Shown here: positions 1-64,000 of the stretch, one piece after another | How the letters are laid out: every line of letters begins with the position of its first letter | Position numbering within the stretch: position 1 is the first letter of the stretch | NCBI RefSeq assembly: GCF_004010195.1 | Contig: NC_057755.1 | Location: 8,011,466 to 8,075,465, forward strand | Origin: Chiloscyllium plagiosum | Lineage: Eukaryota | Direction: 5' to 3' | Length of the DNA: 64,000 nucleotides | The notes under the pieces: model-generated | What the model was told of the DNA's origin: nothing | Seen by the model: the letters and a program-made list of their open reading frames with translations, nothing else | Databases searched by the model: none | Program-made: the position numbers and the translations under genes

Positions 1-310
1 CAGATACATAAATTGGGGCATTATGGTATGGTGAAGGTGCCACAGATACATAAATTGGGGCATTATGGTATGGTGAAGGTGCCACAGATACATAAATTGG
101 GGCATTATGGTATGGTGAAGGTGCCACAGATACATAAATTGGGGCATTATGGTATGGTGAAGGTGCCACAGATACATAAATTGGGGCATTATGGTATGGT
201 GAAGGTGCCACAGATACATAAATTGGGGCATTATGGTATGGTGAAGGTGCCACAGATACATAAATTGGGGCATTATGGTATGGTGAAGGTGCCACAGATA
301 TATAAATTGG
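1..310. repeat. Perfect 42-bp tandem repeat (7 full units plus a partial unit; truncated by the window start)
   Basis: Unit CAGATACATAAATTGGGGCATTATGGTATGGTGAAGGTGCCA repeats without mismatch to 294; the last partial unit has one C>T change. Confidence 0.95.
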
Positions 311-681
311 TGCTGTTGCTTTGCATTTGGGTCAATGGAGTCAGTCCTAGTCACCAAGTCACAGAGCAGGTCCAGTGGTGCCGGAGGCAGTGTCTCTATT
401 ATGAGGAATGACTGGTAAACATGCTTTGCACTCTTACAACGGGGAAGGTAAACCAGAAACATCACACAATCATGGGAGTAGGATAGTTAAAGCTCGTATA
501 AAGGTAACTTTACTTCAACTTGCACTTATTTAGTCATTTTAACGTCATAAACCATCTCAAACTGCTTCACAAAAGAAATGTTACAAAGTAAAGCTTTACT
601 TTGGCAGCTGAAACGATGGCCACCAACAATGTTAAACAAGTGTGTCAGGCTTGGTACTTGCTTTAAACTGAGCTCAACACT

Positions 682-961
682 ATCTCTGGCAGGGATTAAT
701 TTAAAGTCATAGCTTTAAATTAAGGGGGGGTAGATATAGGACTGATGTTAGGGGTAGGTTCTTCACTCAGCGAGTCGTTAGTTCATGGAATGCCCTGCCA
801 GTAACAGTGGTGGACTCTCCCTCTTTATGGGCATTTAAGAGGGCATTGGATAGGTATATGGAGGATAGTGGGTTAGTGTAGTTTAGGTGGGCTTGGATCG
901 GCGCAACATCGAGGGCCCAAGGGCCTGTACTGCGCTGTATTCTTCTATGTTCTATGTTCTA
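682..961 (+). mobile_element. 3' end of a young CR1-like LINE
   Basis: Near-identical to 13670-13935; ends in a (TTCTATG)n tail. Confidence 0.8.
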
Positions 962-1099
962 TAAATTGGCTGATGAAATGCGGTGGGGACCAAATATACA
1001 AAGGTACACGTCCTATCGAAAGGAAAGGCAGGTGGACAGAAAGAATCACGTTGCTTTGTCAATAAGAAATGAAATTAAGTCAACAGCAAGAAGCGATAT

Positions 1100-4000
1100 T
1101 GTATAAGAAGGTGCAGTATATGTCTGGATAGCGTTGACGAACTGCAAAGGGGATAAATAAACCGATAAGATTTGTGTACAGGACTTCCAGCAATCGTCAG
1201 AATGTCAGGCAGAAAGCAAATCAGAAGATAGAAAAGGCGTGTAGGAAATGCACCATGAGAGGAACCATCGGGCACCTCAATATTCAGATGGACTGGGAAA
1301 TCAAGTTGGCCACAGATCTCCCCCACAGACTTTTTTTCTGTGGATCAGCTGTATTAGAGCCCCAGAGGGAACAGACAGTTCTAGATCTGGTGATGTGTCA
1401 TGAAGATGAATTGAGTAGGGGGGGTTACGGTGAAGTAACCGCAGGGGTCAGTGAACATATTATAGTCAAATTCAGCTCACGGTTGGAAAAGTAGAACTGG
1501 ATTCAGATGTAACAACTGACAAAGCTAACTACAGTGACGCGAAGAAGTAGCTGGCCAGAGCTGATTGGAAGGAGAACTCAGCAATGTAGGTAGTGAAGCA
1601 GCAAAGGCAGGAGTTCCTGTTAGGAATTCGGCAGACAGCAGAAATTCATCCCAATGACGAAAAAACATACAAGGAAAGGATGTGGAAACCATGGCTGACA
1701 TGGAAATTCATGGGCAGCATAAAACCTAAACAAAGTTACATATTATGTGGAAGATTTGTGGCAAGCCAGAGGAATGGAAAACCTTTAATAACTGGCAAAG
1801 GATAAATAAAACGTCAATAAAGGGGAAGAACAGGCAATATGAGTGTAAGCTAGGTAGTACATAAATGAGGATTCTGAAAGCGTTTTGGATATACAGAAGG
1901 TAAGAGAGAGTCAAAAGGATATGTTGGACCACTGGTAAATGAGATTGGAGAAATTATAATGGAGAACAAAGAAATTTCGGGGGAAGTGAATGGTCACTTT
2001 GCAGCAATTTTCATAGTGTAAACAGCAGCAGCATACTAAAGTTCCAAGAGAGTCCGGGACAGACGTGAGTATGGTTACCATCAGGAAGAGAAAGATACTG
2101 GAAATGCCGAAATGTCCAATAATGATTATTCACCAACATCTTTCCATCTATGTCACACAGTTCTGAACGAGTTAGCCGAGGAGGTTGTAGATATGTTGGC
2201 AGTGATCTTTCAAGAATCACTGCAGACAGGAAGTGTTTCAGAGGACTGGAAAATGGCTCATGAATCACCCCTGCTTAAGAAGGGTGACAAGAGAATACAG
2301 GAAAGTATCGACAAGGTCCCCATTTCTCAGGCGTTGCTAAGATGTTCAAATCAATTATGAAGGATGAGATTGCAGACTACTTGGAAATACATGGTAAAGA
2401 AGGACTGAGATGGAACGGCTTCATCAAAGGGATGTCAAGCCTGACAAATCTGTTAGCATGCTAAGAGGATGCAATGAGGACGTTAGACAAAGGAGAGACA
2501 GTTGTCGAGATCTATCTGGAATTCTGGAAAACATTTTAGCATGTTTCTGCATAGGGATGCTACTAAACAAGATGAGAATCCATGTTATTATGGCCAAGAA
2601 TCTGGCATGGATTGAGGATTGGCTGACTAACAGAACGCAGAGAGTGGGGATAAAGGGGTCTTCTTCAGGGTGACGGCTGGTGACTCGTGGCGTTGAAATA
2701 GCTGAGTATTGGGACAACAACTATTCAAATTATGCATTAATAATCTGCTCAAAGGAAATGATGGCACTGTGCCTGGGTTTGCTGGAAAGGTAAAGACAGG
2801 TGGAGGGATAGGTAATGAGGAAGCAGTGATGCCGTAGAAGGGGCAGCTGCCCAGAGAGAAGTTTTGAACAAATTAGATAATGAGAGCCCAGAGACAGTGC
2901 ATTAGTGTCAGCATAAATGGTAAGAATGGTAGCTGTAGGAAATCCTGGATGACCAGAGAAATTGAATCTCAGGTCAAAAAAAGAGGAAGCGTACATGAGG
3001 TATAGAAACAACGCTTCTACTGAATCTCTTGAAGAGTATAAGGACAGTTGCAGTACACTCAAGAGGAAAATCAGGAGGACAAAAATGGGACATACGATAA
3101 CTTTGTCTGATCGGGTTAAGAAGAATCCACAGTGATTCTACAAAGACATTAAGGAGCTAAGAATAACTCGGGAGAGAAAAGGGCCCCTAAAAGATCAACA
3201 AGACCACTTGCATGAGGAAGATGGGGAGATACTAAATGAATATTTCGCGTCAGTATTTATTGTGCAGGAGAATAGGGAAGATAGAAACCATGGAGAAATA
3301 AATAATGACATCTTGAAATGTGTCCTTTTTACAGAGGACGAATTGAGATGAGGAAACTCGTGAAATTGACATTGATACCGTGTGGTTTTCAAATGTATAA
3401 AGGTGAATAAATCCTCGGCACATGATCAGGTTTGCACCAGAACGTTATGTGGAGCGAGGGAAGAGATTACTGGGGTTCTTCCTGAGATATTTGGATCCTC
3501 AATGGCCACGATTGAGGTGCTGGAAGACTGGAGAGTGGTTTAATGTGGTCCATTATTTCAGAAAGATGACAAAGATAAACCAGGAAACGAGAGATCAGTG
3601 AGCCTGGCGTTAGGGATGAGTAAGCTTTGGAGGGTGGTAAACCTCCAAGGAGGCAGGTATCCATTCACCAAGTCACCTTTTATTTAAACGTTTACAATAC
3701 ATCGACTCTGACCAGCTCGAATGAGGAGACTGAATGATACTGTTGTTTATGTCTGTCAACTAGGGCTCTGAGTTTACCTCAGATTAACAGCCCAAATCAG
3801 GCATTTCATCCTCGATGAGATCCACCGAACCTTCGTGGCAATTACTACAGAGAGGATTCTGAGGGAGTAGATGTACAAGCATTTGGAAGCACAAGGACTG
3901 ATTAGGAGTTTCATTGTTAAATTGTGTTTCACTGACTTGACTGAGTTTTTGAAAGAAGTAAAAAGGAAAGAGGACTGATGAAGGCAGAGTCACGGACGCT

Positions 4001-4790
4001 GTCTGCAGGAAGTTCAGCAAACTATTGAACAAGCGGAGAGATGCAAGGATTGGTTCAATTTGCATTGCGATATGTGATTTATATCAATTGTGTAGATGCG
4101 AGTGCATTCGGGACAATTGTAACTTTGCAGATGACATCAAAATTGATGGTGCAATGGACATTCAAGAAGGTAACCTATGTGTAACCTATGTATGAAGTGC
4201 ACCTATGCTTATCAGACGGGCCGGTGGGCCCAGGAGTGACATATGGAGTTTAATACAGATACATGTGAGATGTACAATTTAACAGGGGAAAATAGGGCAG
4301 GAATTACACACGTAATGTTCGTGTCCTGAGGAGTTTTGGTCAAGCAAAAGGCCTTGGGGTGAAACTTGACAATTCCTTGGAAGTGGAGTCGAAGGTAGAC
4401 AGAGCAGAGAAGACGACATTTGGTACAATCGTCTTTATTGATAAATGCATCAAATGGAGGATTTGAGATACTATGTTCAGGTCGTACTGGAGAATGGTTA
4501 GGCAACTTTTGAAATGCTGCATTTCACTGTGGTACCCCTGCTGTACGAAGCATGTTGTTAAACTTAAAAGGATACAGAAAAGATTTACAAGAACGTTCCC
4601 AGTTGTTATAATGTTTGAGTTACTGGGAGAGGTTGAATAGGCTGGGGTGATTTTCCCTAGAGCTTCGCAGGCTGAGGTTTATACAGATAATAAAATCACA
4701 AGGGTTTGAACGTGATGAATAGGAAGATCTTTCCTCTGAGGAGCAGAGTCCAAACCTTGAAGGTGCAGGTTGACCGTTAATTGGAAATAC
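1100..4790 (+). mobile_element. Decayed composite of CR1 LINE ORF2 (endonuclease/RT) fragments
   Basis: Remnant peptides LDLVMCHE, IFQESLQTGSVSEDWKMA, LAWIEDWLTNRTQRVGIKGS; many stops and frameshifts. Confidence 0.85.
3634..3849. mobile_element. Probable solo LTR nested in CR1
   Basis: TG...CA-bounded ~215-bp segment that interrupts the CR1 sequence; TTTATT poly(A)-like motif; homolog at the same CR1 position near 55683-55905. Confidence 0.55.
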
Positions 4791-6208
4791 ATGTTCCTCT
4801 GCCTGAATTAATGATTTATTAATTGGCATACGTATTTCCAGCGAAACCATGAAAAAATGTTGTGTGGCTCTAATCTGGCACCATTTAATGAGACAAGAAG
4901 AATAAAAGCAAGTCCATAAATAGAGTTCATCTCCGGTCAGAGTCAATAGATGCTCAGTCCTTCGGCTGTGCAGACAGCCATCAGGAGTCCCTGGTTTAGG
5001 CACTGACACTGTCACAGTTGATGACCCGTTGATGCCACCATGGATTCATGATCTGGGCCAGTGCAGCCAGGAGCGCACACTCTGCCATCGTTGCAGCAGA
5101 TACCCGCTGCCATTTCAGTAACCTTGGTCCGTGTCAACTACAGCCCGCAGTCCCGCCTTGGACTTGCGGAGTCAGCAGTCTCCCTTCTGCGCCAACGCAG
5201 CAAGAGATCATGCTCAAAGCCAATGAAATCAAGGAACAGTGCAGCACAGTACAGACCCTTGGGCCCTCAATGTTGTGCCAAACGTTTGTGCTACTCTCAA
5301 ATAAAGCTAACCGACCGACCTTTCATTGTACTGTCTTCCATGTGTCTAACTAAGAGTGGTTTAAATGTTTGGCCATGATACAATTCTTCAGAGGCCGCAA
5401 CCCATCACCAATGAAACATTAACAAATGTGTAGCCTTTTACAGCATCTTCCAGCTCAGTCAGGCATCAAGCACCTCAATATCCCTGGCATGCATGCCTAT
5501 CATGTCAGCCAGGTCTCCCTAATGGAGCCCAGAACAACAGGCCCAATCATGGAACTTTGAGAACCAGCTGACTGACCGCATTAGAATCTCTATAGGTTGA
5601 AAAGGTGATGCGTTCCTGAAATTAGAATGTTACAGTTTCGACAAGAGATTGAAGAAGCTGATCCCCACCCACATTCATTAGGTGGCTGAAAGTGTGGATG
5701 TAAACATTCTTTCCAGGGAGAAAGGCTTTGGACATGTCGATTATTGGTGAAGTTTCTGAGCTGGTACCATCTCTGGGCATTCGAAATATGGGTTTCCTCT
5801 TTAGTGAACGAGACTTGTTACGATTGTGCCTCGTGGAAATTGTCTTAAGTACATTCAATGAGTTGCCATTCACTGCCTTCTCCAGAAACAAGTTCCATAG
5901 TTCACCAAGCTCTGGCTGAACATTTTCTTTTCACCTCAGCTCTGGAGGATCGCAACTTTACTCTGAGACTGTGATGTTGCATTTTAGTCTTTCGTGCCAA
6001 TGGCAACTTCATTATTTCCACGCTAAGCAGGTCTCATAATAATTTCTAAAGATTCTGATGGCATTTCCAAATAACTCCAGGAAGCACTTTTAAACCAATA
6101 CCCTGAGGAAAACGACACCAATACGTGCCATTCGCAGCCTTTGAGTCTGGCAATCCTAACCCAACTCAGAACTAGAGAACAAACCCCACAAAGTGCCACA
6201 ATCTTTTA

Positions 6209-6886
6209 TGTAGCAGAACCTCTCAAAACGTTTCAAGAAGATAGCGGAAAACCAAACTTTTCCTATTGTTTTAAGTGGGTGTACAGTGGATATTCCAGGA
6301 GTGGTTCAACTGGTCCAATTATTCTGTTTTAAATAAAACAGAATTTATTTATACACAAACAAAGAGAACCGAATGTAGAATAACGTATGTGAAAATCCCG
6401 ATGAAGGGCTTTTGCCCGAAACGTCGATTTTACTGCTCCTCGGACGCTGCCTGAACTGCTGTACTCTTCTAGCACCACTAATCCAGACTATGTGAAAATC
6501 AATTGACTCTATCACAACTGAATGATGCTGTTTGAAATACTTGCAACATATCCATAGACACCCGCTTGGCTAAAGCAAACACAGATCTTATACAGATGTC
6601 AAAGAGAGAGTCAGGCAGAAAACCGCTGTTGAATCCAGGAAGCTATTCCACACAGCAATTTTCTTTTACTAGCAACTCAAAAATTGACTACTTCCTAAAA
6701 CCAAACCAAATCAAACCTTGAACTGGGAGCATTAACCACTCGCCTTTCATTACGAAATTGTTTTGAAAGAAAGGCTTAAGAGCATTCTCAAGTATATACT
6801 TCCAGAAATATCGGAACCTCAGACTTTATGACCCCCTTTGAATAAAAAGAAAAACATAACATTGTTAAAGGAGCAGCATGGTTACA
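6209..6886 (-). mobile_element. LTR of a Ty3/gypsy element, with a leader fragment at ~6060-6208
   Basis: TGTAGC...GTTACA termini; homologous to 56838-57395; the adjacent 6060-6160 matches 59940-60020, which lies upstream of gypsy gag. Confidence 0.65.
6398..6488 (+). mobile_element. Short Penelope-derived insertion with hammerhead motif (family A)
   Basis: Flanked by 12-bp TSD TATGTGAAAATC (6386-6397 and 6489-6500); CCGATGA-AGGGC-TTTT-GCCC-GAAACGTC. Confidence 0.8.
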
Positions 6887-8124
6887 CGCCATAATCTGAC
6901 TCCATTTTAAGATGCAAGAGCAACAAAAGAAAGTGCTTACAAGGAGTTCATCTTCATTCATCAGGGTCTATGGAGTCCCTTCTCTACGCCTCCTGTAGCA
7001 AGGAGTCCCTCACCAGGGACTGACTCTGCCAAATTTGATGACCCACTGATGCCACCATGAGCCTACACGCCAGGCCTACCTCAGCTAGGAGTCCCTGCTA
7101 CCAGCTGACTGCAGTCAAGATTTCATGCTCCAGGCTAAAAAAGCCAGAAGTCCCTGCCGACATTGCTCTGGCCCCCCTTTGATATCAAGAAGATGAACGA
7201 AAGAAAATTAAAACAAAAGACAAAAAGGAGGGACAGAAAAAGAATGCGGCCCAACTCAGCTTAAACATTACCTGCTCCTTGCTTTCTGGAAGTCCCCGGA
7301 CTGAGGCGGAGCCATGTCTGGCTCATCCCGATGGTGCAAGCAGTAGTTTCTGCTTAGTTTCCTTGTGTACTGCCTATCATTGAGTATTCCCCTGTCTTGT
7401 TCAGTTAGCTAGTTCTTTGTACTGAAGTGATAATTCTGCTTTCAGGCTTCATTGGATGAGACATATTGATATTTGGAATTATAGCAGGCGCCCAGTAATA
7501 AACCATTGATAGAAATTTACACACCATGATCTGCTGTTAGGTTTCACTCGTCCGTCCTCAGGAGAGGGAGTTTCAGGATCAGGCAGAAACAGAACCACTC
7601 CCTGACAAACTCTTATATTCTCCCACACATACAGCAATACAATCACATGAAGAGACATTACACATCAACATTCAAAACATTACAGGAACATTTCTGTGCA
7701 CACACATGATCGCACTCAAACGTATTGACAGAACAGCACACACAATTCGATGCAGACTCATAAACAAACAAACGCACAGATCCTGCTGGAGGCACAAAAA
7801 TCTTGACACATGGACAGGCAGGTAGACACAATCTGAACAACATACTCACCTGCGTGAACAGGAGCACAGCGAGGCAGACTGTGGCCTCCCACAACAATAC
7901 ACCGAGACTCAGAGACAGGTAGACATGGAGTCACAGAAAGATCATGAGATGCTGACAGTAACATACACACGGGCATGCGCGTGCACGCATACACTCAGTA
8001 GATGTACATGTTATAGGAATGTAACCACATACAGTCACGCAATGAACATACACACAGACAGAAAAACATTAAAGGCACGTGAGGAAAATACAGACATTCC
8101 CTACCATAAAGCACAGTCATGACT

Positions 8125-8322
8125 TAGAAATGCCGGTGTTAGATTGGGATGGACAAAGTTAAAAATCACTCAACAGCAGGTCATAGTCCAACAGGTTTAT
8201 TTGGAAGCACTAGCTTTCAGAGAGCTGTTCCTTCCAACAGGTGATGAAGGAGTGGCGCTCTGAACGCTAGTGTTTCCAAATAAACGTGTTAGACTTTGAC
8301 TTGATGTAGTGTGATTTTTTTT
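8125..8322. mobile_element. Inverted pair of Penelope-derived termini (family B), degraded hammerhead motifs
   Basis: Imperfect palindrome centred near 8240; similar to 56218-56361. Confidence 0.7.
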
Positions 8323-8749
8323 AGTATAAAACGCAGTGGCAGGCACATAGATAGAAATACTTACAGTCACAGAAGCACACTGATTCAAGAAAGAAAAAAA
8401 AGAGACACACAGAGGAGTGACATTCCCACAAGGACAATAAAGCCGCCTACACACAGACCCTTGCACCCTGGAAGAGAAAGGCACACAGAAAATTTCCCTC
8501 ACTGACACCGGGCGCAGGGCGGGGAATGGGGAGCGACATAATGAGAGAGCGGGATAGAAACAGTCAAATGGACACAGACCTTTACAGAACTGTAATTAGT
8601 TTTGTGTCAAGGTATTTCTGGTTGTGTCTGTGCATGTTGCGTTTTACAAAATCACTTCCTGCGGTATAATCAGCGACTGAAGGGATGAGGAAGGGATTGA
8701 GCCAATGCATGTGAACATATGCTAAACTGAGTCAAGTTTATCACTTAAT

Positions 8750-8777
8750 CAATGAGAGAAAGAGATGAAGAGAGAGA

Positions 8778-8813
<36 letters not shown>

Positions 8814-9075
8814 GGAGACAGAGAGACAGAGAAACAATTAGACGGAGAGACAAAGAGTGAGAGAGACAGAGAGTGTGACAGAGACAGAGAGAAACTGAGA
8901 GAAATGGGGACAGAGATATATAGAGACAGAAGACAGAGAAAGCCGAAAATAGAGAGAGAAGAGACAGTCAGAATAACAGAAGGAGAGACTGACAGCGAGA
9001 AATTGAAAGATAGGGAGAATGACAGAGATAGAGGCAGTGAAACAGAGTGAAAGGCAGAGATAGAAGGACAGGGAG
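8750..9075. repeat. (GT)n/(GA)n-rich low-complexity tract
   Basis: Direct inspection. Confidence 0.9.
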
Positions 9076-9951
9076 TCACACAATGGCAGATAGAAAGACA
9101 CGGAGGGGGGATGTGTGTAATATCCCAGTATTGTGGGTGTACAGGAGTTGGGCTTCAGAAATTCCTTCAAAAATAAAAAGTCGAGCAGAAAATAATTTCA
9201 AATTTAGATGAGAGGATCACCAGAACACGAAACATTTCTCTTGTTGTATTAAAGTATTTATTGCGGATTGTACAGAGAGAGAGACTGACAATTATCATGG
9301 TGCAGAAGGGACTGTTTTTGCGCCTCCCCCTCCTCCCCTGCGGCAGAAATGCAGAGACCCCACCTGTCTGTCTTTAACACTCCTCAACAGGGCAGTCCAT
9401 GAAGAGCTAATGTTGCAGTTGAACCCATCACTCACAGCCATTCCATCATTTCGAAATACTTCTCCAGCCTCTTTCCATTCTACACTGTCCTTGTCAGCCA
9501 CCTCTTGCCTCCTTACCAGCTGTCCCAATGTGATATCCTTCAGTAATGTTAATGCAGAGAAGGATAAACTATTGTCCAGTCGTGGATAGGGAGGGCTGGG
9601 CTCATCATCTGGCGCAGACATGAATGTGGATTTGACGTTATAATTAGATTAACTGCAATCTTCTGGAATGGCAGAAGGACCAGAATCGAAGGGCTGAATG
9701 TCTAGTACTGCTCGTTGCCTGTGTGTTCCCTTGTGTGACAATCGGTCTGGCAAACAAGGGCAGCAGAGTGTTCCTAAGCATGTTTAATGATGACTGATAT
9801 CACCTCCCATCTTCCCCACTAGGTATTATACTCATATCCAGATGATTGTACTGATGGACTCCTGGCCGTACATTTGCATTTCCAGCACTGGGAATACTAC
9901 GACTGCCTCCCGACTTCTCAGTTAGTTTGCTGAGTCACTAAGAGAACCAAT

Positions 9952-10779
9952 TTACGAGACCAGTTGTTGAACTGTATTCCTGAATTTTGGTCTGAACTTA
10001 GCCAGTGTTACTGCATAAAATAATGTGTTTGTACTGCAGCTGAAATCCCTCAGTAGGCATCCAATTTGTTGATAAGCACCAATAGGTCTTCCATTAATGA
10101 CGAAGTATAAGAAACTTGTACTGTAAAGTAACCACAGAAGTATGAAGCTGACGGATATGGTGAAGAGGGAAATCACTGTCTTCCTTCGGTTCTCCATCTC
10201 TGTATCTTTGTGACTCTCTCCGTTGCTGGGACACTAACATGTGTCTGACTGTCAGAGCGTTCATCAACAGAATTAACACGAATGGGATGAAAGGTGTCAA
10301 AATGTTCTCAAACCAGTTATATCCCTGCCACTTAGGATTAAGTAAAAAACTTAACTTTGTTTGGCAGCCCCATGGAATATTGTGAATTATCTGCCGAGGT
10401 TGAAACCGAAAATAGAAGGGAATGTTTACTGAACAGAACAGAATGCTAATTATCGCTAAAGTCAGAGCCAAAAATTTCTCTGTCCAATATTTTCTCTTCA
10501 GTTTCTGGCAGCAAATGACCACAAAACGATCAAAGGAGAAAGGGACAGTGAACCAGACGGAACAGTCTGTTGTTGCATGAATCAGAACAAAGACAGCACT
10601 GCACACAGGGGTGAGGTCCAGGAAATTCCTTGGGAAGTAATAATTATTGAGTTGTCACAGTATGACATTCACGAGAATGAACAGTAGATCGGAGATTGCC
10701 ATGGCCACCAGGCATCGTGTTGTGCAGTTAGAGAGGCCACACTTTCCACGTGCAAGAACCAAAATCACTACTGAATTAA
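9952..10779 (-). pseudogene. GPR139-like class A GPCR pseudogene, exon 2
   Basis: Acceptor ...TTACAG at 10780. Translation VNSVVILVLARGKCGLS...LVAMAISDLL...TDCSVWFTVPFSFDRFVVICC...LTPFIPFVLILLMNALTVRH...RRKTVISLFTIS...FSCSTNTLFY. In-frame TGA at 10657-10655 and a frameshift/deletion near 10200-10230. Confidence 0.85.
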
Positions 10780-10967
10780 CTGTAATAGATATTATGCAAA
10801 AAGAAAATTGGAAATCGTTGTTAAAACTTTCTCTGCGTCTGTCCAGATAGCAATGATGCTCTAAGTACCGAAATGCGTTAGTTGGGATGGGTATGAGGTA
10901 AAATCTAATAATGACATCTCCCAGCCTGACTCACTTTGAAAATGCCCAGTTCTGGGTTTATAAATAA

Positions 10968-11050
10968 ATGTGTGTGTGTGTGTGTGTGGGGTGGGGGGGG
11001 GGGGGGGGGGTGTGAGGTCGGTGTGTGTGATGGGGTGGGGTGGTGGCTGG
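10968..11050. repeat. (GT)n plus poly-G tract in the GPCR intron
   Basis: Direct inspection; the G-run is about 18 nt. Confidence 0.85.
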
Positions 11051-11889
11051 TGGTGCTTTGCAGTGAATTGAAAGATGACAAGGCACTTAATTTTAAGGTT
11101 AAAAAGCCTGAGTTTGAGAGGATATTTGAAGATAAGGCTTTCACTGGAAAATAGTGGTCTTCTGGAATGCACTGCTTGGGAAGGTATTTGAAGGAGGAAA
11201 CCTAAAAACTTTATCAAGTCTTTGGGTGAGCATTGAGGATCGCACTTCAGGACATCTTCATCTTTCTGGTAGCACCTTTCTTGCCGAAGGTGCTACCAGA
11301 CCAGCTATCTTTCTTCTGTAATTTTTGATTTTCTTTGAGATGTTTCGTTATGGCTGTAAATCTTTGTCTTCACCTGCTTTTGAATTTTAACGCTGATGTG
11401 TTAAGGTTCACAAATTCATAGAAGGTCTAGTCCATTCAGCCATTTGAACTTGCACTGTGGTGGCAGAATCTCAACAGCCATGCTTGCTTTCTGTCCAGTC
11501 GCCTTAGTCTCCATAAGGTCATAAATCTCACCTGTCTCACACCCCTGAAAACAAACTCAGAGATTGAGGAAGAGAGATGAAATGTTGAAGATTGAAAGCA
11601 TTGTCTCTTCCTCCAACACATGACCATCAGGATCTGAATCAATCTGCGAATTTTGAAACTGGAGTCCCATTCCAAGACTCGGTTTCACCGACTTTCAGTT
11701 GCCTGCCCTCTAACCATACGCTATCCATACTCTTGCATTAGCTCTCTTGTCAGGAGATCACCTTCTCGTTCGCAATATCGAACATAGCACTTTCCCAATG
11801 GATTCTGGAAATACGCAGTCTGCATGCACATTCTATGTTAAAAACAGCAGTTGCAAGTCCACATAGGACTACCCCTAATACTATCGACA

Positions 11890-12790
11890 TGTAGAGTCAT
11901 ACAGCACGGCAAAAGAACCTTCTGTGCAACTCATCCATGCCAAACATATACCCTACATGTTCAAGTCCCATGTGGCAACATTTGATCCATATCCTATTCA
12001 TGTACCCGCATAGATGCGTGTTCACTCACTGTTTTAATTGTTCCAGCCTCCACTGTTTCCTCTGGCAGCTAATTACACAAATGCATCACCCTCTGCGTGG
12101 TAGTGGAACCCCTCAGTTTACTTTTAAATCTTTCTCCTCTCAAATTAAATCTATGTGCTGGAGGGTTGGTCTCTTCTACGATGTGGGAAATAGAACATCA
12201 GCTAGTCTTCAACAATTCATGGATCTCTGTAAGGTTACCTCTCAACCTCTAATGGAACCAACCAAAAAAGCTCCAGCTTATTCAATCTCTCCCTTAAGTT
12301 CAAACCCTTCAATCCTGGTAACAGCCTTGTCAATCATTTCTGAACTTTTACAACTTAACACCATATTTACGATAACAGGCAGATCAGATTTGAATGCAGC
12401 ATTCAACAATTACTTCACTAACGACGGCCCAATTCCTATACTCAATGCACTGTGAATGAAGGTAAACATACTGACTACCTTCTACACCATTCTGTCTGCC
12501 TGCAACTCATCTCTCTCTATTCGACAAAACTCCCCAGGGCCATTAAATGAATAAATCCTATCTTGCTTTGCACGACCAAAATGCAACATCCTATATTTAT
12601 GTGAATTAAATTCCATCTGCGTATATGATGTCCAATGCTCAACTGATCAAAGTGCTGCTGTCCTCTGATGTAATCTTTTGCACTATGCACTTCCTCGCGT
12701 ATTCTGCAGTCATCTGCAAATTTTCAAAACATCGTTGCTATATTGGCATTCATATTATTGATATACATGATGAACAGGTAGTGGAACCAA
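11890..12790 (-). mobile_element. Decayed CR1 LINE 3' portion
   Basis: Reverse-strand similarity to the RT C-terminus and 3' UTR of other CR1 copies in the window. Confidence 0.7.
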
Positions 12791-13404
12791 CAATTGCGGC
12801 ATAATGCTTTTAGAAAAGTTCAAAAACAACAGTTGAATGGTGGTGTGCATTCAATTCAAAATCTCTAAAGTTTTGAAATGTCTCAGCAGAGTGTAAAACT
12901 GCCTCCATTTGGAAAGGACAACATGCAATACATGACAATGCAGAAACATGTATTTAGAAACTAGGTCAGACGATTGCTCTGCTCGCCGATAAGATACAGA
13001 TGACTGGTGGTAGTGCAATCTGAATATCTTGTACTTCAGGCAATGACAGAGAAAGAGAATCCTTCAATTGTAATCTCAGCTGGTGCAAGAATTGGATGTA
13101 CACTGTTGGCATCATGCTGCATTACAAAGTCGCTTTCCAGCCAATTGAGCTAACCGATCCCAAAACGCCCCAGTCCATATTTAAATGAAAATAATAGCCA
13201 CAGTGTCAAGTGTGCAGCACTGCAATTTGGTCGGAATGATCATTTTCAAAGATTCCTTTGAAAGAAAGAATCCAAATGCGATCAGTGCGCTGAGGACCTC
13301 TGTGTAACAGATTAACAAGTATGTAAAACACGTTTAACAGGGCAACAAAAAATACCATTGCCAATTTAGGACAGTTAATTGGAATATAACGAGTTAATAT
13401 AACG

Positions 13405-13936
13405 GCCGCATCTGGAGTATTGTGTGCAGTTTTGGTCGCCATACTATCGGAAGGATGTGGAGGCACTGGAACGGATGCAGAGGAGGTTTACCAGGATGTT
13501 GCCTGGTATGGTAGGAAGATCGTATGAGGAAAGGCTGAGGCACTTGGGGTTGTTTTCATTGGAGAAAAGAAGGTTTAGGGGTGACTTGATAGAGGTGCAC
13601 AGGATGATTAGGGGTATAGATAGGGTTGACCGTGAGAACCTTTTTCCACGTATGGAGTCAGCTATTACGAGGGGGAATAGCTTTAAATTTAAGGGTGGTA
13701 GGTATAGGACAGATGTTAGGGGTATGTTCTTTACTCAGCGAGTCGTGAATTCATGGAATGCCCTGTCAGTAGCAGTGGTGGACTCTCCCTCTTTATGGGC
13801 ATTTAAGCGGGCATTGGATAGGCATATGGAGGATAGTGGGCTAGTGTAGGTAAGGTGGGCTTGGATCGGCGCAACATCGAGGGCCAAATGGCCTGTACTG
13901 CGCTGTATTCTTCTATGTTCTATGTTCTATGTTCTA
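13405..13936 (+). mobile_element. 5'-truncated young CR1 LINE
   Basis: Open ORF2 C-terminus QFWSPYYRKDVEALERMQRRFTRMLPG...FFTQRVVNSWNAL; (TTCTATG)n tail. Confidence 0.92.
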
Positions 13937-13983
13937 ATATCCATCTACGATGGAACCATTGTGGGAGCACACTTAGTTTACTC

Positions 13984-14129
13984 CTGAAGAAGGCCATTCC
14001 TGAAGAAGAGCTTATGCCCAAAACGTCGATTCTCCTTCTCCTTCTCCTTTGATGCTGCCTGACCTGCTGCGCTTTTCCAGCAACACATTTTTAAGCTCTG
14101 ATCCCCAGCATCTGCAGTCCTCACTTTCT
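13984..14129 (+). mobile_element. Penelope-derived short insertion (family A)
   Basis: 12-bp TSD CTTAGTTTACTC (13972-13983 and 14130-14141); begins CTGAAGAAGG. Confidence 0.8.
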
Positions 14130-14708
14130 CTTAGTTTACTCAGTCGAGTTCTGGTAAGCATATCACAGCAACATGAGTGGATGCACTGGACAATATGGAA
14201 TTATACGATGGAGAATGATAACTGAACCGAGAAAGATTTGTTCCATTATTAAGGACACCTGCCATTGTCTAAACTCTCTATTAATATAACAATTAACTTC
14301 AGAGACGCAAAGAAACACATTGGTTATTAACTCAAAAACCAGAATGAAACTTACCCTAAGTGGTTTAACTCTTACTGCATAAACTTTCGTCAGTTTATGT
14401 TACACTATTCCACACTGCTTTACTTGATTCTATTGAAACTCCCGAAAGTCTGATCAAAGTGGCGATTTCCAGGAGGTTCCAGGAGGACATGAATTATCCA
14501 ATGGGAATTTCAACTGTCAAGCAATTCCTGCTGAGTGTGTGATGCTGGGGATTCTGCAGGGAGCCTGTGATCTGAACCTAAATCACCGATTGTCTTCTCC
14601 TGCGTGACGGTGGTCACAACATGCCCATGCATCATTGTCAACGGGATAGTGAAACAGCAGAGTATCCTCAGACAGATTCACACAAATTCAGCAGTGCAAA
14701 GTACTTAC

Positions 14709-14775
14709 CAGGAATTATTACAACTGGAATTATCACGTAACATATTTTCTGGACCTGATAAACCGTTTGATACAT
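14709..14775 (-). pseudogene. GPR139-like pseudogene, coding exon 1
   Basis: ATG...MYQTVYQVQKICYVIIPVVIIP plus G, then a GTAAGT donor (14708-14703). Phase 1 matches exon 2 (G|TT AAT = VN) and completes TM1. Confidence 0.8.
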
Positions 14776-16232
14776 TTTCTGCGCAAATTCCTTTGTGCAG
14801 ATAATCTCTCTGTACTAAATGCTGACGGAATATATTTTCAAATCCTTGCATTTAAACCTGGTATTATCACCCGGGGGACAGTCACGTTACTACGCCATTC
14901 AATTAAAGAATTTGAGAAAACAGTTGATGACAGTGAATTAACCCCAAGTGGCGTCAGAACATTTTTTAAAATTGAGGTTTGCTGGGATCACAATCGGTCA
15001 ATATCAAATATTGAAAACGCATCTAGATACCCAAACACTATCCATCCCACTTTTAAATCTCTTTTGATTTAAGTGTCGTCCTTCCCTTGAATTTATCAAT
15101 TTAGGTAATCAAATTCGGTTGTTAAATGCCTCTCTGAGAACTGTTCTCCTGAACACTGGAATGTGCTTCCTGATTAATAACAGCTGTTCCATGAAGAGAT
15201 GATGGTTGGTAAATGGAAACGATGCATTGCAGTGTCAACTAATCCAACATGGCAATAGAATTCCTCGAAGTGCGGGTTAAAAATCTCAATCCACTACAAC
15301 TATAAATTAAAACAGAACTTTAAACATGTTGAACAACCCTTTTGAAGATATTATTAACGGTTACATCAGCTTCAATCAGTACGGACTCTCCTGCAGTTTC
15401 AAGCTGTTCTGGAGATGTTTCAGAGACACACGCACACAAGCTTTTACAACAGCAGTTGGGAGTGAATATTTCTCGTTTCCTGCAGTGTACCTGACATGTT
15501 TAGTGAATATACCTAAAACCCCTGACCAATCAAGTGCTTGAGGCCTTTGAAGATACATGGAGAGGTGTCAAGGGAGCGATTTGCAATGACAAGGATCCAG
15601 AAGTGTCAAACACCAGTACACTTTAAGTTGGTGTCAAATTTCTCAGCGAGCCCAAAGAGTGTTTGGGAAACGGGATTTAGTGAGAGAACTGTTAATGAAC
15701 AGAAAACAGAGAATGTGAATAAACTTATTTTTCAGGCTGTGAGGCCAGGGTTAATGGGTGCCACAAGGAACATTAATCGAGGCAAATCTATTTATAATCT
15801 TTATGAATGACCGAAATGATGTGACCATGTGTTTTGCTTTCTGAGAAACTATTATTTGGTGAGACAGTAACATACAAGGAGGACACATAATAACTCTGAA
15901 AAGGGGAAGCAAAAGTTCAGTGAGTGAGTGAGAAAGAAATAGTATGTGCAACATAAGTTACAGAAAAACGATGCATTGTTCCTTCATTTCAATCTTGAAA
16001 GGATTTCAGACTATTCTGAGATTTATAGATGATGATCATAGTCTGAGGTGAAAAAGAAAAAGACGCCTTTCTGTGTAGTCATATGCCATCAATTTCCATT
16101 TTTCTCTTGAAAAGTTGATATTTCTCGGATCTTTCTGAAATTTAGGAATACAGCCCTGAGTTTGTATCGTTTCATGCCCTCATTATTGAACCGTTGTTTC
16201 ATTCTTGGGAATCTGTACTGCACTCAAATGAT

Positions 16233-16350
16233 GAAGGGCTTATTACCAGAACGTCGATTGTCCTGCTTCTCGATGCTATCTGATCTGTTGTGCTTTACCA
16301 GCACCACGATCTGGTCTCTGATCCCCAGCATCTGCAATCCTCACTTCCTC
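16233..16350 (+). mobile_element. Penelope-derived short insertion (family A)
   Basis: 15-bp TSD CTGCACTCAAATGAT (16218-16232 and 16351-16365); the paralogous site near 49903 is empty. Confidence 0.8.
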
Positions 16351-16677
16351 CTGCACTCAAATGATCATGGACTCTCAACGTTCCACTCGGCCTTGCATTT
16401 CTTTTTTTTTAAATGCAGTTAATGTCAATGCTGCCATAACATTAAATGCCATCAGTGGACATACCTAAAACAGCTGACTGAAGGACTCCTTCAGGGCAAA
16501 CAGTCCTGACTTGACATCGTCCACAATGATGTGTCTCAACCGTGCTCCAGTTCAAGCAGGTCTCAGGAAAGCTACACAGACGCCCGCACTCCATTAGCAA
16601 TCACTCTGTAATTACAAATGATAGACTTGAACAATAACCTCTCAGTGATTCAGGTTTCTGCATCAGAACGCACCTGT

Positions 16678-16805
16678 CTGATGAGGGGCTGAGGCCGGAA
16701 ACATCGATGCTCCTGCTCCTCGGATGCTGCCTGACCCGCTGTGTTTTTCCAGCACTGCACTCTTGACTCTGAGCTCCAGCACCTGCAGTCCTCACTTCCT
16801 CCTCA
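16678..16805 (+). mobile_element. Penelope-derived short insertion (family A)
   Basis: CTGATGAGGGGCTGAGGCCGGAAACATC followed by the family A tail (CAGCACCTGCAGTCCTCAC). Confidence 0.75.
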
Positions 16806-17654
16806 TACCTGACATGCACCCTGCTGTGTTCCCCAGGTCTCTCTCATTGGACCAAATTAACAGCCCCAATCAGGAACTCATATCCTTTGAGATCCAGTTG
16901 GGTGACCGTATGACAATCACTACAGGTAGAAACAGCGATGATTTCTTGAAAGTAGAACTAACGTCTTCGGGCAAGACATTGAGAAGCAGACACTTGGGTT
17001 TATCGAAGTGCTCCTTAGGCCAATGAACGTGCCACTGGAAATACTTGGTGGCAGGAGGATGGTCTTTGGCTGTCTCGACTTTTTCTGTAGTTTCTCGAAC
17101 CGGTGCCATGTGAAAACATTGGAAACATTGGTGACATTTTATCGTATGTAAATTGCTACTCATCCCGGAAAACATTGTAGTGCCGTTGCAGAATATTTAA
17201 TCAAATCAGTTAGAGGTTTGAGAACCTGCGATTGAACTCAGGAGGAAAATGATGTGATGGTGAAAGTCTGTGAGTGAAAGAGAAAACGAGCAGAAACACA
17301 TTCTGGGTCCACATGATGTTGTGTTTCAGAATCCTAGTCTTCAGGTCCAAACACTTCCCTCACATACTCCACAGATTCAGGGGCAGAGTTATTCTGGGGC
17401 GTGACTTTGTGATGTTCAGGAGATCTTCAATAACGTGTGCATTAAGTTATAAAGTTACTGTCGAAATCTCAGCCTTTTATTGTAATTATGCGTGAAACAT
17501 TTAAATGGAATCAAAATGGAAGAACCCATGAACATTTTGAACTGTCTGCAAACACCAAATACTTAAAGCCACATTGCAAAATTAGAAGAACTAATGTATT
17601 CCATCTCGCCGCATTGAATTGACACATGAGCACAAATATAAGTGTGCAGTAATT

Positions 17655-20600
17655 CATTATATTGTTGGCATCCGTTAGTCCCGTGAGACCATGGATCTAC
17701 GCCTAGGAGGTCCTGCTTCCATCTTTGTTCGGTAGAGCAGCGTCTATTGAGACCCACACCGTAGTGGCAGTCTTGGCTGAAGGCGCTGCTCTCCGGTGCT
17801 TAATTGGTGCTTTTTCTTCGGTGGGTGCATTTTTCATCATTAGCAAGCCACAGTTTCTCTTCTCCTCTTTTTAGACCTTTGCATAACCTCTCAGGGGAGC
17901 GATTGCTTGCAATGTCCTCCCACCTCTCGACATTCATGTTCAGTAACTTCATTCTTGTGCTCTCCTGCCACAGACCAGCTCACCGTACAGCAGGTTTTTC
18001 GGAACCCTCACATCTGACATGCAGTGTATGTTGCTCAGCTAACGGAGCCATCATTGTTGGAGGACGGTGGGTGCAGGCCAGGACCTCATTGCTGGAGACG
18101 CTGTCAGTTCTTTTGATGCCTAGGATGCGTCTCAGGATGCAAGGGCGGATGGCATCGAGATGCTGCTCTTGTCTGGAGTAGAGGCCACAGGTCTCACTAC
18201 TGTAAAGCAGTGTGCTGAGGACACAGGGCCTGCAGACTGTAAACTTGGTGAGCGTCATCAGGTTTCTATTCGCCCATACTCTCTTTGTCATCCTGATGAA
18301 TGTTGAGGCTACTCGTCTGATCCATCTCTTGATCTCCAAGTCCAGGAAAAGACTGTCTGTGATGGTGGAGTCAACATATGTAAACTAGTGGACTACCTCC
18401 AGTTCGTAGTTGTTGGTGGTAATACCAGCGGGGTGTTTCAATGCCTTCACCCAACAAGTTGGTGTTCTTCAGGCTGATGGGCAAGCTGAAGTCCTGGAAG
18501 GCTTTTTAGAACCTGTCCATAAGGCGTTGCAGTTGCTCATCTGAGTGTGTTGCCAATGCCGTGTTCTCTGCAAACATGTCCCTGACGTCCCTCGGACAGA
18601 CCGAACCGCCTCCCATCGATTTGCTGTGGTGGGAGACACCATCAGTTGATGTTCCAAAGGCACTGAGAATCAGGATATACCCTTTCAGCGATTTTCTGCA
18701 GTTTGTTCAGGACCACGTGGGTGATGAACCTCCCAATGATTCTCAACAAAGTGATTCCCCTGTAGTTGTTGGATTTACTTCTGTACGCTTTGTTCTTATG
18801 TAACGTGACAATCTTGCAGTCTCTCATGTCTGACAACACTGTTCCCTTTTTACAGCACTGGCACAGTTAAAGCACAGGCGGTTTAGAATGACGCCCTTTG
18901 TGCACTTGATTGCTTCTGATAGAATGCCATCCACTCCTGGTGCCTTCCCATTGGGCAGGCTGTAGATTGCGTTACTCGGCTCTTCTGCAGTTGGCAATGC
19001 ATCCAGTTTTCAATGGCCGGTAGGCGTTCATTGGCATCTAGCCTGCTGTCTGTGAGGCTGTTTTCTCTGGAATAGAGTTTAAAGTAATGCTCTAACCATC
19101 TCTCTATTTGCTTGCCTTTGTCTTTGCTGATCTCGCCTGTTATGACTTTCAGTGGTGCTATCTTGGACCGATGGTTTTCTTGATGGACACTCCATAGATA
19201 TTGCCTACATCAAATGGTGCCTGAATGTTTTCGCATAGTTGTAGCCAATGGTAACTTGAGCAGCGCCTGGCTGTTTTCTTGGCTTGGCATTAGCGCTTGA
19301 CGTGTTGCCTGAGTGAGGTGGCATTTGTGCTTTCGTAGTGTAACACATTTTGCTTCGATGACAGTGGTGAGCTTACGTGAGCTGGCTTCAAACTGGTCCC
19401 CTGTCTTGCCTTGTTTTTTTCCTGAAGGGTTTGAATGCAGTGCTCTTGATATTGATCCTGACAGAGTCCCACTTTTGCTGGGCATCTCCTTCAGTTGTGT
19501 CTGCAAGGAGTGCATCTTCCAGTGACTTGATTAACTCCACCGCATTGTCTGGGTGTTTTGTCTTATTAGCATCGATGTGCTGATTGCCTGAAAGCTTGGC
19601 ATAGTGTATTTTCTTTGGCCGATGTCTGAACTTGCAGCAAACCAGACTGTGTTTTCTCGCTGTCAGCACTCTAAAAGGAGGGAGTCATGAGCACACTTCC
19701 AGGTGGCTGCATCTGGAGTTCATCACATCTATCTGCTGCCAGTGTTTGGTCCAGGGATGTCGCCAAGTCACTTTGTGCTGAACTTTCGTCTGGACGTAGA
19801 TGACACACAATTCTTGGAGCGTGCAAATCTCGAACAGTCATTGCCCGTTATCAGTCATACTACCAATCCCATACCACCCCACGCAGCTTGGCCAGGAGTC
19901 ATGGTCGGTGCCCACTCTGGCTTTGAAGTCCCAAGTAGCAGCAACTGTGCCTGACTTGAGATCCCCTGCATTATCATTGAAAGCTGGTCGTATAACCCAT
20001 TGTTTGCGTCTTGTATAGAGTAAAGTGTAGCGGTTTAAATGCTGACAAGTTTGACAGGCCTGTCAGATGTGTGGATTCGAAGTGACAAAATCCGCTCCAT
20101 ATTCAGTGGAGAGGTCTTCATTGCAAAGCCTACACCGCGCTCTCTTTTCTTCTCTGATCACTTCCTCTGCCAGAAGAGGACGAAATTTACCTCACATAGG
20201 TTTCACAATTCTGCGAGGCGTGTCTCTTGGAACATTGAGATGTCCACTTGGAGTCTCAGCAGTTCATTATTAATCACAGCTTCTTGCATGCTTCGCAGAT
20301 CTTCTGAAGGTCATCTGGTATACCAGTGGTCATGGTTCGTATATTTTAGCATCCTATTCTGAGTGCTGGCTTCTTTCTTTGTCTTCTTGTTGTGTTTGCT
20401 GCAGTGTTTACAGTCCGCATTTTGGACTAGTTATATTGCTAACCCCCATGTTTGCGGTGAAATGGGCTGACAGTGGCAGGGCAGCACCGAAGTGCTGGGA
20501 CTGCCCTGCTTGAGATGCATGGTAGCTGTGCAGTGAGGTGCGATGACCTCTCCCTCCATCGAAAATAACGCCTGGTGTCTTGCTTTATGGCAAACCAGTG

Positions 20601-21130
20601 TAAGCTTATAACTGGCGGATTGCTTTTTTCCATGTTATACAATTGTAGTGAGGTAACGCTGCAGTGGCCTGTCCAGAATTTAGACCTGAGCAGAGTTGTA
20701 TCAAAGACTGGCAGTTGCCCATGCAGCAAGTCTTCCTTCTTCATGCTACTGATGTTGTCCAAAGGAAGTGCAAGGGCTGATACATCTTTGCACGCAGGAG
20801 TTGCCAGAATGAGGTTGAAGACAAGATTAGAGTTGTGCTGGAAAAGCACAGCAGACCAGGCAGCATCCGAAGAGCAGGAAACTCGAAGTTTCGGGCAGGA
20901 CGCCTTCATGATGAATGAGCTTATTTCTGATGAAGGGCTCCTGCCTGAAGCATCGATTTTCCTACTCCTTAGATGGTGTCTGACCTGCTGTGCTTTTCCA
21001 GCAAACTCTAATCTTGACTCTGATCTCCAGCATCTGCAGTCCTCACTTTCATCTAGAACGAGTTTGAAGACAACATTGGATTGCCTTATGAACTCCCGCT
21101 CTGGATTTGTCCTCAGAGTTTGCTCCTAAA
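17655..21130 (-). mobile_element. Near full-length decayed RTE-clade (BovB-like) LINE
   Basis: Remnants: endonuclease region ~19600-20300; IVTLHKNK...NNYRGITLL; VASTFIRMTKRVW...CVLSTLLYSSET; C-terminal part at ~17700. The RT core appears internally deleted near 18650. Confidence 0.8.
20825..21054. mobile_element. Inverted pair of family A Penelope termini nested in the RTE 5' region
   Basis: Two inverted copies, each with a degraded hammerhead core; ~19-bp TSD AGAAYGAGKTTGAAGACAA (20806-20824 and 21055-21073). Confidence 0.8.
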
Positions 21131-21134
21131 CTTT

Positions 21135-21446
21135 GTGGGCAGCACGGTGGCACAGTTGCACAGTGGTTAGCACTACTGCCTCACAGCACCAGAGACCCCG
21201 GTTCACTTCCTGACTCAGGCGAGTGACTGTGTGGAGTTAGCACATTTTCCCCGTGTCTGCGTGGGTTTCCTCTGGGTAGTCCGGTTTCCTCCCACAGTCC
21301 AAAGATGTGCAGGTCAGGTGAATTGGCCATGCTAAATTGCCCGTAGTGTTAGGTAGGGGGGTAAATGTAGGGGAATGGGTCGGCGGGTCGGTGTGGACTT
21401 GTTGGGCCGAAGTGCCTGTTTCCACACTGTAAGTAATCTAATCTAA
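21135..21446 (+). mobile_element. tRNA-derived SINE (shark HE1-like)
   Basis: A-box TGGCACAGTGG-like, B-box GGTTCACTTCC, core GTGTCTGCGTGGGTTTCCTC, (TAATC)n tail. Confidence 0.85.
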
Positions 21447-21504
21447 AGCCTTTAATGTGAGTGGGTATGGGCGCAAATGCAGTGGAGGTTTGAAATCACT
21501 GTTC

Positions 21505-21860
21505 TGCACCAGTCACCAAGTAAAAACATATCCCGCCCTCAAAACAAAAACATCCCTTCCCTCATCACTCCCCAGTAAAAATTCCCTCCCTCGTCATCCA
21601 CCCCCAAGTAAAAAATCCTCCTCTATCTACACCCCCGAGTAACGTCCTTATCTCTCACTCACTATCACATCCCAGTAAATACATACTGTTCCCTCACCAT
21701 CCCTCCCAGTAAAAACGTCCACATCTCTCACCACCCCCAATAATAACGTCACCCTCCCTCACCACCCGCCAAATAAAAACAACCTATTCTCTCACAGCCC
21801 CACTGTAAAAACATATTCCTCCATAAATATCTCTAGACTCCACTCCCCCACAAATTACAT
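21505..21860. repeat. Degenerate ~28-bp C-rich minisatellite
   Basis: Recurring CCCAGTAAAAAC...CCCTCACCA motifs. Confidence 0.6.
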
Positions 21861-22444
21861 AAAGCGGCGGATGACATGACTGGACGGAGAGACCCTGGCA
21901 TTCAGGCTCTGGCAGCAAAATGGGGACTGGCTAGGGCTCGGGGCACAGTGAGGGGCTCAACTTATTATATTTTCTTCAAAAACCACTTCTGCCACAGAAA
22001 ACCGTCATTCTGGATATATTTTCTACAGACTGGGATTGTGGTGCATGAATTTACATTAAACATACAAAAAAGTGGAAGATTTAAACTAGGCAGCTTCACA
22101 TTTGTTGCAACATATCAGGTTTCAATGTCAAATTTAAAATTAACAACTGTTTCAGTGCTGATCAGAGCAGCATGCATTCTCCTGTTAAGACCCATATTGA
22201 CTCTGTGGAAGAAATGCAGCCTTACAAACAAAAAAAAGAGAATTAATTGTATCATTGATTTCCTGTTTTTCTGGTTCCTGGTTTCTCCAATTGTTTCTCC
22301 AGAGTTCTCCACCCTTGTCCAGTCGTTGTTGCCTCTTTCACTGTTCCGTTATTTATAATCTCTCCTTCCAAACCTTGCAGTCTCCCTCTCTTCTCTCTCT
22401 TTTATCCAGCATCTGCCCCGTGGAAATTTGTGGAGTTATTACCG

Positions 22445-22925
22445 GAAAATGTTGAATCAGATTTCCATCGCTCCCTCACCACCTGACGCCTGGAGGAATA
22501 ATGCCTCATCTTCCGCCTCAGAACACTTCAACTCCATGGCATCAATTTGGATTTCACCAGTTTCGTCATTTCCCCTTCTCCCACCTCACCCCAGCTCCAA
22601 CCTTCCAGCTCAGCACCTCCCTCATGACCTGTCTTACCTCCCTATCTTCCTTTCCACCTATTCACCCCACCCTCCTCTCTGACCTATCACCTTCATTCCC
22701 ACCCCCATTCACCTATTGTACTCTAAGCTACTTTCTCCCCACTCCCACCCTTCCCTCATTTTTCTCTCCACTCTGCAGGCACTCTGCCTCTATTCCTGAT
22801 GAAGTGTTTTTGCCCGAAACGAGGATTTTCTTGCTCCTCTGATGCTGCCTGACCTCCTGTGCTTTTCCAGCACCACTCTAATCTAGACTCTGGTTTCCAG
22901 CATCTGCAGTCCTTGTTTTTACCTA
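22445..22925 (+). mobile_element. 3' fragment of a family A Penelope-like element
   Basis: ORF-end remnant (TLQLHGINLDFTSF), pyrimidine-rich UTR, degraded CTGATGA...GAAAC motif at ~22796, family A tail. Confidence 0.75.
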
Positions 22926-22929
22926 TTTA

Positions 22930-25200
22930 GAACATTCGGCCATTCGAGTCTGCACTGCCATTCGATCATCACCCCATTCTCACATCCTCTCCCTGTAACC
23001 ATTGGTCCCCTTACTAATGCAGTACTTTCTTTCTCTGCCTTATATAAACTGAATGACGAGCTGTTCACTGCCATCACTGACAATGAAATCAAGATACTAA
23101 TATGCATATCACATGAAAATATCAGCGAAGTACAGGCCCTTCAGCCCTCGATGTTGCTCCAACCTGAGGAAGCAATCTGAATCTTATCTGCCCTACACTA
23201 TTACATTTCCATCCATATGTTTATCCATATGTGTATACACAAATGATCCAGACGAAGTTACAGATGGTCTGATTGGCAGGTTTTCAGATTACATTAAGAT
23301 TGTTGGAGCAGCAGTTCATTGAAGAGGACTGTCAGAGAATGGGGCAGAATCTCATTCTCTTTTTTTTAAGTGCATTGAATCTGTGGAATTTAGTACTGCA
23401 AAAGGGTGTTGAGATATTGTTATCGAGTATATTCAAAACTGAGATAACCAAAGAATGCAGCCAAATATAGAAAGATTGAAGAGTTGGGCGGTGAAATGGC
23501 AGATGGAGTTAAATCTGGCAAGTGCGAGTTGGTGTATTTTGTAAGATCCATTTCGGGAGCGAACTGTATGGTAAATGCAAAAAGCCCGGTGAAAATTGCT
23601 GCATAGCGAGGTCTGGGTGTTCAGGTCCAATACATCCTGAAGGTGGCAACACAGGTCGATATGGTAATCAAAAAGTCATCATGTCTGCTTTCCTTTATCT
23701 GATGGGGTATTGAGTACAAGACGTCGCAAGTCACCTTACAGTTGTTATTTTACTGACGTTAGTTCGGTCACATTTTGGTATACTGCGTACAGTTGCGGTC
23801 GCCATATTACCAGAAGGTGAGATTGGAAAGATTGCAGAGATGTTGACTGGTATGGAGGACTATGAAGAGAAGTTAAGTAGATTAGGATTATTTCCATTGG
23901 AACGATGGCAGCTGTAAGGGTACCTGATTGAGGTAAACAAAATCATGAGCGGTCTAGATAGGGTGGATAGCAAGAACCTATTTATCCCCAAAGTTGGGGA
24001 CTCAATTACATTGGTTCATGAGTTTAAGGCGAAAGGGGAAAAGTTCAAGGGAAATACGCATGGAAAATTTACACAGAGGGTGTTGGTGGCTGGAATGGGT
24101 TGACCGCGCCGGTGGTAGAGATAATTTTAAAGATGGATCTGGACAGACACATGAATGGAAAGTGAGCAGGGGAATACCAATTCTTGGAAAATAGGAGACA
24201 ATTTTAAGTCGAGGATTAGGATTGGAAGGCCTAAGGGCTTGGTCACGTGCTGTAATTTTCTTTGTTCTCTCCTCTTTTCTAAATGATCATACTTGACACT
24301 GAGACAGTGCCCTTACATCCCAGTCTCCCCTTCGAATCAAAAAATCTTCTTCATGCCCACTCTATCCAGGCCTCACAGTATTCTGATCAGATGACCCCCT
24401 CTTCCTTCCAAGTTCAATCGTCTACAGATCCAGACCCCTCAAATGCCCCTCTTATGACAAGCCCTTCATCCTCGGGATCATTCTTGTAAATCTCCTCTGG
24501 ATACCTTACAATGCAAACACAACCTTTTAAAGAGATACAGTCCACAACTGCTGACCACATTCCAATTGCAGTCTGACCAGAGCCGAGTGCAGTTTCAGCA
24601 GTACATTCGTGCTCTTATATTTTAATCCTCTTGAAATGAATGCCAACGTTGCATTGCCTTTCTAAATGATAACTGAACCTACCTGCTAACCTTAAGTGTA
24701 TCCTGAACAACGACGCTGAAGTCCTGTTACACTTCAGAATTCTGAACATTTTCTAAAATTTAGAAAATAAGTACCTTCGCCTTCACTTAACTTGACCTAT
24801 GCAGCCTCTTGCTGTCCCTCTTCCACTATCTGACAGCAACAGACATCAGATGCCCTCTTTACTTCTGTCAGTCTGGAATCTGTATGTGTGAAGATAGGAA
24901 TGAAAACAAATATCAAATACTGATGGTGTTTCTCTATTGTCTGTAAACAGTACTGGATACATATGGGAAGGAATTATAAAGGAGAACTACAGGGTATGGA
25001 TATCACTATAGCTGACTTTATTCCACATTGAGGTTGGACAAGCAAAACAAGCAATAATGTCTCCACTCGTTCTCAGATTTAACAAACTCTGCAAAAGAGG
25101 AAAATGCACCGTGGGGGAATAAAAAGACTTTGTCATGCATTGAGTGGTTGTGTCCTGGAATACAGTGCCTGCAAGTGTGATGGGGAGAGGATTCAATTGT
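22930..25200. mobile_element. Cluster of decayed CR1 fragments on both strands
   Basis: RT C-terminal remnants on + (23230-24270) and - (24275-24790); further fragments to ~25200. Confidence 0.7.
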
Positions 25201-26329
25201 TGAAGTGATGGGAATTGCAGGTTTTCTGATGAGTAACAGCGGGTGCCTGTAGCCCATCCTGATGACCTTTAGCTTCTCATTGATCTCCAGCCTCCGGCTC
25301 CACCTTGGAGCAGCAGTAGGGGTTGCAGCTCCCCCTCCTTCCTGCAGCTCCTTGTAGTTGTCACTGCGATTTCACGCTTTAAGGAAATTCTCTGTCATAA
25401 GTTGCATGAAATTTTCCCAACGTGCTTCGTGGGAGAATTTGCACCATGAATATTTCATTGCCTGGTTCACAAGGTGACCCAAAACACGGCAAAGAAAGAA
25501 ACTAGAAGAAGACGATTCCTCATTCTGATGAAACTCAAACTCAGCAAACTTACAGACCTCAGTGGTTCATTGCAGTTTCATTAATTTGTGGACAAATCTC
25601 GTGTTAAACTGTGAAATGCCTCTGTGTACATTCGGACAAATATGTTGTATCAATTTGTACAAAAAGAAAACTGAGCAAATATCACTTGTGTAAATATATG
25701 GCTTACACTTGAGTTACTTTGATAATAAAAAGTTGTATCAGTCTGTACAAAACTCTTGGCTTAATTTGTGAAATAAATTCGTGATCACCCGGGCAAAAAT
25801 GTTGCCTCAATTTTTACGAAGAGTTGTGTGTTAAGTTGTGCAAACATGTTGTGTTAATTTTATGGAAAACACTAGCGTGAGTTTGCGTTGTGAGTCTGTG
25901 TTGGGGGCTGCTCAGGTTTTGATCCTGAGCTTTGTCTGTGTGTGTCTGAGTGTGTGTTTGTGTGTGTGTGTATTCAGTGAGGGGGATGGGGAAAGGACAG
26001 GTACAAACTGGGACATCCATGGTCTCATGGAATTTGATGCTTTCTCCCAGACCCCCTCTGCCACATAGTTCATGGTTGGGGCATCCCACTTGGGGAGAGG
26101 TGTGTTCCAGGTAGTGAGGGCTGGGAGTTGACTGGATGAGCTAGGATTTGAGAGGAGATGGGCTCAGGCAGCCATCAGCCTTTTGCCATGTGGATTGCAC
26201 AGGCGTGAGGATCGGGAGAGTTCCTGTCTCTCTCAGTCTGTCTCTGTACATGAGTGAGAGTATGTGGACTGTCTCTGTATCTGCATCCTATAAGCTTCCC
26301 AAAAGCAGCCTCTGTCTCTGATGGAATAC

Positions 26330-26379
26330 AGAGAAAGAGAGAGGGAGAGAGAGAGAGAGAGAGACAGAGAGAGAGAGAC

Positions 26380-26410
<31 letters not shown>

Positions 26411-26424
26411 CAAAGAGAGAGACA

Positions 26425-26472
<48 letters not shown>

Positions 26473-26900
26473 ATGGCGAGAGGGAGCTGAGAGCAGATGG
26501 GATGGTGAGGATGATCTCCTTACCCTGTCCCTGTCTCCCGGGCCCTCACCTTTATCTCTCCCTCACTTTTTCCCTTCCTTCTTTTCCCTCTCTTTCGCTA
26601 ATTCTCTTTCTCACTATCTCTCTGTCTCCATCTCCCACACCTCTCTCTCTCTTTCTCTGCCTCTCTTTTTCTCTGTCTCGTTTTCTTTCTCTCTCTTTTT
26701 TCTCTTTCTCTCTCTCTTTTTCTCTCTCTCTCCCCCCTCCACTCTCATTCTCTCTCTCTTTCTCTCTTTCCCTTTCGCTCTCTCTCTCTCTTTACCTCTC
26801 TGCCTGTCTCTCTCTGTCCCTTTTTCTCTGTCACTTTGTCTCTGCTCCTTTGTCTCCCTGTCTCTCTCTGTTTTGCTTTGTCCCTCTTCTTTCCCCCCTC
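26330..26900. repeat. (GA)n tract followed by a (CT)n-rich tract
   Basis: Direct inspection. Confidence 0.95.
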
Positions 26901-28219
26901 TTAGTAAGACAGACAATCTCTCAGTAACATCCACACACCAACATGCCCGGCAGTGAGTTGAGTTTTCATGTTGAAAATCGTTTTGAAATGATCGGTTAGC
27001 TGATTTAACCACTCACTGCTTGCAACGATGGCAATATGGCAACTGACGTACAGCAAGGTCCAACATACGACAACACTGCACCAGCTTCATAATCTGGTCA
27101 TTTTTTTCCCTCTGTGATGCTGGTTTGCCCCACCCTCGACCTTTGCCCCCGAATCTGTCTCCTTGAAAATATTGAATACTTTGTTCTCTGACACCTCCCC
27201 ATCCCCGATTCTGCCCCTGTTCATCTTCGTGTGTGGCCTACAACACCTCCTCACAATTCCCTCCTCACAGTTCTTCCCTTCTCAAATTCCCACCCACACA
27301 AATCATACCTCAGTCGCCCTCCCTCGCCCAATTGAGCACCAATTGCTGGCGGTGGGGGGTAGGGGGAGGGTGGAGTGTTAAGGGTCAAAACTGGGCTGTT
27401 GGAAACAATTGCCCTCATTCTGACATCCCCCTCCCCCCTCTGGTTTTCTGCCCCTTCCCTCAGTTTTCAATCTGCCCGCAATTATGTGACTCTCCGCCCA
27501 CCCCATTCCCATCCCTTGCATTTTTGCCCCCTCCCTTCCCACAAATTGTTCAGTCTCTTTTTTGCCCCTGTTGCTCCACCTCCATTTTCTCCAACATAAA
27601 AGCCCGTCCTCCCTTCCCTTCGTGTCATATATACTCCCCCCTCCTCGAGCCCCACCCCAATGGCTTTGATGGAAATGAGTCCGTGTGGATGGATCAACCT
27701 GTAGCTGCATCCTCCACCATCAATGCACAGCAAGATACCAGACCTGAATCCCTTCCTCCTCAAGAAGAGCGCCATTCGGTCAATTGTGCCAATCCTCTCT
27801 CCTCATGGAAGGCTGTGGGTTCTGTCCCAGGCTCCTCCTGAATTTGTCCCTGAATGGCCCTCGTTAAATCCCCCTCCCTGTGGAGACCTCTCCTCCCTGA
27901 TACCCTATCTGACCTCTTACCGTCCACACTATGAGCATGTGCAGAGACTGACCACGGGGATACACAACAAGATCCCAGTCTCCTGTCATTCTTTGTTGCC
28001 CCTGGGTCACTGAGATAGGGTTCGATTTGATCCCACTCCCCCTGTGCCCTGTTCTCTCTTCCCAAAATAACCTCAAGTCTTTACAGAGGGACAGATATAT
28101 TGGGTTTTAACTGTCTCCTCGAGGAGTCCTGCCTCCCATATCCTGAGGATTAACCTGTTTGTGTCACAATCGCAAGGCCCTGGTTACTTTCACTCAGGCT
28201 TCAAACCCAGGTTTAAAAA

Positions 28220-28560
28220 GAGACAGGGCAGCATTCTGACAGCATCAAACATCACCAAGAGAGGGACAGCACAGGGTTAGATACAGAGTAAATCTCCCTC
28301 TCCACTGTCCCATCAAACACTCGCAGGGCAGTGACAGCACCTGGTTAGAGACAGAATAATTCTCCTCTGCACTGTCCCATCAAATATTCCCTGGATACTG
28401 AGAGCAGGGGGTTAGATGCAGATTATCTCTCCCTCTCCACTGTCCCATCGAACATTTGCAGGACAATGACAACACATGATTAGATACAGAGTAAACATGT
28501 CTCTACATTGAACCCAATAAACACTGCCAGTACAGGGACTACATGGGGATAGATACAAAG
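28220..28560. repeat. ~61-bp satellite-like tandem repeat
   Basis: Unit ~GGGACAGCACAGGGTTAGATACAGAGTAAATCTCCCTCTCCACTGTCCCATCAAACACTCCCA. Confidence 0.9.
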
Positions 28561-30230
28561 TGTTACCCCATCTTTAGTAGAGCTTTGATATTGGGAAATC
28601 CCAATAAATTTGGTCATTCCGTGTCACTGTGTCACTCTGTGAGCGAGAGTGTATATGCTTGTACCATCAGGGACTTGCATTATTGGGGCTAATATGACTT
28701 TAATCCATGACCGATTAAATATTCAACAATATTTTCCAATTCTTTGTCCACAAATTTCAGAAAGCCAATGTGATGGTGTAACGCAATTCCAGAACTGATT
28801 TTGAGAGATGATCCCCTCTTCTGTCGTGACAGAATTCCTGATCCACAACTGAATCCTTCTCTGCTCCTGCCTCAAGTTAACATTGTACCATTTAGTCTGC
28901 ATTGTCCGTCCTCATTCTAACATTCAAACACCATCGCTTTCCATCTCATCGTACTCCATCTGCAGGAGGCTGAGAGATTATCATACACAAACTGTGAGGG
29001 TTTTTTTTTAATCTGCAAAACCAGGAAGAAGCATTCAAAACGTGTCAGTCATCTTTGGTATGTTGGTGGCAGCTATTTCAAGTTAGCCCAGCGCTGCCAT
29101 TGACATTATAAATAGGGAGATGCAAGAAAGAGTGGGGATTGGGGAGTGCGTCTGTATCTGAGTGCAGGAAAGGTTCACCAGAGTAGGTGGACAGCAAGAG
29201 GTCACTGGGGAGGAAGGGAAATGACGCAAACACAGGGTTGTGCCCCTGGGATTCAAAAGGATTGGACGGAATGAAAGTTTTTAATACATTAATGGAAATT
29301 GTTGGTATAGATAGAGAGAAAATCTTCTTGCTGCTTCTGAGTCCATGATCAGAATCAACGTCCAAAACTCGAACAGTACTCTGAAACCGTTTCAAGATTA
29401 AAATGAAGGAACAAAGCCTCCCATTTCTTTGTGTGATATTGCATACAATATGTCTTACTCACTCACTCACTGATCATATTCAACCCCCGTCACCCCTCCC
29501 AGTCTTTCTGTATCCTTGCATTTTACTGTCCCACATCTGTTTGTGTTATCAGCAAACGAAAGACAGGATCCCATCATCTCAGACATTCATAGAGACTGTG
29601 TTTAGTAAACACTGTAGGTAACAGTGAATGATTCCCTCCCATCTGCTGCTGTATAGCTCGTGTCTGTCTCAGAGTCAGCTCTGAAACATCTAAAGGACTG
29701 TGCGTCTCTGGCTCTGTATCTGTGTCTGTAACTCTCTCGCTCTGCCTCTGCATACATCTTCCCCATTCCATCAATCACACTGAGGAAATTTCAAATCTGC
29801 TCAATTCGCTGTAACCCAATTTGAGATGTCACTGAGGACATGGAATGTATTTTATAAATGTCCATCCCTCATTTACCTTGTGGGTTTGCAGTGCCAGGCT
29901 GTGATTTGGTTAAGTCCAGGCAAGGCCTCTTCCCCCAAGGACATTGGGTGACCGTTTTGTTCTTTATAACAAATAGAAAGCCCTCAACTTCACATGTCTA
30001 TTTCACAGGAATTCTGTGCTTCATATTTATTGGCCAACAACAGTTTCTCTGTGAATGTTTTGCTGAGATGACGTCAAAAATCCTGAGGACCAATTTCATC
30101 CTCAGACACCTTCCCAAAGACAGTAAACAGCGTCTGCGTGTATCCTCTTCAAGTCTCTCTGTCTCTCCCGCATGCCATCACACTATTGTTCTCTCCCATT
30201 CTCTCTCTGTCTCTCTCTCTCCCTCTCTTT

Positions 30231-30231
<1 letters not shown>

Positions 30232-30283
<52 letters not shown>
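30232..30283. repeat. (CA)n microsatellite
   Basis: Direct inspection. Confidence 0.95.
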
Positions 30284-30285
<2 letters not shown>

Positions 30286-31049
30286 TCTCGGTTTGGTTCT
30301 TGTGTCTAAATGAACCGTGGCGACCTGAGGGAGAGGGTGAGATTAGGGAATTGAGCTCGATGGTCAGCGTTGATCATATTGACTGAAAGAGCATGCTCGA
30401 GGGGCCGAATGGACTACTCCTGCTCCTTTCTTCTATGTTTCTACGTGATGTCACTCCAGGATCACTGACAAGGCCCTCGTTGGATAGGAGAGAAAGTTGT
30501 GAGGACGACCAAAGAGGCTGGGGCCCGATGTGGCCAGCTTCACTGAGTGGGCAAGTCATTGGCAGACAGAATATAATTTGGAGAAATGTCCATGTGCAGC
30601 ACAGATTTCCAAACTAACTTAGTGACAGATTAAAATCCCCATTAGCTGCCCAGTCCACACTTCTAGACACAAGGATGTTTTGTCCCTGAGGGAGGGCCGG
30701 TTTCTGACTGGATATTATTACATTGCAACATGAAGGTACTGAATGTAACAGAGTTTGCTACATTCCATCATATTTTCTACTTTGCTGTCTGCGTTTTGTG
30801 AATTATATTGAAAACATTGGCAAGTGGAATATCATACATTGGAGCGTGATTTGCAACAAGACTAGAAAAAGCAGAATGTTTATGTTTAAAATGCTGAGAA
30901 ATTCTGAAATGCTATTGTCCACAGGTTTGGATGATCGTGTACATAAAGATCAGAAGCTTGACATGATGGTAATGCCAGCAGATAGGAGGACAAGTGATGC
31001 ATTGAACGTTCTTGTTAGGCGATTTCTTTAGGGACACGAGCTTAACACG

Positions 31050-31280
31050 ACAGGCAGTGAGTTACAAACTGGAATATAATCGAGGGGTTCAGTGTGGCTT
31101 ATATACAGAATGACAGGTACATAGGAGTGAGTTACAGGCTGGTATTTAATCGAAGGTTTGGCTGTGCATTATATGTTGAATACCAGACACCCAGAAGCGA
31201 GTTACAGACTGGAATCTAATTGAGGGGTTTGTGGTGCCTGATGTGTGAAAAAACAAATAACCGGGAGTGAGTCACAGTGT
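31050..31280. repeat. ~67-bp tandem repeat (also at 40850-41080 and 41400-41570)
   Basis: Recurring GGAGTGAGTTACAGACTGGAAT..AATCGAGGGGTT...TTTATATACAGAA. Confidence 0.8.
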
Positions 31281-31525
31281 CTAGAGACAAAGAGATGTAC
31301 AGCACAGAAACAGACCCTTTGGTCAACTTGTTCATGTCGACCAGATATCTTGACCTAATCTCATCCCATTTTCCAGCACTTAGCCCATGTCCCTCCAAAC
31401 CCTTCATTTCGTATACCCATCTAGATGCATTTTAAATATTGCAATTATACCAGCCTCCATCACTTCCGCAGGCAGCTCATTCCATACATGTATCACCCTG
31501 TGTTTGAAAAAAGTTGCCTCTTTGA
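31280..31525 (-). mobile_element. CR1 3'-end fragment
   Basis: Similar to the 3' UTR fragment at 11890-12110. Confidence 0.65.
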
Positions 31526-31691
31526 TATTTTTCCACAATGTGGAAATATAATGTGGAGAAATGTCTATGTGCAGCACAGATTTCCAAACTAACGCATTGA
31601 CAGAATAAAATCCCCAATCCTTGCCGAGTCCACAACTCCAGACCCAGGAAGGCTTTTACCCTGAGGGATTGAGGGCAGGTTTCTTACTGGA

Positions 31692-32454
31692 TGTGAGAAA
31701 CAAAGCTCACACACTTCAATAATTGCAGTCCGAGACAAAATCTGAATCAGTAGTGTCCTTTATTTTTACACTTGCAAGTGGGTGTGATGTCCAGTGCCAA
31801 GCAAGGCAGAGGACATACACACCAAATTCAACAAACTCTCGATATTTATATAATTTGGATCTTACATTTTTTTTTTCTTATTTCATTGTTTCCCCCCCTG
31901 TTTACATCCTTCACTTCCCCAAGACTGGTCCCACCACTTCTGCTTATCTCTTGTCTTATCCGGCCTTATCTGTGACGAAATGCTTTTTTCTGGCCTCACA
32001 AGGCCGTTTGACCTCATCCCGCTGCAGGTCATTATTAGGCATATTCTTTCTTCATCAGTATCTACTCTTTCCATCTGGGTTTCTCCCGAAGCCACTCTGA
32101 TCCCTATGACCTCTTTAATTAGGGTTTGTTCCTGTGTCTCTGTAAAAGTGGGAAACAGATGTTCATGCCTACTATTTGTACAGGCATATCTGGCCTAACT
32201 TCATCCCCTCACAACATCTTATCTATTTGCCCATAATATCTACCATTGTTTTGCAATCACGTTTCATGCTGGCATACAATTTTAGCTGATACAAAAACAA
32301 TTATATATTTCCTCTACATAGTTTCCATTCTTGTTGACTCAGCTCCCGGCCGAAACAACCACACACTGATGTGAGTTCATTTACTTTGTATCAGAAATTA
32401 TAATTGCAGAATTGCAGAACTGCAGAAGTAACATTAATTTACCTTTATCCCACA
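31692..32454 (-). repeat. ERV 3' LTR (763 bp)
   Basis: TG...CA ends with imperfect inverted termini; minus-strand TATATAAA at ~31845-31852 and AATAAA at ~31759-31764; about 97% identical to 39743-40502 by hand alignment. Confidence 0.97.
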
Positions 32455-32472
32455 ATTTCCCCTTTTTCTTTT
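32455..32472 (-). promoter_or_regulatory. Polypurine tract
   Basis: AAAAGAAAAAGGGGAAAT immediately before the 3' LTR. Confidence 0.92.
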
Positions 32473-32505
32473 GTTATCATTTGTTATCTTCTGCATTTTT
32501 TTCTT

Positions 32506-34218
32506 TTAAACATCGTCCCCGAAATTCGCTTGCATCATTCCGGAGATTTCATCCATCTTGGTCTCACTCATCTCCTCATCATTTAGTCGATAAAGTTCCT
32601 CTGTCTGATTCCCTTTTTGGGGCATCTGTTTCATCAAGGCTGTTTCAATCAGTCTTTGGGTGAGCCCTCGTATACAGGGTATGATACAACAGCCAATGGC
32701 CACCAATACCCCAACTACTACCATCAGGGAAGTAAGGATAGAAACCACCACCCCTTCCATTTTCCAAACCATGATTCAAGCCATCCCGTGAGAGATGTGT
32801 CTACTCCTGAATTCTCAGCCAGTTCCTCTGCTAAGGTAGTCTATCCCCTCAAGGTCCGACTAATTGAACCATCAGGTGCAGTGTTATTAGGAATAAAGGT
32901 ACAACAGCTTCCTCCTAACATCACACACACACACCCTTTTTCTGCTAAAATCATATCAAGGGCAATTCTGTTTTCCCATGCCATCCTACTTGTCGCATCA
33001 AGCTGTTCTGATATTCCTTTAACCGCATCTCTTGTATAATTTATAAATCGCTGTTGATTACAGAAAATGTAATTTATCCAATCTACATTTTTATTAACTG
33101 TGACCCACCAAAAGGGAGCTGACTCATAGCCTGCTGCAATCTGATTACGAGCCTTGAACTCATCAGGTACATGCCTAGGGACTCCTACAGAATCGAGATA
33201 AATCCTGTCATCGAATGAAGTGNNNNNNNNNNNNNNNNNNNNNNNNNNNNNNNNNNNNNNNNNNNNNNNNNNNNNNNNNNNNNNNNNNNNNNNNNNNNNN
33301 NNNNNNNNNNNNNNNNNNNNNNNNNNNNNNNNNNNNNNNNNNNNNNNNNNNNNNNNNNNNNNNNNNNNNNNNNNNNNNNNNNNNNNNNNNNNNNNNNNNN
33401 NNNNNNNNNNNNNNNNNNNNNNNNNNNNNNNNNNNNNNNNNNNNNNNNNNNNNNNNNNNNNNNNNNNNNNNNNNNNNNNNNNNNNNNNNNNNNNNNNNNN
33501 NNNNNNNNNNNNNNNNNNNNNNNNNNNNNNNNNNNNNNNNNNNNNNNNNNNNNNNNNNNNNNNNNNNNNNNNNNNNNNNNNNNNNNNNNNNNNNNNNNNN
33601 NNNNNNNNNNNNNNNNNNNNNNNNNNNNNNNNNNNNNNNNNNNNNNNNNNNNNNNNNNNNNNNNNNNNNNNNNNNNNNNNNNNNNNNNNNNNNNNNNNNN
33701 NNNNNNNNNNNNNNNNNNNNNNNNNNNNNNNNNNNNNNNNNNNNNNNNNNNNNNNNNNNNNNNNNTAATTCGAAAACAACAGCCCAAGAAATCCCTCCCA
33801 TTTGCTTTCATTTTGATCCCAAATGTTTCATTTAATTATATCTCATAGGTGCCCCCCCCCCCAGAATTGCTTCGTGCCATGTGGTTTTCCTTATTGTTAG
33901 GTATATTGGGTTACACTTTTTATCGAAACAATCACGAGCTGGTCGGAAGGGGGCCCGGTGTACTGTGACGGGACCATTATACCAAGTACCATCCCCGAGG
34001 CCATCCCCATAGGACTTAAGATGTATCTCAGAGCTGCGGTACTGTCTCTGATTATCTACATCCCCGCAATTCACTAAACTGCATGCATTAGTGTCTATCA
34101 CTTGTAGATTATCAGACTCAGGAACTGTTAATAATACATATGAAAATAATATTTGACGAAATCCCAATACTAAGAGGGCTAGCATCATAACTCTAAGCAT
34201 TCCCAGTATTCTAAACAT
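32506..34218 (-). pseudogene. env: ERV env (gamma-type), frameshifted and partly in an assembly gap
   Basis: Hydrophobic signal-like N-terminus; ISD-like ENRIALDMILAEKG; CX6CC (CVMLGGSCC); membrane anchor GVVVSILTSLMVVVGVLVAIGCC; frameshifts near 33855 and 32843. Confidence 0.92.
33223..33765. other. Assembly gap (543 N)
   Basis: Run of N. Confidence 1.
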
Positions 34219-34299
34219 AATGCTGAAGCACAAAAAGACTTAATATACAATCTTACAGAAATAATCCCGTGCTCGCGTCGCCACTGTATAATCAGTTAC

Positions 34300-37200
34300 T
34301 CAAAGTCTCTTTAGTCTGAGTTTCAGCGGGTCTTGTGTTGATTCGGCTGTCCAGACTTCTTCCTCAACTGGAGGGTCCACAGGCCCTTTGATCCGAGTGT
34401 AGTGAGTCCAACCTTTCTTCGCCGTCCTTATTGCCGTTTCGGTAGTCAAAAGAGCCTGATACGGCCCTTCCCAGTCCGGCTGCAATTTAGTCTCTGTCCA
34501 TGATTTTACTAAGATCCAATCGCCCAGCCGGATGGGGTGAACGGTGATTCAAGGGGTGGAGTCTGTGCCAATAAACCCTGTTTCCTGAGGAAAGATAAAG
34601 AGGAGGACAAGCCCAATATATAATTCTTTAAAAACAAATCTTTAGTTTCGGGAATTGGCAATTCTCCATTCGTTCCCAGATAAGGTAATCCAAATAAAAT
34701 TTCATAGGGGGATAGTCCCAAATCTTTCCTTGGGGCTGTTCGTACCCGCAAGAGAGCTATAGGTAAACATTTGGTCCAAGGGAGTCTGGTTTTTATTATC
34801 AATTTAGAGATCTGTCGTTTGAGTGTTTGGTTCATTCTCTCAACCCTTCCCGATGATGGTGGGTGCCACGGAGTATGGAACTCCCAGGAAATTCACAACC
34901 CCTTCATTACCCCCTGTAACAGGTAAAATGGGTTCCTTGGTCGGAATCTATACGGTTCACTAGCCCATATCGGGGAAATATGTGCTCCAATGTTGTTTTA
35001 GACACCCCACTCGCAGTGGCGGTAGCTAGGTGGTATGCCTCAACTCAACCAGATAGATGATCTACTATGACAATCATATATTTTAGTCTTCCTACTCTGG
35101 GTAGTTCAGTATAATTTACTTGTATACTCTGGAAGGGTCTCAATCCTGCGTTTCTTCCTCCCGGGGTCTGTTTTCTCAAGACTTTTTTATTTACTTTTCT
35201 GCATATTATACATCCCTCACATATTTGTTTAGCAATTGTATATATTCCTTTACATCCATATTCCCTAAGAACTAAATCACACATTGCTTGTACTCCCCAA
35301 TGACTGCCTTGGTGTAGGACAGCCATAATCTCTCACATCATCATTTTGTTTAACATTTCCCTTCCATCAGCTAACCTCCAATGCCCGTCTGGTGTTTTTG
35401 CAGCCCCTAAATCTCTCAATTCTTTTTCTTCTCTTTCAGTAAATTATAGGAGCTTCCCTAGGATCTGGGACAGTAGGTATTAGGGAATGAATCACTACTG
35501 CTTGTGGGTTCAGGGCGGCCTCCCTAGCCACTTCATCGGCTAATCTATTTCCCCTAACTTCTGGTTCATTTCCTTTCTGATGACCATTTACGTGCACTAT
35601 GGCTATCTCTCGGGGGAGTAATAGGGATTCCAAGACTCGTTTAATCAATTCTTCGTGAACTAATTCCTTCCCCCGCCAATGATCAGTCCTCTTTCCTGCC
35701 ATATCTTTCCGAAAGTGTGCACAACACCAAATGCATATTTAGAGTCAGTGTATACTGTTCCCTCTTTATTTTCTAATGCCCTAAGGGCTCTTTCCAATGC
35801 ATACAGTTCGCAGGTCTGAGCTGACCACCCATTTGGCAGCCTTCCTGCCTCCACCACACTACCTTTTGTCCCATTTACGACTGCATACCCATTATGTCTT
35901 TTCCCTTCAGTCACCCGGGATGATCCATCTATAAAAAGTCTAGCCCCTGCTTGGAGCAGAACATCTCTCAGGTCCATGCGGACCTTAGTTTGGTATTCTA
36001 TAATGTCAAGGCAGTCGTGCCTGGATTCTGAGGAGAGTCTCCTTCCCCTTTCCAAAGAAAGGCAGCTGGATTTAAACAATTATCAGTGACCAACACTAGA
36101 TCATCTTTTTCTATTAATATCGCCTCATATTTCAGAATCCACGAGTCTGTCAACCATCGCCCAGCTTTTTGGTTTAGGATCGTTCTCACTTGGTGTGGGC
36201 TGCTTACTATTAGGGCTCCCCCAAATGTCAGCTTTCTGCTTTCCTGCACCAACAGTGCAGTGGCAGCCACAGCCTGCACACACTCAGGCCATCCCCGGGA
36301 TACTGAATCCAATAGCTTCGAAGGATATGCTACTGGCTGTCTCATCCCTCCCCACCTCTTAGTTAATACTCCCAAAGCCGCTCCCTTATCTACGGTAGCA
36401 AAGAGGTGGAAAGGTTTATCTAGGGAAGGTAAGGCTAAGACGGGGGCATGAATCAGATCTCTTTTGAGTTTCTCAACTAGTTCTTTTTCCTCATCATCCC
36501 AATTTAGACATTTTGGCTCCCCCTCTAATAGTTTGAGATATAATTTCCTAGTCTTCTGAGCATAGGAATCTATCCACAATCTGCAATATCCCATTAGACC
36601 CAAAAATTTGCGTAACTCCCGTTTAGTGCTGGGCAGTGGCATCCCCACTATTCCCTCTATCCGTTCTGGGCTTATCTTTCGATTGCCCTCACACACTAAA
36701 TGTCCCAAGTATTTTACTTCTTGCTCCACATATTGTAATTTGTTTCTAGATACTCGCAGTCCTTGCTGACCCAGGAAATTCAATAATTTGTTAGTGGCTT
36801 CTACTATTTCTCTTCTTTTTCCTGTTACTAAGACATCGTCTACGTACTGCAACAGGGTAGTCCCCTTGGGGTTGCTAAATTTCTCCAATATTTGTTCTAA
36901 CATCTGTCCAAATAAATTCGGGGATTCCGTAAACCCCTGGGGGAGCACAGTCCACCGGTATTGCTGTTTCTGTCCTGTCTTAGTGTCTTCCCATTCAAAA
37001 GCGAACAAGTTCCTACTTTCCTCCACCAAGGGACAAGCCCAAAAGGCATCCTTTAAATCTATTGCACTAAACCATTTGTGGTCATGAGGGATCTTACTTA
37101 ATAACGTATAGGGGTTTGGCACCACTGGGTGTCTGATCTGTACTATTCGATTTAATGTTCTCAAATCCTGCACCAATCGATAAGTTCCATCAGATTTCCG

Positions 37201-37806
37201 CACTGGCAGAATTGGGGTATTATAAGGAGACATACATGGCTCCAACAGACCATCTCTAATCAGTCCTTCAATTACTGGCTGCAGTCCTCGTTAACCTTCT
37301 ATGGAAATAGAATATTGTCGCTCACAGACAACATTCCCTTTCCGTTTTAAATTTATTAGAAGGGGAGGGATCTGTAGTTTTCCACGATTCCCTTCTCTAG
37401 CCCATACAATAGGGTCTATCTCTCTCGCCACATCCTCTGTCAACTTTGCCATTTGTACAACTAATTATTTTTCCTGAATTCCAATCTCCAGTCCTAAGAG
37501 GATAATTAAGTCTCTCCCTAGTAAGTTACTTCCTATATCAAGGATATACATCAGTTCCCCTATGACCCTATCCTTCGGACCTTCTATCATCATAGGTTTA
37601 AATACTGGAACAGTAAATCCTTCCCCTTTTACCCCCGAAACAGTAATTGACCGTGTCGACATTTCTACTTTCTTTGGTTTAAAATTCAACGATGACCGTG
37701 CTGCCCCCGTATCTACTAGGAAGACTACCTCTTCCATATAGGGTCCCACCTTCAGGTTTATCAAGGGTTCCTGGTTGGCCCCCGAGGGCAGGAACCCCTG
37801 ACACCC
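34300..37806 (-). pseudogene. pol: ERV pro-pol (protease, RT, RNase H, integrase), disrupted
   Basis: LVDTGA and LLGRD; DLKDAF, LPQGF, YVDD; FIDGSS, AQTCEL, YTDSKY; integrase H-H-C-C, DSDQG and ERMNQTLK; WEGPY C-terminal motif. Multiple stops and frameshifts; the first integrase Asp reads N. Confidence 0.96.
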
Positions 37807-37809
37807 CTA
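37758..37809 (-). promoter_or_regulatory. gag amber stop with readthrough stem signal
   Basis: TAG (37809-37807) GGGTGTCA GGGGTTCCTG...CAGGAACCC; pro is in frame with gag. Confidence 0.85.
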
Positions 37810-39428
37810 TTCTTCATCAAAATTCATAAGCGGAATTGCCCTTTCTTCCCTTTGTAGATCAGGACACTCCCGCTTAAAATGTCCTATCTTCCCACAATAA
37901 TACATCCTGCCTGTGAAGACCTCCATCTCTGCCCCTGTCTCTCGAACCCTCTATCAAATGCTCCCCCTTGTCCTCTCCCTCTCCCTCTTCCTCTCTGTCT
38001 TACATGCTGCCACCCGCCACTCCGGTTGCTCACTATTGGTTCATTTCTTTTCTTTACTACCGCATTAACCGGAGCTACCATCATTTTCACCTTCTGTTTT
38101 TGTCTCTCATCCTCCCTCTTTACAAACACTTTCTGTGGCTCTCTTAACAATTCATCTAATGGTTTTTCACTCCACTCTTCTAGCTTCTGTATCTTTCTCT
38201 GTAGGTCTGCCCATGCCTTTGTCACAAAATGTACTTTCAAAAGACCCTGTGCCACTGGGTCCTCAGGGTTCATTCCAGAATATTTCCGCATTGAGTCCCT
38301 TAATCTTTGCAAGAAAGCTCAGGGAGTCTCATCTTTCTCCTGTCTAACTTCAAACGCTTTAGTCAAATTCTGTGACTTCGGCACTGCCTTTCTTATTCCT
38401 TTTAGAACCAGGTCTTTCAATTCCCTCATTTCTTCTCTATGCTCCGGGTTTTGGTTTTCCCACTGGGGGTCTCTGAGGGGAAACTTCACCTCTCCCTGTC
38501 CAGCATCCCCATCTCCAATCGGGTGTTCTCTGTCCCATATTTTAATGGCGGCTCCTCGTATAAGTCCCCTTTCTTCCCCAGTAAATAGTACATTCAAAAT
38601 AGACATTAACTCAGCCCAGGTATACAGACTTGGCCCCAAAAATTGATCAATTTGTTCAGACAACCCCACCGGATCCTCAACTAGGACCTTCATTTCCTTT
38701 TTAAATGTTCTGACCTCCCCACTGGTGAGGGGGGCATTTACAAACACAATCTCTTTGTCCCCTATTGGTACTTCCCGAAAGGGATAGGTAGTTACGTTCT
38801 TCCCCTTTTTCTTAGGTTTACCCCCCTTAGGCTTTGATTTAGATCCTCCGAAGGCCTCCTCTACATCTACTGTAGCTTCCCTTTCTTTTGCTGAGGATTG
38901 AGGGTCAGGAACAACAACATCCCCGTCCACCGCCCCCTCATCCTCCTCTTGTGAATCCGTTCTCTGTCCCTGTCTGGCTGTCTGTCTCTCCTCCTCCCCC
39001 ATGTTCATCTAACCTGATTTCATGGTACGGGGGGGCAAACAGCCAAGAGGATCCCAGGGACTAGGTGGGGCAGAGGGGGAATCCATTGTCTTTACTACCA
39101 TCATTCCCAAACTGCCCTTCCAACAGGGCGCATAGTCCGCCTCCTCTTGACTAAAAGGTTGTTTTTTATTCACATACAAATCTAAATACTGACATACCCA
39201 ATCCTCGTCCGAACCATACTTTGGCCAGAAGACAGCCGGACGAAGGATTGGGTCTTTGGTCTATACTAAACAACAATATTTAATCATTTTCTTTTTATCT
39301 TTTGCTCTTGTAAAAGTATTACTTGTCCATTCCTGCAACATCCTCCCCAACGGACTTTGCAAAGGAATGTTACCAGGGACTTTTTCTTCTTCCTTTACTC
39401 CGTGACTGTTACTCTGCTTACCCCCCAT
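37807..39428 (-). pseudogene. gag: ERV gag, disrupted
   Basis: Myristoylation-type start MGGKQS; PSAP late motif; MHR-like VRQEKDETP*AFLQRLRD; single CCHC knuckle C-x2-CGKIGHFKREC broken by a 1-bp deletion near 37900. Confidence 0.93.
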
Positions 39429-39723
39429 TTCCCGGGGCCCTCGCTTGTCCCTCAGCGAGTAAATACCCCTTTTCCCGGCCACCAAGGCAATACTTAAAAG
39501 TCAGGTTTCTTACCTTGGTCTGAGCACAGATTTGCCTGGCCCTTATCGTCGTATGTTCTATCGAGCTCCTATCACTGTCTGATTCAGATGTCTCTCTTGT
39601 GGGATCCGTACCAGTCGCCCAAGGGATCGGACCAAACCAGAACACGAGACCGCTCCTCAATGGGGAACGGGACGCGTCTTCCCAGTGTCCAAGGCCAGCC
39701 ACTCCCCCCGGCGATGGAAGAAA

Positions 39724-39740
39724 ATCCCGGACAGCCCCCA
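39724..39740 (-). promoter_or_regulatory. Primer-binding site, tRNA-Pro-like
   Basis: TGGGGGCTGTCCGGGAT, 2 nt after the 5' LTR; equals the MLV Pro PBS TGGGGGCTCGTCCGGGAT minus one C. Confidence 0.9.
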
Positions 39741-39742
39741 AT

Positions 39743-40502
39743 TGTGAGAAACAAAGCTCACACACTTCAATAATTGCAGTCCGAGACAAAATCTGAATCA
39801 GTAGTGTCCTTTATTTTTACACTTGCAAGTGGGTATGATGTCCAGTGCCAAGCAAGGCAGAGGACATACACACCAAATTCAACAAACTCTCGAGATAAAA
39901 ACAATTTGGTTCTTACATTTTTTTTCTTATTTCATTGTTTCCCCCCCTGTTTACATCCTCCACTTCCCTAAGACTGGTCCCACCACTCCTGTTTATCTCT
40001 TGTCTTATCCGGCCTTGTCTGTGACGAAATGCTTTTTTCTGGCCTCACAAGGCCGTTTGACCTCATCCCGCTGCAGGTCATTGTTAGGCATATTCTTTCT
40101 TCATCAGTATCTACTCTTTCCATCTGCGTTTCTCCCGAAGCCACTCTGATACCTATGACCTCTTTAATTAGGGTTTGTTCCTGTGTCTCTGTAAAAGTGG
40201 GAAACAGATGTTCATACCTACTATTTGTACAGGCGTATCTGGCCTAACTTCATCCCCTCACAACATCTTATCTATTTGCCCATAATATCTACCATTGTTT
40301 TGCAATCACGTTTCATGCTGGCATACAATTTTAGCTGATACAAAAACAATTATATATTTCCTCCACACAGTTTCCATTCTTGTTGACTCAGCTCCCGGCC
40401 GAAACAACCACACACTGATGTGAGTTCATTTACTTTGTATCAGAAATTATAATTGCAGAATTGCAGAACTGCAGAAGTAACATTAATTTCCTATATCCCA
40501 CA
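39743..40502 (-). repeat. ERV 5' LTR (760 bp)
   Basis: Direct repeat of 31692-32454, followed on the minus strand by the PBS. Confidence 0.97.
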
Positions 40503-41084
40503 CTGGATATGATTCCATTGCAACATGAAGCTGCTGAGTGTTACAGAATTTGCTACACCCCATCATATCATCTACTTTGCTGTCTGTCTTTTGTGAATTA
40601 TATTTAAGACATTGGCACGGGAATAGAATATAGTGAAGCGTGATTTGCAGGAAGAATAGAAAAAGCACAATGTTTGTGTTTAAAATGGTGAGAAATTCTG
40701 AAACGTTATTGATCGGGGGTTTGGCTGAACTTGTTCATAAACATCAGAAAGTTGACATAATAGTAGTTCCAGCAGACAGGAGGACACGACATACACTCAC
40801 CATTCTTGCTGGCAGCTTTTGTCCGGCAATGAGTTTAACACGACATGGATTGACGTACATACTGGAATATAATCGCGCAGTTCGGGGTGGTTTACATGCG
40901 AAATTACAGATACACAGGAGTGAGTTACTGATTGGTAACTAATGGAGGGGTCCGTGGTGATTTATATACAGATTAACAGGTACCCAGGAGTGAGTTATAG
41001 ACTAGAAACTTATTGAGGGGTTCGTGCTGGTTTATATACAGAAGAACAGACATCCAGGAGTGAGTTACAGACTAGAATTTTGTT

Positions 41085-41381
41085 TTTAGATGAGATTAGA
41101 TTACATACAGTGTGGAAGGGCCCTTCGGCCCAACAAGTCCACACCGCCCCGCCGAAGCGCAACCCACCCATAACACAACGGGCAATTTAACCTGGCCAAT
41201 TCACCTGACCTGCACACCTTTGGACTGTGGGAGGAAACCGGAGCACCCGGAGGAAACCCACGCAGACATGGGGAGAACGTGCAAACTCCACACAGTCAGT
41301 CGCCTGAGGCGGGAATTGAACTCGGGTCTCTGGCGCTGTGAGGCAGCAGCGCTAACCACTGGGCCACCGTGCCGCCCACAA
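41085..41381 (-). mobile_element. HE1-like SINE (internally deleted)
   Basis: Reverse complement of the 21135-21446 family, with A/B boxes. Confidence 0.85.
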
Positions 41382-43105
41382 ATCTTGTCCAAGGTTTGAG
41401 GTGGTTACTGTCCAGAGTTCCTTATAAATGAACGTCAGTTACGGATTGGAATTTTATCAAGGGGATCGGGATGATTTTATGCAGAATAGCAGATACCCAG
41501 GCGTGAGCTACAGACTACAATCAGGTTGAGGGGATTGTGCGATTTATATACAGAGCAATTGGATACGAAAGGGCAGAAAAGAAGGAGACATTACCCACCA
41601 TGGACCAAGTCAAAAATGAGCTGAGCCACACAGGATTCAAATACTGTATGTGAAGTTTTCCATCTGTTCTGACACTTAGCCAGGAGGTTAACCATTGCCC
41701 AATATTTAGGAGAATTCATAATATGTTCTCAGATTTTACCAGGGATTGAAGTAATATCGCGAGGAAAAGGTTATTCTAAGTTTATTATCAGATTATTGTA
41801 AGGCCACACTGAGTAATTAAAATTGATCTGCGATAAATTTGTTTTGCTGAAACAGTTCCAAATCTTTTCTCACCCATTTAAGTGTTGAAGTGATGAACTA
41901 TATTACTTTCCTGACTCCCCACTGTCCTACATCTAAGACGATCCTCCTCTGTTTTTCACGTTTACTGGAGAGATTAATATCCTTTTATAATGTATCGCCA
42001 TACTGGTTAGAATGCCGCCTTTCTCACACTGTCTCATTTACATTCAATCCTTTTTAAAGACATTGAAACCAACAGACACGCAAAGTTCCAAAAAGATGCA
42101 GGTGCATTATTTTCTTTTATTTGTGGACAACGCACAATTTGAACCCAGAGCAATCAGTGTGGGATTGGAGAAACCCTGGATTTTGGGATGGGGCCTAGCC
42201 ACATAGGATTCTGATCCAAAGCTGCAAATATACAATTCAGTGGCTGAGCTGTTCAGGTTTTGTATATTTGAGTCTCCCAGATATTTGGAGCTTGCCAAGT
42301 AAGTCAGACGTTGCTGGGAAGTGAAATTTGTCTCTCCGCATTCACTTCAAACAGATTCTGCAATTGGCAATTTAGTCACCATCAAGGAGCTGTCTCCATT
42401 TCCTACATCTGCTAGGATCTATGAATGGAAACAGCTTTTGACACATTGCCCCCTCGCCCTTGCAGAAACCTTTCCTGACTCAAGTGAGTCAGGCAGGTAT
42501 CTTAGATTTGTCCACAGCCACCATTTCTTATTAGCACAGCACTGCCATTGATTTTATAAATAGGGAAATGCAAGAGTGACTGGCAAAATCTATGCAGTTT
42601 GAGATAATTGAACATTTGTCCCCAAGTAACAGTTAAAATTCTCTGACCTTACCATAAATTAGAAAGTGAGAATGACAGACTATGTGAATAGGCAAAATTG
42701 TGTGGGGTTAGGAATTGATGAAATCACCCATCCCGCTGATTCTGTCCCCATCAAACACACTCAGGGCAGCTCCATTAATGTCCCTCCACACGTTCTCCAT
42801 TTGAATCTTTCAAAGTCTGGGGAGAATGTGGTGAGATACAAAGTAAATCTCGCTCTCCACTGTCTCCTCGAACACTCCAAGGACAGTGACAGCATGGGGT
42901 TTAGATGCAGAGTAAATCTACCTGTCCACTGTCCCATCAAACACTCCCATGATAGGGACAGCACGGGGCTTAGGTACAGAGTAAATCTGCCTCTCCACTG
43001 TCCCATCAAACACGACCAGGAGAGGGACAGCAGAGTTTGAGATACAGATTAAAGATGCCTCTACACTAAACACAACAAACACTTCCAGGAAAGGGACAGC
43101 CACAG

Positions 43106-43978
43106 GTGTTCAAAGTTTGTGAGAAGATTTGTATCTCGGGTGGTCATTGTTGTGGTTCTGTTCGCCAAGCTGGGAATTTGTGTTGCAGACGTTTCGTCCC
43201 CTGTCTAGGTGACATCCTCAGTGCTTGGGAGCCTCCTGTGAAGCGCTTCTGTGATCTTTCGTCCGCCATTTGTAGTGGTTTTAATCTGCCACTTCCGGTT
43301 GTCAGTTGCAGCTGTCCGTTGCAGTGGTCGGTATATTGGGTCCAGGTCGATGTGCTTATTGATTAAATCTGTGGATGAGTGCCATGCCTCTAGCAATTCC
43401 CTGGCTGTTCTCTGTTTGGCTTGTCCTATAATAGTAGTGTTTTGCCAGTCGAATTCATGTTGCTTGTCATCTGCGTGTGTGGCTACTAAGGATAGCTGGT
43501 CGTGTCGTTTTGTGGCTAGTTGGTGTTCATGGATGCGGATCGTTAGCTGTCTTCCTGTTTGTCCTATGTAGTGTTTTGTGCAGTCCTTGCATGGGATTCT
43601 GTACACTACATTGATTTTGCTTATGCTAGGTATCGGGTCCTTCGTTCTGGTTAGTTGTTGTCTGAGAGTGGCTGTTGGTTTGTGTACTTTTATGAATCCT
43701 AGTGGTCGAAGTAATCTGGCTGTCAGTTCGGAAATGTTCTTGATGTATGGTAATGTGGTTAGTCCTTTGGGTTGCGGCATATCCTCGTTCTGTTGTCTGT
43801 CCCTTAGGCATCTGTTGATGAAATTGCACGGGTATCCGATTTTGGCAAATACATTGTATAGGTGTTCTTCTTCCTCTTTTTGCAGTTCTACTGTGCTGCA
43901 GTGTGTTGTGGCCCTTTTGAATAGTGTCTTGATGCAACTTCTTTTGTGTGTGTTGGGGTGGTTGCTTTCGTAGTTCAC
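43106..43978 (-). mobile_element. 5'-truncated Penelope-like retroelement (family C) with an open RT-thumb/GIY-YIG frame
   Basis: HPNTHKRSCIKTLFKRA...LPYIK...VVYRIPCKDCTKHYIGQTGRQLTIRIHEH...RELLEAWHS; stop at 43205. Confidence 0.92.
43185..43224 (-). ncRNA. Minimal hammerhead ribozyme motif (family C)
   Basis: GCA-CUGAGGA-U-GUCACCU(AGAC)AGGGGAC-GAAA-CGUC-UGC: helix I GCA/UGC, palindromic ACGU helix III, GUC triplet. Confidence 0.8.
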
Positions 43979-45774
43979 AACACTTATTTCCCTCAACACT
44001 AAACACAATAAACAGTGCCAGGACAAGATCAGCATGGGGTTAGATCCAGAGTAAATTTCCCTCTGCACTGTTCCCCCATCAAACACTCCCAGGGCAATGA
44101 CGACATATGATGAGATACAGAGTAATTCTCCCTGTCGACTGTCCCATCAAACACTCCAAGGACTGCGACAGCACGGAGTTAGACACATGGTTAGATACAG
44201 AACACATCTCCGTCTACAATATCTCATCAAACACTCTCAGGACTATTACAACACAGGGTTAGATATAAGTAAATCTCCCTCTCCAGTCTCCCATCAAACA
44301 ACACCAGGAGAGGGACTGCACAGGGTTAGATACACAGTAAACCTTCCTCTACACTCCCAGCACAGGGACAGCACAGCGTTAGATGCAAGGTAGATCTCCC
44401 TCTCCACTGCGTCATCAAACACCCCCGGGACAGGGATAGTGCGGGTTAGATACAGAGTAAATCTCCCTCTCCACTGACCCATCAAATACTCCCAGAACAG
44501 TGACAGCACAGGGGTAGATACAGAGTAAGTCTCCCTCTGCACTGTCTCATCAAACGCCACCTGGACACGGATAGCTCAGTGTTATATACAGAGTTAGGAT
44601 CCCTCAACACTAAATCCAACAAATAGTGCTAGGACAAGGTCAGCATGGGGTTAGGTAGGGAGTAAACTTCCCTCTACCATGTTCCCCATTAAACACTCCC
44701 AGGGCAATGACAACACATGATTAGATGCAGAGTAAATTTTTATCTTCACTGCCCCATTAAATACTCCCAGGACAGTGACAATATGGGGTCTGATACAAAG
44801 ATAAGCTCTCGCTCCACTGTCCATCAAAGACACCCAGAGCAGGGACAGGACGGGGTTAGATTCAGAGTAAATATGATTCTACACTAAACCCAACAAACAT
44901 TCCCAGTAAAGGGATGGCACAGGGTAAGATACAGAGTAAATATCGCTCTCCTCTGCCCGAGCAAACACTCCCAGTACAGTGACAGTGCAGGATTAGATAC
45001 AGACTAATCTTTGACAGGGACAGCATGGGGGTCAGACACTCATTAAATCTCTCTCTCCATTGTCCCATCAAACACTCCCAGGACAGTGACAGCACGGAAT
45101 TTAGATACAGAGTAAATCGCCCGCTACATTGCTCCCCATGAAACACTCCCAGCCAGGGACAGCATAGGGTTAAATACAGAATAAATCTCACTCTACAGTA
45201 TTCCCCAATCAAACACTCCCAGGATACAGGGTTAAATACAGAGTGAAGCTCATTCTGCACTGTTCCCCCATCAAAACACCCAGGACAGTTTAGGTTCAAA
45301 GGGGTTTTTCTTTGGGAGATCCTCATCCACTGAGATAGTGCCATCAACCCCAAAGTGAGATTGATAGACTGGGTGAATGGGCAGAACTGTGTTCGATGGT
45401 GTTCAGTGCAATCATATGACTTACATTCTGAGGGGACATTGGACAAACAAGTGCTGGTTTGCTTTCGAATTGATAAGGTTAAGCAGTGATCTGATTGATA
45501 TTTTCAAGATATGAAAAAGACAAGACAGGGTAGATCAAGATCAATAATTCCCACTTGTTGGAGATTCTAGAACAGAGGGAGCAAAGTCTTAGAATAAAGA
45601 CCCAGAGCGTTCAAGAGAGATGTTAGGAAGCACGTTGGCTCACAAAGGGAGGGAGAGGTTTGGAACTGTTTTTCACAAAAACCAGTGGATGTCTGATCAG
45701 TTGTTTAGATTAAACCCTACACTGTTTGCATCAACACTCTCAAGACAAGGACTGTGTGGGGGTTTGATAAAACC

Positions 45775-46138
45775 ATAGAATCCTAGATTCCCTATATTGT
45801 GGAAGCAGGCCATTCGTCCCAACACGTCCACACTGACCCTCTGAAGAGTAACCCATCCAGACCCATTCCCCCACCCTATTATCCAATATTTACCCCTGAC
45901 TTATGCACCTAACGTATGCATCCCTGAACACTGTGGGACAATTGAGCATGGCCATTTCACCCGAACCAGCACGTCTTTGGAGTGTGGCAGAAAACCGGAG
46001 CACCCAGAGGAAACCCACACAGACACGGGGACAATGTGCAAGCTCCAGACAGACAGTCTCCAGAAGTTGGAATAGAATCAATGTCCCTGGCGCTGTGAGG
46101 CAGCAATGCTTACCACTGAGTCGCCCTGCCGCCCCACA
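45775..46138 (-). mobile_element. HE1-like SINE, older copy
   Basis: Similar to 41085-41381. Confidence 0.8.
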
Positions 46139-47981
46139 GTGGTAAATCTACCTTTACTGTTCTGCATCAAACACTTCCAGGGAAGGGACAGCACGGAGTT
46201 GCACACAGTGTAAAGCGCCCTGTACACTATCCCCATCATTCCCTCCCTCGTCAGCTAAAGCATTGAGTTTGATACGGAGTAAAACTCCCTCGATGATATC
46301 ACAATCAAAAAATTTAATGCCATGTATAATCTGAAGAGAGATGCTGATTGAAACTCACTCCTGACTCTCCCCATTCTTACACACATGCACACAGAGACAC
46401 CCACACACACACAGACAACAAAATTGGAAGAACTCCACAAATTCATCACCAAATGCTTTGTTTGATTCTCTCTGCTCTGATTCCCTGTTAGATTGATGGT
46501 TTTGAACATTCACATGGACAAGCGTCCTAATCCCATGTGCCATGTCCTACTCCCAAACACAGCATCTGATTCCAATCCAGAGTGTGATCGCGGAGCCTCT
46601 CAGTGTCGGAGATTTGTGAGTCTTGAGCCTTACCCCGGTGTGTGAATGCCCTGTGTTCATCTGACATCGAGCAATTATTTCATGGAGTTGTAATGTTTGC
46701 AAACTCAATAACTTTGGTCATTCAATGTCCCAATGTAACAGTGTGAGCAAAAGTGTGTGAACGTGTGCGACCAGCGCATTGCATTAATGGGTCAAATATG
46801 AGTTTTCTCCCGCAACTATTAAATATTCAACAACATTTTCCAGATCCTTGTACACAAACCACAGAAAGCCAATGTGATGTTACTCAATTTCAGAAGTGCT
46901 CTTGGGACATGTTCCCCTCTCCTGTGCTGACAGAATTCCTGATCCATAACTGAATCCTTCTCTGTTCCTGACCCTCAGGTTAACGTTGTAGCATATAACC
47001 TGCATTGTACATCCTCAGTTTGACATCCAAACACCATCATTTCCCATCTCACTGTATTCCATCTGCAGGATGCTGAGAGATGACCACACACAAACTGTGA
47101 GGAGCTGTTTTAATCTGGAAAACCAGGAGGAAAGATTCCGAAGGTGTCAGCCATCTTAGGTATGTTGGTGCAGCCATTTCATGTTAGCCCAACACTGACA
47201 TTATCTTTATACACAGGGAGAAGCAAGAAAGAATGGGAACATGGGGAGTGTGTGTGTATCTGAGTGCAGTACAGATTCACCAGAATGATAGCCCTACAGC
47301 AAAGGGTCACTGGGAGGGAGGGAAATGACCCAAACCCAGGATTGTACCTTGGAATTTAGAAGGATTGAATGGATTGAAAGTTTTTGAGACAACAAGGTAA
47401 ACGGCTGAGTTAGGTAGAGAGAAATGCTTCTTGCTGCTTCTGGGTCGAGGATTAAAATCAACGTCTAAAACTCTAACAATGCTCTGAAATTGTTTCAAAA
47501 TGAAAATGAATTTACAAAGCCTCCCAAATTCTCTGTGTGATATTGCACAGACTGTCTTACTCACTCACTCTCTGAACATATCCAAACCCCTTCCCCCTTC
47601 CCAGCCTTTCTGTATCCTCCTTGCATTTTACTATCCCACATCCGTTTGTGTTGTTAGCAAACGGAACACAGGATTCCATCATCTCAGTTATTCATAGAGA
47701 CTGTGTCCAGTGCATTGTCGGCAGTTTCAGGCTGTGATTGGGTTAAATCCAGGCCTCTTGCCCCAGGTAACTATTCGGTGACCGTTTTGACAAAGAGAAA
47801 GGCCTCAGCCCTCAAATGCCTGTTTTACAGAAATTATGTGCTTCACACTAATTGGCCAACCACAGTAAGGAAGTTTCTCTGAGTGTTTTACTGTGATGAC
47901 ATCAGCAATCCAGTGTAACACTTTCATCCTCAGACACCTTCCCAACGACAGTAAACAGCGACTGCTTGTATCCTCCTCGGT

Positions 47982-48245
47982 GGTAAAAACAATGACTGCA
48001 GATGCTGGAAACCAGATTCTGGAGTAGTGGTGCTGGAAGAGCACAGCAGTTCAGGCAGCATCCAAGGAGCTTCGAAATCGACGTTTCGGGCAAAAGCCCT
48101 TCATCAGGAATAAAGGCAGTGAGCCTGAAGCGTGGAGAGATAAGCTAGACGACGGTGTGGGTGGGGAGAAAGTAGCATAGAGTATAAGTGAGTGGGGGAG
48201 GGGATGAAGGTGAAATGACCAGGGAGTTGCAGTGGGAGAGGCTCA
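47982..48245 (-). mobile_element. Family A Penelope 3' fragment
   Basis: Reverse complement of 22600-22925; absent at the paralogous site near 30150. Confidence 0.8.
48076..48111 (-). ncRNA. Minimal hammerhead ribozyme motif (family A)
   Basis: AUUC-CUGAUGA-A-GGGC(UUUU)GCCC-GAAA-CGUC-GAUU; core intact, helix I weak (U-U mismatch). Confidence 0.7.
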
Positions 48246-48409
48246 AGCACACAGACACACACACACACACACACACTCACACACAAAGTCTTGGTTTCAT
48301 TTTCATTTCTAAATGGACCACGGCGACCTGAGATAGAGGATGGAATTAGGGAATTGAGCTCTATGATTAGCATTGATCATGGATATGAAGAGGTTAGTTA
48401 GAGAATAAC

Positions 48410-49900
48410 GCTCACTGGACAATGTCCCACCAAATACTCCAAGGACAGATAGGGTTAGATACAGAGTAAATCTCCCTTTCCAATGTCCCCTCAAAAAATT
48501 CCCAGGACAGCGAGAGCACAGTGTTAGATTCAGAATAAAGATGCTTCAACGTTAAACCCAATGAACACTCCCAGGAAAGGGACAGCATAGGGTTAGACAC
48601 AGAGTTAAGGTACCTTTACTCTGTCCCATCAAACACTACTAGGGCAGCGACAGCACAGGGTGAGATACAGAGTAAGTCTCCCTCTGAACTGCCCAATCAA
48701 ACACTTCCAAGACAGTGATAGTTCGGGTTAGATACCGAGTAAACCTCACTCTACACTGTCCAATAAAACTGTCCCAGGACAGTGACAGCACGTGGTTAGA
48801 TACGGAGTAATTCTCCCTCACCACTGCCCTATCAAACACTCCCAGGACAGTGACAACACAGGGCTAGATACAGAGTACTTCTCCTTCTCCACTGTCCCAT
48901 CAAATATTCCCAGCACAGAGACAGCACTGGGTTACACACGCGGCTAGATACAGAATACGTCTTCCTCTACACTGTCTCATCAAACACTCCCAGGACTGTT
49001 GCAGCACGGGTGTTAGATACAGAGTAAATGTCCCTCTCCCTGTTTCATCAAACACCACCAGGACAGGGATAGCACAAGGTTAGATACCGAGTAAACCTCA
49101 CTCTCCACAGTCAAATCAAACCCTCCCAGGACAGGGACAGCGCAGCATTAGATACAGAGTAAATCTCCCTCTCCACTGTGACATCTAACACCCCCAGGCC
49201 AATGATACCTCATGGTTAGATACAGAATAATTGTCCCTCTCCCTGTCTCATCAACCACCACCAGGAGAAGGACAACACGGGTTTAGATACACATTAAACC
49301 TTACTCTTCACTGTAAAATCAACCCCTCCCAGGACAGGGACAGCACAGCATTAGATACAGCGTCAACCTCACTCTTCACTCTCATATCAAACACTCCCAG
49401 GACTGTGATAGCACAGGGTTAGGTAAAGAGTAAATCTCCCTCTCGACTGTCTCATCAAACGTTCCCACTACCGTAACAGCACGAGGTTAGATACGCGGTT
49501 AGATACAGAATAAGTCTTCCTGTACATTGTCTCATCAAACGCTCCCAGAACTGTTCAATACAGAATAACTGTCCCTCTCCACTCTCTTATTAAACACCAC
49601 CAGGAGAGGGACAGCATAGCGTTAGATACAGAGAAAACCTCACTCAACGCTGTCCCATCAAACACACCCAGGACGGGGACTGTGTGGGTTTTGATAAAGT
49701 GTAAAACGCCCTCTCCACTGTCCCATGAAACACCACCTGGACAGGGACAGCACAGGGTTAGATACAGAGTGAGGATCCCTCGACACTGAATCCAACAAAC
49801 ACTGCCAGGACATGATCAGCATGGCGTTAGACACAGAATAAATCTCCTACTATACTTTTCTCCCATCAAGTACACACAGGATTGGAACTGCACGGGTCTA
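48410..49900. repeat. ~61-bp satellite array
   Basis: About two dozen diverged units of GGTTAGATACAGAGTAAATCTCCCTC.... Confidence 0.92.
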
Positions 49901-51494
49901 TGCTGCACTCAAATGGATCAGGGCTTCTAATTCCCCACTCTTTCCTACCTTTCCCTATTTATAAAGCCAATGTCGCTGTTGTGCAAACATTAGAAAGTGT
50001 CAATGGACAAACCTAAGCTGACTGATGGACTCCTTCTGAATCACCAGTCCTGACTTCACTGAGTCCAAGATGGTATCTTGATTCAACAAAATCAGTGTGA
50101 AGGATGTCACAGAACAAAGTTATGACATTTTAGTGGCGTAGAGGCTGGGGGAGATGCAAAAGTTGGAAAATCAAGAATTTGAAGGCCCTGCCGACATTAT
50201 CCACATTGGTATTAAAAGTGTTTGGTCGTGAAATAATTCTTCAGAGGCCGCAGCCCATCACCAATTACATTTGATTAACAAATGCGTAGCCTACATCTTC
50301 CAGCACAGTCAGTCATTCAGCACCTCATTATCACTGACATTCAAAACTATCATGTCAGCCAGGTCTCCCTAATTGGCCCAGAATAGCAGCCCCAATCATG
50401 GAACTGTGAGAACCAGCTGGCTGACCGCATTATAATCTCTAAAGGTTGAAAAGGTGATGCGTTCCTGAAATTTGAATGTTACAATTTAGACAAGAGATTG
50501 AAGAAGCTGATCTCCACCCATTCTCAGATTGCATATTAGATGGCTGAAAGCCTGGATGCAAAAATTCTTTCCAGGAGGAAAGGCTTTGGACACGTCGATT
50601 ATTGGTGCAGTTTGTGGGCTAATACCATCTCTACATATCGCAAATATGGGTTTCCTCTTTACTGTTGAGAATTGCTACGATCTGGGGATACAAGACAACG
50701 CCATTGCAGTACATTTAAGCAAAACGTCAAAGGTTTGAGAAGCTGGGATAGAAATCAGTTTGGATGAAATTGAAGCTCGCCACGTGAAAATGAAAATCTG
50801 TCAGTGAATGAGACAATGATTAGAAAGACAACAACTTTGTGTTCTTCACTTCAGGATAAAAATGTCGCTTCCATGCCTCACAGATTCAGTGACAGACTTC
50901 TTTCTGGAGTGTTACTCCCTGATTTTCGGGACATCCTCAGTAACGTATGCGTTAAGTAATACAATTACTGTCAAAACTTCACCTATTTTTGAGATGATAT
51001 TTGGATGGAAACAGATTGGAAGAATACATTGGTATTTTTATCCGTTTACAACCGTCCTAGAACTTAAAGCTACAATGCACAATTAGAACTTAAAGCCACA
51101 ACACGCCAATTTATACCTTCTTGTAACATTGAATCGGAACAAGAGCATCATGTAAGCAGGCGGCATGGGTTGAAATTTATTATTCTTTCTTCACTAATTT
51201 CGCACATTCCTACACATAGAAAACTGTCATCCTGAAAGAGATTTTCTAAGGAATTGGATCACCGTGTTCGTTTCCATTGAACATATACAAAAATGGTAGA
51301 TTTGAAACAGCTAATAACAAGGTGTTGACACATCGAAGGTTTCGGTCTCAAATGTAAATTGAAGAATTGACACGGTGTTTATCAGAACACAATGCATTCC
51401 CCTGCCAAGACGTACATTATACCTGCAGAACAAATGCAGCCCTGCAAACAAAAGTTTAACGATTTACTGAATTCCAACGGTCCAGTATCCTGGT

Positions 51495-51636
51495 GTCAGC
51501 CTCATTCCTGAAGAAGGGCTTATGCCCGAAACGTCGATTCTCATGCTCCTCGGATGCTACCTGGCCTGCTGTGTTTTTCCAGCACCACATTTTTCAACTC
51601 TGGCATTCCAGCATCTGCAGTCCTCACTTTCTCCTA
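51495..51636 (+). mobile_element. Family A Penelope-derived short element with an intact hammerhead core
   Basis: ATTC-CTGAAGA-AGGGC-TTAT-GCCC-GAAACGTC-GATT plus the family tail. Confidence 0.8.
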
Positions 51637-51794
51637 GTCCATGATTGTGGGCCGTTCTTTATCCTTCTCCAGCACTTGCTGCCTCATTCACTCTGCCCTC
51701 TTTCGCAATCTCTCCTTTTATACACGCAGCCTTCCTCTCTCCTCTCCCTTTCACCCATCTTCTGCCTCTTGTAAACTTACTTAATTAACACCAT

Positions 51795-52520
51795 GAAACA
51801 TAGGCGCGAAATCAGACCGTTCGGCCTTTCGAGTCTGCCCTGCCATTCAATCAAGAATGATACGCATGTCGACTGCATTCTCCAGTCTTCTTCTCGTAAC
51901 TGCTGATCCCCTTCCTAAGCAAGAACCTATATATCTCTGCCTTAAGTACATTCAATGAATTGCCATTCACTGCCATCTCCAGGAACTAGTTCCATAGTTC
52001 ACCAAGCTCTTGAAGAACATTTCCTTTTTCACATCAACTCTGGAGGATCGCTGCTTTACTATGAGGCTGTGATGTTGCATTCTAATCTGTCCTCCCAAAG
52101 GCAGCATCTTCATTTCCACGTTGTGCAGGCCTCCTAATATTCCGTAAATTTCAGTCAGATATTCCCTCATCATCATGAACTCCAGGAATGACAGTCTCAG
52201 TGTTTCGAACTGACACTCATACAACAGATCCTTCATCCCTGCCATTATTCTTGTCCATCTCCAATGGAACAAGGACAACGCTAGTACATCATTTTTTTAT
52301 ACACTGTGTCAAAAACTGCTGACTGTATTCCAAATGCAGTCGGAACAGAGCTTAACAGACTTTCTACTGATCTTGTATTATAGTCCACTTGAAGAGAATG
52401 CTGACACTCCACTTGACTTCCTGACAGCCAAGTGAACATGCCTATTAACTTCAAGAGAATCCTGACTCTCAAGTCCTTTTGCGCTTCAGAATTTCGAAGC
52501 ATTCCTCTTTTAGAACGTAA
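51795..52520 (-). mobile_element. Decayed CR1 3' fragment
   Basis: RT C-terminal remnants; part of it is duplicated at 5845-6060. Confidence 0.7.
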
Positions 52521-55500
52521 TGCTTTCCCCTCCATCATTCAGCACCAATGCAGCCTCCTCCTGTCCCACATCAGAAAACTCCTGGTGCCCTCTTCCCCTT
52601 TGTCAATCTGCATCTTATCATTTAAACCTGTATAGGTGGAGGTAGGATGTATAACGAACTGTAAATACTGGTTGGGTTTGTCTATTGACCTCAAAAAGGA
52701 CCGGAGACATACGGAATGGATTAAACGGGAGATCTGCAGCGTACGGCTGCAACCATGGTTCACTTTAATCGACGTATAGTTTAGATAATCGAAACTAAAA
52801 ATAATGTTGTGGAAGTCGATTTTCTGAAGTCCACACGCGATGCCGTTTTAGACCAACACATTGAGGAAGTAACTAGACTACAGGTTATTCTGACTGGTCA
52901 TAGTGCAATGCGACGGAGTTAATTAATAATCTTATTGTGTTGGGGAAAAGCACAAAATACTAGAATTATTTCTTAAGATGGAGAATGAAGCAATCGAACC
53001 TGAAATGAGGATATTGAATTTAAATGAAGAGGAGAAGAAAGTATTGATCGATAGTTTGGCAGTGATGGATTGAGCAACCTTAGTGGATGGGTTATCAGTG
53101 GCTAGGCAATAGACAATATATCAGTAAAGTGTGAATGTGTTACAACAGCAATCATTTCCCCTCTGGTGCAACAATAAATCAAGAATTTTGAGAGTACAGA
53201 GTTCTGCCTGACTGCATATGGGATTGCAAATCTTTCTGATTTTCAGCAGTTTTATATACAGCACAGAAACATGAAATCAATCCTCGAGGGCATATATCTG
53301 CCTGCTCTCGACCAGGCATATCTACATGCATGGAATGTCCAACAAACAACGCTGTTCATATGTAATTACGAATAACTTCAATACACAATTATATTTACGT
53401 ACAAGCAGCAACACCTTTAATGTACACTAATTTTAATAGGGAAAAACAAATAGCTCCAATGCAGAACGGTATTTATATCTAAACTGAAACCGTTCCAATA
53501 CATGAATAATTTTAGTTATCAATATGAAAAGTTCCAATACGCAACAGTATTTATGTAGAGACACAAAGTGCTCCAACATACGATAATATAAAATATAAAT
53601 TGTATATCCATATGCATACATATAAGAAGTTAGACTCAGATGTAACACTATTACAATTGAATTCAGAGAACTACAAAGACATGAAGAAGATGCTGGCCAG
53701 AGTTGGTTGGAAGGAGAACCTAGTACAGAATACAGAGGGGCAGCAATGCCAGGAGTTTATGGTGCAAATTCAGGAGAAGGAGCAGAAATCCTAGGAAGAA
53801 CAAATGTACTAAGGAGAGAACGAGACAACAATGGCTGAGTAGGGAAGCTATGGACAGCATCGAAACAAAAATGCATACTCTGTTGAAGTTTGGTGTGAAG
53901 TCAGAGGATAGAGAAACATTTAAAGACATACAAAGGAGAATTAAAAATCACTAGGTGGAAGAAGTTGGAATGTGAGGGTAAGCTACCAAGTAATATCAAT
54001 GAAGATTGCAAAAGATTTTCGATAGGTAAGAGGAAAGAGATAGGTAAAAGTATATGTTTGACTACCGAAAAATGAGGCTGGTGAAGTAGTTTTGGAGAAC
54101 AAGAGATGTCAGAGGAACTGAATGCGTAATTTGCATCACTTTTTAAAGTGAAAGCACCAAATACGTACGAGACTCAAGGGAGTCAGTTTCGAGGTGTGCG
54201 TGAATGGGGAATGTTGCTGGGGAATGTGCAAAATCCAAAAATGATAAATCAACGGCACCTGACGGACTATATTCCACAGTTCTGAAGGAGATAGCTGAGG
54301 AGATTGCAAAGGCGTTGGTGATGATCTTTCAGGAATGAGTGGAGTCAGAAACAGTCGCAGAGGATTCGAAATGGCTCATGTATCATTCCTATTTAAGAAG
54401 GGAAACAAGCGGAAGACTGGAAAGTTTAGGCCAGTTCATCTGAACTCAGTCGTCGTTATGATTTTCAGCTCATGTTTTAAGAATGAGATGCAGCCTGCTT
54501 GGATATACATGGTGAAATAGGGCTGAGACAGCTCAGCTTCATCAAGGGGAGGAACAGCCTGACACATCTTTTACAGTCCTTTGAGAATGTAACAAGCAAT
54601 TTAGGGAAAGGAGAGCTTTGGTGATCTCTGTGGAATTCCTGACCCTTGGTATGCCCCGCAAAGGAAACAGCTAAACAAGACGAGAACCCATGGTGTTAGG
54701 AGCAAGGTACTGGCATGGATAGAGGATTGACTGCCTTGTGATAAAGAAGAGATTGTGGATAAAGAGATCTTTTTCAGTATGACAGCCGATGACGAGTGAA
54801 ATTCCAAAGGGCTGAGTATTGTGACCACAACTATTCACGTGCACATAAATGATCAACATGAAGGAACTGAGGTCATTGTTGCTGAGTTTTATGGTTACAC
54901 AAATATATGTGGAGGGACAGATAGTTTTAGGGAAGCAATGGTGCTGCAGAAGGGACAGCTACATAGTGAGAAACATTCAAAACTGAGAGTCCAGAAATGG
55001 TATGTTTCCATCAGTGTAACAATGAAGGCAGGTATATTTACGAAATTGTGAATGACGAGAGAAATTGAGATTCCTCACAGGAAGAATCAGAGGTAAGGTA
55101 TAGAGAACAGGGATCGCGTGTTTCTCCAGAATAGCACAAGAGCAAATGCAATGTACTCAACAGGGAAAACTGGAGGACAAAAAGAGGTCAAGAGATAACT
55201 TTGTCAGACAGGGCTAAGGAGAACACAAAGGGATTCGACAAGTACATTAAGGACAATAGAGGAACAAGGTCGAGAATAGGACCAATTAAAGATCAACAAT
55301 TCCACTTTTGCATGGAGCCGCATGAGATGGCTAAGTTATGAAATGAATATTTCCCGTTAGTAATCATTGAGGAGTAGAACATGTACATGTACATTAGAGA
55401 ACTTGGAGAAATAAATAGTGAGTTCTTCTAACAGAGGAATATCTTAAAACGCACAAAGGTGGAAATATCCCTGGGGTCTGATCAAGTGTAACCCAGAATC

Positions 55501-56217
55501 ATGTGGGAAGCTAGAGAAGACTGGGCTTCATTCTGAGACATTTAAATCATTGATAGCCACCGAACAGGTACTGGAAGTCTAGAGGCTGGTTAATGTGCTG
55601 CCAGTATTGAAGAAAGATTGTCAGGAAAAGCTAGGGAACTATAGACCAGTGAGTTTGATGTTATTGATAGGTAAGAGAGTGGGTGAGTGAAATACTTCCA
55701 AGGAGGCATCTCTAAGTCTCCTTTTTATAAAAGTGCACAATGCATGTACTCGGAGCAGCTTGATCAGTGCCTTCGCTAAAATGAGGAGAATTTATGAGAC
55801 CCCTGTCTATATGTGTCAGATACGGCTTTTTGATTGGTCCTGGTTAACAGCGCCAATCATGGATTTCATATTCGATGAGATCGATTGGGTTCTTTTTCTA
55901 ACCACTGTCGAGGCCATTCCGAAGGACAGGAAGTATTTGGAAAGGCAAGGAATGAACAGCGATCGACCATAAGGCTTGGTGCATGAAACATAATGTCTTC
56001 CCAACTTCATTGAATTTTTCTGAAGAAGTGATAAGGAGGACTGATGAAGACAGAGTGGTGGACCTTTTCTGTAGTGATTTCAACAAGGCCAAATGTCCAG
56101 TGGTATAACTGCAAGGATTGATACTAATTCCACTGCGATATGTGATTTATGTTATTTTTGTTTTGGTGTGAATACAGCAGGGATGGTTGCAATTTTGAAG
56201 ATTACACTAAAATCGAT

Positions 56218-56361
56218 TCGGAGATGCCGGTGTTGGACCGGGGTGTACAAAGGTAAACATCACAAAACACCAGGTTATAGTCCAACAGGTTTAATTGGAA
56301 GCACACGAGCTTTCGGAGCGACGCTCCTTCATCAGGTGATTTTGGTGTTGTGTGATGTTTA
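56218..56361 (-). mobile_element. Family B Penelope-derived insertion
   Basis: 12-bp TSD ACTAAAATCGAT (56206-56217 and 56362-56373); short inverted segment at the end. Confidence 0.8.
56304..56338 (-). ncRNA. Minimal hammerhead ribozyme motif (family B)
   Basis: CAC-CUGAUGA-A-GGAGC(GUC)GCUCC-GAAA-GCUC-GUG: helix I CAC/GUG, palindromic AGCU helix III, CUC triplet. Confidence 0.8.
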
Positions 56362-56837
56362 ACTAAAATCGATGGTCGAATAGATAGTCTAAAAGGTCAT
56401 CACATAGTGCACCAGGACACAGGTCAGATGGGCTAGTGCAATGATGAGTAACAGGGGGAGTTTAGTATGGACAAATGTGACGTTCTAAATTTGGCAGTGC
56501 AAGTAAGGGCAGGACCTATACACTTCATGCTAAAGTCTTGAGGAATGTTGGCGAACGAAGAGGCCTTGGATTGGAGTCTGATATTTACTTGTAAGTGATT
56601 TCGCGGGTACACCAATTTTACTTGCATCATTGGAGGCCTACGTTTATAGAAATTATAAAATTACAAGGGGCATTGATGCTGTGACAAGCAAGGTCTTTTT
56701 CCAGCGGCGAGATCTCCAAAACTTGAAGGCTTTGTTTCGGGGGAGAGGGGAAATATCTGTTCCTCTGGATGAATGATTTATATACTGTCACACATATTTC
56801 GGGTGGAACCACGAAAGACTTTCTGTCGCCTGGCATT

Positions 56838-59800
56838 GACCATACCAGAACCCCTCAAAACAGTTTAGGAAAGCAGCCAAGAACCTACAATTTCCAGTTA
56901 TTTTAAGCAGGTGTGAAGTGGAATGATGCAGCTGGTCCAACTCGGTTTTAAACCAAACAGAATTTATTTACACACGAACAAAAGAGAACAGAATATAGAA
57001 TAACATAATTGTACTGAAAGCCCAGTCGACTCTAATACAACTAAATGATGTTGTTCTAAATACAACATTCTCATGAACGCCCCCCGCCCCCGTCCAAAAA
57101 AACAAACAGATTCTCACAGTAGAGCTGTCAGAGAGACACAGAGAGGGGCTACTTATTGGCGCATCCACTAGCTTCCCAATATTCCCAGCTAAAACGTGAC
57201 CAGTGGATGTAAACAAAAGCAAACAAAAACCTGATCTGGGAGATCTGGCCACTCCCCTTTCATTTTACAAGTGTTTCTAGAGAAAAAAAAGCTTAAAAGC
57301 TTTCTCAGGTCAAGCACTCGGAACCTGTGCTTTTATGATCACTCTGAAAAAAAAAATACAAGGACAGAATAAACTTGCTAATGGAGCAACATCGTCCGAA
57401 TTTCTGATCATAAACAAAGTAAATGGAATTCCATATCTCAATAATTTAGATAGTCTTGCCTATAAGTCTTCACATTGTCCTTAATGTCAATGCCACCTTT
57501 CTAGCACTCCCTGCGATTCTGGATGGTATGCAGTCGGATTGAATTCTTTTATTCCTAAGATGTCCATAACTTCCTTGAACAATTTTGATGCCAAGTTTGA
57601 CCCTTGATCTGCATGTATAGCTGTGGGTATTCCGTACCTAATTAAAAATTTGAGTTACTACTCTACAATCCATTTACCTCTGATATTGCATAATGGAGTG
57701 GCCCCTGGAAATCTCGTGGACTAATTTATTATTGTGAATAATTACTGATTCCCACTTTTTGTTTTAGGTAGGGGACCTACGCAATCAACTTAGACTCTTG
57801 AAAAGAGTGCCACCAATGCAGGAATGGATATCAAAGGAGCAGGTTTACTATTTCCTGCAGTTTTTCAATTGCCTGATATGCAAAACATGTCTGGCAAAAT
57901 TCAAGTACATCCTTGTCCAGTCCAGGCCATTCGAAATGTTTTGCATTTCAGTTTGAGTTTTTCTTACCTCTAAAAACAATCTCCTAGTGGTACATCATGT
58001 GCTAATTGCAACACATCTTTCTATACCCCACCGTCAATACGACTTGATGAGCGGTTCCTCATTTCTCATCTGCCTGAATATATGAAGGTCTCCATGTTCT
58101 CATTAAAACTTTTTTTTTTATGATGGTAGCACTCAGGGATACTTTCAGATTCTTTTAACGTGTCTATCTTCTGATTCAATTGCTTGAAATTTTCATCTTT
58201 CTGCTGCAAATCAGTTACTTTCGATGAGCTAAAGATTTCTGCTTTAGCGGCCATCTGCTCCTTGTTTTTCTCAATCATTGATCATTCAGGTCCCAATTCA
58301 ACTTTCTTATCGGTGCACTTTTAGCTTTCCTATTTCAACTGGTGACATTGTGACCTTCTCATCACACAGTCAGGAAATATCCCAGGATATTATTCCAGCA
58401 ATATCGTTGTTGTCGCATTTCCACTGGCTTTTCAACCACAGTAGGCAGCACTCCTACCTGTGAACCAGCTACATCGTTAGCAAGAACAAATTGTATTGCT
58501 GCAACTAAGAGAGTTTGTCCAGTACTCCTAGTACAACTTCTCAACATTTCACTGGACACTCTAAACTCACTCTACATAATTGCGCATTTCTTCTCTCACC
58601 GCCAATTCCCGTTTCTAGCATGCTTTCTGGCAATAGTCCTTCACAGGTACATATCTCATCTTTCAACATCAAAGATTGAGAGCATCCTGCATCTCTTAAA
58701 ATTGTAACCTCTTTACCTGCTGCTCCTGGTCTATGCAAGCAAATATTACCTTCGCATGTACATGGTTTGAGAAGAGCTGGCCCTTCCTCCTTAACCAAAC
58801 TCCGACTAGGACGTACATTATGATGCATCTTTCTGGACTCCATTGTGCTTTCTGTTACCACCCCAATAAAATTCACTGGCGTATCCTGTTTTCCTCCATC
58901 TGTCTTTCCAGTGATTTTACGAGCACACCAATACTGTGATTTCATGCTGTCTTTTTTATTGCAGTGAAAAGACCAGAGTATTTTAACGTCTCTTTCCCTT
59001 CAAGGGTTTTGTCCTTTTACCCCGTGATACGTTAGCCACCTGATTTCCACCGTGATCTGCCCTTCCCATACCACTTGAAGGTTTCTCTTTTCCCCAATTG
59101 CTACCCCTCACGGATTGAAATTAACATTGGAAGCCAAAATTTGTTTTCTGAACAAACCCATAATCATTGGGCATTTCTGCTGATAATTGTGCCCTTTAAA
59201 CTCTCTGCTGTTCCACATGTGGTCTTTTCACGTTAGGAAGTGAATTCTTGAATTCCACCAAAAATAACTGTCTCTCTAAGAGCATATTTTTTTGCTGTAT
59301 TTTTTTGCCCTTATCCACTGCTCAAAATTAATTTGTTTGATGAGTACATCTTCAATGTCGTTTTGACCAGGGATCCTCCTTAGTTTCCTGTAATGCTGTC
59401 GGATTCTGGCACATGTGTATCTACAATTAAAATGGCTTGAATCAATTCCGCATACGTCCCAGATACTTCCTCTGATATTATGCAAATACCTCACTCGCTC
59501 TACCGGCAAGTTCTATTTTGTGTCGCAAGATTCACATGGTCACTGGCCATTTAATTGGTTTAGTGACATTCTCAAATGAGATAGAAACGGCTTCTGCATC
59601 CTTCTCATCATATTCAGGTAATACTTGAATATATACAATTAGGTCCATCATAGACTTTGGCTACCATGGGTATGCTCATCCTCACTCTTTTCCTCACTAA
59701 TCTTAACTTCAGCCTGAATTTACATGCATTTAAGCTGACTTTCCTGCCTAAGTGCCATTTGTGAAGTTCAAGCTTCCTCTCTTTATTCTTGCCTCTCACT

Positions 59801-60030
59801 CCTTTTCTCTCTCTGTTGGTCTTAATTTCATTCAAACTGTTTCATTTCTGTTGCCCTTTCCTTATCTTTTACCTCTAACTCAGGTGCTTAATTTTCAATT
59901 GAATTTTAATAATCTCTGAAGATTTTGGCGGCATTTGTAAACAATTTCAGAAAACATTGTTCAAACCAACACCCTGAGGAAAACGGCACTAGTAACTACC
60001 ACTTGTAGCCTTTTACTCTCATCCCTAACT
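56838..60030 (-). mobile_element. Decayed Gmr1-like Ty3/gypsy element (LTR, integrase, protease, gag), internally deleted
   Basis: LTR ~56838-57395; integrase remnants VDCVGPLPKTKSGNQ and DQGSN (57590-57850); protease VTILRDAGCSQSL; gag knuckle remnant near 58940-58975. Confidence 0.8.
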
Positions 60031-60034
60031 CAAT

Positions 60035-60142
60035 GTTTGGTAAGGGTTAAATGTAGGGGTATGGGTGGGTTACGCTTCGGCGGGCAGGTGTGGGCTTGTT
60101 GGGCCGAAGGGCCTGTTTCCACACTGTAATGTAATCTAATCT
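60035..60142 (+). mobile_element. 3' fragment of an HE1-like SINE or its partner LINE tail
   Basis: Matches 21345-21446, with a (TAATC)n tail. Confidence 0.75.
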
Positions 60143-60849
60143 TAGTAACCTGAGGCAAAATTTAAACTGAATGTTTAATTCGAATTGTTGTCAAAACAGC
60201 AAACAACTCAGGTATCCATTTCGCAGTTGAATGTTACATATTTTCTGTTTTCCAATACACACTAAGTCTGCTAGCTAGTCTTATGACAGATGCCTGTAAG
60301 CTCTCAGTGCGGAATAACATTAACTCTCTCTTAACGGTAGAGTACACACCTTTAATTTCATTTGACCGCATTCATTTTTTTTCTAATTCTTAAACCCATT
60401 AAATTAAATTCATAGGTCTTTAATTTAAGTTCATGTTAATTTCTACGCACACACACAAACACATGATTGTTATCTTTTTACGGTTGTCTATACTTTATCC
60501 ATTAAATCCGTGATAACGCATCTGCTGTCACATTTTACGAATTGGAACATGTGCAATTTGTAAATTGAAAGTTTGTCACATAAGGCTCCAATTAAATAGT
60601 CACATTTTTTTTATTTTAATTCGTTCCAAGAACGAACGAAGATTGTGATCAGTCGACTTCTGTCTCTCAAGCATTGTTTATGATCTAAATATAAAAATGT
60701 TGAAAGGGGAGTACCAAACGCAATAATTCTTTTTCAATGGTAGAGTATTTTCTCTGGTGGTGTTAAGTTTCTTTGAAAAGGAGCAAATTGCCATTCAATT
60801 CTGTTTCTGTAGCAGTATAGTTCCAACTCATGTATCAGGAGGATCAATT

Positions 60850-63800
60850 TCAACTTTGAAGGTTTTTTTTAAAAAAGAATACATACCAAAAACTGGTAAA
60901 GTGGTTCATAAAGCATTTATATTCTGAAATTTCTCCTGGCACTTTTCTGTCCACCGAAATTTTGTATTCTTCCTTAGTGAATCTGTTAGTCGTTATACCA
61001 TACTGCTGAAGTTTGGAACAAACTTCTGTGGAATCCACTTAGTCCCAAAAATCGAAGCACCTCTTTCTTTCACGACGTTCTTAAAAATTCCTCAATGGCC
61101 TTTGTCGTTACGTTTCTTGGAGTCAGCCTTCCATAACCGATGATTTGTCCCAACAACGTCACCTTTGCATTTGCAAATTCTATTTCCTTTATGTTTATTA
61201 CCAATCTTGCTTCTCATAATCATTCAAACAGCTCTGCCAACTGTACCATGTGATCTTTCCACAAATTGCTAAATGCCACTACCTCATCCAGATAAACTGC
61301 ACATTTTTATAACCCAGCATCAACTATGTTCATGAATCTTTGGAATGTTACTATTACGTTCTTCATTCCAACAGGAATCACTTTGTAATGATATCGCCCA
61401 TTTGGCGTTACAAACGCTGAAACTTACTTTGCTTTTTTTTCTGATAAAGTCACCTGCCAATAACCACGCAGTAAGTCCAACTTTGTGATCTAAGTGGTTG
61501 TCCAAATGTTTATATAAAGTCCTGTATTCTTGATATTGGGTATGAATTTAGTTTTATTACAGCGTTCACCTTCTGATGTTCCACACAAAATCGTTGTGTC
61601 CTGTCAGATTTGGGAACTATCACCATTGGTGAACTCTGATTTGGTTAGATGATACCTTCTTTGAGCTTTGCATCCACTTCCTTCTCGATCTGTCTGCCTT
61701 TGAAAGGATTGAGTCTGTGGGGATATTATTTTATTGGAACAAAATCCTTGCTTCCACCTCATTGACAATTTTATTTGTCGTCCCCATCTTATTCCTCCAT
61801 ATATAATCATTCTGCCTCAACAAACCTTTCAACTCGGTGTTCTGCTCCTGAGACAGAGAATTCACTAACATGCTCCAATCCTCAAGGACCTCCTCAATAT
61901 TTAAAGCATTTTGAGACACATTAAACTCCGTTTCGTTAGGAATTGATTCTTCACTCTACAGGGCAGTAACTAACACCTGTTCCTCGAGTTCCCTGTCTCT
62001 ATTATAGTAAGGTTTCAACATATCCACATGACATACCCGACACAGTACGCTTTTAGCATGGTCTTCAGGGCATGGTGTCACCCGTTCAAGGTTCCCTGTA
62101 TTCAGGATGATACGCACTTGATTTAAAATGCTGTCTGCCCAAAATATCCATGACTTCTTTAATCAGCCTCGCAGTAAAATTAGACCCACTGGCTGAATGA
62201 ATCTCTCTCTGTAGTTCCAAACGTGTGACAAAAGCTTTTAGATCCTCTACCAAACTTTTTGCCTTAATTCTCCGGAATCGAATTGCCTCTTCAAATCAGG
62301 TAGACACAATTATTACGGTTATCAAGTAATGGTTCCACTTTTATTTCTAAGTAGGCGACCTACATAATGAATCATGACTTATGTGAAAGGTTCTTAGATT
62401 GCGGGAATTGGCAACAAAGATGCCAGTTTTAATACTGCCATTGGTTTATCTTTCATTTGGCAGTTATGTCATGAACGACAATGTTTACCCACATCACTGT
62501 GCAGTCCAGACAAATAGAATAGCTTCTGAACGTTAGCCGTAGTCTCTGACTGGTAATTCATGTGTTCCTGTAGAACGTCCTGTCTCTATGCTACTGGCAA
62601 CACAATCTGGGACACTTCTGACTATTTATCTTTTGCACTAGTCGGCTGTGGTCTTTATTTTCCTCTGTGGTTTCTATCTTTAAGATTACTACCCCCACGA
62701 TTACATTCTGATTCCTTTTCTATGCATGCATCTCACACACACGCACACACATGCACGTACATATATAATTGGCCCATCTTTCTGTTGTACATCCATTATT
62801 CTTTCATGACTAAACATTTCTGCCAGACCCTCTGCCTGTTCAGGGATTTCCTGCACCAGTACATCAAACAGGGTACTCGCTCACAGAACCTCAACTGCTT
62901 CATCTTTCTCTTTCATATTTTGCTTCACGCTGTGACTTATAGTGGGAACCTACGTCTACAGAGTCTGGTAGGAAATCAGGGTATTTTCCATTTAACTCCT
63001 CAGCTCCCTGGTCTTCCTTTGGTGTCTCCACAACAAGGGTTGTCACTCCAACCTTGAATCCTGCTAAATCTTTCGCAAGAACAGACTGCATTGCCGGAAC
63101 TGACATTGTCAATCGTTCTCACTGTTAATCCCCCAGTATTGAATTGGCACTCCACCCTGATCTTACATAGGAGAACGCTACATGTTTGACCATCTATTCC
63201 ACAAATTATCACAGTCTGGGGGTAACAGGTCAGAAAGAGGACAAATACTCTAATGTTCTATTATTCCTAAAGACTGATTCGATCCCATATCTTTCAAAAT
63301 TATTACTTCTTTCCCTTCTCCCCCGGTTCTTTTTGTGTAAACTTTATCCACAGAGATGGTCTTTATACAGATCGACACTAACTCGATACCCAGCCCCTTC
63401 CTAGGCTACTGCATCTCCTCGACAATTCTTGGAGTTTTTTTTAACTACTTTCACTCATGGCACTGTTTTGCCTCTTTTCCAACATCTTTTCCCAACTTGC
63501 CTTTCCATTCCCACTTTACCAGACTAGAAATACCTAAGGCCTTTCACCTCCTTTTCACACTCTTGCGATTCTTTGTTCATTGTCATGTGTTTTTTGTTTT
63601 ATAGTGTAGCATCCCCAATTCACCAAATTATTATCCCTCACGGGATGAAATTCATATCAGAAGCAACATTTTGCCTTATACATCAATGCAAGTCTATCTG
63701 CCATCTCTTCTCTCTTCTCAATTGTTGAACATTCTGTTCATCCACATGAATTCTTTTTATCTTGGAAAGTGAGTTTTCAAACTCCTCCAGCAGAGTTACT

Positions 63801-64000
63801 TAATGCAGAGCCTCATAAATCTTACCGAAACATCAATCGTGTCACCCCTCGCACGCTTTCCAGCTCTATGGTGCACAGACCCAACCTACTCAAGGTCTCT
63901 CCAGTAAGTGAATTCCACAGACTAATAACCCGCTCGGGCAAAATAAATCTTCTTTCCTGCCAATCCCCGACTCCTTTCTGATTTAAAGAAAAATGTCTGT
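60850..64000 (-). mobile_element. Second decayed Gmr1-like Ty3/gypsy element (gag-PR-IN-RT)
   Basis: RT remnants LDLLRGYWQV, SAFVTPNG and YLDEVV at 61270-61500; integrase remnants at 62130-62530; protease-like IIILKDMGS at ~63290; runs off the window end. Confidence 0.8.

Follow-up and report, generated by a model that had tools for sequence, protein, structure and literature searches.

The insertion units of EN+ Penelope-like elements (PLEs) comprise a pseudo-LTR (pLTR), an optional tail of 30-40 bp, an inverted 5'-truncated neighbor and solo pLTRs (Arkhipova et al., 2013, PMC3846280; Craig et al., 2021, PMC8557442). In these accounts 5' truncation is treated as variable, and solo pLTRs without target-site duplications (TSDs) are ascribed to recombination or deletion. 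In PAc, a Poseidon element of Anolis carolinensis, reverse transcription (RT) has two starts one tail apart, slightly more than 100 nt inside the region headed by the hammerhead (Frangieh et al., 2024, PMC11167929); a genomic 5' boundary is not described in the main text of that study. The minimal hammerheads known from PLEs are mostly single dispersed motifs in truncated elements, and in the model associated with them the RNA is cut at the ribozyme and circularized. Non-LTR retrozymes (bioRxiv 10.64898/2026.07.22.740005) are non-coding, hammerhead-bearing and pLTR-derived, and form head-to-tail tandem arrays with a complete hammerhead per unit.

PLE end-pieces in the shark window

The DNA analyzed here, referred to as the window, is a 64-kb stretch of Chiloscyllium plagiosum NC_057755.1 (GCF_004010195.1; 8,011,466-8,075,465, forward strand). 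Element positions are numbered from the C of CUGANGA (+1), with the hammerhead cut site after +28, and the junctions in the window were read by hand from alignments. The relevant features are:

6386..6397, forward strand: left TSD TATGTGAAAATC of the 6398 insert, its terminal TC being microhomology with element -2..-1
6398..6488, forward: short PLE insert, +1 to about +91, with a tail-less 3' end
6489..6500, forward: right TSD of the 6398 insert, perfect, 12 bp
8127..8319, no single strand: head-to-head pair of a second family, arms meeting at about -3 and +2
13972..13983, forward: left TSD CTTAGTTTACTC of the 13984 insert, 12 bp, perfect
13984..13999, forward: doubled head of the 13984 insert, element +1..+10 and then CCATTC (element -5..-1)
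14000..14130, forward: short PLE insert with tail (13984 event)
14130..14141, forward: right TSD of the 13984 insert, perfect
16218..16232, forward: left TSD of the 16229 insert, 15 bp, its last TGAT matching element +2..+5 (4-nt microhomology)
16233..16352, forward: short PLE insert with tail (16229 event)
16351..16365, forward: right TSD of the 16229 insert, perfect, its first CT common to the element end
16678..16802, forward: short PLE insert starting at +1, clean TSD absent
20807..21073, no single strand: head-to-head two-arm single insertion, core C at 20911 (minus) and 20927 (plus)
22460..22923, forward: long 5'-truncated copy with decayed C-terminus of an RT + GIY-YIG ORF, pyrimidine-rich 3' UTR, hammerhead at 22796 and tail
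47982..48213, reverse: longer copy with its core C at 48107, preceded by 106 nt or more of element sequence
51498..51635, forward: short insert starting near -10 (AGCCTCATTC), core at 51508
56206..56373, reverse: copy of the second PLE-type hammerhead family, perfect 12-bp TSD (56206-56217, 56362-56373)

The four inserts picked out by an earlier sequence-only reading (6398, 13984, 16229 and 16678) are PLE end-pieces of about 90-130 bases, made of a minimal hammerhead and a tail, and run intact through the hammerhead cut site. Perfect TSDs of 12, 12 and 15 bp flank the first three, as that reading had stated; it had also given 16678 as lacking a clean one, and a degenerate candidate there (CGCACCTG/CATACCTG) was weighed and not accepted. 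The overlap of target TGAT with the core at 16229 was likewise borne out, at +2..+5, and a paralogous empty site near 49905 carries a single copy of the target. The 13984 insert reads CTGAAGAAGG-C-CATTC-CTGAAGA at its head; since this head is doubled, the true core starts at 14000, the doubling being either a template jump or a later 16-bp duplication. Head-to-head arms with a TSD, a PLE trait, are present at 20807-21073, where the TSD is 18 bp long (20807-20824, 21056-21073; 16/18 identical) and the arms join at AGCT, about -8 to -10, with 3' ends near +89 and near +127. The head-to-head arrangement recurs at 8127-8319, with a tail on the long arm, none on the short arm and no clean TSD. The second-family copy at 56206-56373 consists of an 18-nt inverted piece followed by the element from about -3..-5 (core C 56335) to +118, and the insert at 51498-51635 has only a degenerate 7-bp TSD candidate.

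The derivation of the inserts from a Penelope element is supported by the long copy at 22796, which bears the C-terminus of an RT + GIY-YIG ORF and, at 73-81% identity, ties the stubs to that parent ORF. Comparison with a paralogous site puts its 5' end at about -335, and its hammerhead follows the ORF end and the 3' UTR, in sense to the ORF. The peptide from 22460-22576 is identical at 22 of 32 positions to the C-terminal part of P0006. A word search with this broken peptide gave no match, while phmmer gave three, of which P0004 led on to PLE ORFs and P0002 and P0003 were discarded as repeat-protein noise; a PDB search with P0006 returned no matches. P0005, a relative of P0006 from another shark, scores above the cut-off for GIY-YIG and below it for Pfam RVT_1, and carries a Zn-finger-like cysteine linker, CNRRKCYTC, between RT and endonuclease. 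A linker of this kind is described as a Neptune/Nematis feature (PMC8557442), and, judged on P0005, the family would have the Neptune/Nematis type. No full-length pLTR-ORF-pLTR copy lies within the 64-kb window. The element type itself is ordinary and already known.

Regarding the ribozyme, core and helix II are intact at 48107 and 51508, and all four noted inserts bear changes in one or the other. An Rfam scan at the gathering threshold gave no hits, and unconstrained folding yielded the full hammerhead fold in none of seven copies. The proximal helix I pairs (C-G, U-A, U.U, A-U) occur in all five family copies tested, with the last pair at -4, and the helix I extension ends at about -10; the predicted pairing in two long copies reaches about -24, past the boundary described below. 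A conserved frame from ATG at +4 or +47 was rejected, because a stop closes it after 17 codons and the subfamilies differ by a 2-nt indel. Pattern scans for further copies returned 0 and 0 in viral sequences, 0 and 0 in metagenomes and 0 in prokaryote genomes; the 120 + 2 loci matching a 19-letter pattern were dropped as chance, their best alignment to the inserts being 49 nt.

The stubs resemble EN+ PLE units in their TSDs, frequent 5' truncation, head-to-head arms with a tail on one only, 5'-junction microhomology and RT + GIY-YIG parent ORF, and depart from those accounts in that they are primary insertions, flanked by TSDs, whose 5' ends fall in a fixed zone at the hammerhead. They share with known PLE minimal hammerheads the CUGANGA, the extra base before helix II, the 4-bp helix II, the GAAA, the palindromic minimal helix III and the short helix I, whereas their junctions avoid the cut site at which the circularization model has the RNA cleaved. 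Like the arrayed retrozymes they are non-coding, hammerhead-bearing and pLTR-derived; unlike them they are single or head-to-head with helix I cut short, and the window holds no head-to-tail tandem array of the family, which places them outside the non-LTR retrozymes. PAc is alike in that both target strands are cut and extended and the template is uncleaved RNA (PMC11167929), and differs in belonging to the Poseidon clade and in an ORF running from helix II; in the shark family the linker is of Neptune/Nematis type, and no frame downstream of the core is conserved across subfamilies.

Position of the 5' boundary

Six of the eight family events in the window start at -10..+5 and none at the cut site (+29); both window events of the second PLE family start in the same zone, as do 8 of 11 events across three hammerhead PLE families. 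The earlier claim that the inserts begin at or within CTGANGA and away from the cut site was confirmed, 6398 and 16678 both starting at +1, while its "first bases" proved slightly narrow, as other copies start at about -8 to -10 (the 20911/20927 inverted pair and 51508). The long copies begin at about -335 (22796) and at -106 or further (48107), and neither BLAST with the four inserts nor motif scans for the 3' end turned up a family copy with a start from +6 to about +60. With exponential truncation, the probability of six of eight events falling within one 20-nt stretch is 0.023, 0.003 or 0.0005 for a mean of 60, 100 or 150 nt, and that of 8 of 11 events over three families is 0.0005 for a mean of 100 nt. 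Microhomology in the three direct inserts with perfect TSDs measures 2, 2 and 4 nt (P = 0.0009), and such 2-4 nt matches account for the junctions.

Junctions outside the window were counted as loose ends with unrelated flanks against the 48107 copy as reference, in public contig sets from two organisms (X2, X13) and in raw reads (X21); in X22 no reads aligned, and this set carries no weight. Among the positions listed, the strongest 5' junction fell at 48111 (-4) in both organisms, with at least 555 of 4887 partly aligned contigs in X2 (flank agreement 0.33) and 479 of 4809 in X13 (0.32), the loose ends having a median length of 255. In simulation this agreement corresponds to one subfamily's long copies making up about 15% at most, or to about 2 nt of mean extension, and several distinct upstream sequences would likewise lower it. 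In X21, 234 of 1569 partly aligned reads end at -4 (agreement 0.44), a quarter to a third of them perhaps from long copies of another subfamily. The peak at -4 is partly a reference artefact, since other subfamilies mismatch the reference at -5, so that their ends between -4 and roughly -14, or further out, pile up there. The cut site (48079-48080) is absent among the six positions listed per run, presumably the largest (smallest counts 74, 67 and 111), although the counts at 48070 could conceal a small share of copies cut at +29. Read depth in X21 is 712 at +26, 696 at +15, 629 at +5, 128 at -6 and 97 at -13, i.e., level from +26 to +15 with a five-fold drop between +5 and -6. The X21 reads show no pile of molecule starts and similar depth on both strands; coming from a polyA single-cell library, which cannot place a transcription start, this pattern counts neither for nor against one.

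Window clustering and contig junctions together uphold a fixed 5' boundary at the ribozyme, away from the cut site. With window starts at -10..+5 and the strongest contig junction at -4, the boundary is the helix I foot, which precedes the core by a few bases; a literature description of such a fixed PLE boundary at the hammerhead was not found. Opposite-strand joints also occur at 48111, in 19 + 2 X2 and 10 + 2 X13 contigs among the joints listed. The 3' ends peak in contigs at 48019 (+89) and 47982 (+126), and in the window lie near +89..+91 and +124..+131; the two peaks reflect the known optional PLE tail of 30-40 bp, and their 37-nt spacing agrees with the length of that tail and with the pair of internal sites at which RT starts in the Anolis element.

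Origin of the boundary

The explanation we favor, at even chances, is that RT begins inside the RNA leader, as shown for the Anolis PLE, and continues to the 5' end of an uncleaved RNA near -4, where it runs off and solo stubs result. The stubs would then be solo pseudo-LTRs from ordinary PLE retrotransposition. The element RNA would have its 5' end, most probably a transcription start, slightly upstream of CUGANGA (by a few bases, modal position -4) and would not be self-cleaved when copied. The PLE protein would nick an AT-rich target and prime RT inside the RNA at one of two tail sites: from the 5'-leader site the cDNA would run off the RNA end after 90-130 nt, like strong-stop DNA, and be joined to the other target strand via 0-4 nt of microhomology, with a few bases trimmed; from the downstream pseudo-LTR, long, variably truncated copies would result. 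Priming from both target strands would give head-to-head pairs with both arms ending at the same boundary. A narrower version, distinctly less probable, has transcription in shark PLEs starting inside helix I; the leader ribozyme would have a shortened helix from the outset and escape cleavage, and internal priming in this leader would make a strong-stop-like cDNA that integrates directly.

The position -4 is the A of YYANWYY, an initiator-like consensus, in five of six family copies scanned; the motif is frequent in the pyrimidine-rich region (9 matches in 335 nt) and missing at the corresponding place in the second family. ACGT was considered as a DPE-like element and rejected, its spacing being off the consensus by two. 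In the Anolis PLE two internal RT starts are used, uncleaved RNA is the main template and product length tracks the template 5' end (PMC11167929), and transcription of D. virilis Penelope and Chlamys-3 starts inside the pseudo-LTR (PMC8557442, PMC2377424). Against run-off, the D. virilis start is separated from helix I by 46 nt and a 75-nt intron, lying upstream and not at the helix foot (PMC4209133, PMC2377424), and the Anolis enzyme is of the Poseidon clade, as opposed to the Neptune/Nematis-type linker of the shark family. Run-off predicts a capped RNA end at -4 to -14.

Self-propagating SINE-like stubs, with an internal promoter, own transcription and mobilization in trans, in which a few master stubs fix the 5' end, are unlikely as the primary cause, yet compatible with run-off as a second step. 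Short copies far outnumber long ones (X21 depth 629 at +5 vs. 36 at -63), the D. virilis Penelope promoter is internal and TATA-less (PMC2377424), and non-autonomous PLE derivatives have been described (PMC8557442, section 10; bioRxiv 2026.07.22.740005). The fixed non-autonomous element of about 90-150 bp proposed from sequence alone fares well for its 5' zone and poorly otherwise: window copies are just 68-89% identical pairwise over the first ~90 nt and fall into several subfamilies, two of them with long copies sharing the 3' part (22796 and 48107 being long copies), 3' ends are of two kinds, 5' ends also vary, and the second family has the same boundary. They do not, therefore, form a single fixed SINE-like family with one consensus and no long parent.

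Equally unlikely is that RT, on a longer RNA, stalls or is released at the hammerhead foot by helix I or a bound protein. The coincidence of -4 with the last proximal helix I pair and of about -10 with the end of the extension speaks for it, as does cleavage of the Anolis hammerhead only with PLE protein, which may therefore sit on the fold (PMC11167929). Predicted pairing in the two long copies, on the other hand, extends to about -24, beyond the boundary, and in vitro product length tracked a template 5' end upstream of the hammerhead (PMC11167929). Helix I would moreover be already open when RT arrives at -4, its 3' strand being copied first. The earlier proposal that RT ends at the ribozyme fold is doubtful, as RT meets the helix I 3' strand, the cut site and helix II ahead of CUGA and the Anolis enzyme reads through the hammerhead in vitro (PMC11167929).

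Slightly less likely still is a boundary set by processing, whether the RNA is spliced (at a 3' splice site) or trimmed immediately upstream of helix I or the endonuclease resolves the cDNA at ATT. A pyrimidine tract and a CAG ending at -18 are present in both long copies, 51508 has a CAG ending at -9, and the D. virilis intron ends at the helix I 5' end (PMC4209133); yet the three clean inserts carry no exon-1 sequence between TSD and core, and on the element strand none of the 15 of 35 joints listed ends as an intron would. The preferred site of the Anolis endonuclease is 5'-ATT-3' (PMC11167929), and ATT stands at -4..-2, but also at +30, with no peak there among the positions listed.

Pairing of target DNA with the helix I 3' strand during integration, as the sequence-only reading suggested, is very improbable. 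At 6398 the left-TSD AAAATC does complement GATTTT (+29..+34) in 6/6 pairs (a probability of 0.0005 per site by chance, or of 0.007 once the TC microhomology is allowed for), in a copy whose core is altered to CCGATGA (U4 to C); the example was spotted after the fact, and contiguous pairs in the four inserts number 6, 2, 0 and 0, so that one in four fits, the 2-pair case being an automatic product of the TC microhomology. In a weak test, plurality letters past -4 are the element's own upstream bases rather than complements, and an end primed on +29..+34 would be expected to yield an inverted piece, not a direct junction. Least probable of all is random 5' truncation with copies noticed by motif, which the small window sample and a P of merely 0.023 at a mean of 60 nt would allow, and which the contig junctions largely refute: the copies came from homology search, none starts at +6..+60, depth is flat before its five-fold fall, and peaks recur in two organisms.

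Implications for PLE retrotransposition

The fixed boundary upstream of the ribozyme, together with the lack of a cut-site peak among the positions listed, argues for an uncleaved RNA template and against cleavage and circularization, and bears on how PLEs form pseudo-LTRs and on the role of their hammerheads. Run-off, if true, would account for the abundance of 90-130 bp PLE stubs in this genome. Under the less probable version with a start inside helix I, each stub would, given an internal promoter, be a self-sufficient Pol II SINE-like element consisting of little beyond a ribozyme, and the genome would preserve at nucleotide resolution, in one family after another, where the PLE template begins.

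Insertion events and their 5' junctions

With positions numbered so that +1 is the C of CUGANGA and the hammerhead cut site falls after +28, a BLAST of the four reported inserts (6398, 13984, 16229 and 16678) against the window recovered nine arms, which represent eight insertion events. The sequence-only reading had described the first three as lying between target-site duplications (TSDs); the TSD search returned perfect duplications of 12, 12 and 15 bp, respectively, and no perfect one at 16678. It had also placed the starts at or within CTGANGA, which holds for the four reported inserts (+1, +1, +2 to +6 and +1, respectively; at 13984 the head is doubled, with the main core at 14000) but not for further events, some starting near -8 to -10 and two being long (positions of the core C):

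20911 minus and 20927 plus: head-to-head pair, single 18-bp TSD, each arm stopping at about -8 to -10, likewise beyond the range of the sequence-only reading
51508: short insert, 5' start near -10, outside the range of the sequence-only reading
22796: long copy, 5' end at about -335, as placed against a paralogous site
48107: long copy, reaching upstream to at least -106

The claim that starts do not lie at the cut site agrees with the family as a whole, six of whose eight events in the window start at -10 to +5, while none was found at +6 to +60 by BLAST with the four inserts or by scanning for 3'-end motifs. Assuming exponential truncation, the probability that any 20-nt stretch holds six of eight starts is 0.023, 0.003 and 0.0005 for means of 60, 100 and 150 nt.

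At the 3' junctions, seven of the nine arms have a T next to or at the end, mostly as TA, and the flank consensus at +126 in the public runs is AT-rich, which suggests a target preference. Old paralogous blocks of about 70% identity act as empty sites for several inserts:

21993-23075 and 51215-51977
16150-16960 and 49900-50480
47730-48380 and 29900-30380
6200-6550 and 56840-57070

The surrounding shark DNA is repeat-rich, and contains:

about 32800-39000, minus strand: broken endogenous retrovirus (N gap 33223-33765), with ORF pieces in several frames labelled by eye as gag-, RT-, RNase H-, integrase- and envelope-like
10094-10654, minus strand: rhodopsin-family GPCR gene fragment (7tm_1, E 8e-11)
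14650-15070, 16000-16200, 29080-29460 and 47260-47700 (approximate): decayed GPCR-like sequence, suggesting, with the fragment, a GPCR pseudogene cluster
13403-13937 and 709-962: LINE 3' ends with a TTCTATG repeat tail (mutual identity 93%), which we take to be CR1-type
21130-21445, 41093-41382, 45927-46118 and 60034-60142: dispersed SINE-like repeat, copies about 80-85% identical, the head presumably tRNA-like
28265-28495, 42834-45285 and 48444-49847: 68-bp tandem repeat, in scattered arrays
1-310: perfect 42-bp array

The boundary in public runs and in other hammerhead families

Four public runs were mapped on 47950-48249, around copy 48107, at 87% likeness; one of them, X22, gave no aligned reads. 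In X2 and X13, contig runs from two organisms, loose ends with long unrelated flanks accumulated at 47982 (+126; 427 and 454 contigs, respectively), at 48019 (+89; 67 in X13) and at 48111 (-4; 555 of 4887 and 479 of 4809 partly aligned contigs), X2 contigs being undercounted. The heights are not comparable, as the +126 peak holds only copies with the 48107-subfamily tail and the -4 peak all subfamilies. Agreement was high at the other listed positions, 48027, 48070, 48075 and 48076, which are subfamily differences. The cut site was absent among the six loose-end positions listed per run, with 627 further positions beyond these.

In X21, raw RNA reads of a polyA single-cell library, depth over both strands was 827, 712, 696 and 629 at +45, +26, +15 and +5, and 128, 97 and 36 at -6, -13 and -63. 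In a simulation assuming that agreement is the mean match to consensus and that a single upstream sequence is shared, an agreement of 0.32-0.33 leaves room for no more than about 15% long copies or a mean extension of about 2 nt, and the 0.44 of X21 fits about 25-30% long copies. Subfamilies that differ from the reference at -5 collect at -4 whatever their real end. What can safely be said is that the boundary zone spans about -14 to +5 and that its mode is -4 or slightly further upstream.

A generic motif scan of the window revealed two further hammerhead families, the second called PLE-type (Penelope-like element) from its motif and insertion structure:

56335 (core C): second family, perfect 12-bp TSD
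8127-8319: second family, pair
43100-44146, minus strand: remnant of a different PLE, whose GIY-YIG-type ORF end (Pfam E 0.03) leads to a hammerhead of its own, at 43221

Both second-family events start at -5 to +2. The third family has one copy, 43221, which is long and interrupted by the 68-bp tandem repeat; no cysteine linker is visible ahead of its endonuclease, and the remnant may therefore be Poseidon-type. Over the three families, 8 of 11 events start at -10 to +5 (P 0.007 to 0.00004), or 8 of 10 when 43221 is left out.

Parent element and helix I pairing

Translating the decayed ORF end of long copy 22796, with X in place of two stops, gives a peptide that matches proteins predicted in Rhincodon typus and Stegostoma tigrinum. 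By phmmer it hit a fragment from the whale shark (73% identity), which led to six longer proteins; among the shark relatives, P0006 is identical to the window peptide at 22 of 32 positions, and P0005 has RVT_1 and GIY-YIG hits (Pfam) and a CNRRKCYTC linker, a cysteine linker being described in PMC8557442 as a Neptune/Nematis feature. The Penelope derivation is thus borne out, and by these matches the stubs (solo pseudo-LTR end-pieces of 90-130 nt) are identified as the end, hammerhead plus tail, of a PLE that bears an endonuclease.

The suggestion that target DNA pairs with the helix I strand fared worse: against the element sequence that follows the cut site, the targets of the four inserts form 6, 2, 0 and 0 contiguous in-register pairs, and the 6398 match, distinctive in its four A's (with TC given, chance 0.007), was spotted post hoc. 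At 6398 the core U4 is C, which by established hammerhead chemistry makes an active ribozyme from the rebuilt helix unlikely. Within the element itself, +29, +30 and +32 have their partners at -1, -2 and -4, so any TC microhomology resembles partial pairing. The three direct inserts with perfect TSDs show 2, 2 and 4 nt of microhomology (P = 0.0009, n = 3), which PMC3846280 gives as a known route of PLE and LINE 5' end joining. Both long copies (22772-22854, 48050-48131) have a CAGGC, near -21, that pairs with a GCCTG near +52, and further pairs are predicted in the 48107 subfamily; judging from these two sequences, the hammerhead domain as a whole may extend to about -24.

Origin of the 5' boundary

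According to PMC11167929, both strands of the target are cut and extended by the PLE protein of Anolis, uncleaved RNA is used as template, shortening its 5' end gives shorter products, and reverse transcription begins inside the RNA at two sites bounding the genomic tail, which the 3' ends of the shark family fit. In D. virilis Penelope and Chlamys-3 the transcript is described as starting in the upstream pseudo-LTR. Were this so in the shark PLE, the leader would contain the same priming sites, and priming there could yield only short run-off cDNA. If so, one would expect stubs lying between TSDs, with the 5' zone fixed and the cut site intact, as well as head-to-head pairs in which both arms stop at the boundary and just one has the tail; pairs of this kind occur at 20807-21073 and 8127-8319. 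At 13984 the doubled head could reflect a template jump back on reaching -5, and a later 16-bp duplication would fit too.

We infer that the RNA 5' end lies at the boundary. An initiator-like motif has its A at position -4, a weak pointer to a transcription start: nine such hits lie in the 335 nt upstream of 22796, and the motif scan found none at the second-family boundary. Alternatively, reverse transcription may stall at a protein-bound fold, or the boundary may arise by processing, at ATT or at a nearby splice acceptor, for which a CAG stands at -18 in both long copies; secondary SINE-like spread of stubs is a further rival.

PLE stubs, tails, inversions and microhomology are already ordinary, and the sharp 5' pattern is real in a known kind of element. 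A literature search, thin on subscription papers and Repbase reports, found no description of PLE hammerheads as the site of a fixed 5' boundary. What stands out is that two families and two organisms have this fixed boundary at the helix I foot; the best reading is that an uncleaved template RNA has its 5' end there.

Follow-up and report, generated by a model that had tools for sequence, protein, structure and literature searches.

Described relatives

The HERVIPADP supergroup comprises HERVIP/HERVIP10F, HERVADP/HERVP71A, and the avian ChiRV1. Its members differ in the primer binding site (PBS), which is described as Pro or Ile in HERVIP and Phe/His in HERVADP, while PABL is assigned Arg (Vargiu et al. 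2016, PMC4724089). Two published statements set limits on where relatives of these elements are expected: the clade containing the gammaretroviruses was said to infect amniotes only (Xu 2018), and fish genomes were reported without EnvP(b)1-related sequences (McCarthy et al. 2020, PMC7683403). The simian EnvP(b)1/ERVPb1 (PDB 6W5Y) is a conserved open gene, in contrast to the broken env described below.

A lemon-shark endogenous retrovirus (ERV) resembles the present element in its shark host and its kinship to a human ERV; it is known here by citation. The original papers on this element and on HERV-I-related viruses are said to be Herniou 1998 and Martin 1997, and the lemon-shark sequence is reportedly a short PCR fragment. 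The element was placed near a human ERV, and a cross-species origin was proposed (cited in Han 2015, PMC4422223). Cartilaginous fishes have also been described to carry full-length gamma-related ERVs of simple structure, and 46 groups of orthologous ERVs were counted in Chiloscyllium; the gamma-related lineages ERV-GA.a-Cpu and ERV-GA.a-Ara, with a gamma-type Env, occur in Chiloscyllium and a skate (Chen et al. 2021, bioRxiv 10.1101/2021.11.23.469661). These two lineages are compared with the provirus by their description. In the main text of that preprint (10.1101/2021.11.23.469661) the term 'HERV' does not occur, and ERV-GA.a is not linked to HERV-IP. A literature search that lay outside subscription papers, Dfam, and Repbase yielded no dedicated paper on HERVIP or EnvP(b)1 kin in sharks, which does not prove that none is in print. 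A look-up by sequence in an index of other DNA stretches gave no look-alike. Since a lemon-shark ERV near a human ERV and gamma-related lineages of Chiloscyllium and a skate are already in print, it is unlikely that the locus represents an undescribed lineage, as the original prediction had suggested. The provirus is a clean new example of shark elements already reported, not a new kind.

Architecture and decay of the provirus

The provirus of the shark Chiloscyllium plagiosum lies on the minus strand at positions 31692-40502 of the window, i.e., the whole 64-kb stretch of DNA that was analysed, and its gag-pro-pol-env order is complete (Table 1). The original prediction, a complete and structurally intact shark-type provirus, holds for the host and the layout: both long terminal repeats (LTRs), the target-site duplication, the PBS, the polypurine tract, and four genes with motifs were found, the PBS being only Pro-like and imperfect. 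It does not hold for intactness, given the stops and frame changes in gag, pro-pol, and env and a run of 543 N.

Table 1. Features of the provirus and its insertion site (positions in the window)
Feature	Position	Strand	Remarks
5' LTR	39743-40502	-	760 nt; AATAAA at LTR position 688; without TATA-like motif
3' LTR	31692-32454	-	763 nt; TATA-like motif at 603-605; AATAAA at 691
Target-site duplication beside 5' LTR	40503-40507		5 bp
Target-site duplication beside 3' LTR	31687-31691		5-mer identical to the copy beside the 5' LTR
Host paralog of the insertion site, older and lacking the provirus	30570-31285		both provirus flanks map there
PBS, tRNA-Pro-like but imperfect	39723-39740	-	2 nt inside from LTR
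Polypurine tract	32455-32470	-	adjoins 3' LTR
gag	37807-39428	-	Met-Gly start, p30-type capsid, one zinc knuckle; broken
gag-pol UAG readthrough site and downstream stem	37744-37809	-	Rfam GP_knot1 match
pro-pol	34300-37806	-	PR, RT with YVDD, RNase H, integrase with H2C2 and GPY-type C-terminal domain; broken
env	32506-34221	-	gamma-type; HERVIP-type immunosuppressive motif, CX6CC; broken
Assembly gap, 543 N	33223-33765		inside env; covers C-terminal SU and SU/TM junction

The insertion is of the integrase type, with TG...CA ends, a 5-bp duplication, and an empty-site paralog. On this paralog (120/147 and 445/578 alignment columns identical to the flanks) the two flanks overlap by exactly 5 nt (30708-30712), and the 5-mer is present once. 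A 4-bp duplication was rejected; 5 bp are found on both flanks and supported by the empty site. The LTRs are identical at 740 of 760 aligned sites (~97%), and they differ at the other 20 and by 2 indel events. Their divergence of 2.7% corresponds to an age of 13-61 My, depending on the rate assumed. Because the 5' LTR has no TATA-like motif, the provirus may be poorly transcribed. The first 8 nt of the PBS equal the published PBS-Pro consensus and also a HERVIP PBS, and the remainder is imperfect; an ungapped search with the 18-mer PBS-Pro gave no matches. The 64-kb window contains no tRNA genes, so it offers no host tRNA for comparison.

The intervals between the genes measure only 313, 81, and 54 nt, too short for any large accessory gene to stand on its own; such genes were rejected, in agreement with the original prediction. 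A Pfam search of 13 provirus fragments, 9 of which matched, placed Gag_p30, RVP, RVT_1, RNase_H, Integrase_H2C2, and MLVIN_C above their cut-offs and TLV_coat below its own, with no match to dUTPase or G-patch. Colinearity with homolog P0002 over 1159 of 1163 residues agrees with the absence of these two domains from the provirus. The YVDD of the reverse transcriptase (RT) and the CX6CC of Env can be read straight from the reading frames, and a GPY/F-type motif was found at the integrase C-terminus. In a viral-contig search, none of four pattern matches was confirmed. The predicted gag-pol readthrough is supported by a UAG between gag and pro, both in one frame, and by a hit to Rfam GP_knot1 on this codon, which at E 0.034 stays under the gathering score. 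The fold at this site has a z of -2.18, with 4 of 200 shuffles equally good; the second stem of the pseudoknot was not shown.

Coding integrity was rejected, as every gene is hit, with at least 9 in-frame stops and 8 frame changes overall. In gag, stops lie near 39263, 39011, and 38321, and a frame change near 37900 falls inside the zinc knuckle. In pro-pol, where breaks were called from two independent homologs, there are five stops (near 37467, 37293, 35335, 35047, and 34895) and five frame changes (near 36020, 35680, 35440, 34920, and 34550). In env, frame changes near 33860 and 32760 accompany at least one visible stop, near 32843. This gene is not visible whole owing to the 543-N gap, where the closest homolog has ~711 nt. 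It is hardly credible that the breaks are errors of a gappy assembly in an intact or recently active provirus. The gap inside env, the position of one env frame change at a long C run, and the number of stops (9 vs. 4.2 expected from LTR divergence, P 0.029) would fit such errors. However, the two LTRs themselves differ, the 9 stops are substitutions scattered over 6 kb, the frame changes match the neutral expectation from the LTR pair (8 vs. 8.3), and the supplement of Wang and Han (2023) gives none of 13 cartilaginous fishes with invading ERVs. With stops in excess, the LTRs may understate the age, or some breaks may be assembly errors. This copy cannot make Gag, Pol, or Env. The locus is dead, and nothing points to a function.

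Placement within the gamma-related retroviruses

The class I assignment of the original prediction was borne out: the RT is closest to gammaretroviral RT, the capsid is p30-type, the integrase end is GPY/F-type, and gag, UAG, and pro share a frame. Against solved structures, the best RT match is to chains that we take to be XMRV/MLV-type (E ~1e-109), followed by one presumably from foamy virus (1e-35), the others being weaker. The provirus resembles MLV-related gammaretroviruses (PERV, feline, rodent) in its p30 capsid, UAG readthrough, MLV-type integrase C-terminus, gamma-type Env as far as visible, and Pro-like PBS. It differs from them in its 5-bp duplication, the MLV duplication being 4 bp, and in its RT. 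Over 300 residues the RT is 63-67% identical to snake elements, 43-45% to MLV-related viruses, and 35% to a stickleback Pol-Env protein.

The RT tree joins the provirus to Scyliorhinus, Hypanus, Crotalus, Pantherophis, Podarcis, passerines, and P0558 in one clade of 23 rows (100/99). Of the 570 proteins compared, P0558 alone carries two HERVIP motifs. This unnamed protein, chosen by motif, is the HERVIP anchor of trees that contain no authenticated HERV-IP/ADP, ChiRV1, ZFERV, or lemon-shark sequence. The PERV, cat, and rodent gammaretroviruses and the stickleback element lie outside the clade, and membership of the genus Gammaretrovirus (MLV-related) was rejected on this basis. A hand count over the first 152 RT residues gave 117 and 118 identities to the printed HERVADP and HERVIP (taxorder 10410) consensuses, respectively; for the same stretch, PERV-B has 79/151 and the stickleback element 61/146. 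Gag, Pro, RT, and TM are all very similar to the HERVIPADP consensuses in print. Further shared features are the immunosuppressive motif, one zinc knuckle (here split by a frame change), the GPY-type integrase end, in-frame gag-pro, and A above 31% (31.5% in the provirus); the imperfect PBS is Pro-like in its first 8 nt, Pro being one of the two HERVIP types. Unlike this supergroup, it has a shark host, its own 760-nt LTR, and a weakly alike N-terminal SU (38% over 42 residues to the EnvP(b)1 receptor-binding domain). Because the HERVADP PBS is Phe/His, the provirus matches neither human group in every marker. Taken together, its sequence places it with a probability of about 0.88 as a class I, gamma-related provirus of the HERV-IP/HERV-ADP (HERV-I-like) lineage that integrated once and decayed neutrally. 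HERV-I/IP was among the groups that the original prediction had listed for comparison, and the RT clade, immunosuppressive motif, and consensus identity fit it.

Env points the same way. The TM is 93% identical to Chiloscyllium punctatum, 82-87% to other sharks, 82-83% to goose and pheasant, and 73% to the primate EnvP(b)1 cluster. The CXXC and the furin site, whose positions in the provirus lie within the N gap, were read only from P0121, the closest full-length shark Env (87-93% identical to the visible env parts). This protein also carries CX6CC and shares 47% identity with human EnvP(b)1 across 627 columns. With P0121 as stand-in, the env tree joins sharks, birds, bilby, and primates (90/97, below starred support), together with one long-branch salmon row. 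Env proteins named as Chiloscyllium form clusters of 12 and 33, and from these matches the provirus appears to belong to a multi-copy family across several shark genera. The label 'PABLB-like' on relatives P0122 and P0216 is merely an automatic database name.

The original prediction likened the env to the ZFERV/PABLB type, but a fish-native epsilon-like ERV with a gamma-type Env of this kind is very improbable. Many teleost and frog Envs have the same TM type (~62-75%), two relatives are automatically named 'PABLB member 1 Env-like', and an epsilon-like Pol with a gamma-type Env is described in fish (Chen 2021). However, the RT stands far closer to snakes than to the stickleback, and a clade of provirus, shark rows, and teleost row was rejected (p-AU 2.8e-5, with one teleost row and unnamed rows picked after the tree was seen). 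No named teleosts occur among the 120 listed of 521 matches or among the 120 listed of 727 RT matches. PABL membership was rejected because the immunosuppressive motif is that of the HERVIP consensus and PABL has an Arg PBS. An epsilon-like/ZFERV-type Pol was rejected as the RT lies apart from the teleost element, a comparison with one named teleost row and ZFERV itself absent. For Pol, this rival is already largely refuted.

Origin and significance

The proposed history is simple: a gamma-related retrovirus of simple type would have entered the shark germ line once, followed by neutral decay. By analogy with gammaretrovirus biology, its progenitor would have used tRNA-Pro as the primer for reverse transcription, produced Gag-Pol through readthrough of the UAG and Env from spliced RNA, and entered cells via a disulfide-linked SU-TM Env.

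The provirus probably goes back to an amniote-type retrovirus that changed hosts and entered sharks, and for this jump we infer a land-to-sea direction. The opposite view, an undescribed deep shark lineage ancestral to amniote HERV-IP-like viruses through sea-to-land transfer or co-divergence, is unlikely. It is favoured by the occurrence of relatives in a ray and in sharks of several genera, and by at least three elasmobranch branches at the unresolved base of the 23-row clade. Against it, the successive sisters of this clade, one unnamed row and then a gecko element, lie inside amniote-rich gamma-related diversity (99/97, 98/92, 97/90), and the RT-core identity to a rattlesnake element (114/152, 75%) appears too high for more than 400 My of co-divergence. 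The lemon-shark element was, moreover, given a cross-transmission origin (cited in Han 2015, PMC4422223). Returning to the land-to-sea jump, a fuller version is held tentatively, at a little under even chances: a HERV-IP-related virus would have passed from sauropsids to the sea, maybe repeatedly, and radiated among sharks of several genera and in a ray, where its descendants would form multi-copy families with full-length EnvP(b)1-homologous Env. Among the open shark Envs of 606-656 residues, some might have been co-opted.

The closest named kin outside sharks appear to be relics in snakes, birds, and primates rather than in bony fish. Judged from protein-level matches in sharks, the absence of EnvP(b)1 relatives from fish is not borne out. 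A sauropsid-to-sea crossing, if true, would contradict both the amniotes-only clade (Xu 2018) and the lack of EnvP(b)1 kin in fish as reported by McCarthy et al. (2020, PMC7683403). Land-sea crossings and EnvP(b)1 kin are known themes that are refined here, and no new theme is opened. The locus is valuable in that it documents, over the full length and with a date, a gamma-related lineage common to sharks, snakes, birds, and primates; it extends the known EnvP(b)1 relatives to sharks and bears on how frequently retroviruses have crossed between land and sea.

Structure, insertion and decay of the provirus

The element is a real, full-length, coding-dead provirus that adds one more member to a known class I lineage, the HERV-I/IP-like one. 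The long terminal repeats (LTRs), target-site duplication, primer-binding site (PBS) and polypurine tract named in the original prediction were all found, with the PBS adjoining the 5' LTR and the polypurine tract the 3' LTR. Identical 5-base sequences stand at both flanks. The provirus lies in one unit of an old host tandem duplication (units of ~975 bp), and the other unit is a natural empty site. Because both flanks align to this uninterrupted paralogous unit with an overlap of exactly 5 bases, the target-site duplication is real. The first 8 nt of the PBS equal both the PBS-Pro consensus printed in the available part of PMC10602909 and a HERVIP site in that of Vargiu et al. 2016 (PMC4724089). 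Since the ungapped 18-mer search for PBS-Pro returned 0 matches, the PBS is graded as Pro-like and imperfect. The locus records a single integrase-type germ-line insertion and its subsequent decay.

The LTR pair is identical at 740 of 760 aligned sites (12 transitions, 8 transversions, 2 indel events; K2P 0.0268), which gives an age, trustworthy to order of magnitude only, of 61 My with the rate that Han 2015 assumes for sharks or 13 My at a rate of 1e-9. Five of the 20 substitutions fall within 9 nt (chance of such a cluster 0.0004), coinciding with a TATA-like motif present in the 3' LTR only. These differences probably represent one complex event; counted as such, they give 48 My at the Han 2015 rate.

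Nine of the 13 fragments searched had Pfam matches. Those above cut-off were Gag_p30, RVP, RVT_1, RT_RNaseH_2, RNase_H, Integrase_H2C2 and MLVIN_C, while the TLV_coat match fell below it. The leader and intergenic intervals measure 313, 81 and 54 nt. The predicted gag-pol readthrough is supported: gag terminates in UAG, pro continues in frame, and a match to the Rfam readthrough family GP_knot1 starts at this UAG (351 nt searched; E 0.034; 21.6 bits, below the gathering score of 67.7), in a stretch that only 4 of 200 shuffles fold as well. The description of the provirus as structurally intact has to be abandoned, as stops and frame changes break all coding regions: 3 stops and 1 frame change in gag, the latter within its single zinc knuckle; 5 and 5 in pro-pol, where two homologs agree in frameshift-aware alignment; and at least 1 and 2 in env, part of which is concealed by a 543-N run (~711 nt in the closest homolog). 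This copy is unable to make its own proteins. The LTR pair predicts 8.3 frame changes and 4.2 stops, against 8 and 9 seen (P 0.029 for stops). Therefore, the LTR clock may underestimate the age here, or assembly errors may account for some of the breaks.

Features of the window
Feature	Position	Strand	Remarks
Provirus	40502 to 31692	minus	
5' LTR	39743-40502	minus	760 nt; TG start, CA end
3' LTR	31692-32454	minus	763 nt; TG start, CA end
LTR substitution cluster	31843-31851		and matching 5' LTR site
Host tandem duplication	30570-31691; 40503-41076		
Flank overlap in empty unit	30708-30712		
GPCR fragment, rhodopsin family	10097-10654	minus	Pfam 7tm_1, E 8e-11; apparently broken
Overlapping open frames	20439-21129	both	228 and 186 residues; 0 Pfam matches; possibly host exon
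Diverged arrays, ~68-70-bp units	28243-28561; 31099-31285; 40892-41521; 42813-45200; 48452-49826		
Recurring 1-kb segment	28602-29601; 46706-47706		80%
313-residue frame	43205-44146	minus	0 Pfam matches; presumably resembles a Penelope-like retroelement end
Degraded pieces of another LTR element	57496-57753; 58541-58999	minus	integrase-like and putatively protease-like (0 Pfam matches for the latter); weak tblastn matches

Kinship of Pol and Env

Against solved structures, the reverse transcriptase (RT) matched gammaretroviral RTs best (E ~1e-109), followed by foamy-virus Pol (1e-35). Searches with the stop-free RT frame gave unnamed proteins (75-78%), Scyliorhinus torazame (73%), Crotalus (67%), Pantherophis (65%) and passerines (55-65%), and no named teleost among the best 120 of 521 or the 120 listed of 727 RT matches.

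In a tree of 46 rows hand-chosen from 570 proteins, the window RT falls with catshark rows in a 7-row clade (support 99/96). This clade is nested in a 23-row clade (100/99) holding a ray, snakes, a lizard, birds and P0558, the sole protein of the 570 with two HERVIP-specific motifs. PERV and the cat, rodent and monkey gammaretroviruses form a separate clade, and a stickleback element lies far outside. The same grouping appears in a survey tree for which 271 matches were thinned to 109 rows. Names were recovered for four of ten rows that lacked a name or a placement. The RT phylogeny proposed originally joins the window to snake and bird rows and to P0558. A clade of the shark rows with the stickleback element was rejected (p-AU 2.8e-5, with one teleost row only and unnamed rows picked post hoc from the tree).

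HERVIP and HERVADP, human groups of the HERVIPADP supergroup, were compared by hand through consensuses from the available supplement of Vargiu et al. 2016. Of the first 152 RT residues, 118 agree with HERVIP (row labelled by taxorder 10410) and 117 with HERVADP, against 79/151 for PERV-B and 61/146 for the stickleback element; by eye, capsid and protease show as plain a likeness to HERVADP. In the same source, as available, the HERVIP immunosuppressive motif is that of the window, and the markers PBS P, one zinc finger, GPY/F and A >31% are present or nearly so. PABL there has a different immunosuppressive motif and an Arg primer, which argues against the suggested PABLB likeness of env and against PABL membership. 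The available text also ties the group to avian ChiRV1 and the ERVPb1 envelope.

Env points to the same kinship as RT. The TM fragment matched 352 proteins. Among the 120 listed, Chiloscyllium punctatum (93%), other sharks (82-87%), and goose and pheasant (82-83%) lead, followed by bilby (78%), teleosts and frogs (at most 75%) and a primate cluster with the EnvP(b)1 structure 6W5Y (73%). Human EnvP(b)1, the simian ERVPb1 envelope, is 47% identical over 627 columns to P0121, the closest full-length shark Env; its receptor-binding domain weakly matches the window's own SU start (16/42). In the Env phylogeny (49 rows; 50 chosen, 1 removed for short overlap; P0121 used in place of the window), teleost and frog rows are separated at 90/97 from a group of shark, bird, bilby and primate rows. 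That group also takes in a single salmon row on a long branch, and the tree came with long-branch warnings. Gamma-type Env criteria and Repbase names follow the available parts of Hogan and Johnson (PMC9967133) and PMC5753468.

Chiloscyllium carries several full-length open Envs of 606-656 residues in two related families (P0121, P0128 and their clusters). Fourteen sequencing runs (6 studies, 3 coded organisms) contain 0.24-0.41 of the sampled element words, none reaching half, in keeping with an element family common to related species. The protein matches mark the host as a shark.

Published record and proposed history

In the parts available, Han 2015 (PMC4422223) describes SnRV-like and epsilon-like elephant-shark ERVs, restated by Naville and Volff (PMC4977317), and cites a lemon-shark ERV close to a human ERV, attributed to cross-transmission. 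Blanco-Melo et al. (PMC11089739) put the number of clade I RT loci at 2018 across 6 chondrichthyan genomes. Of 13 cartilaginous fishes, Wang and Han 2023 report invading ERVs in 0. The accessible text of Chen et al., bioRxiv 2021 (10.1101/2021.11.23.469661), reports gamma-type-Env ERVs in 6 cartilaginous fishes, names ERV-GA.a-Cpu and gives 46 orthologous groups in Chiloscyllium; its supplements may already contain this family. A full-length shark element described as HERV-IP-like was not found in open-access literature text. As far as their available text goes, Xu et al. 2018 treat the gammaretrovirus-containing clade as amniote-only, and McCarthy et al. 2020 (PMC7683403) report EnvP(b)1 relatives as absent from fish; the present protein-level comparisons disagree with both.

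By analogy with gammaretrovirus biology, the progenitor would have primed reverse transcription with tRNA-Pro, made Gag-Pol via readthrough and Env from spliced RNA, and entered via a disulfide-linked SU-TM. Amniote-rich diversity surrounds the 23-row clade, whose sisters are one unnamed row and an element from a gecko, and this favours host transfer from land to sea. The direction is tentative, since the tree gives no order of branching at the base of that clade, where at least three elasmobranch branches lie. What makes the finding valuable is the kinship across host classes together with the link to EnvP(b)1, rather than this locus.
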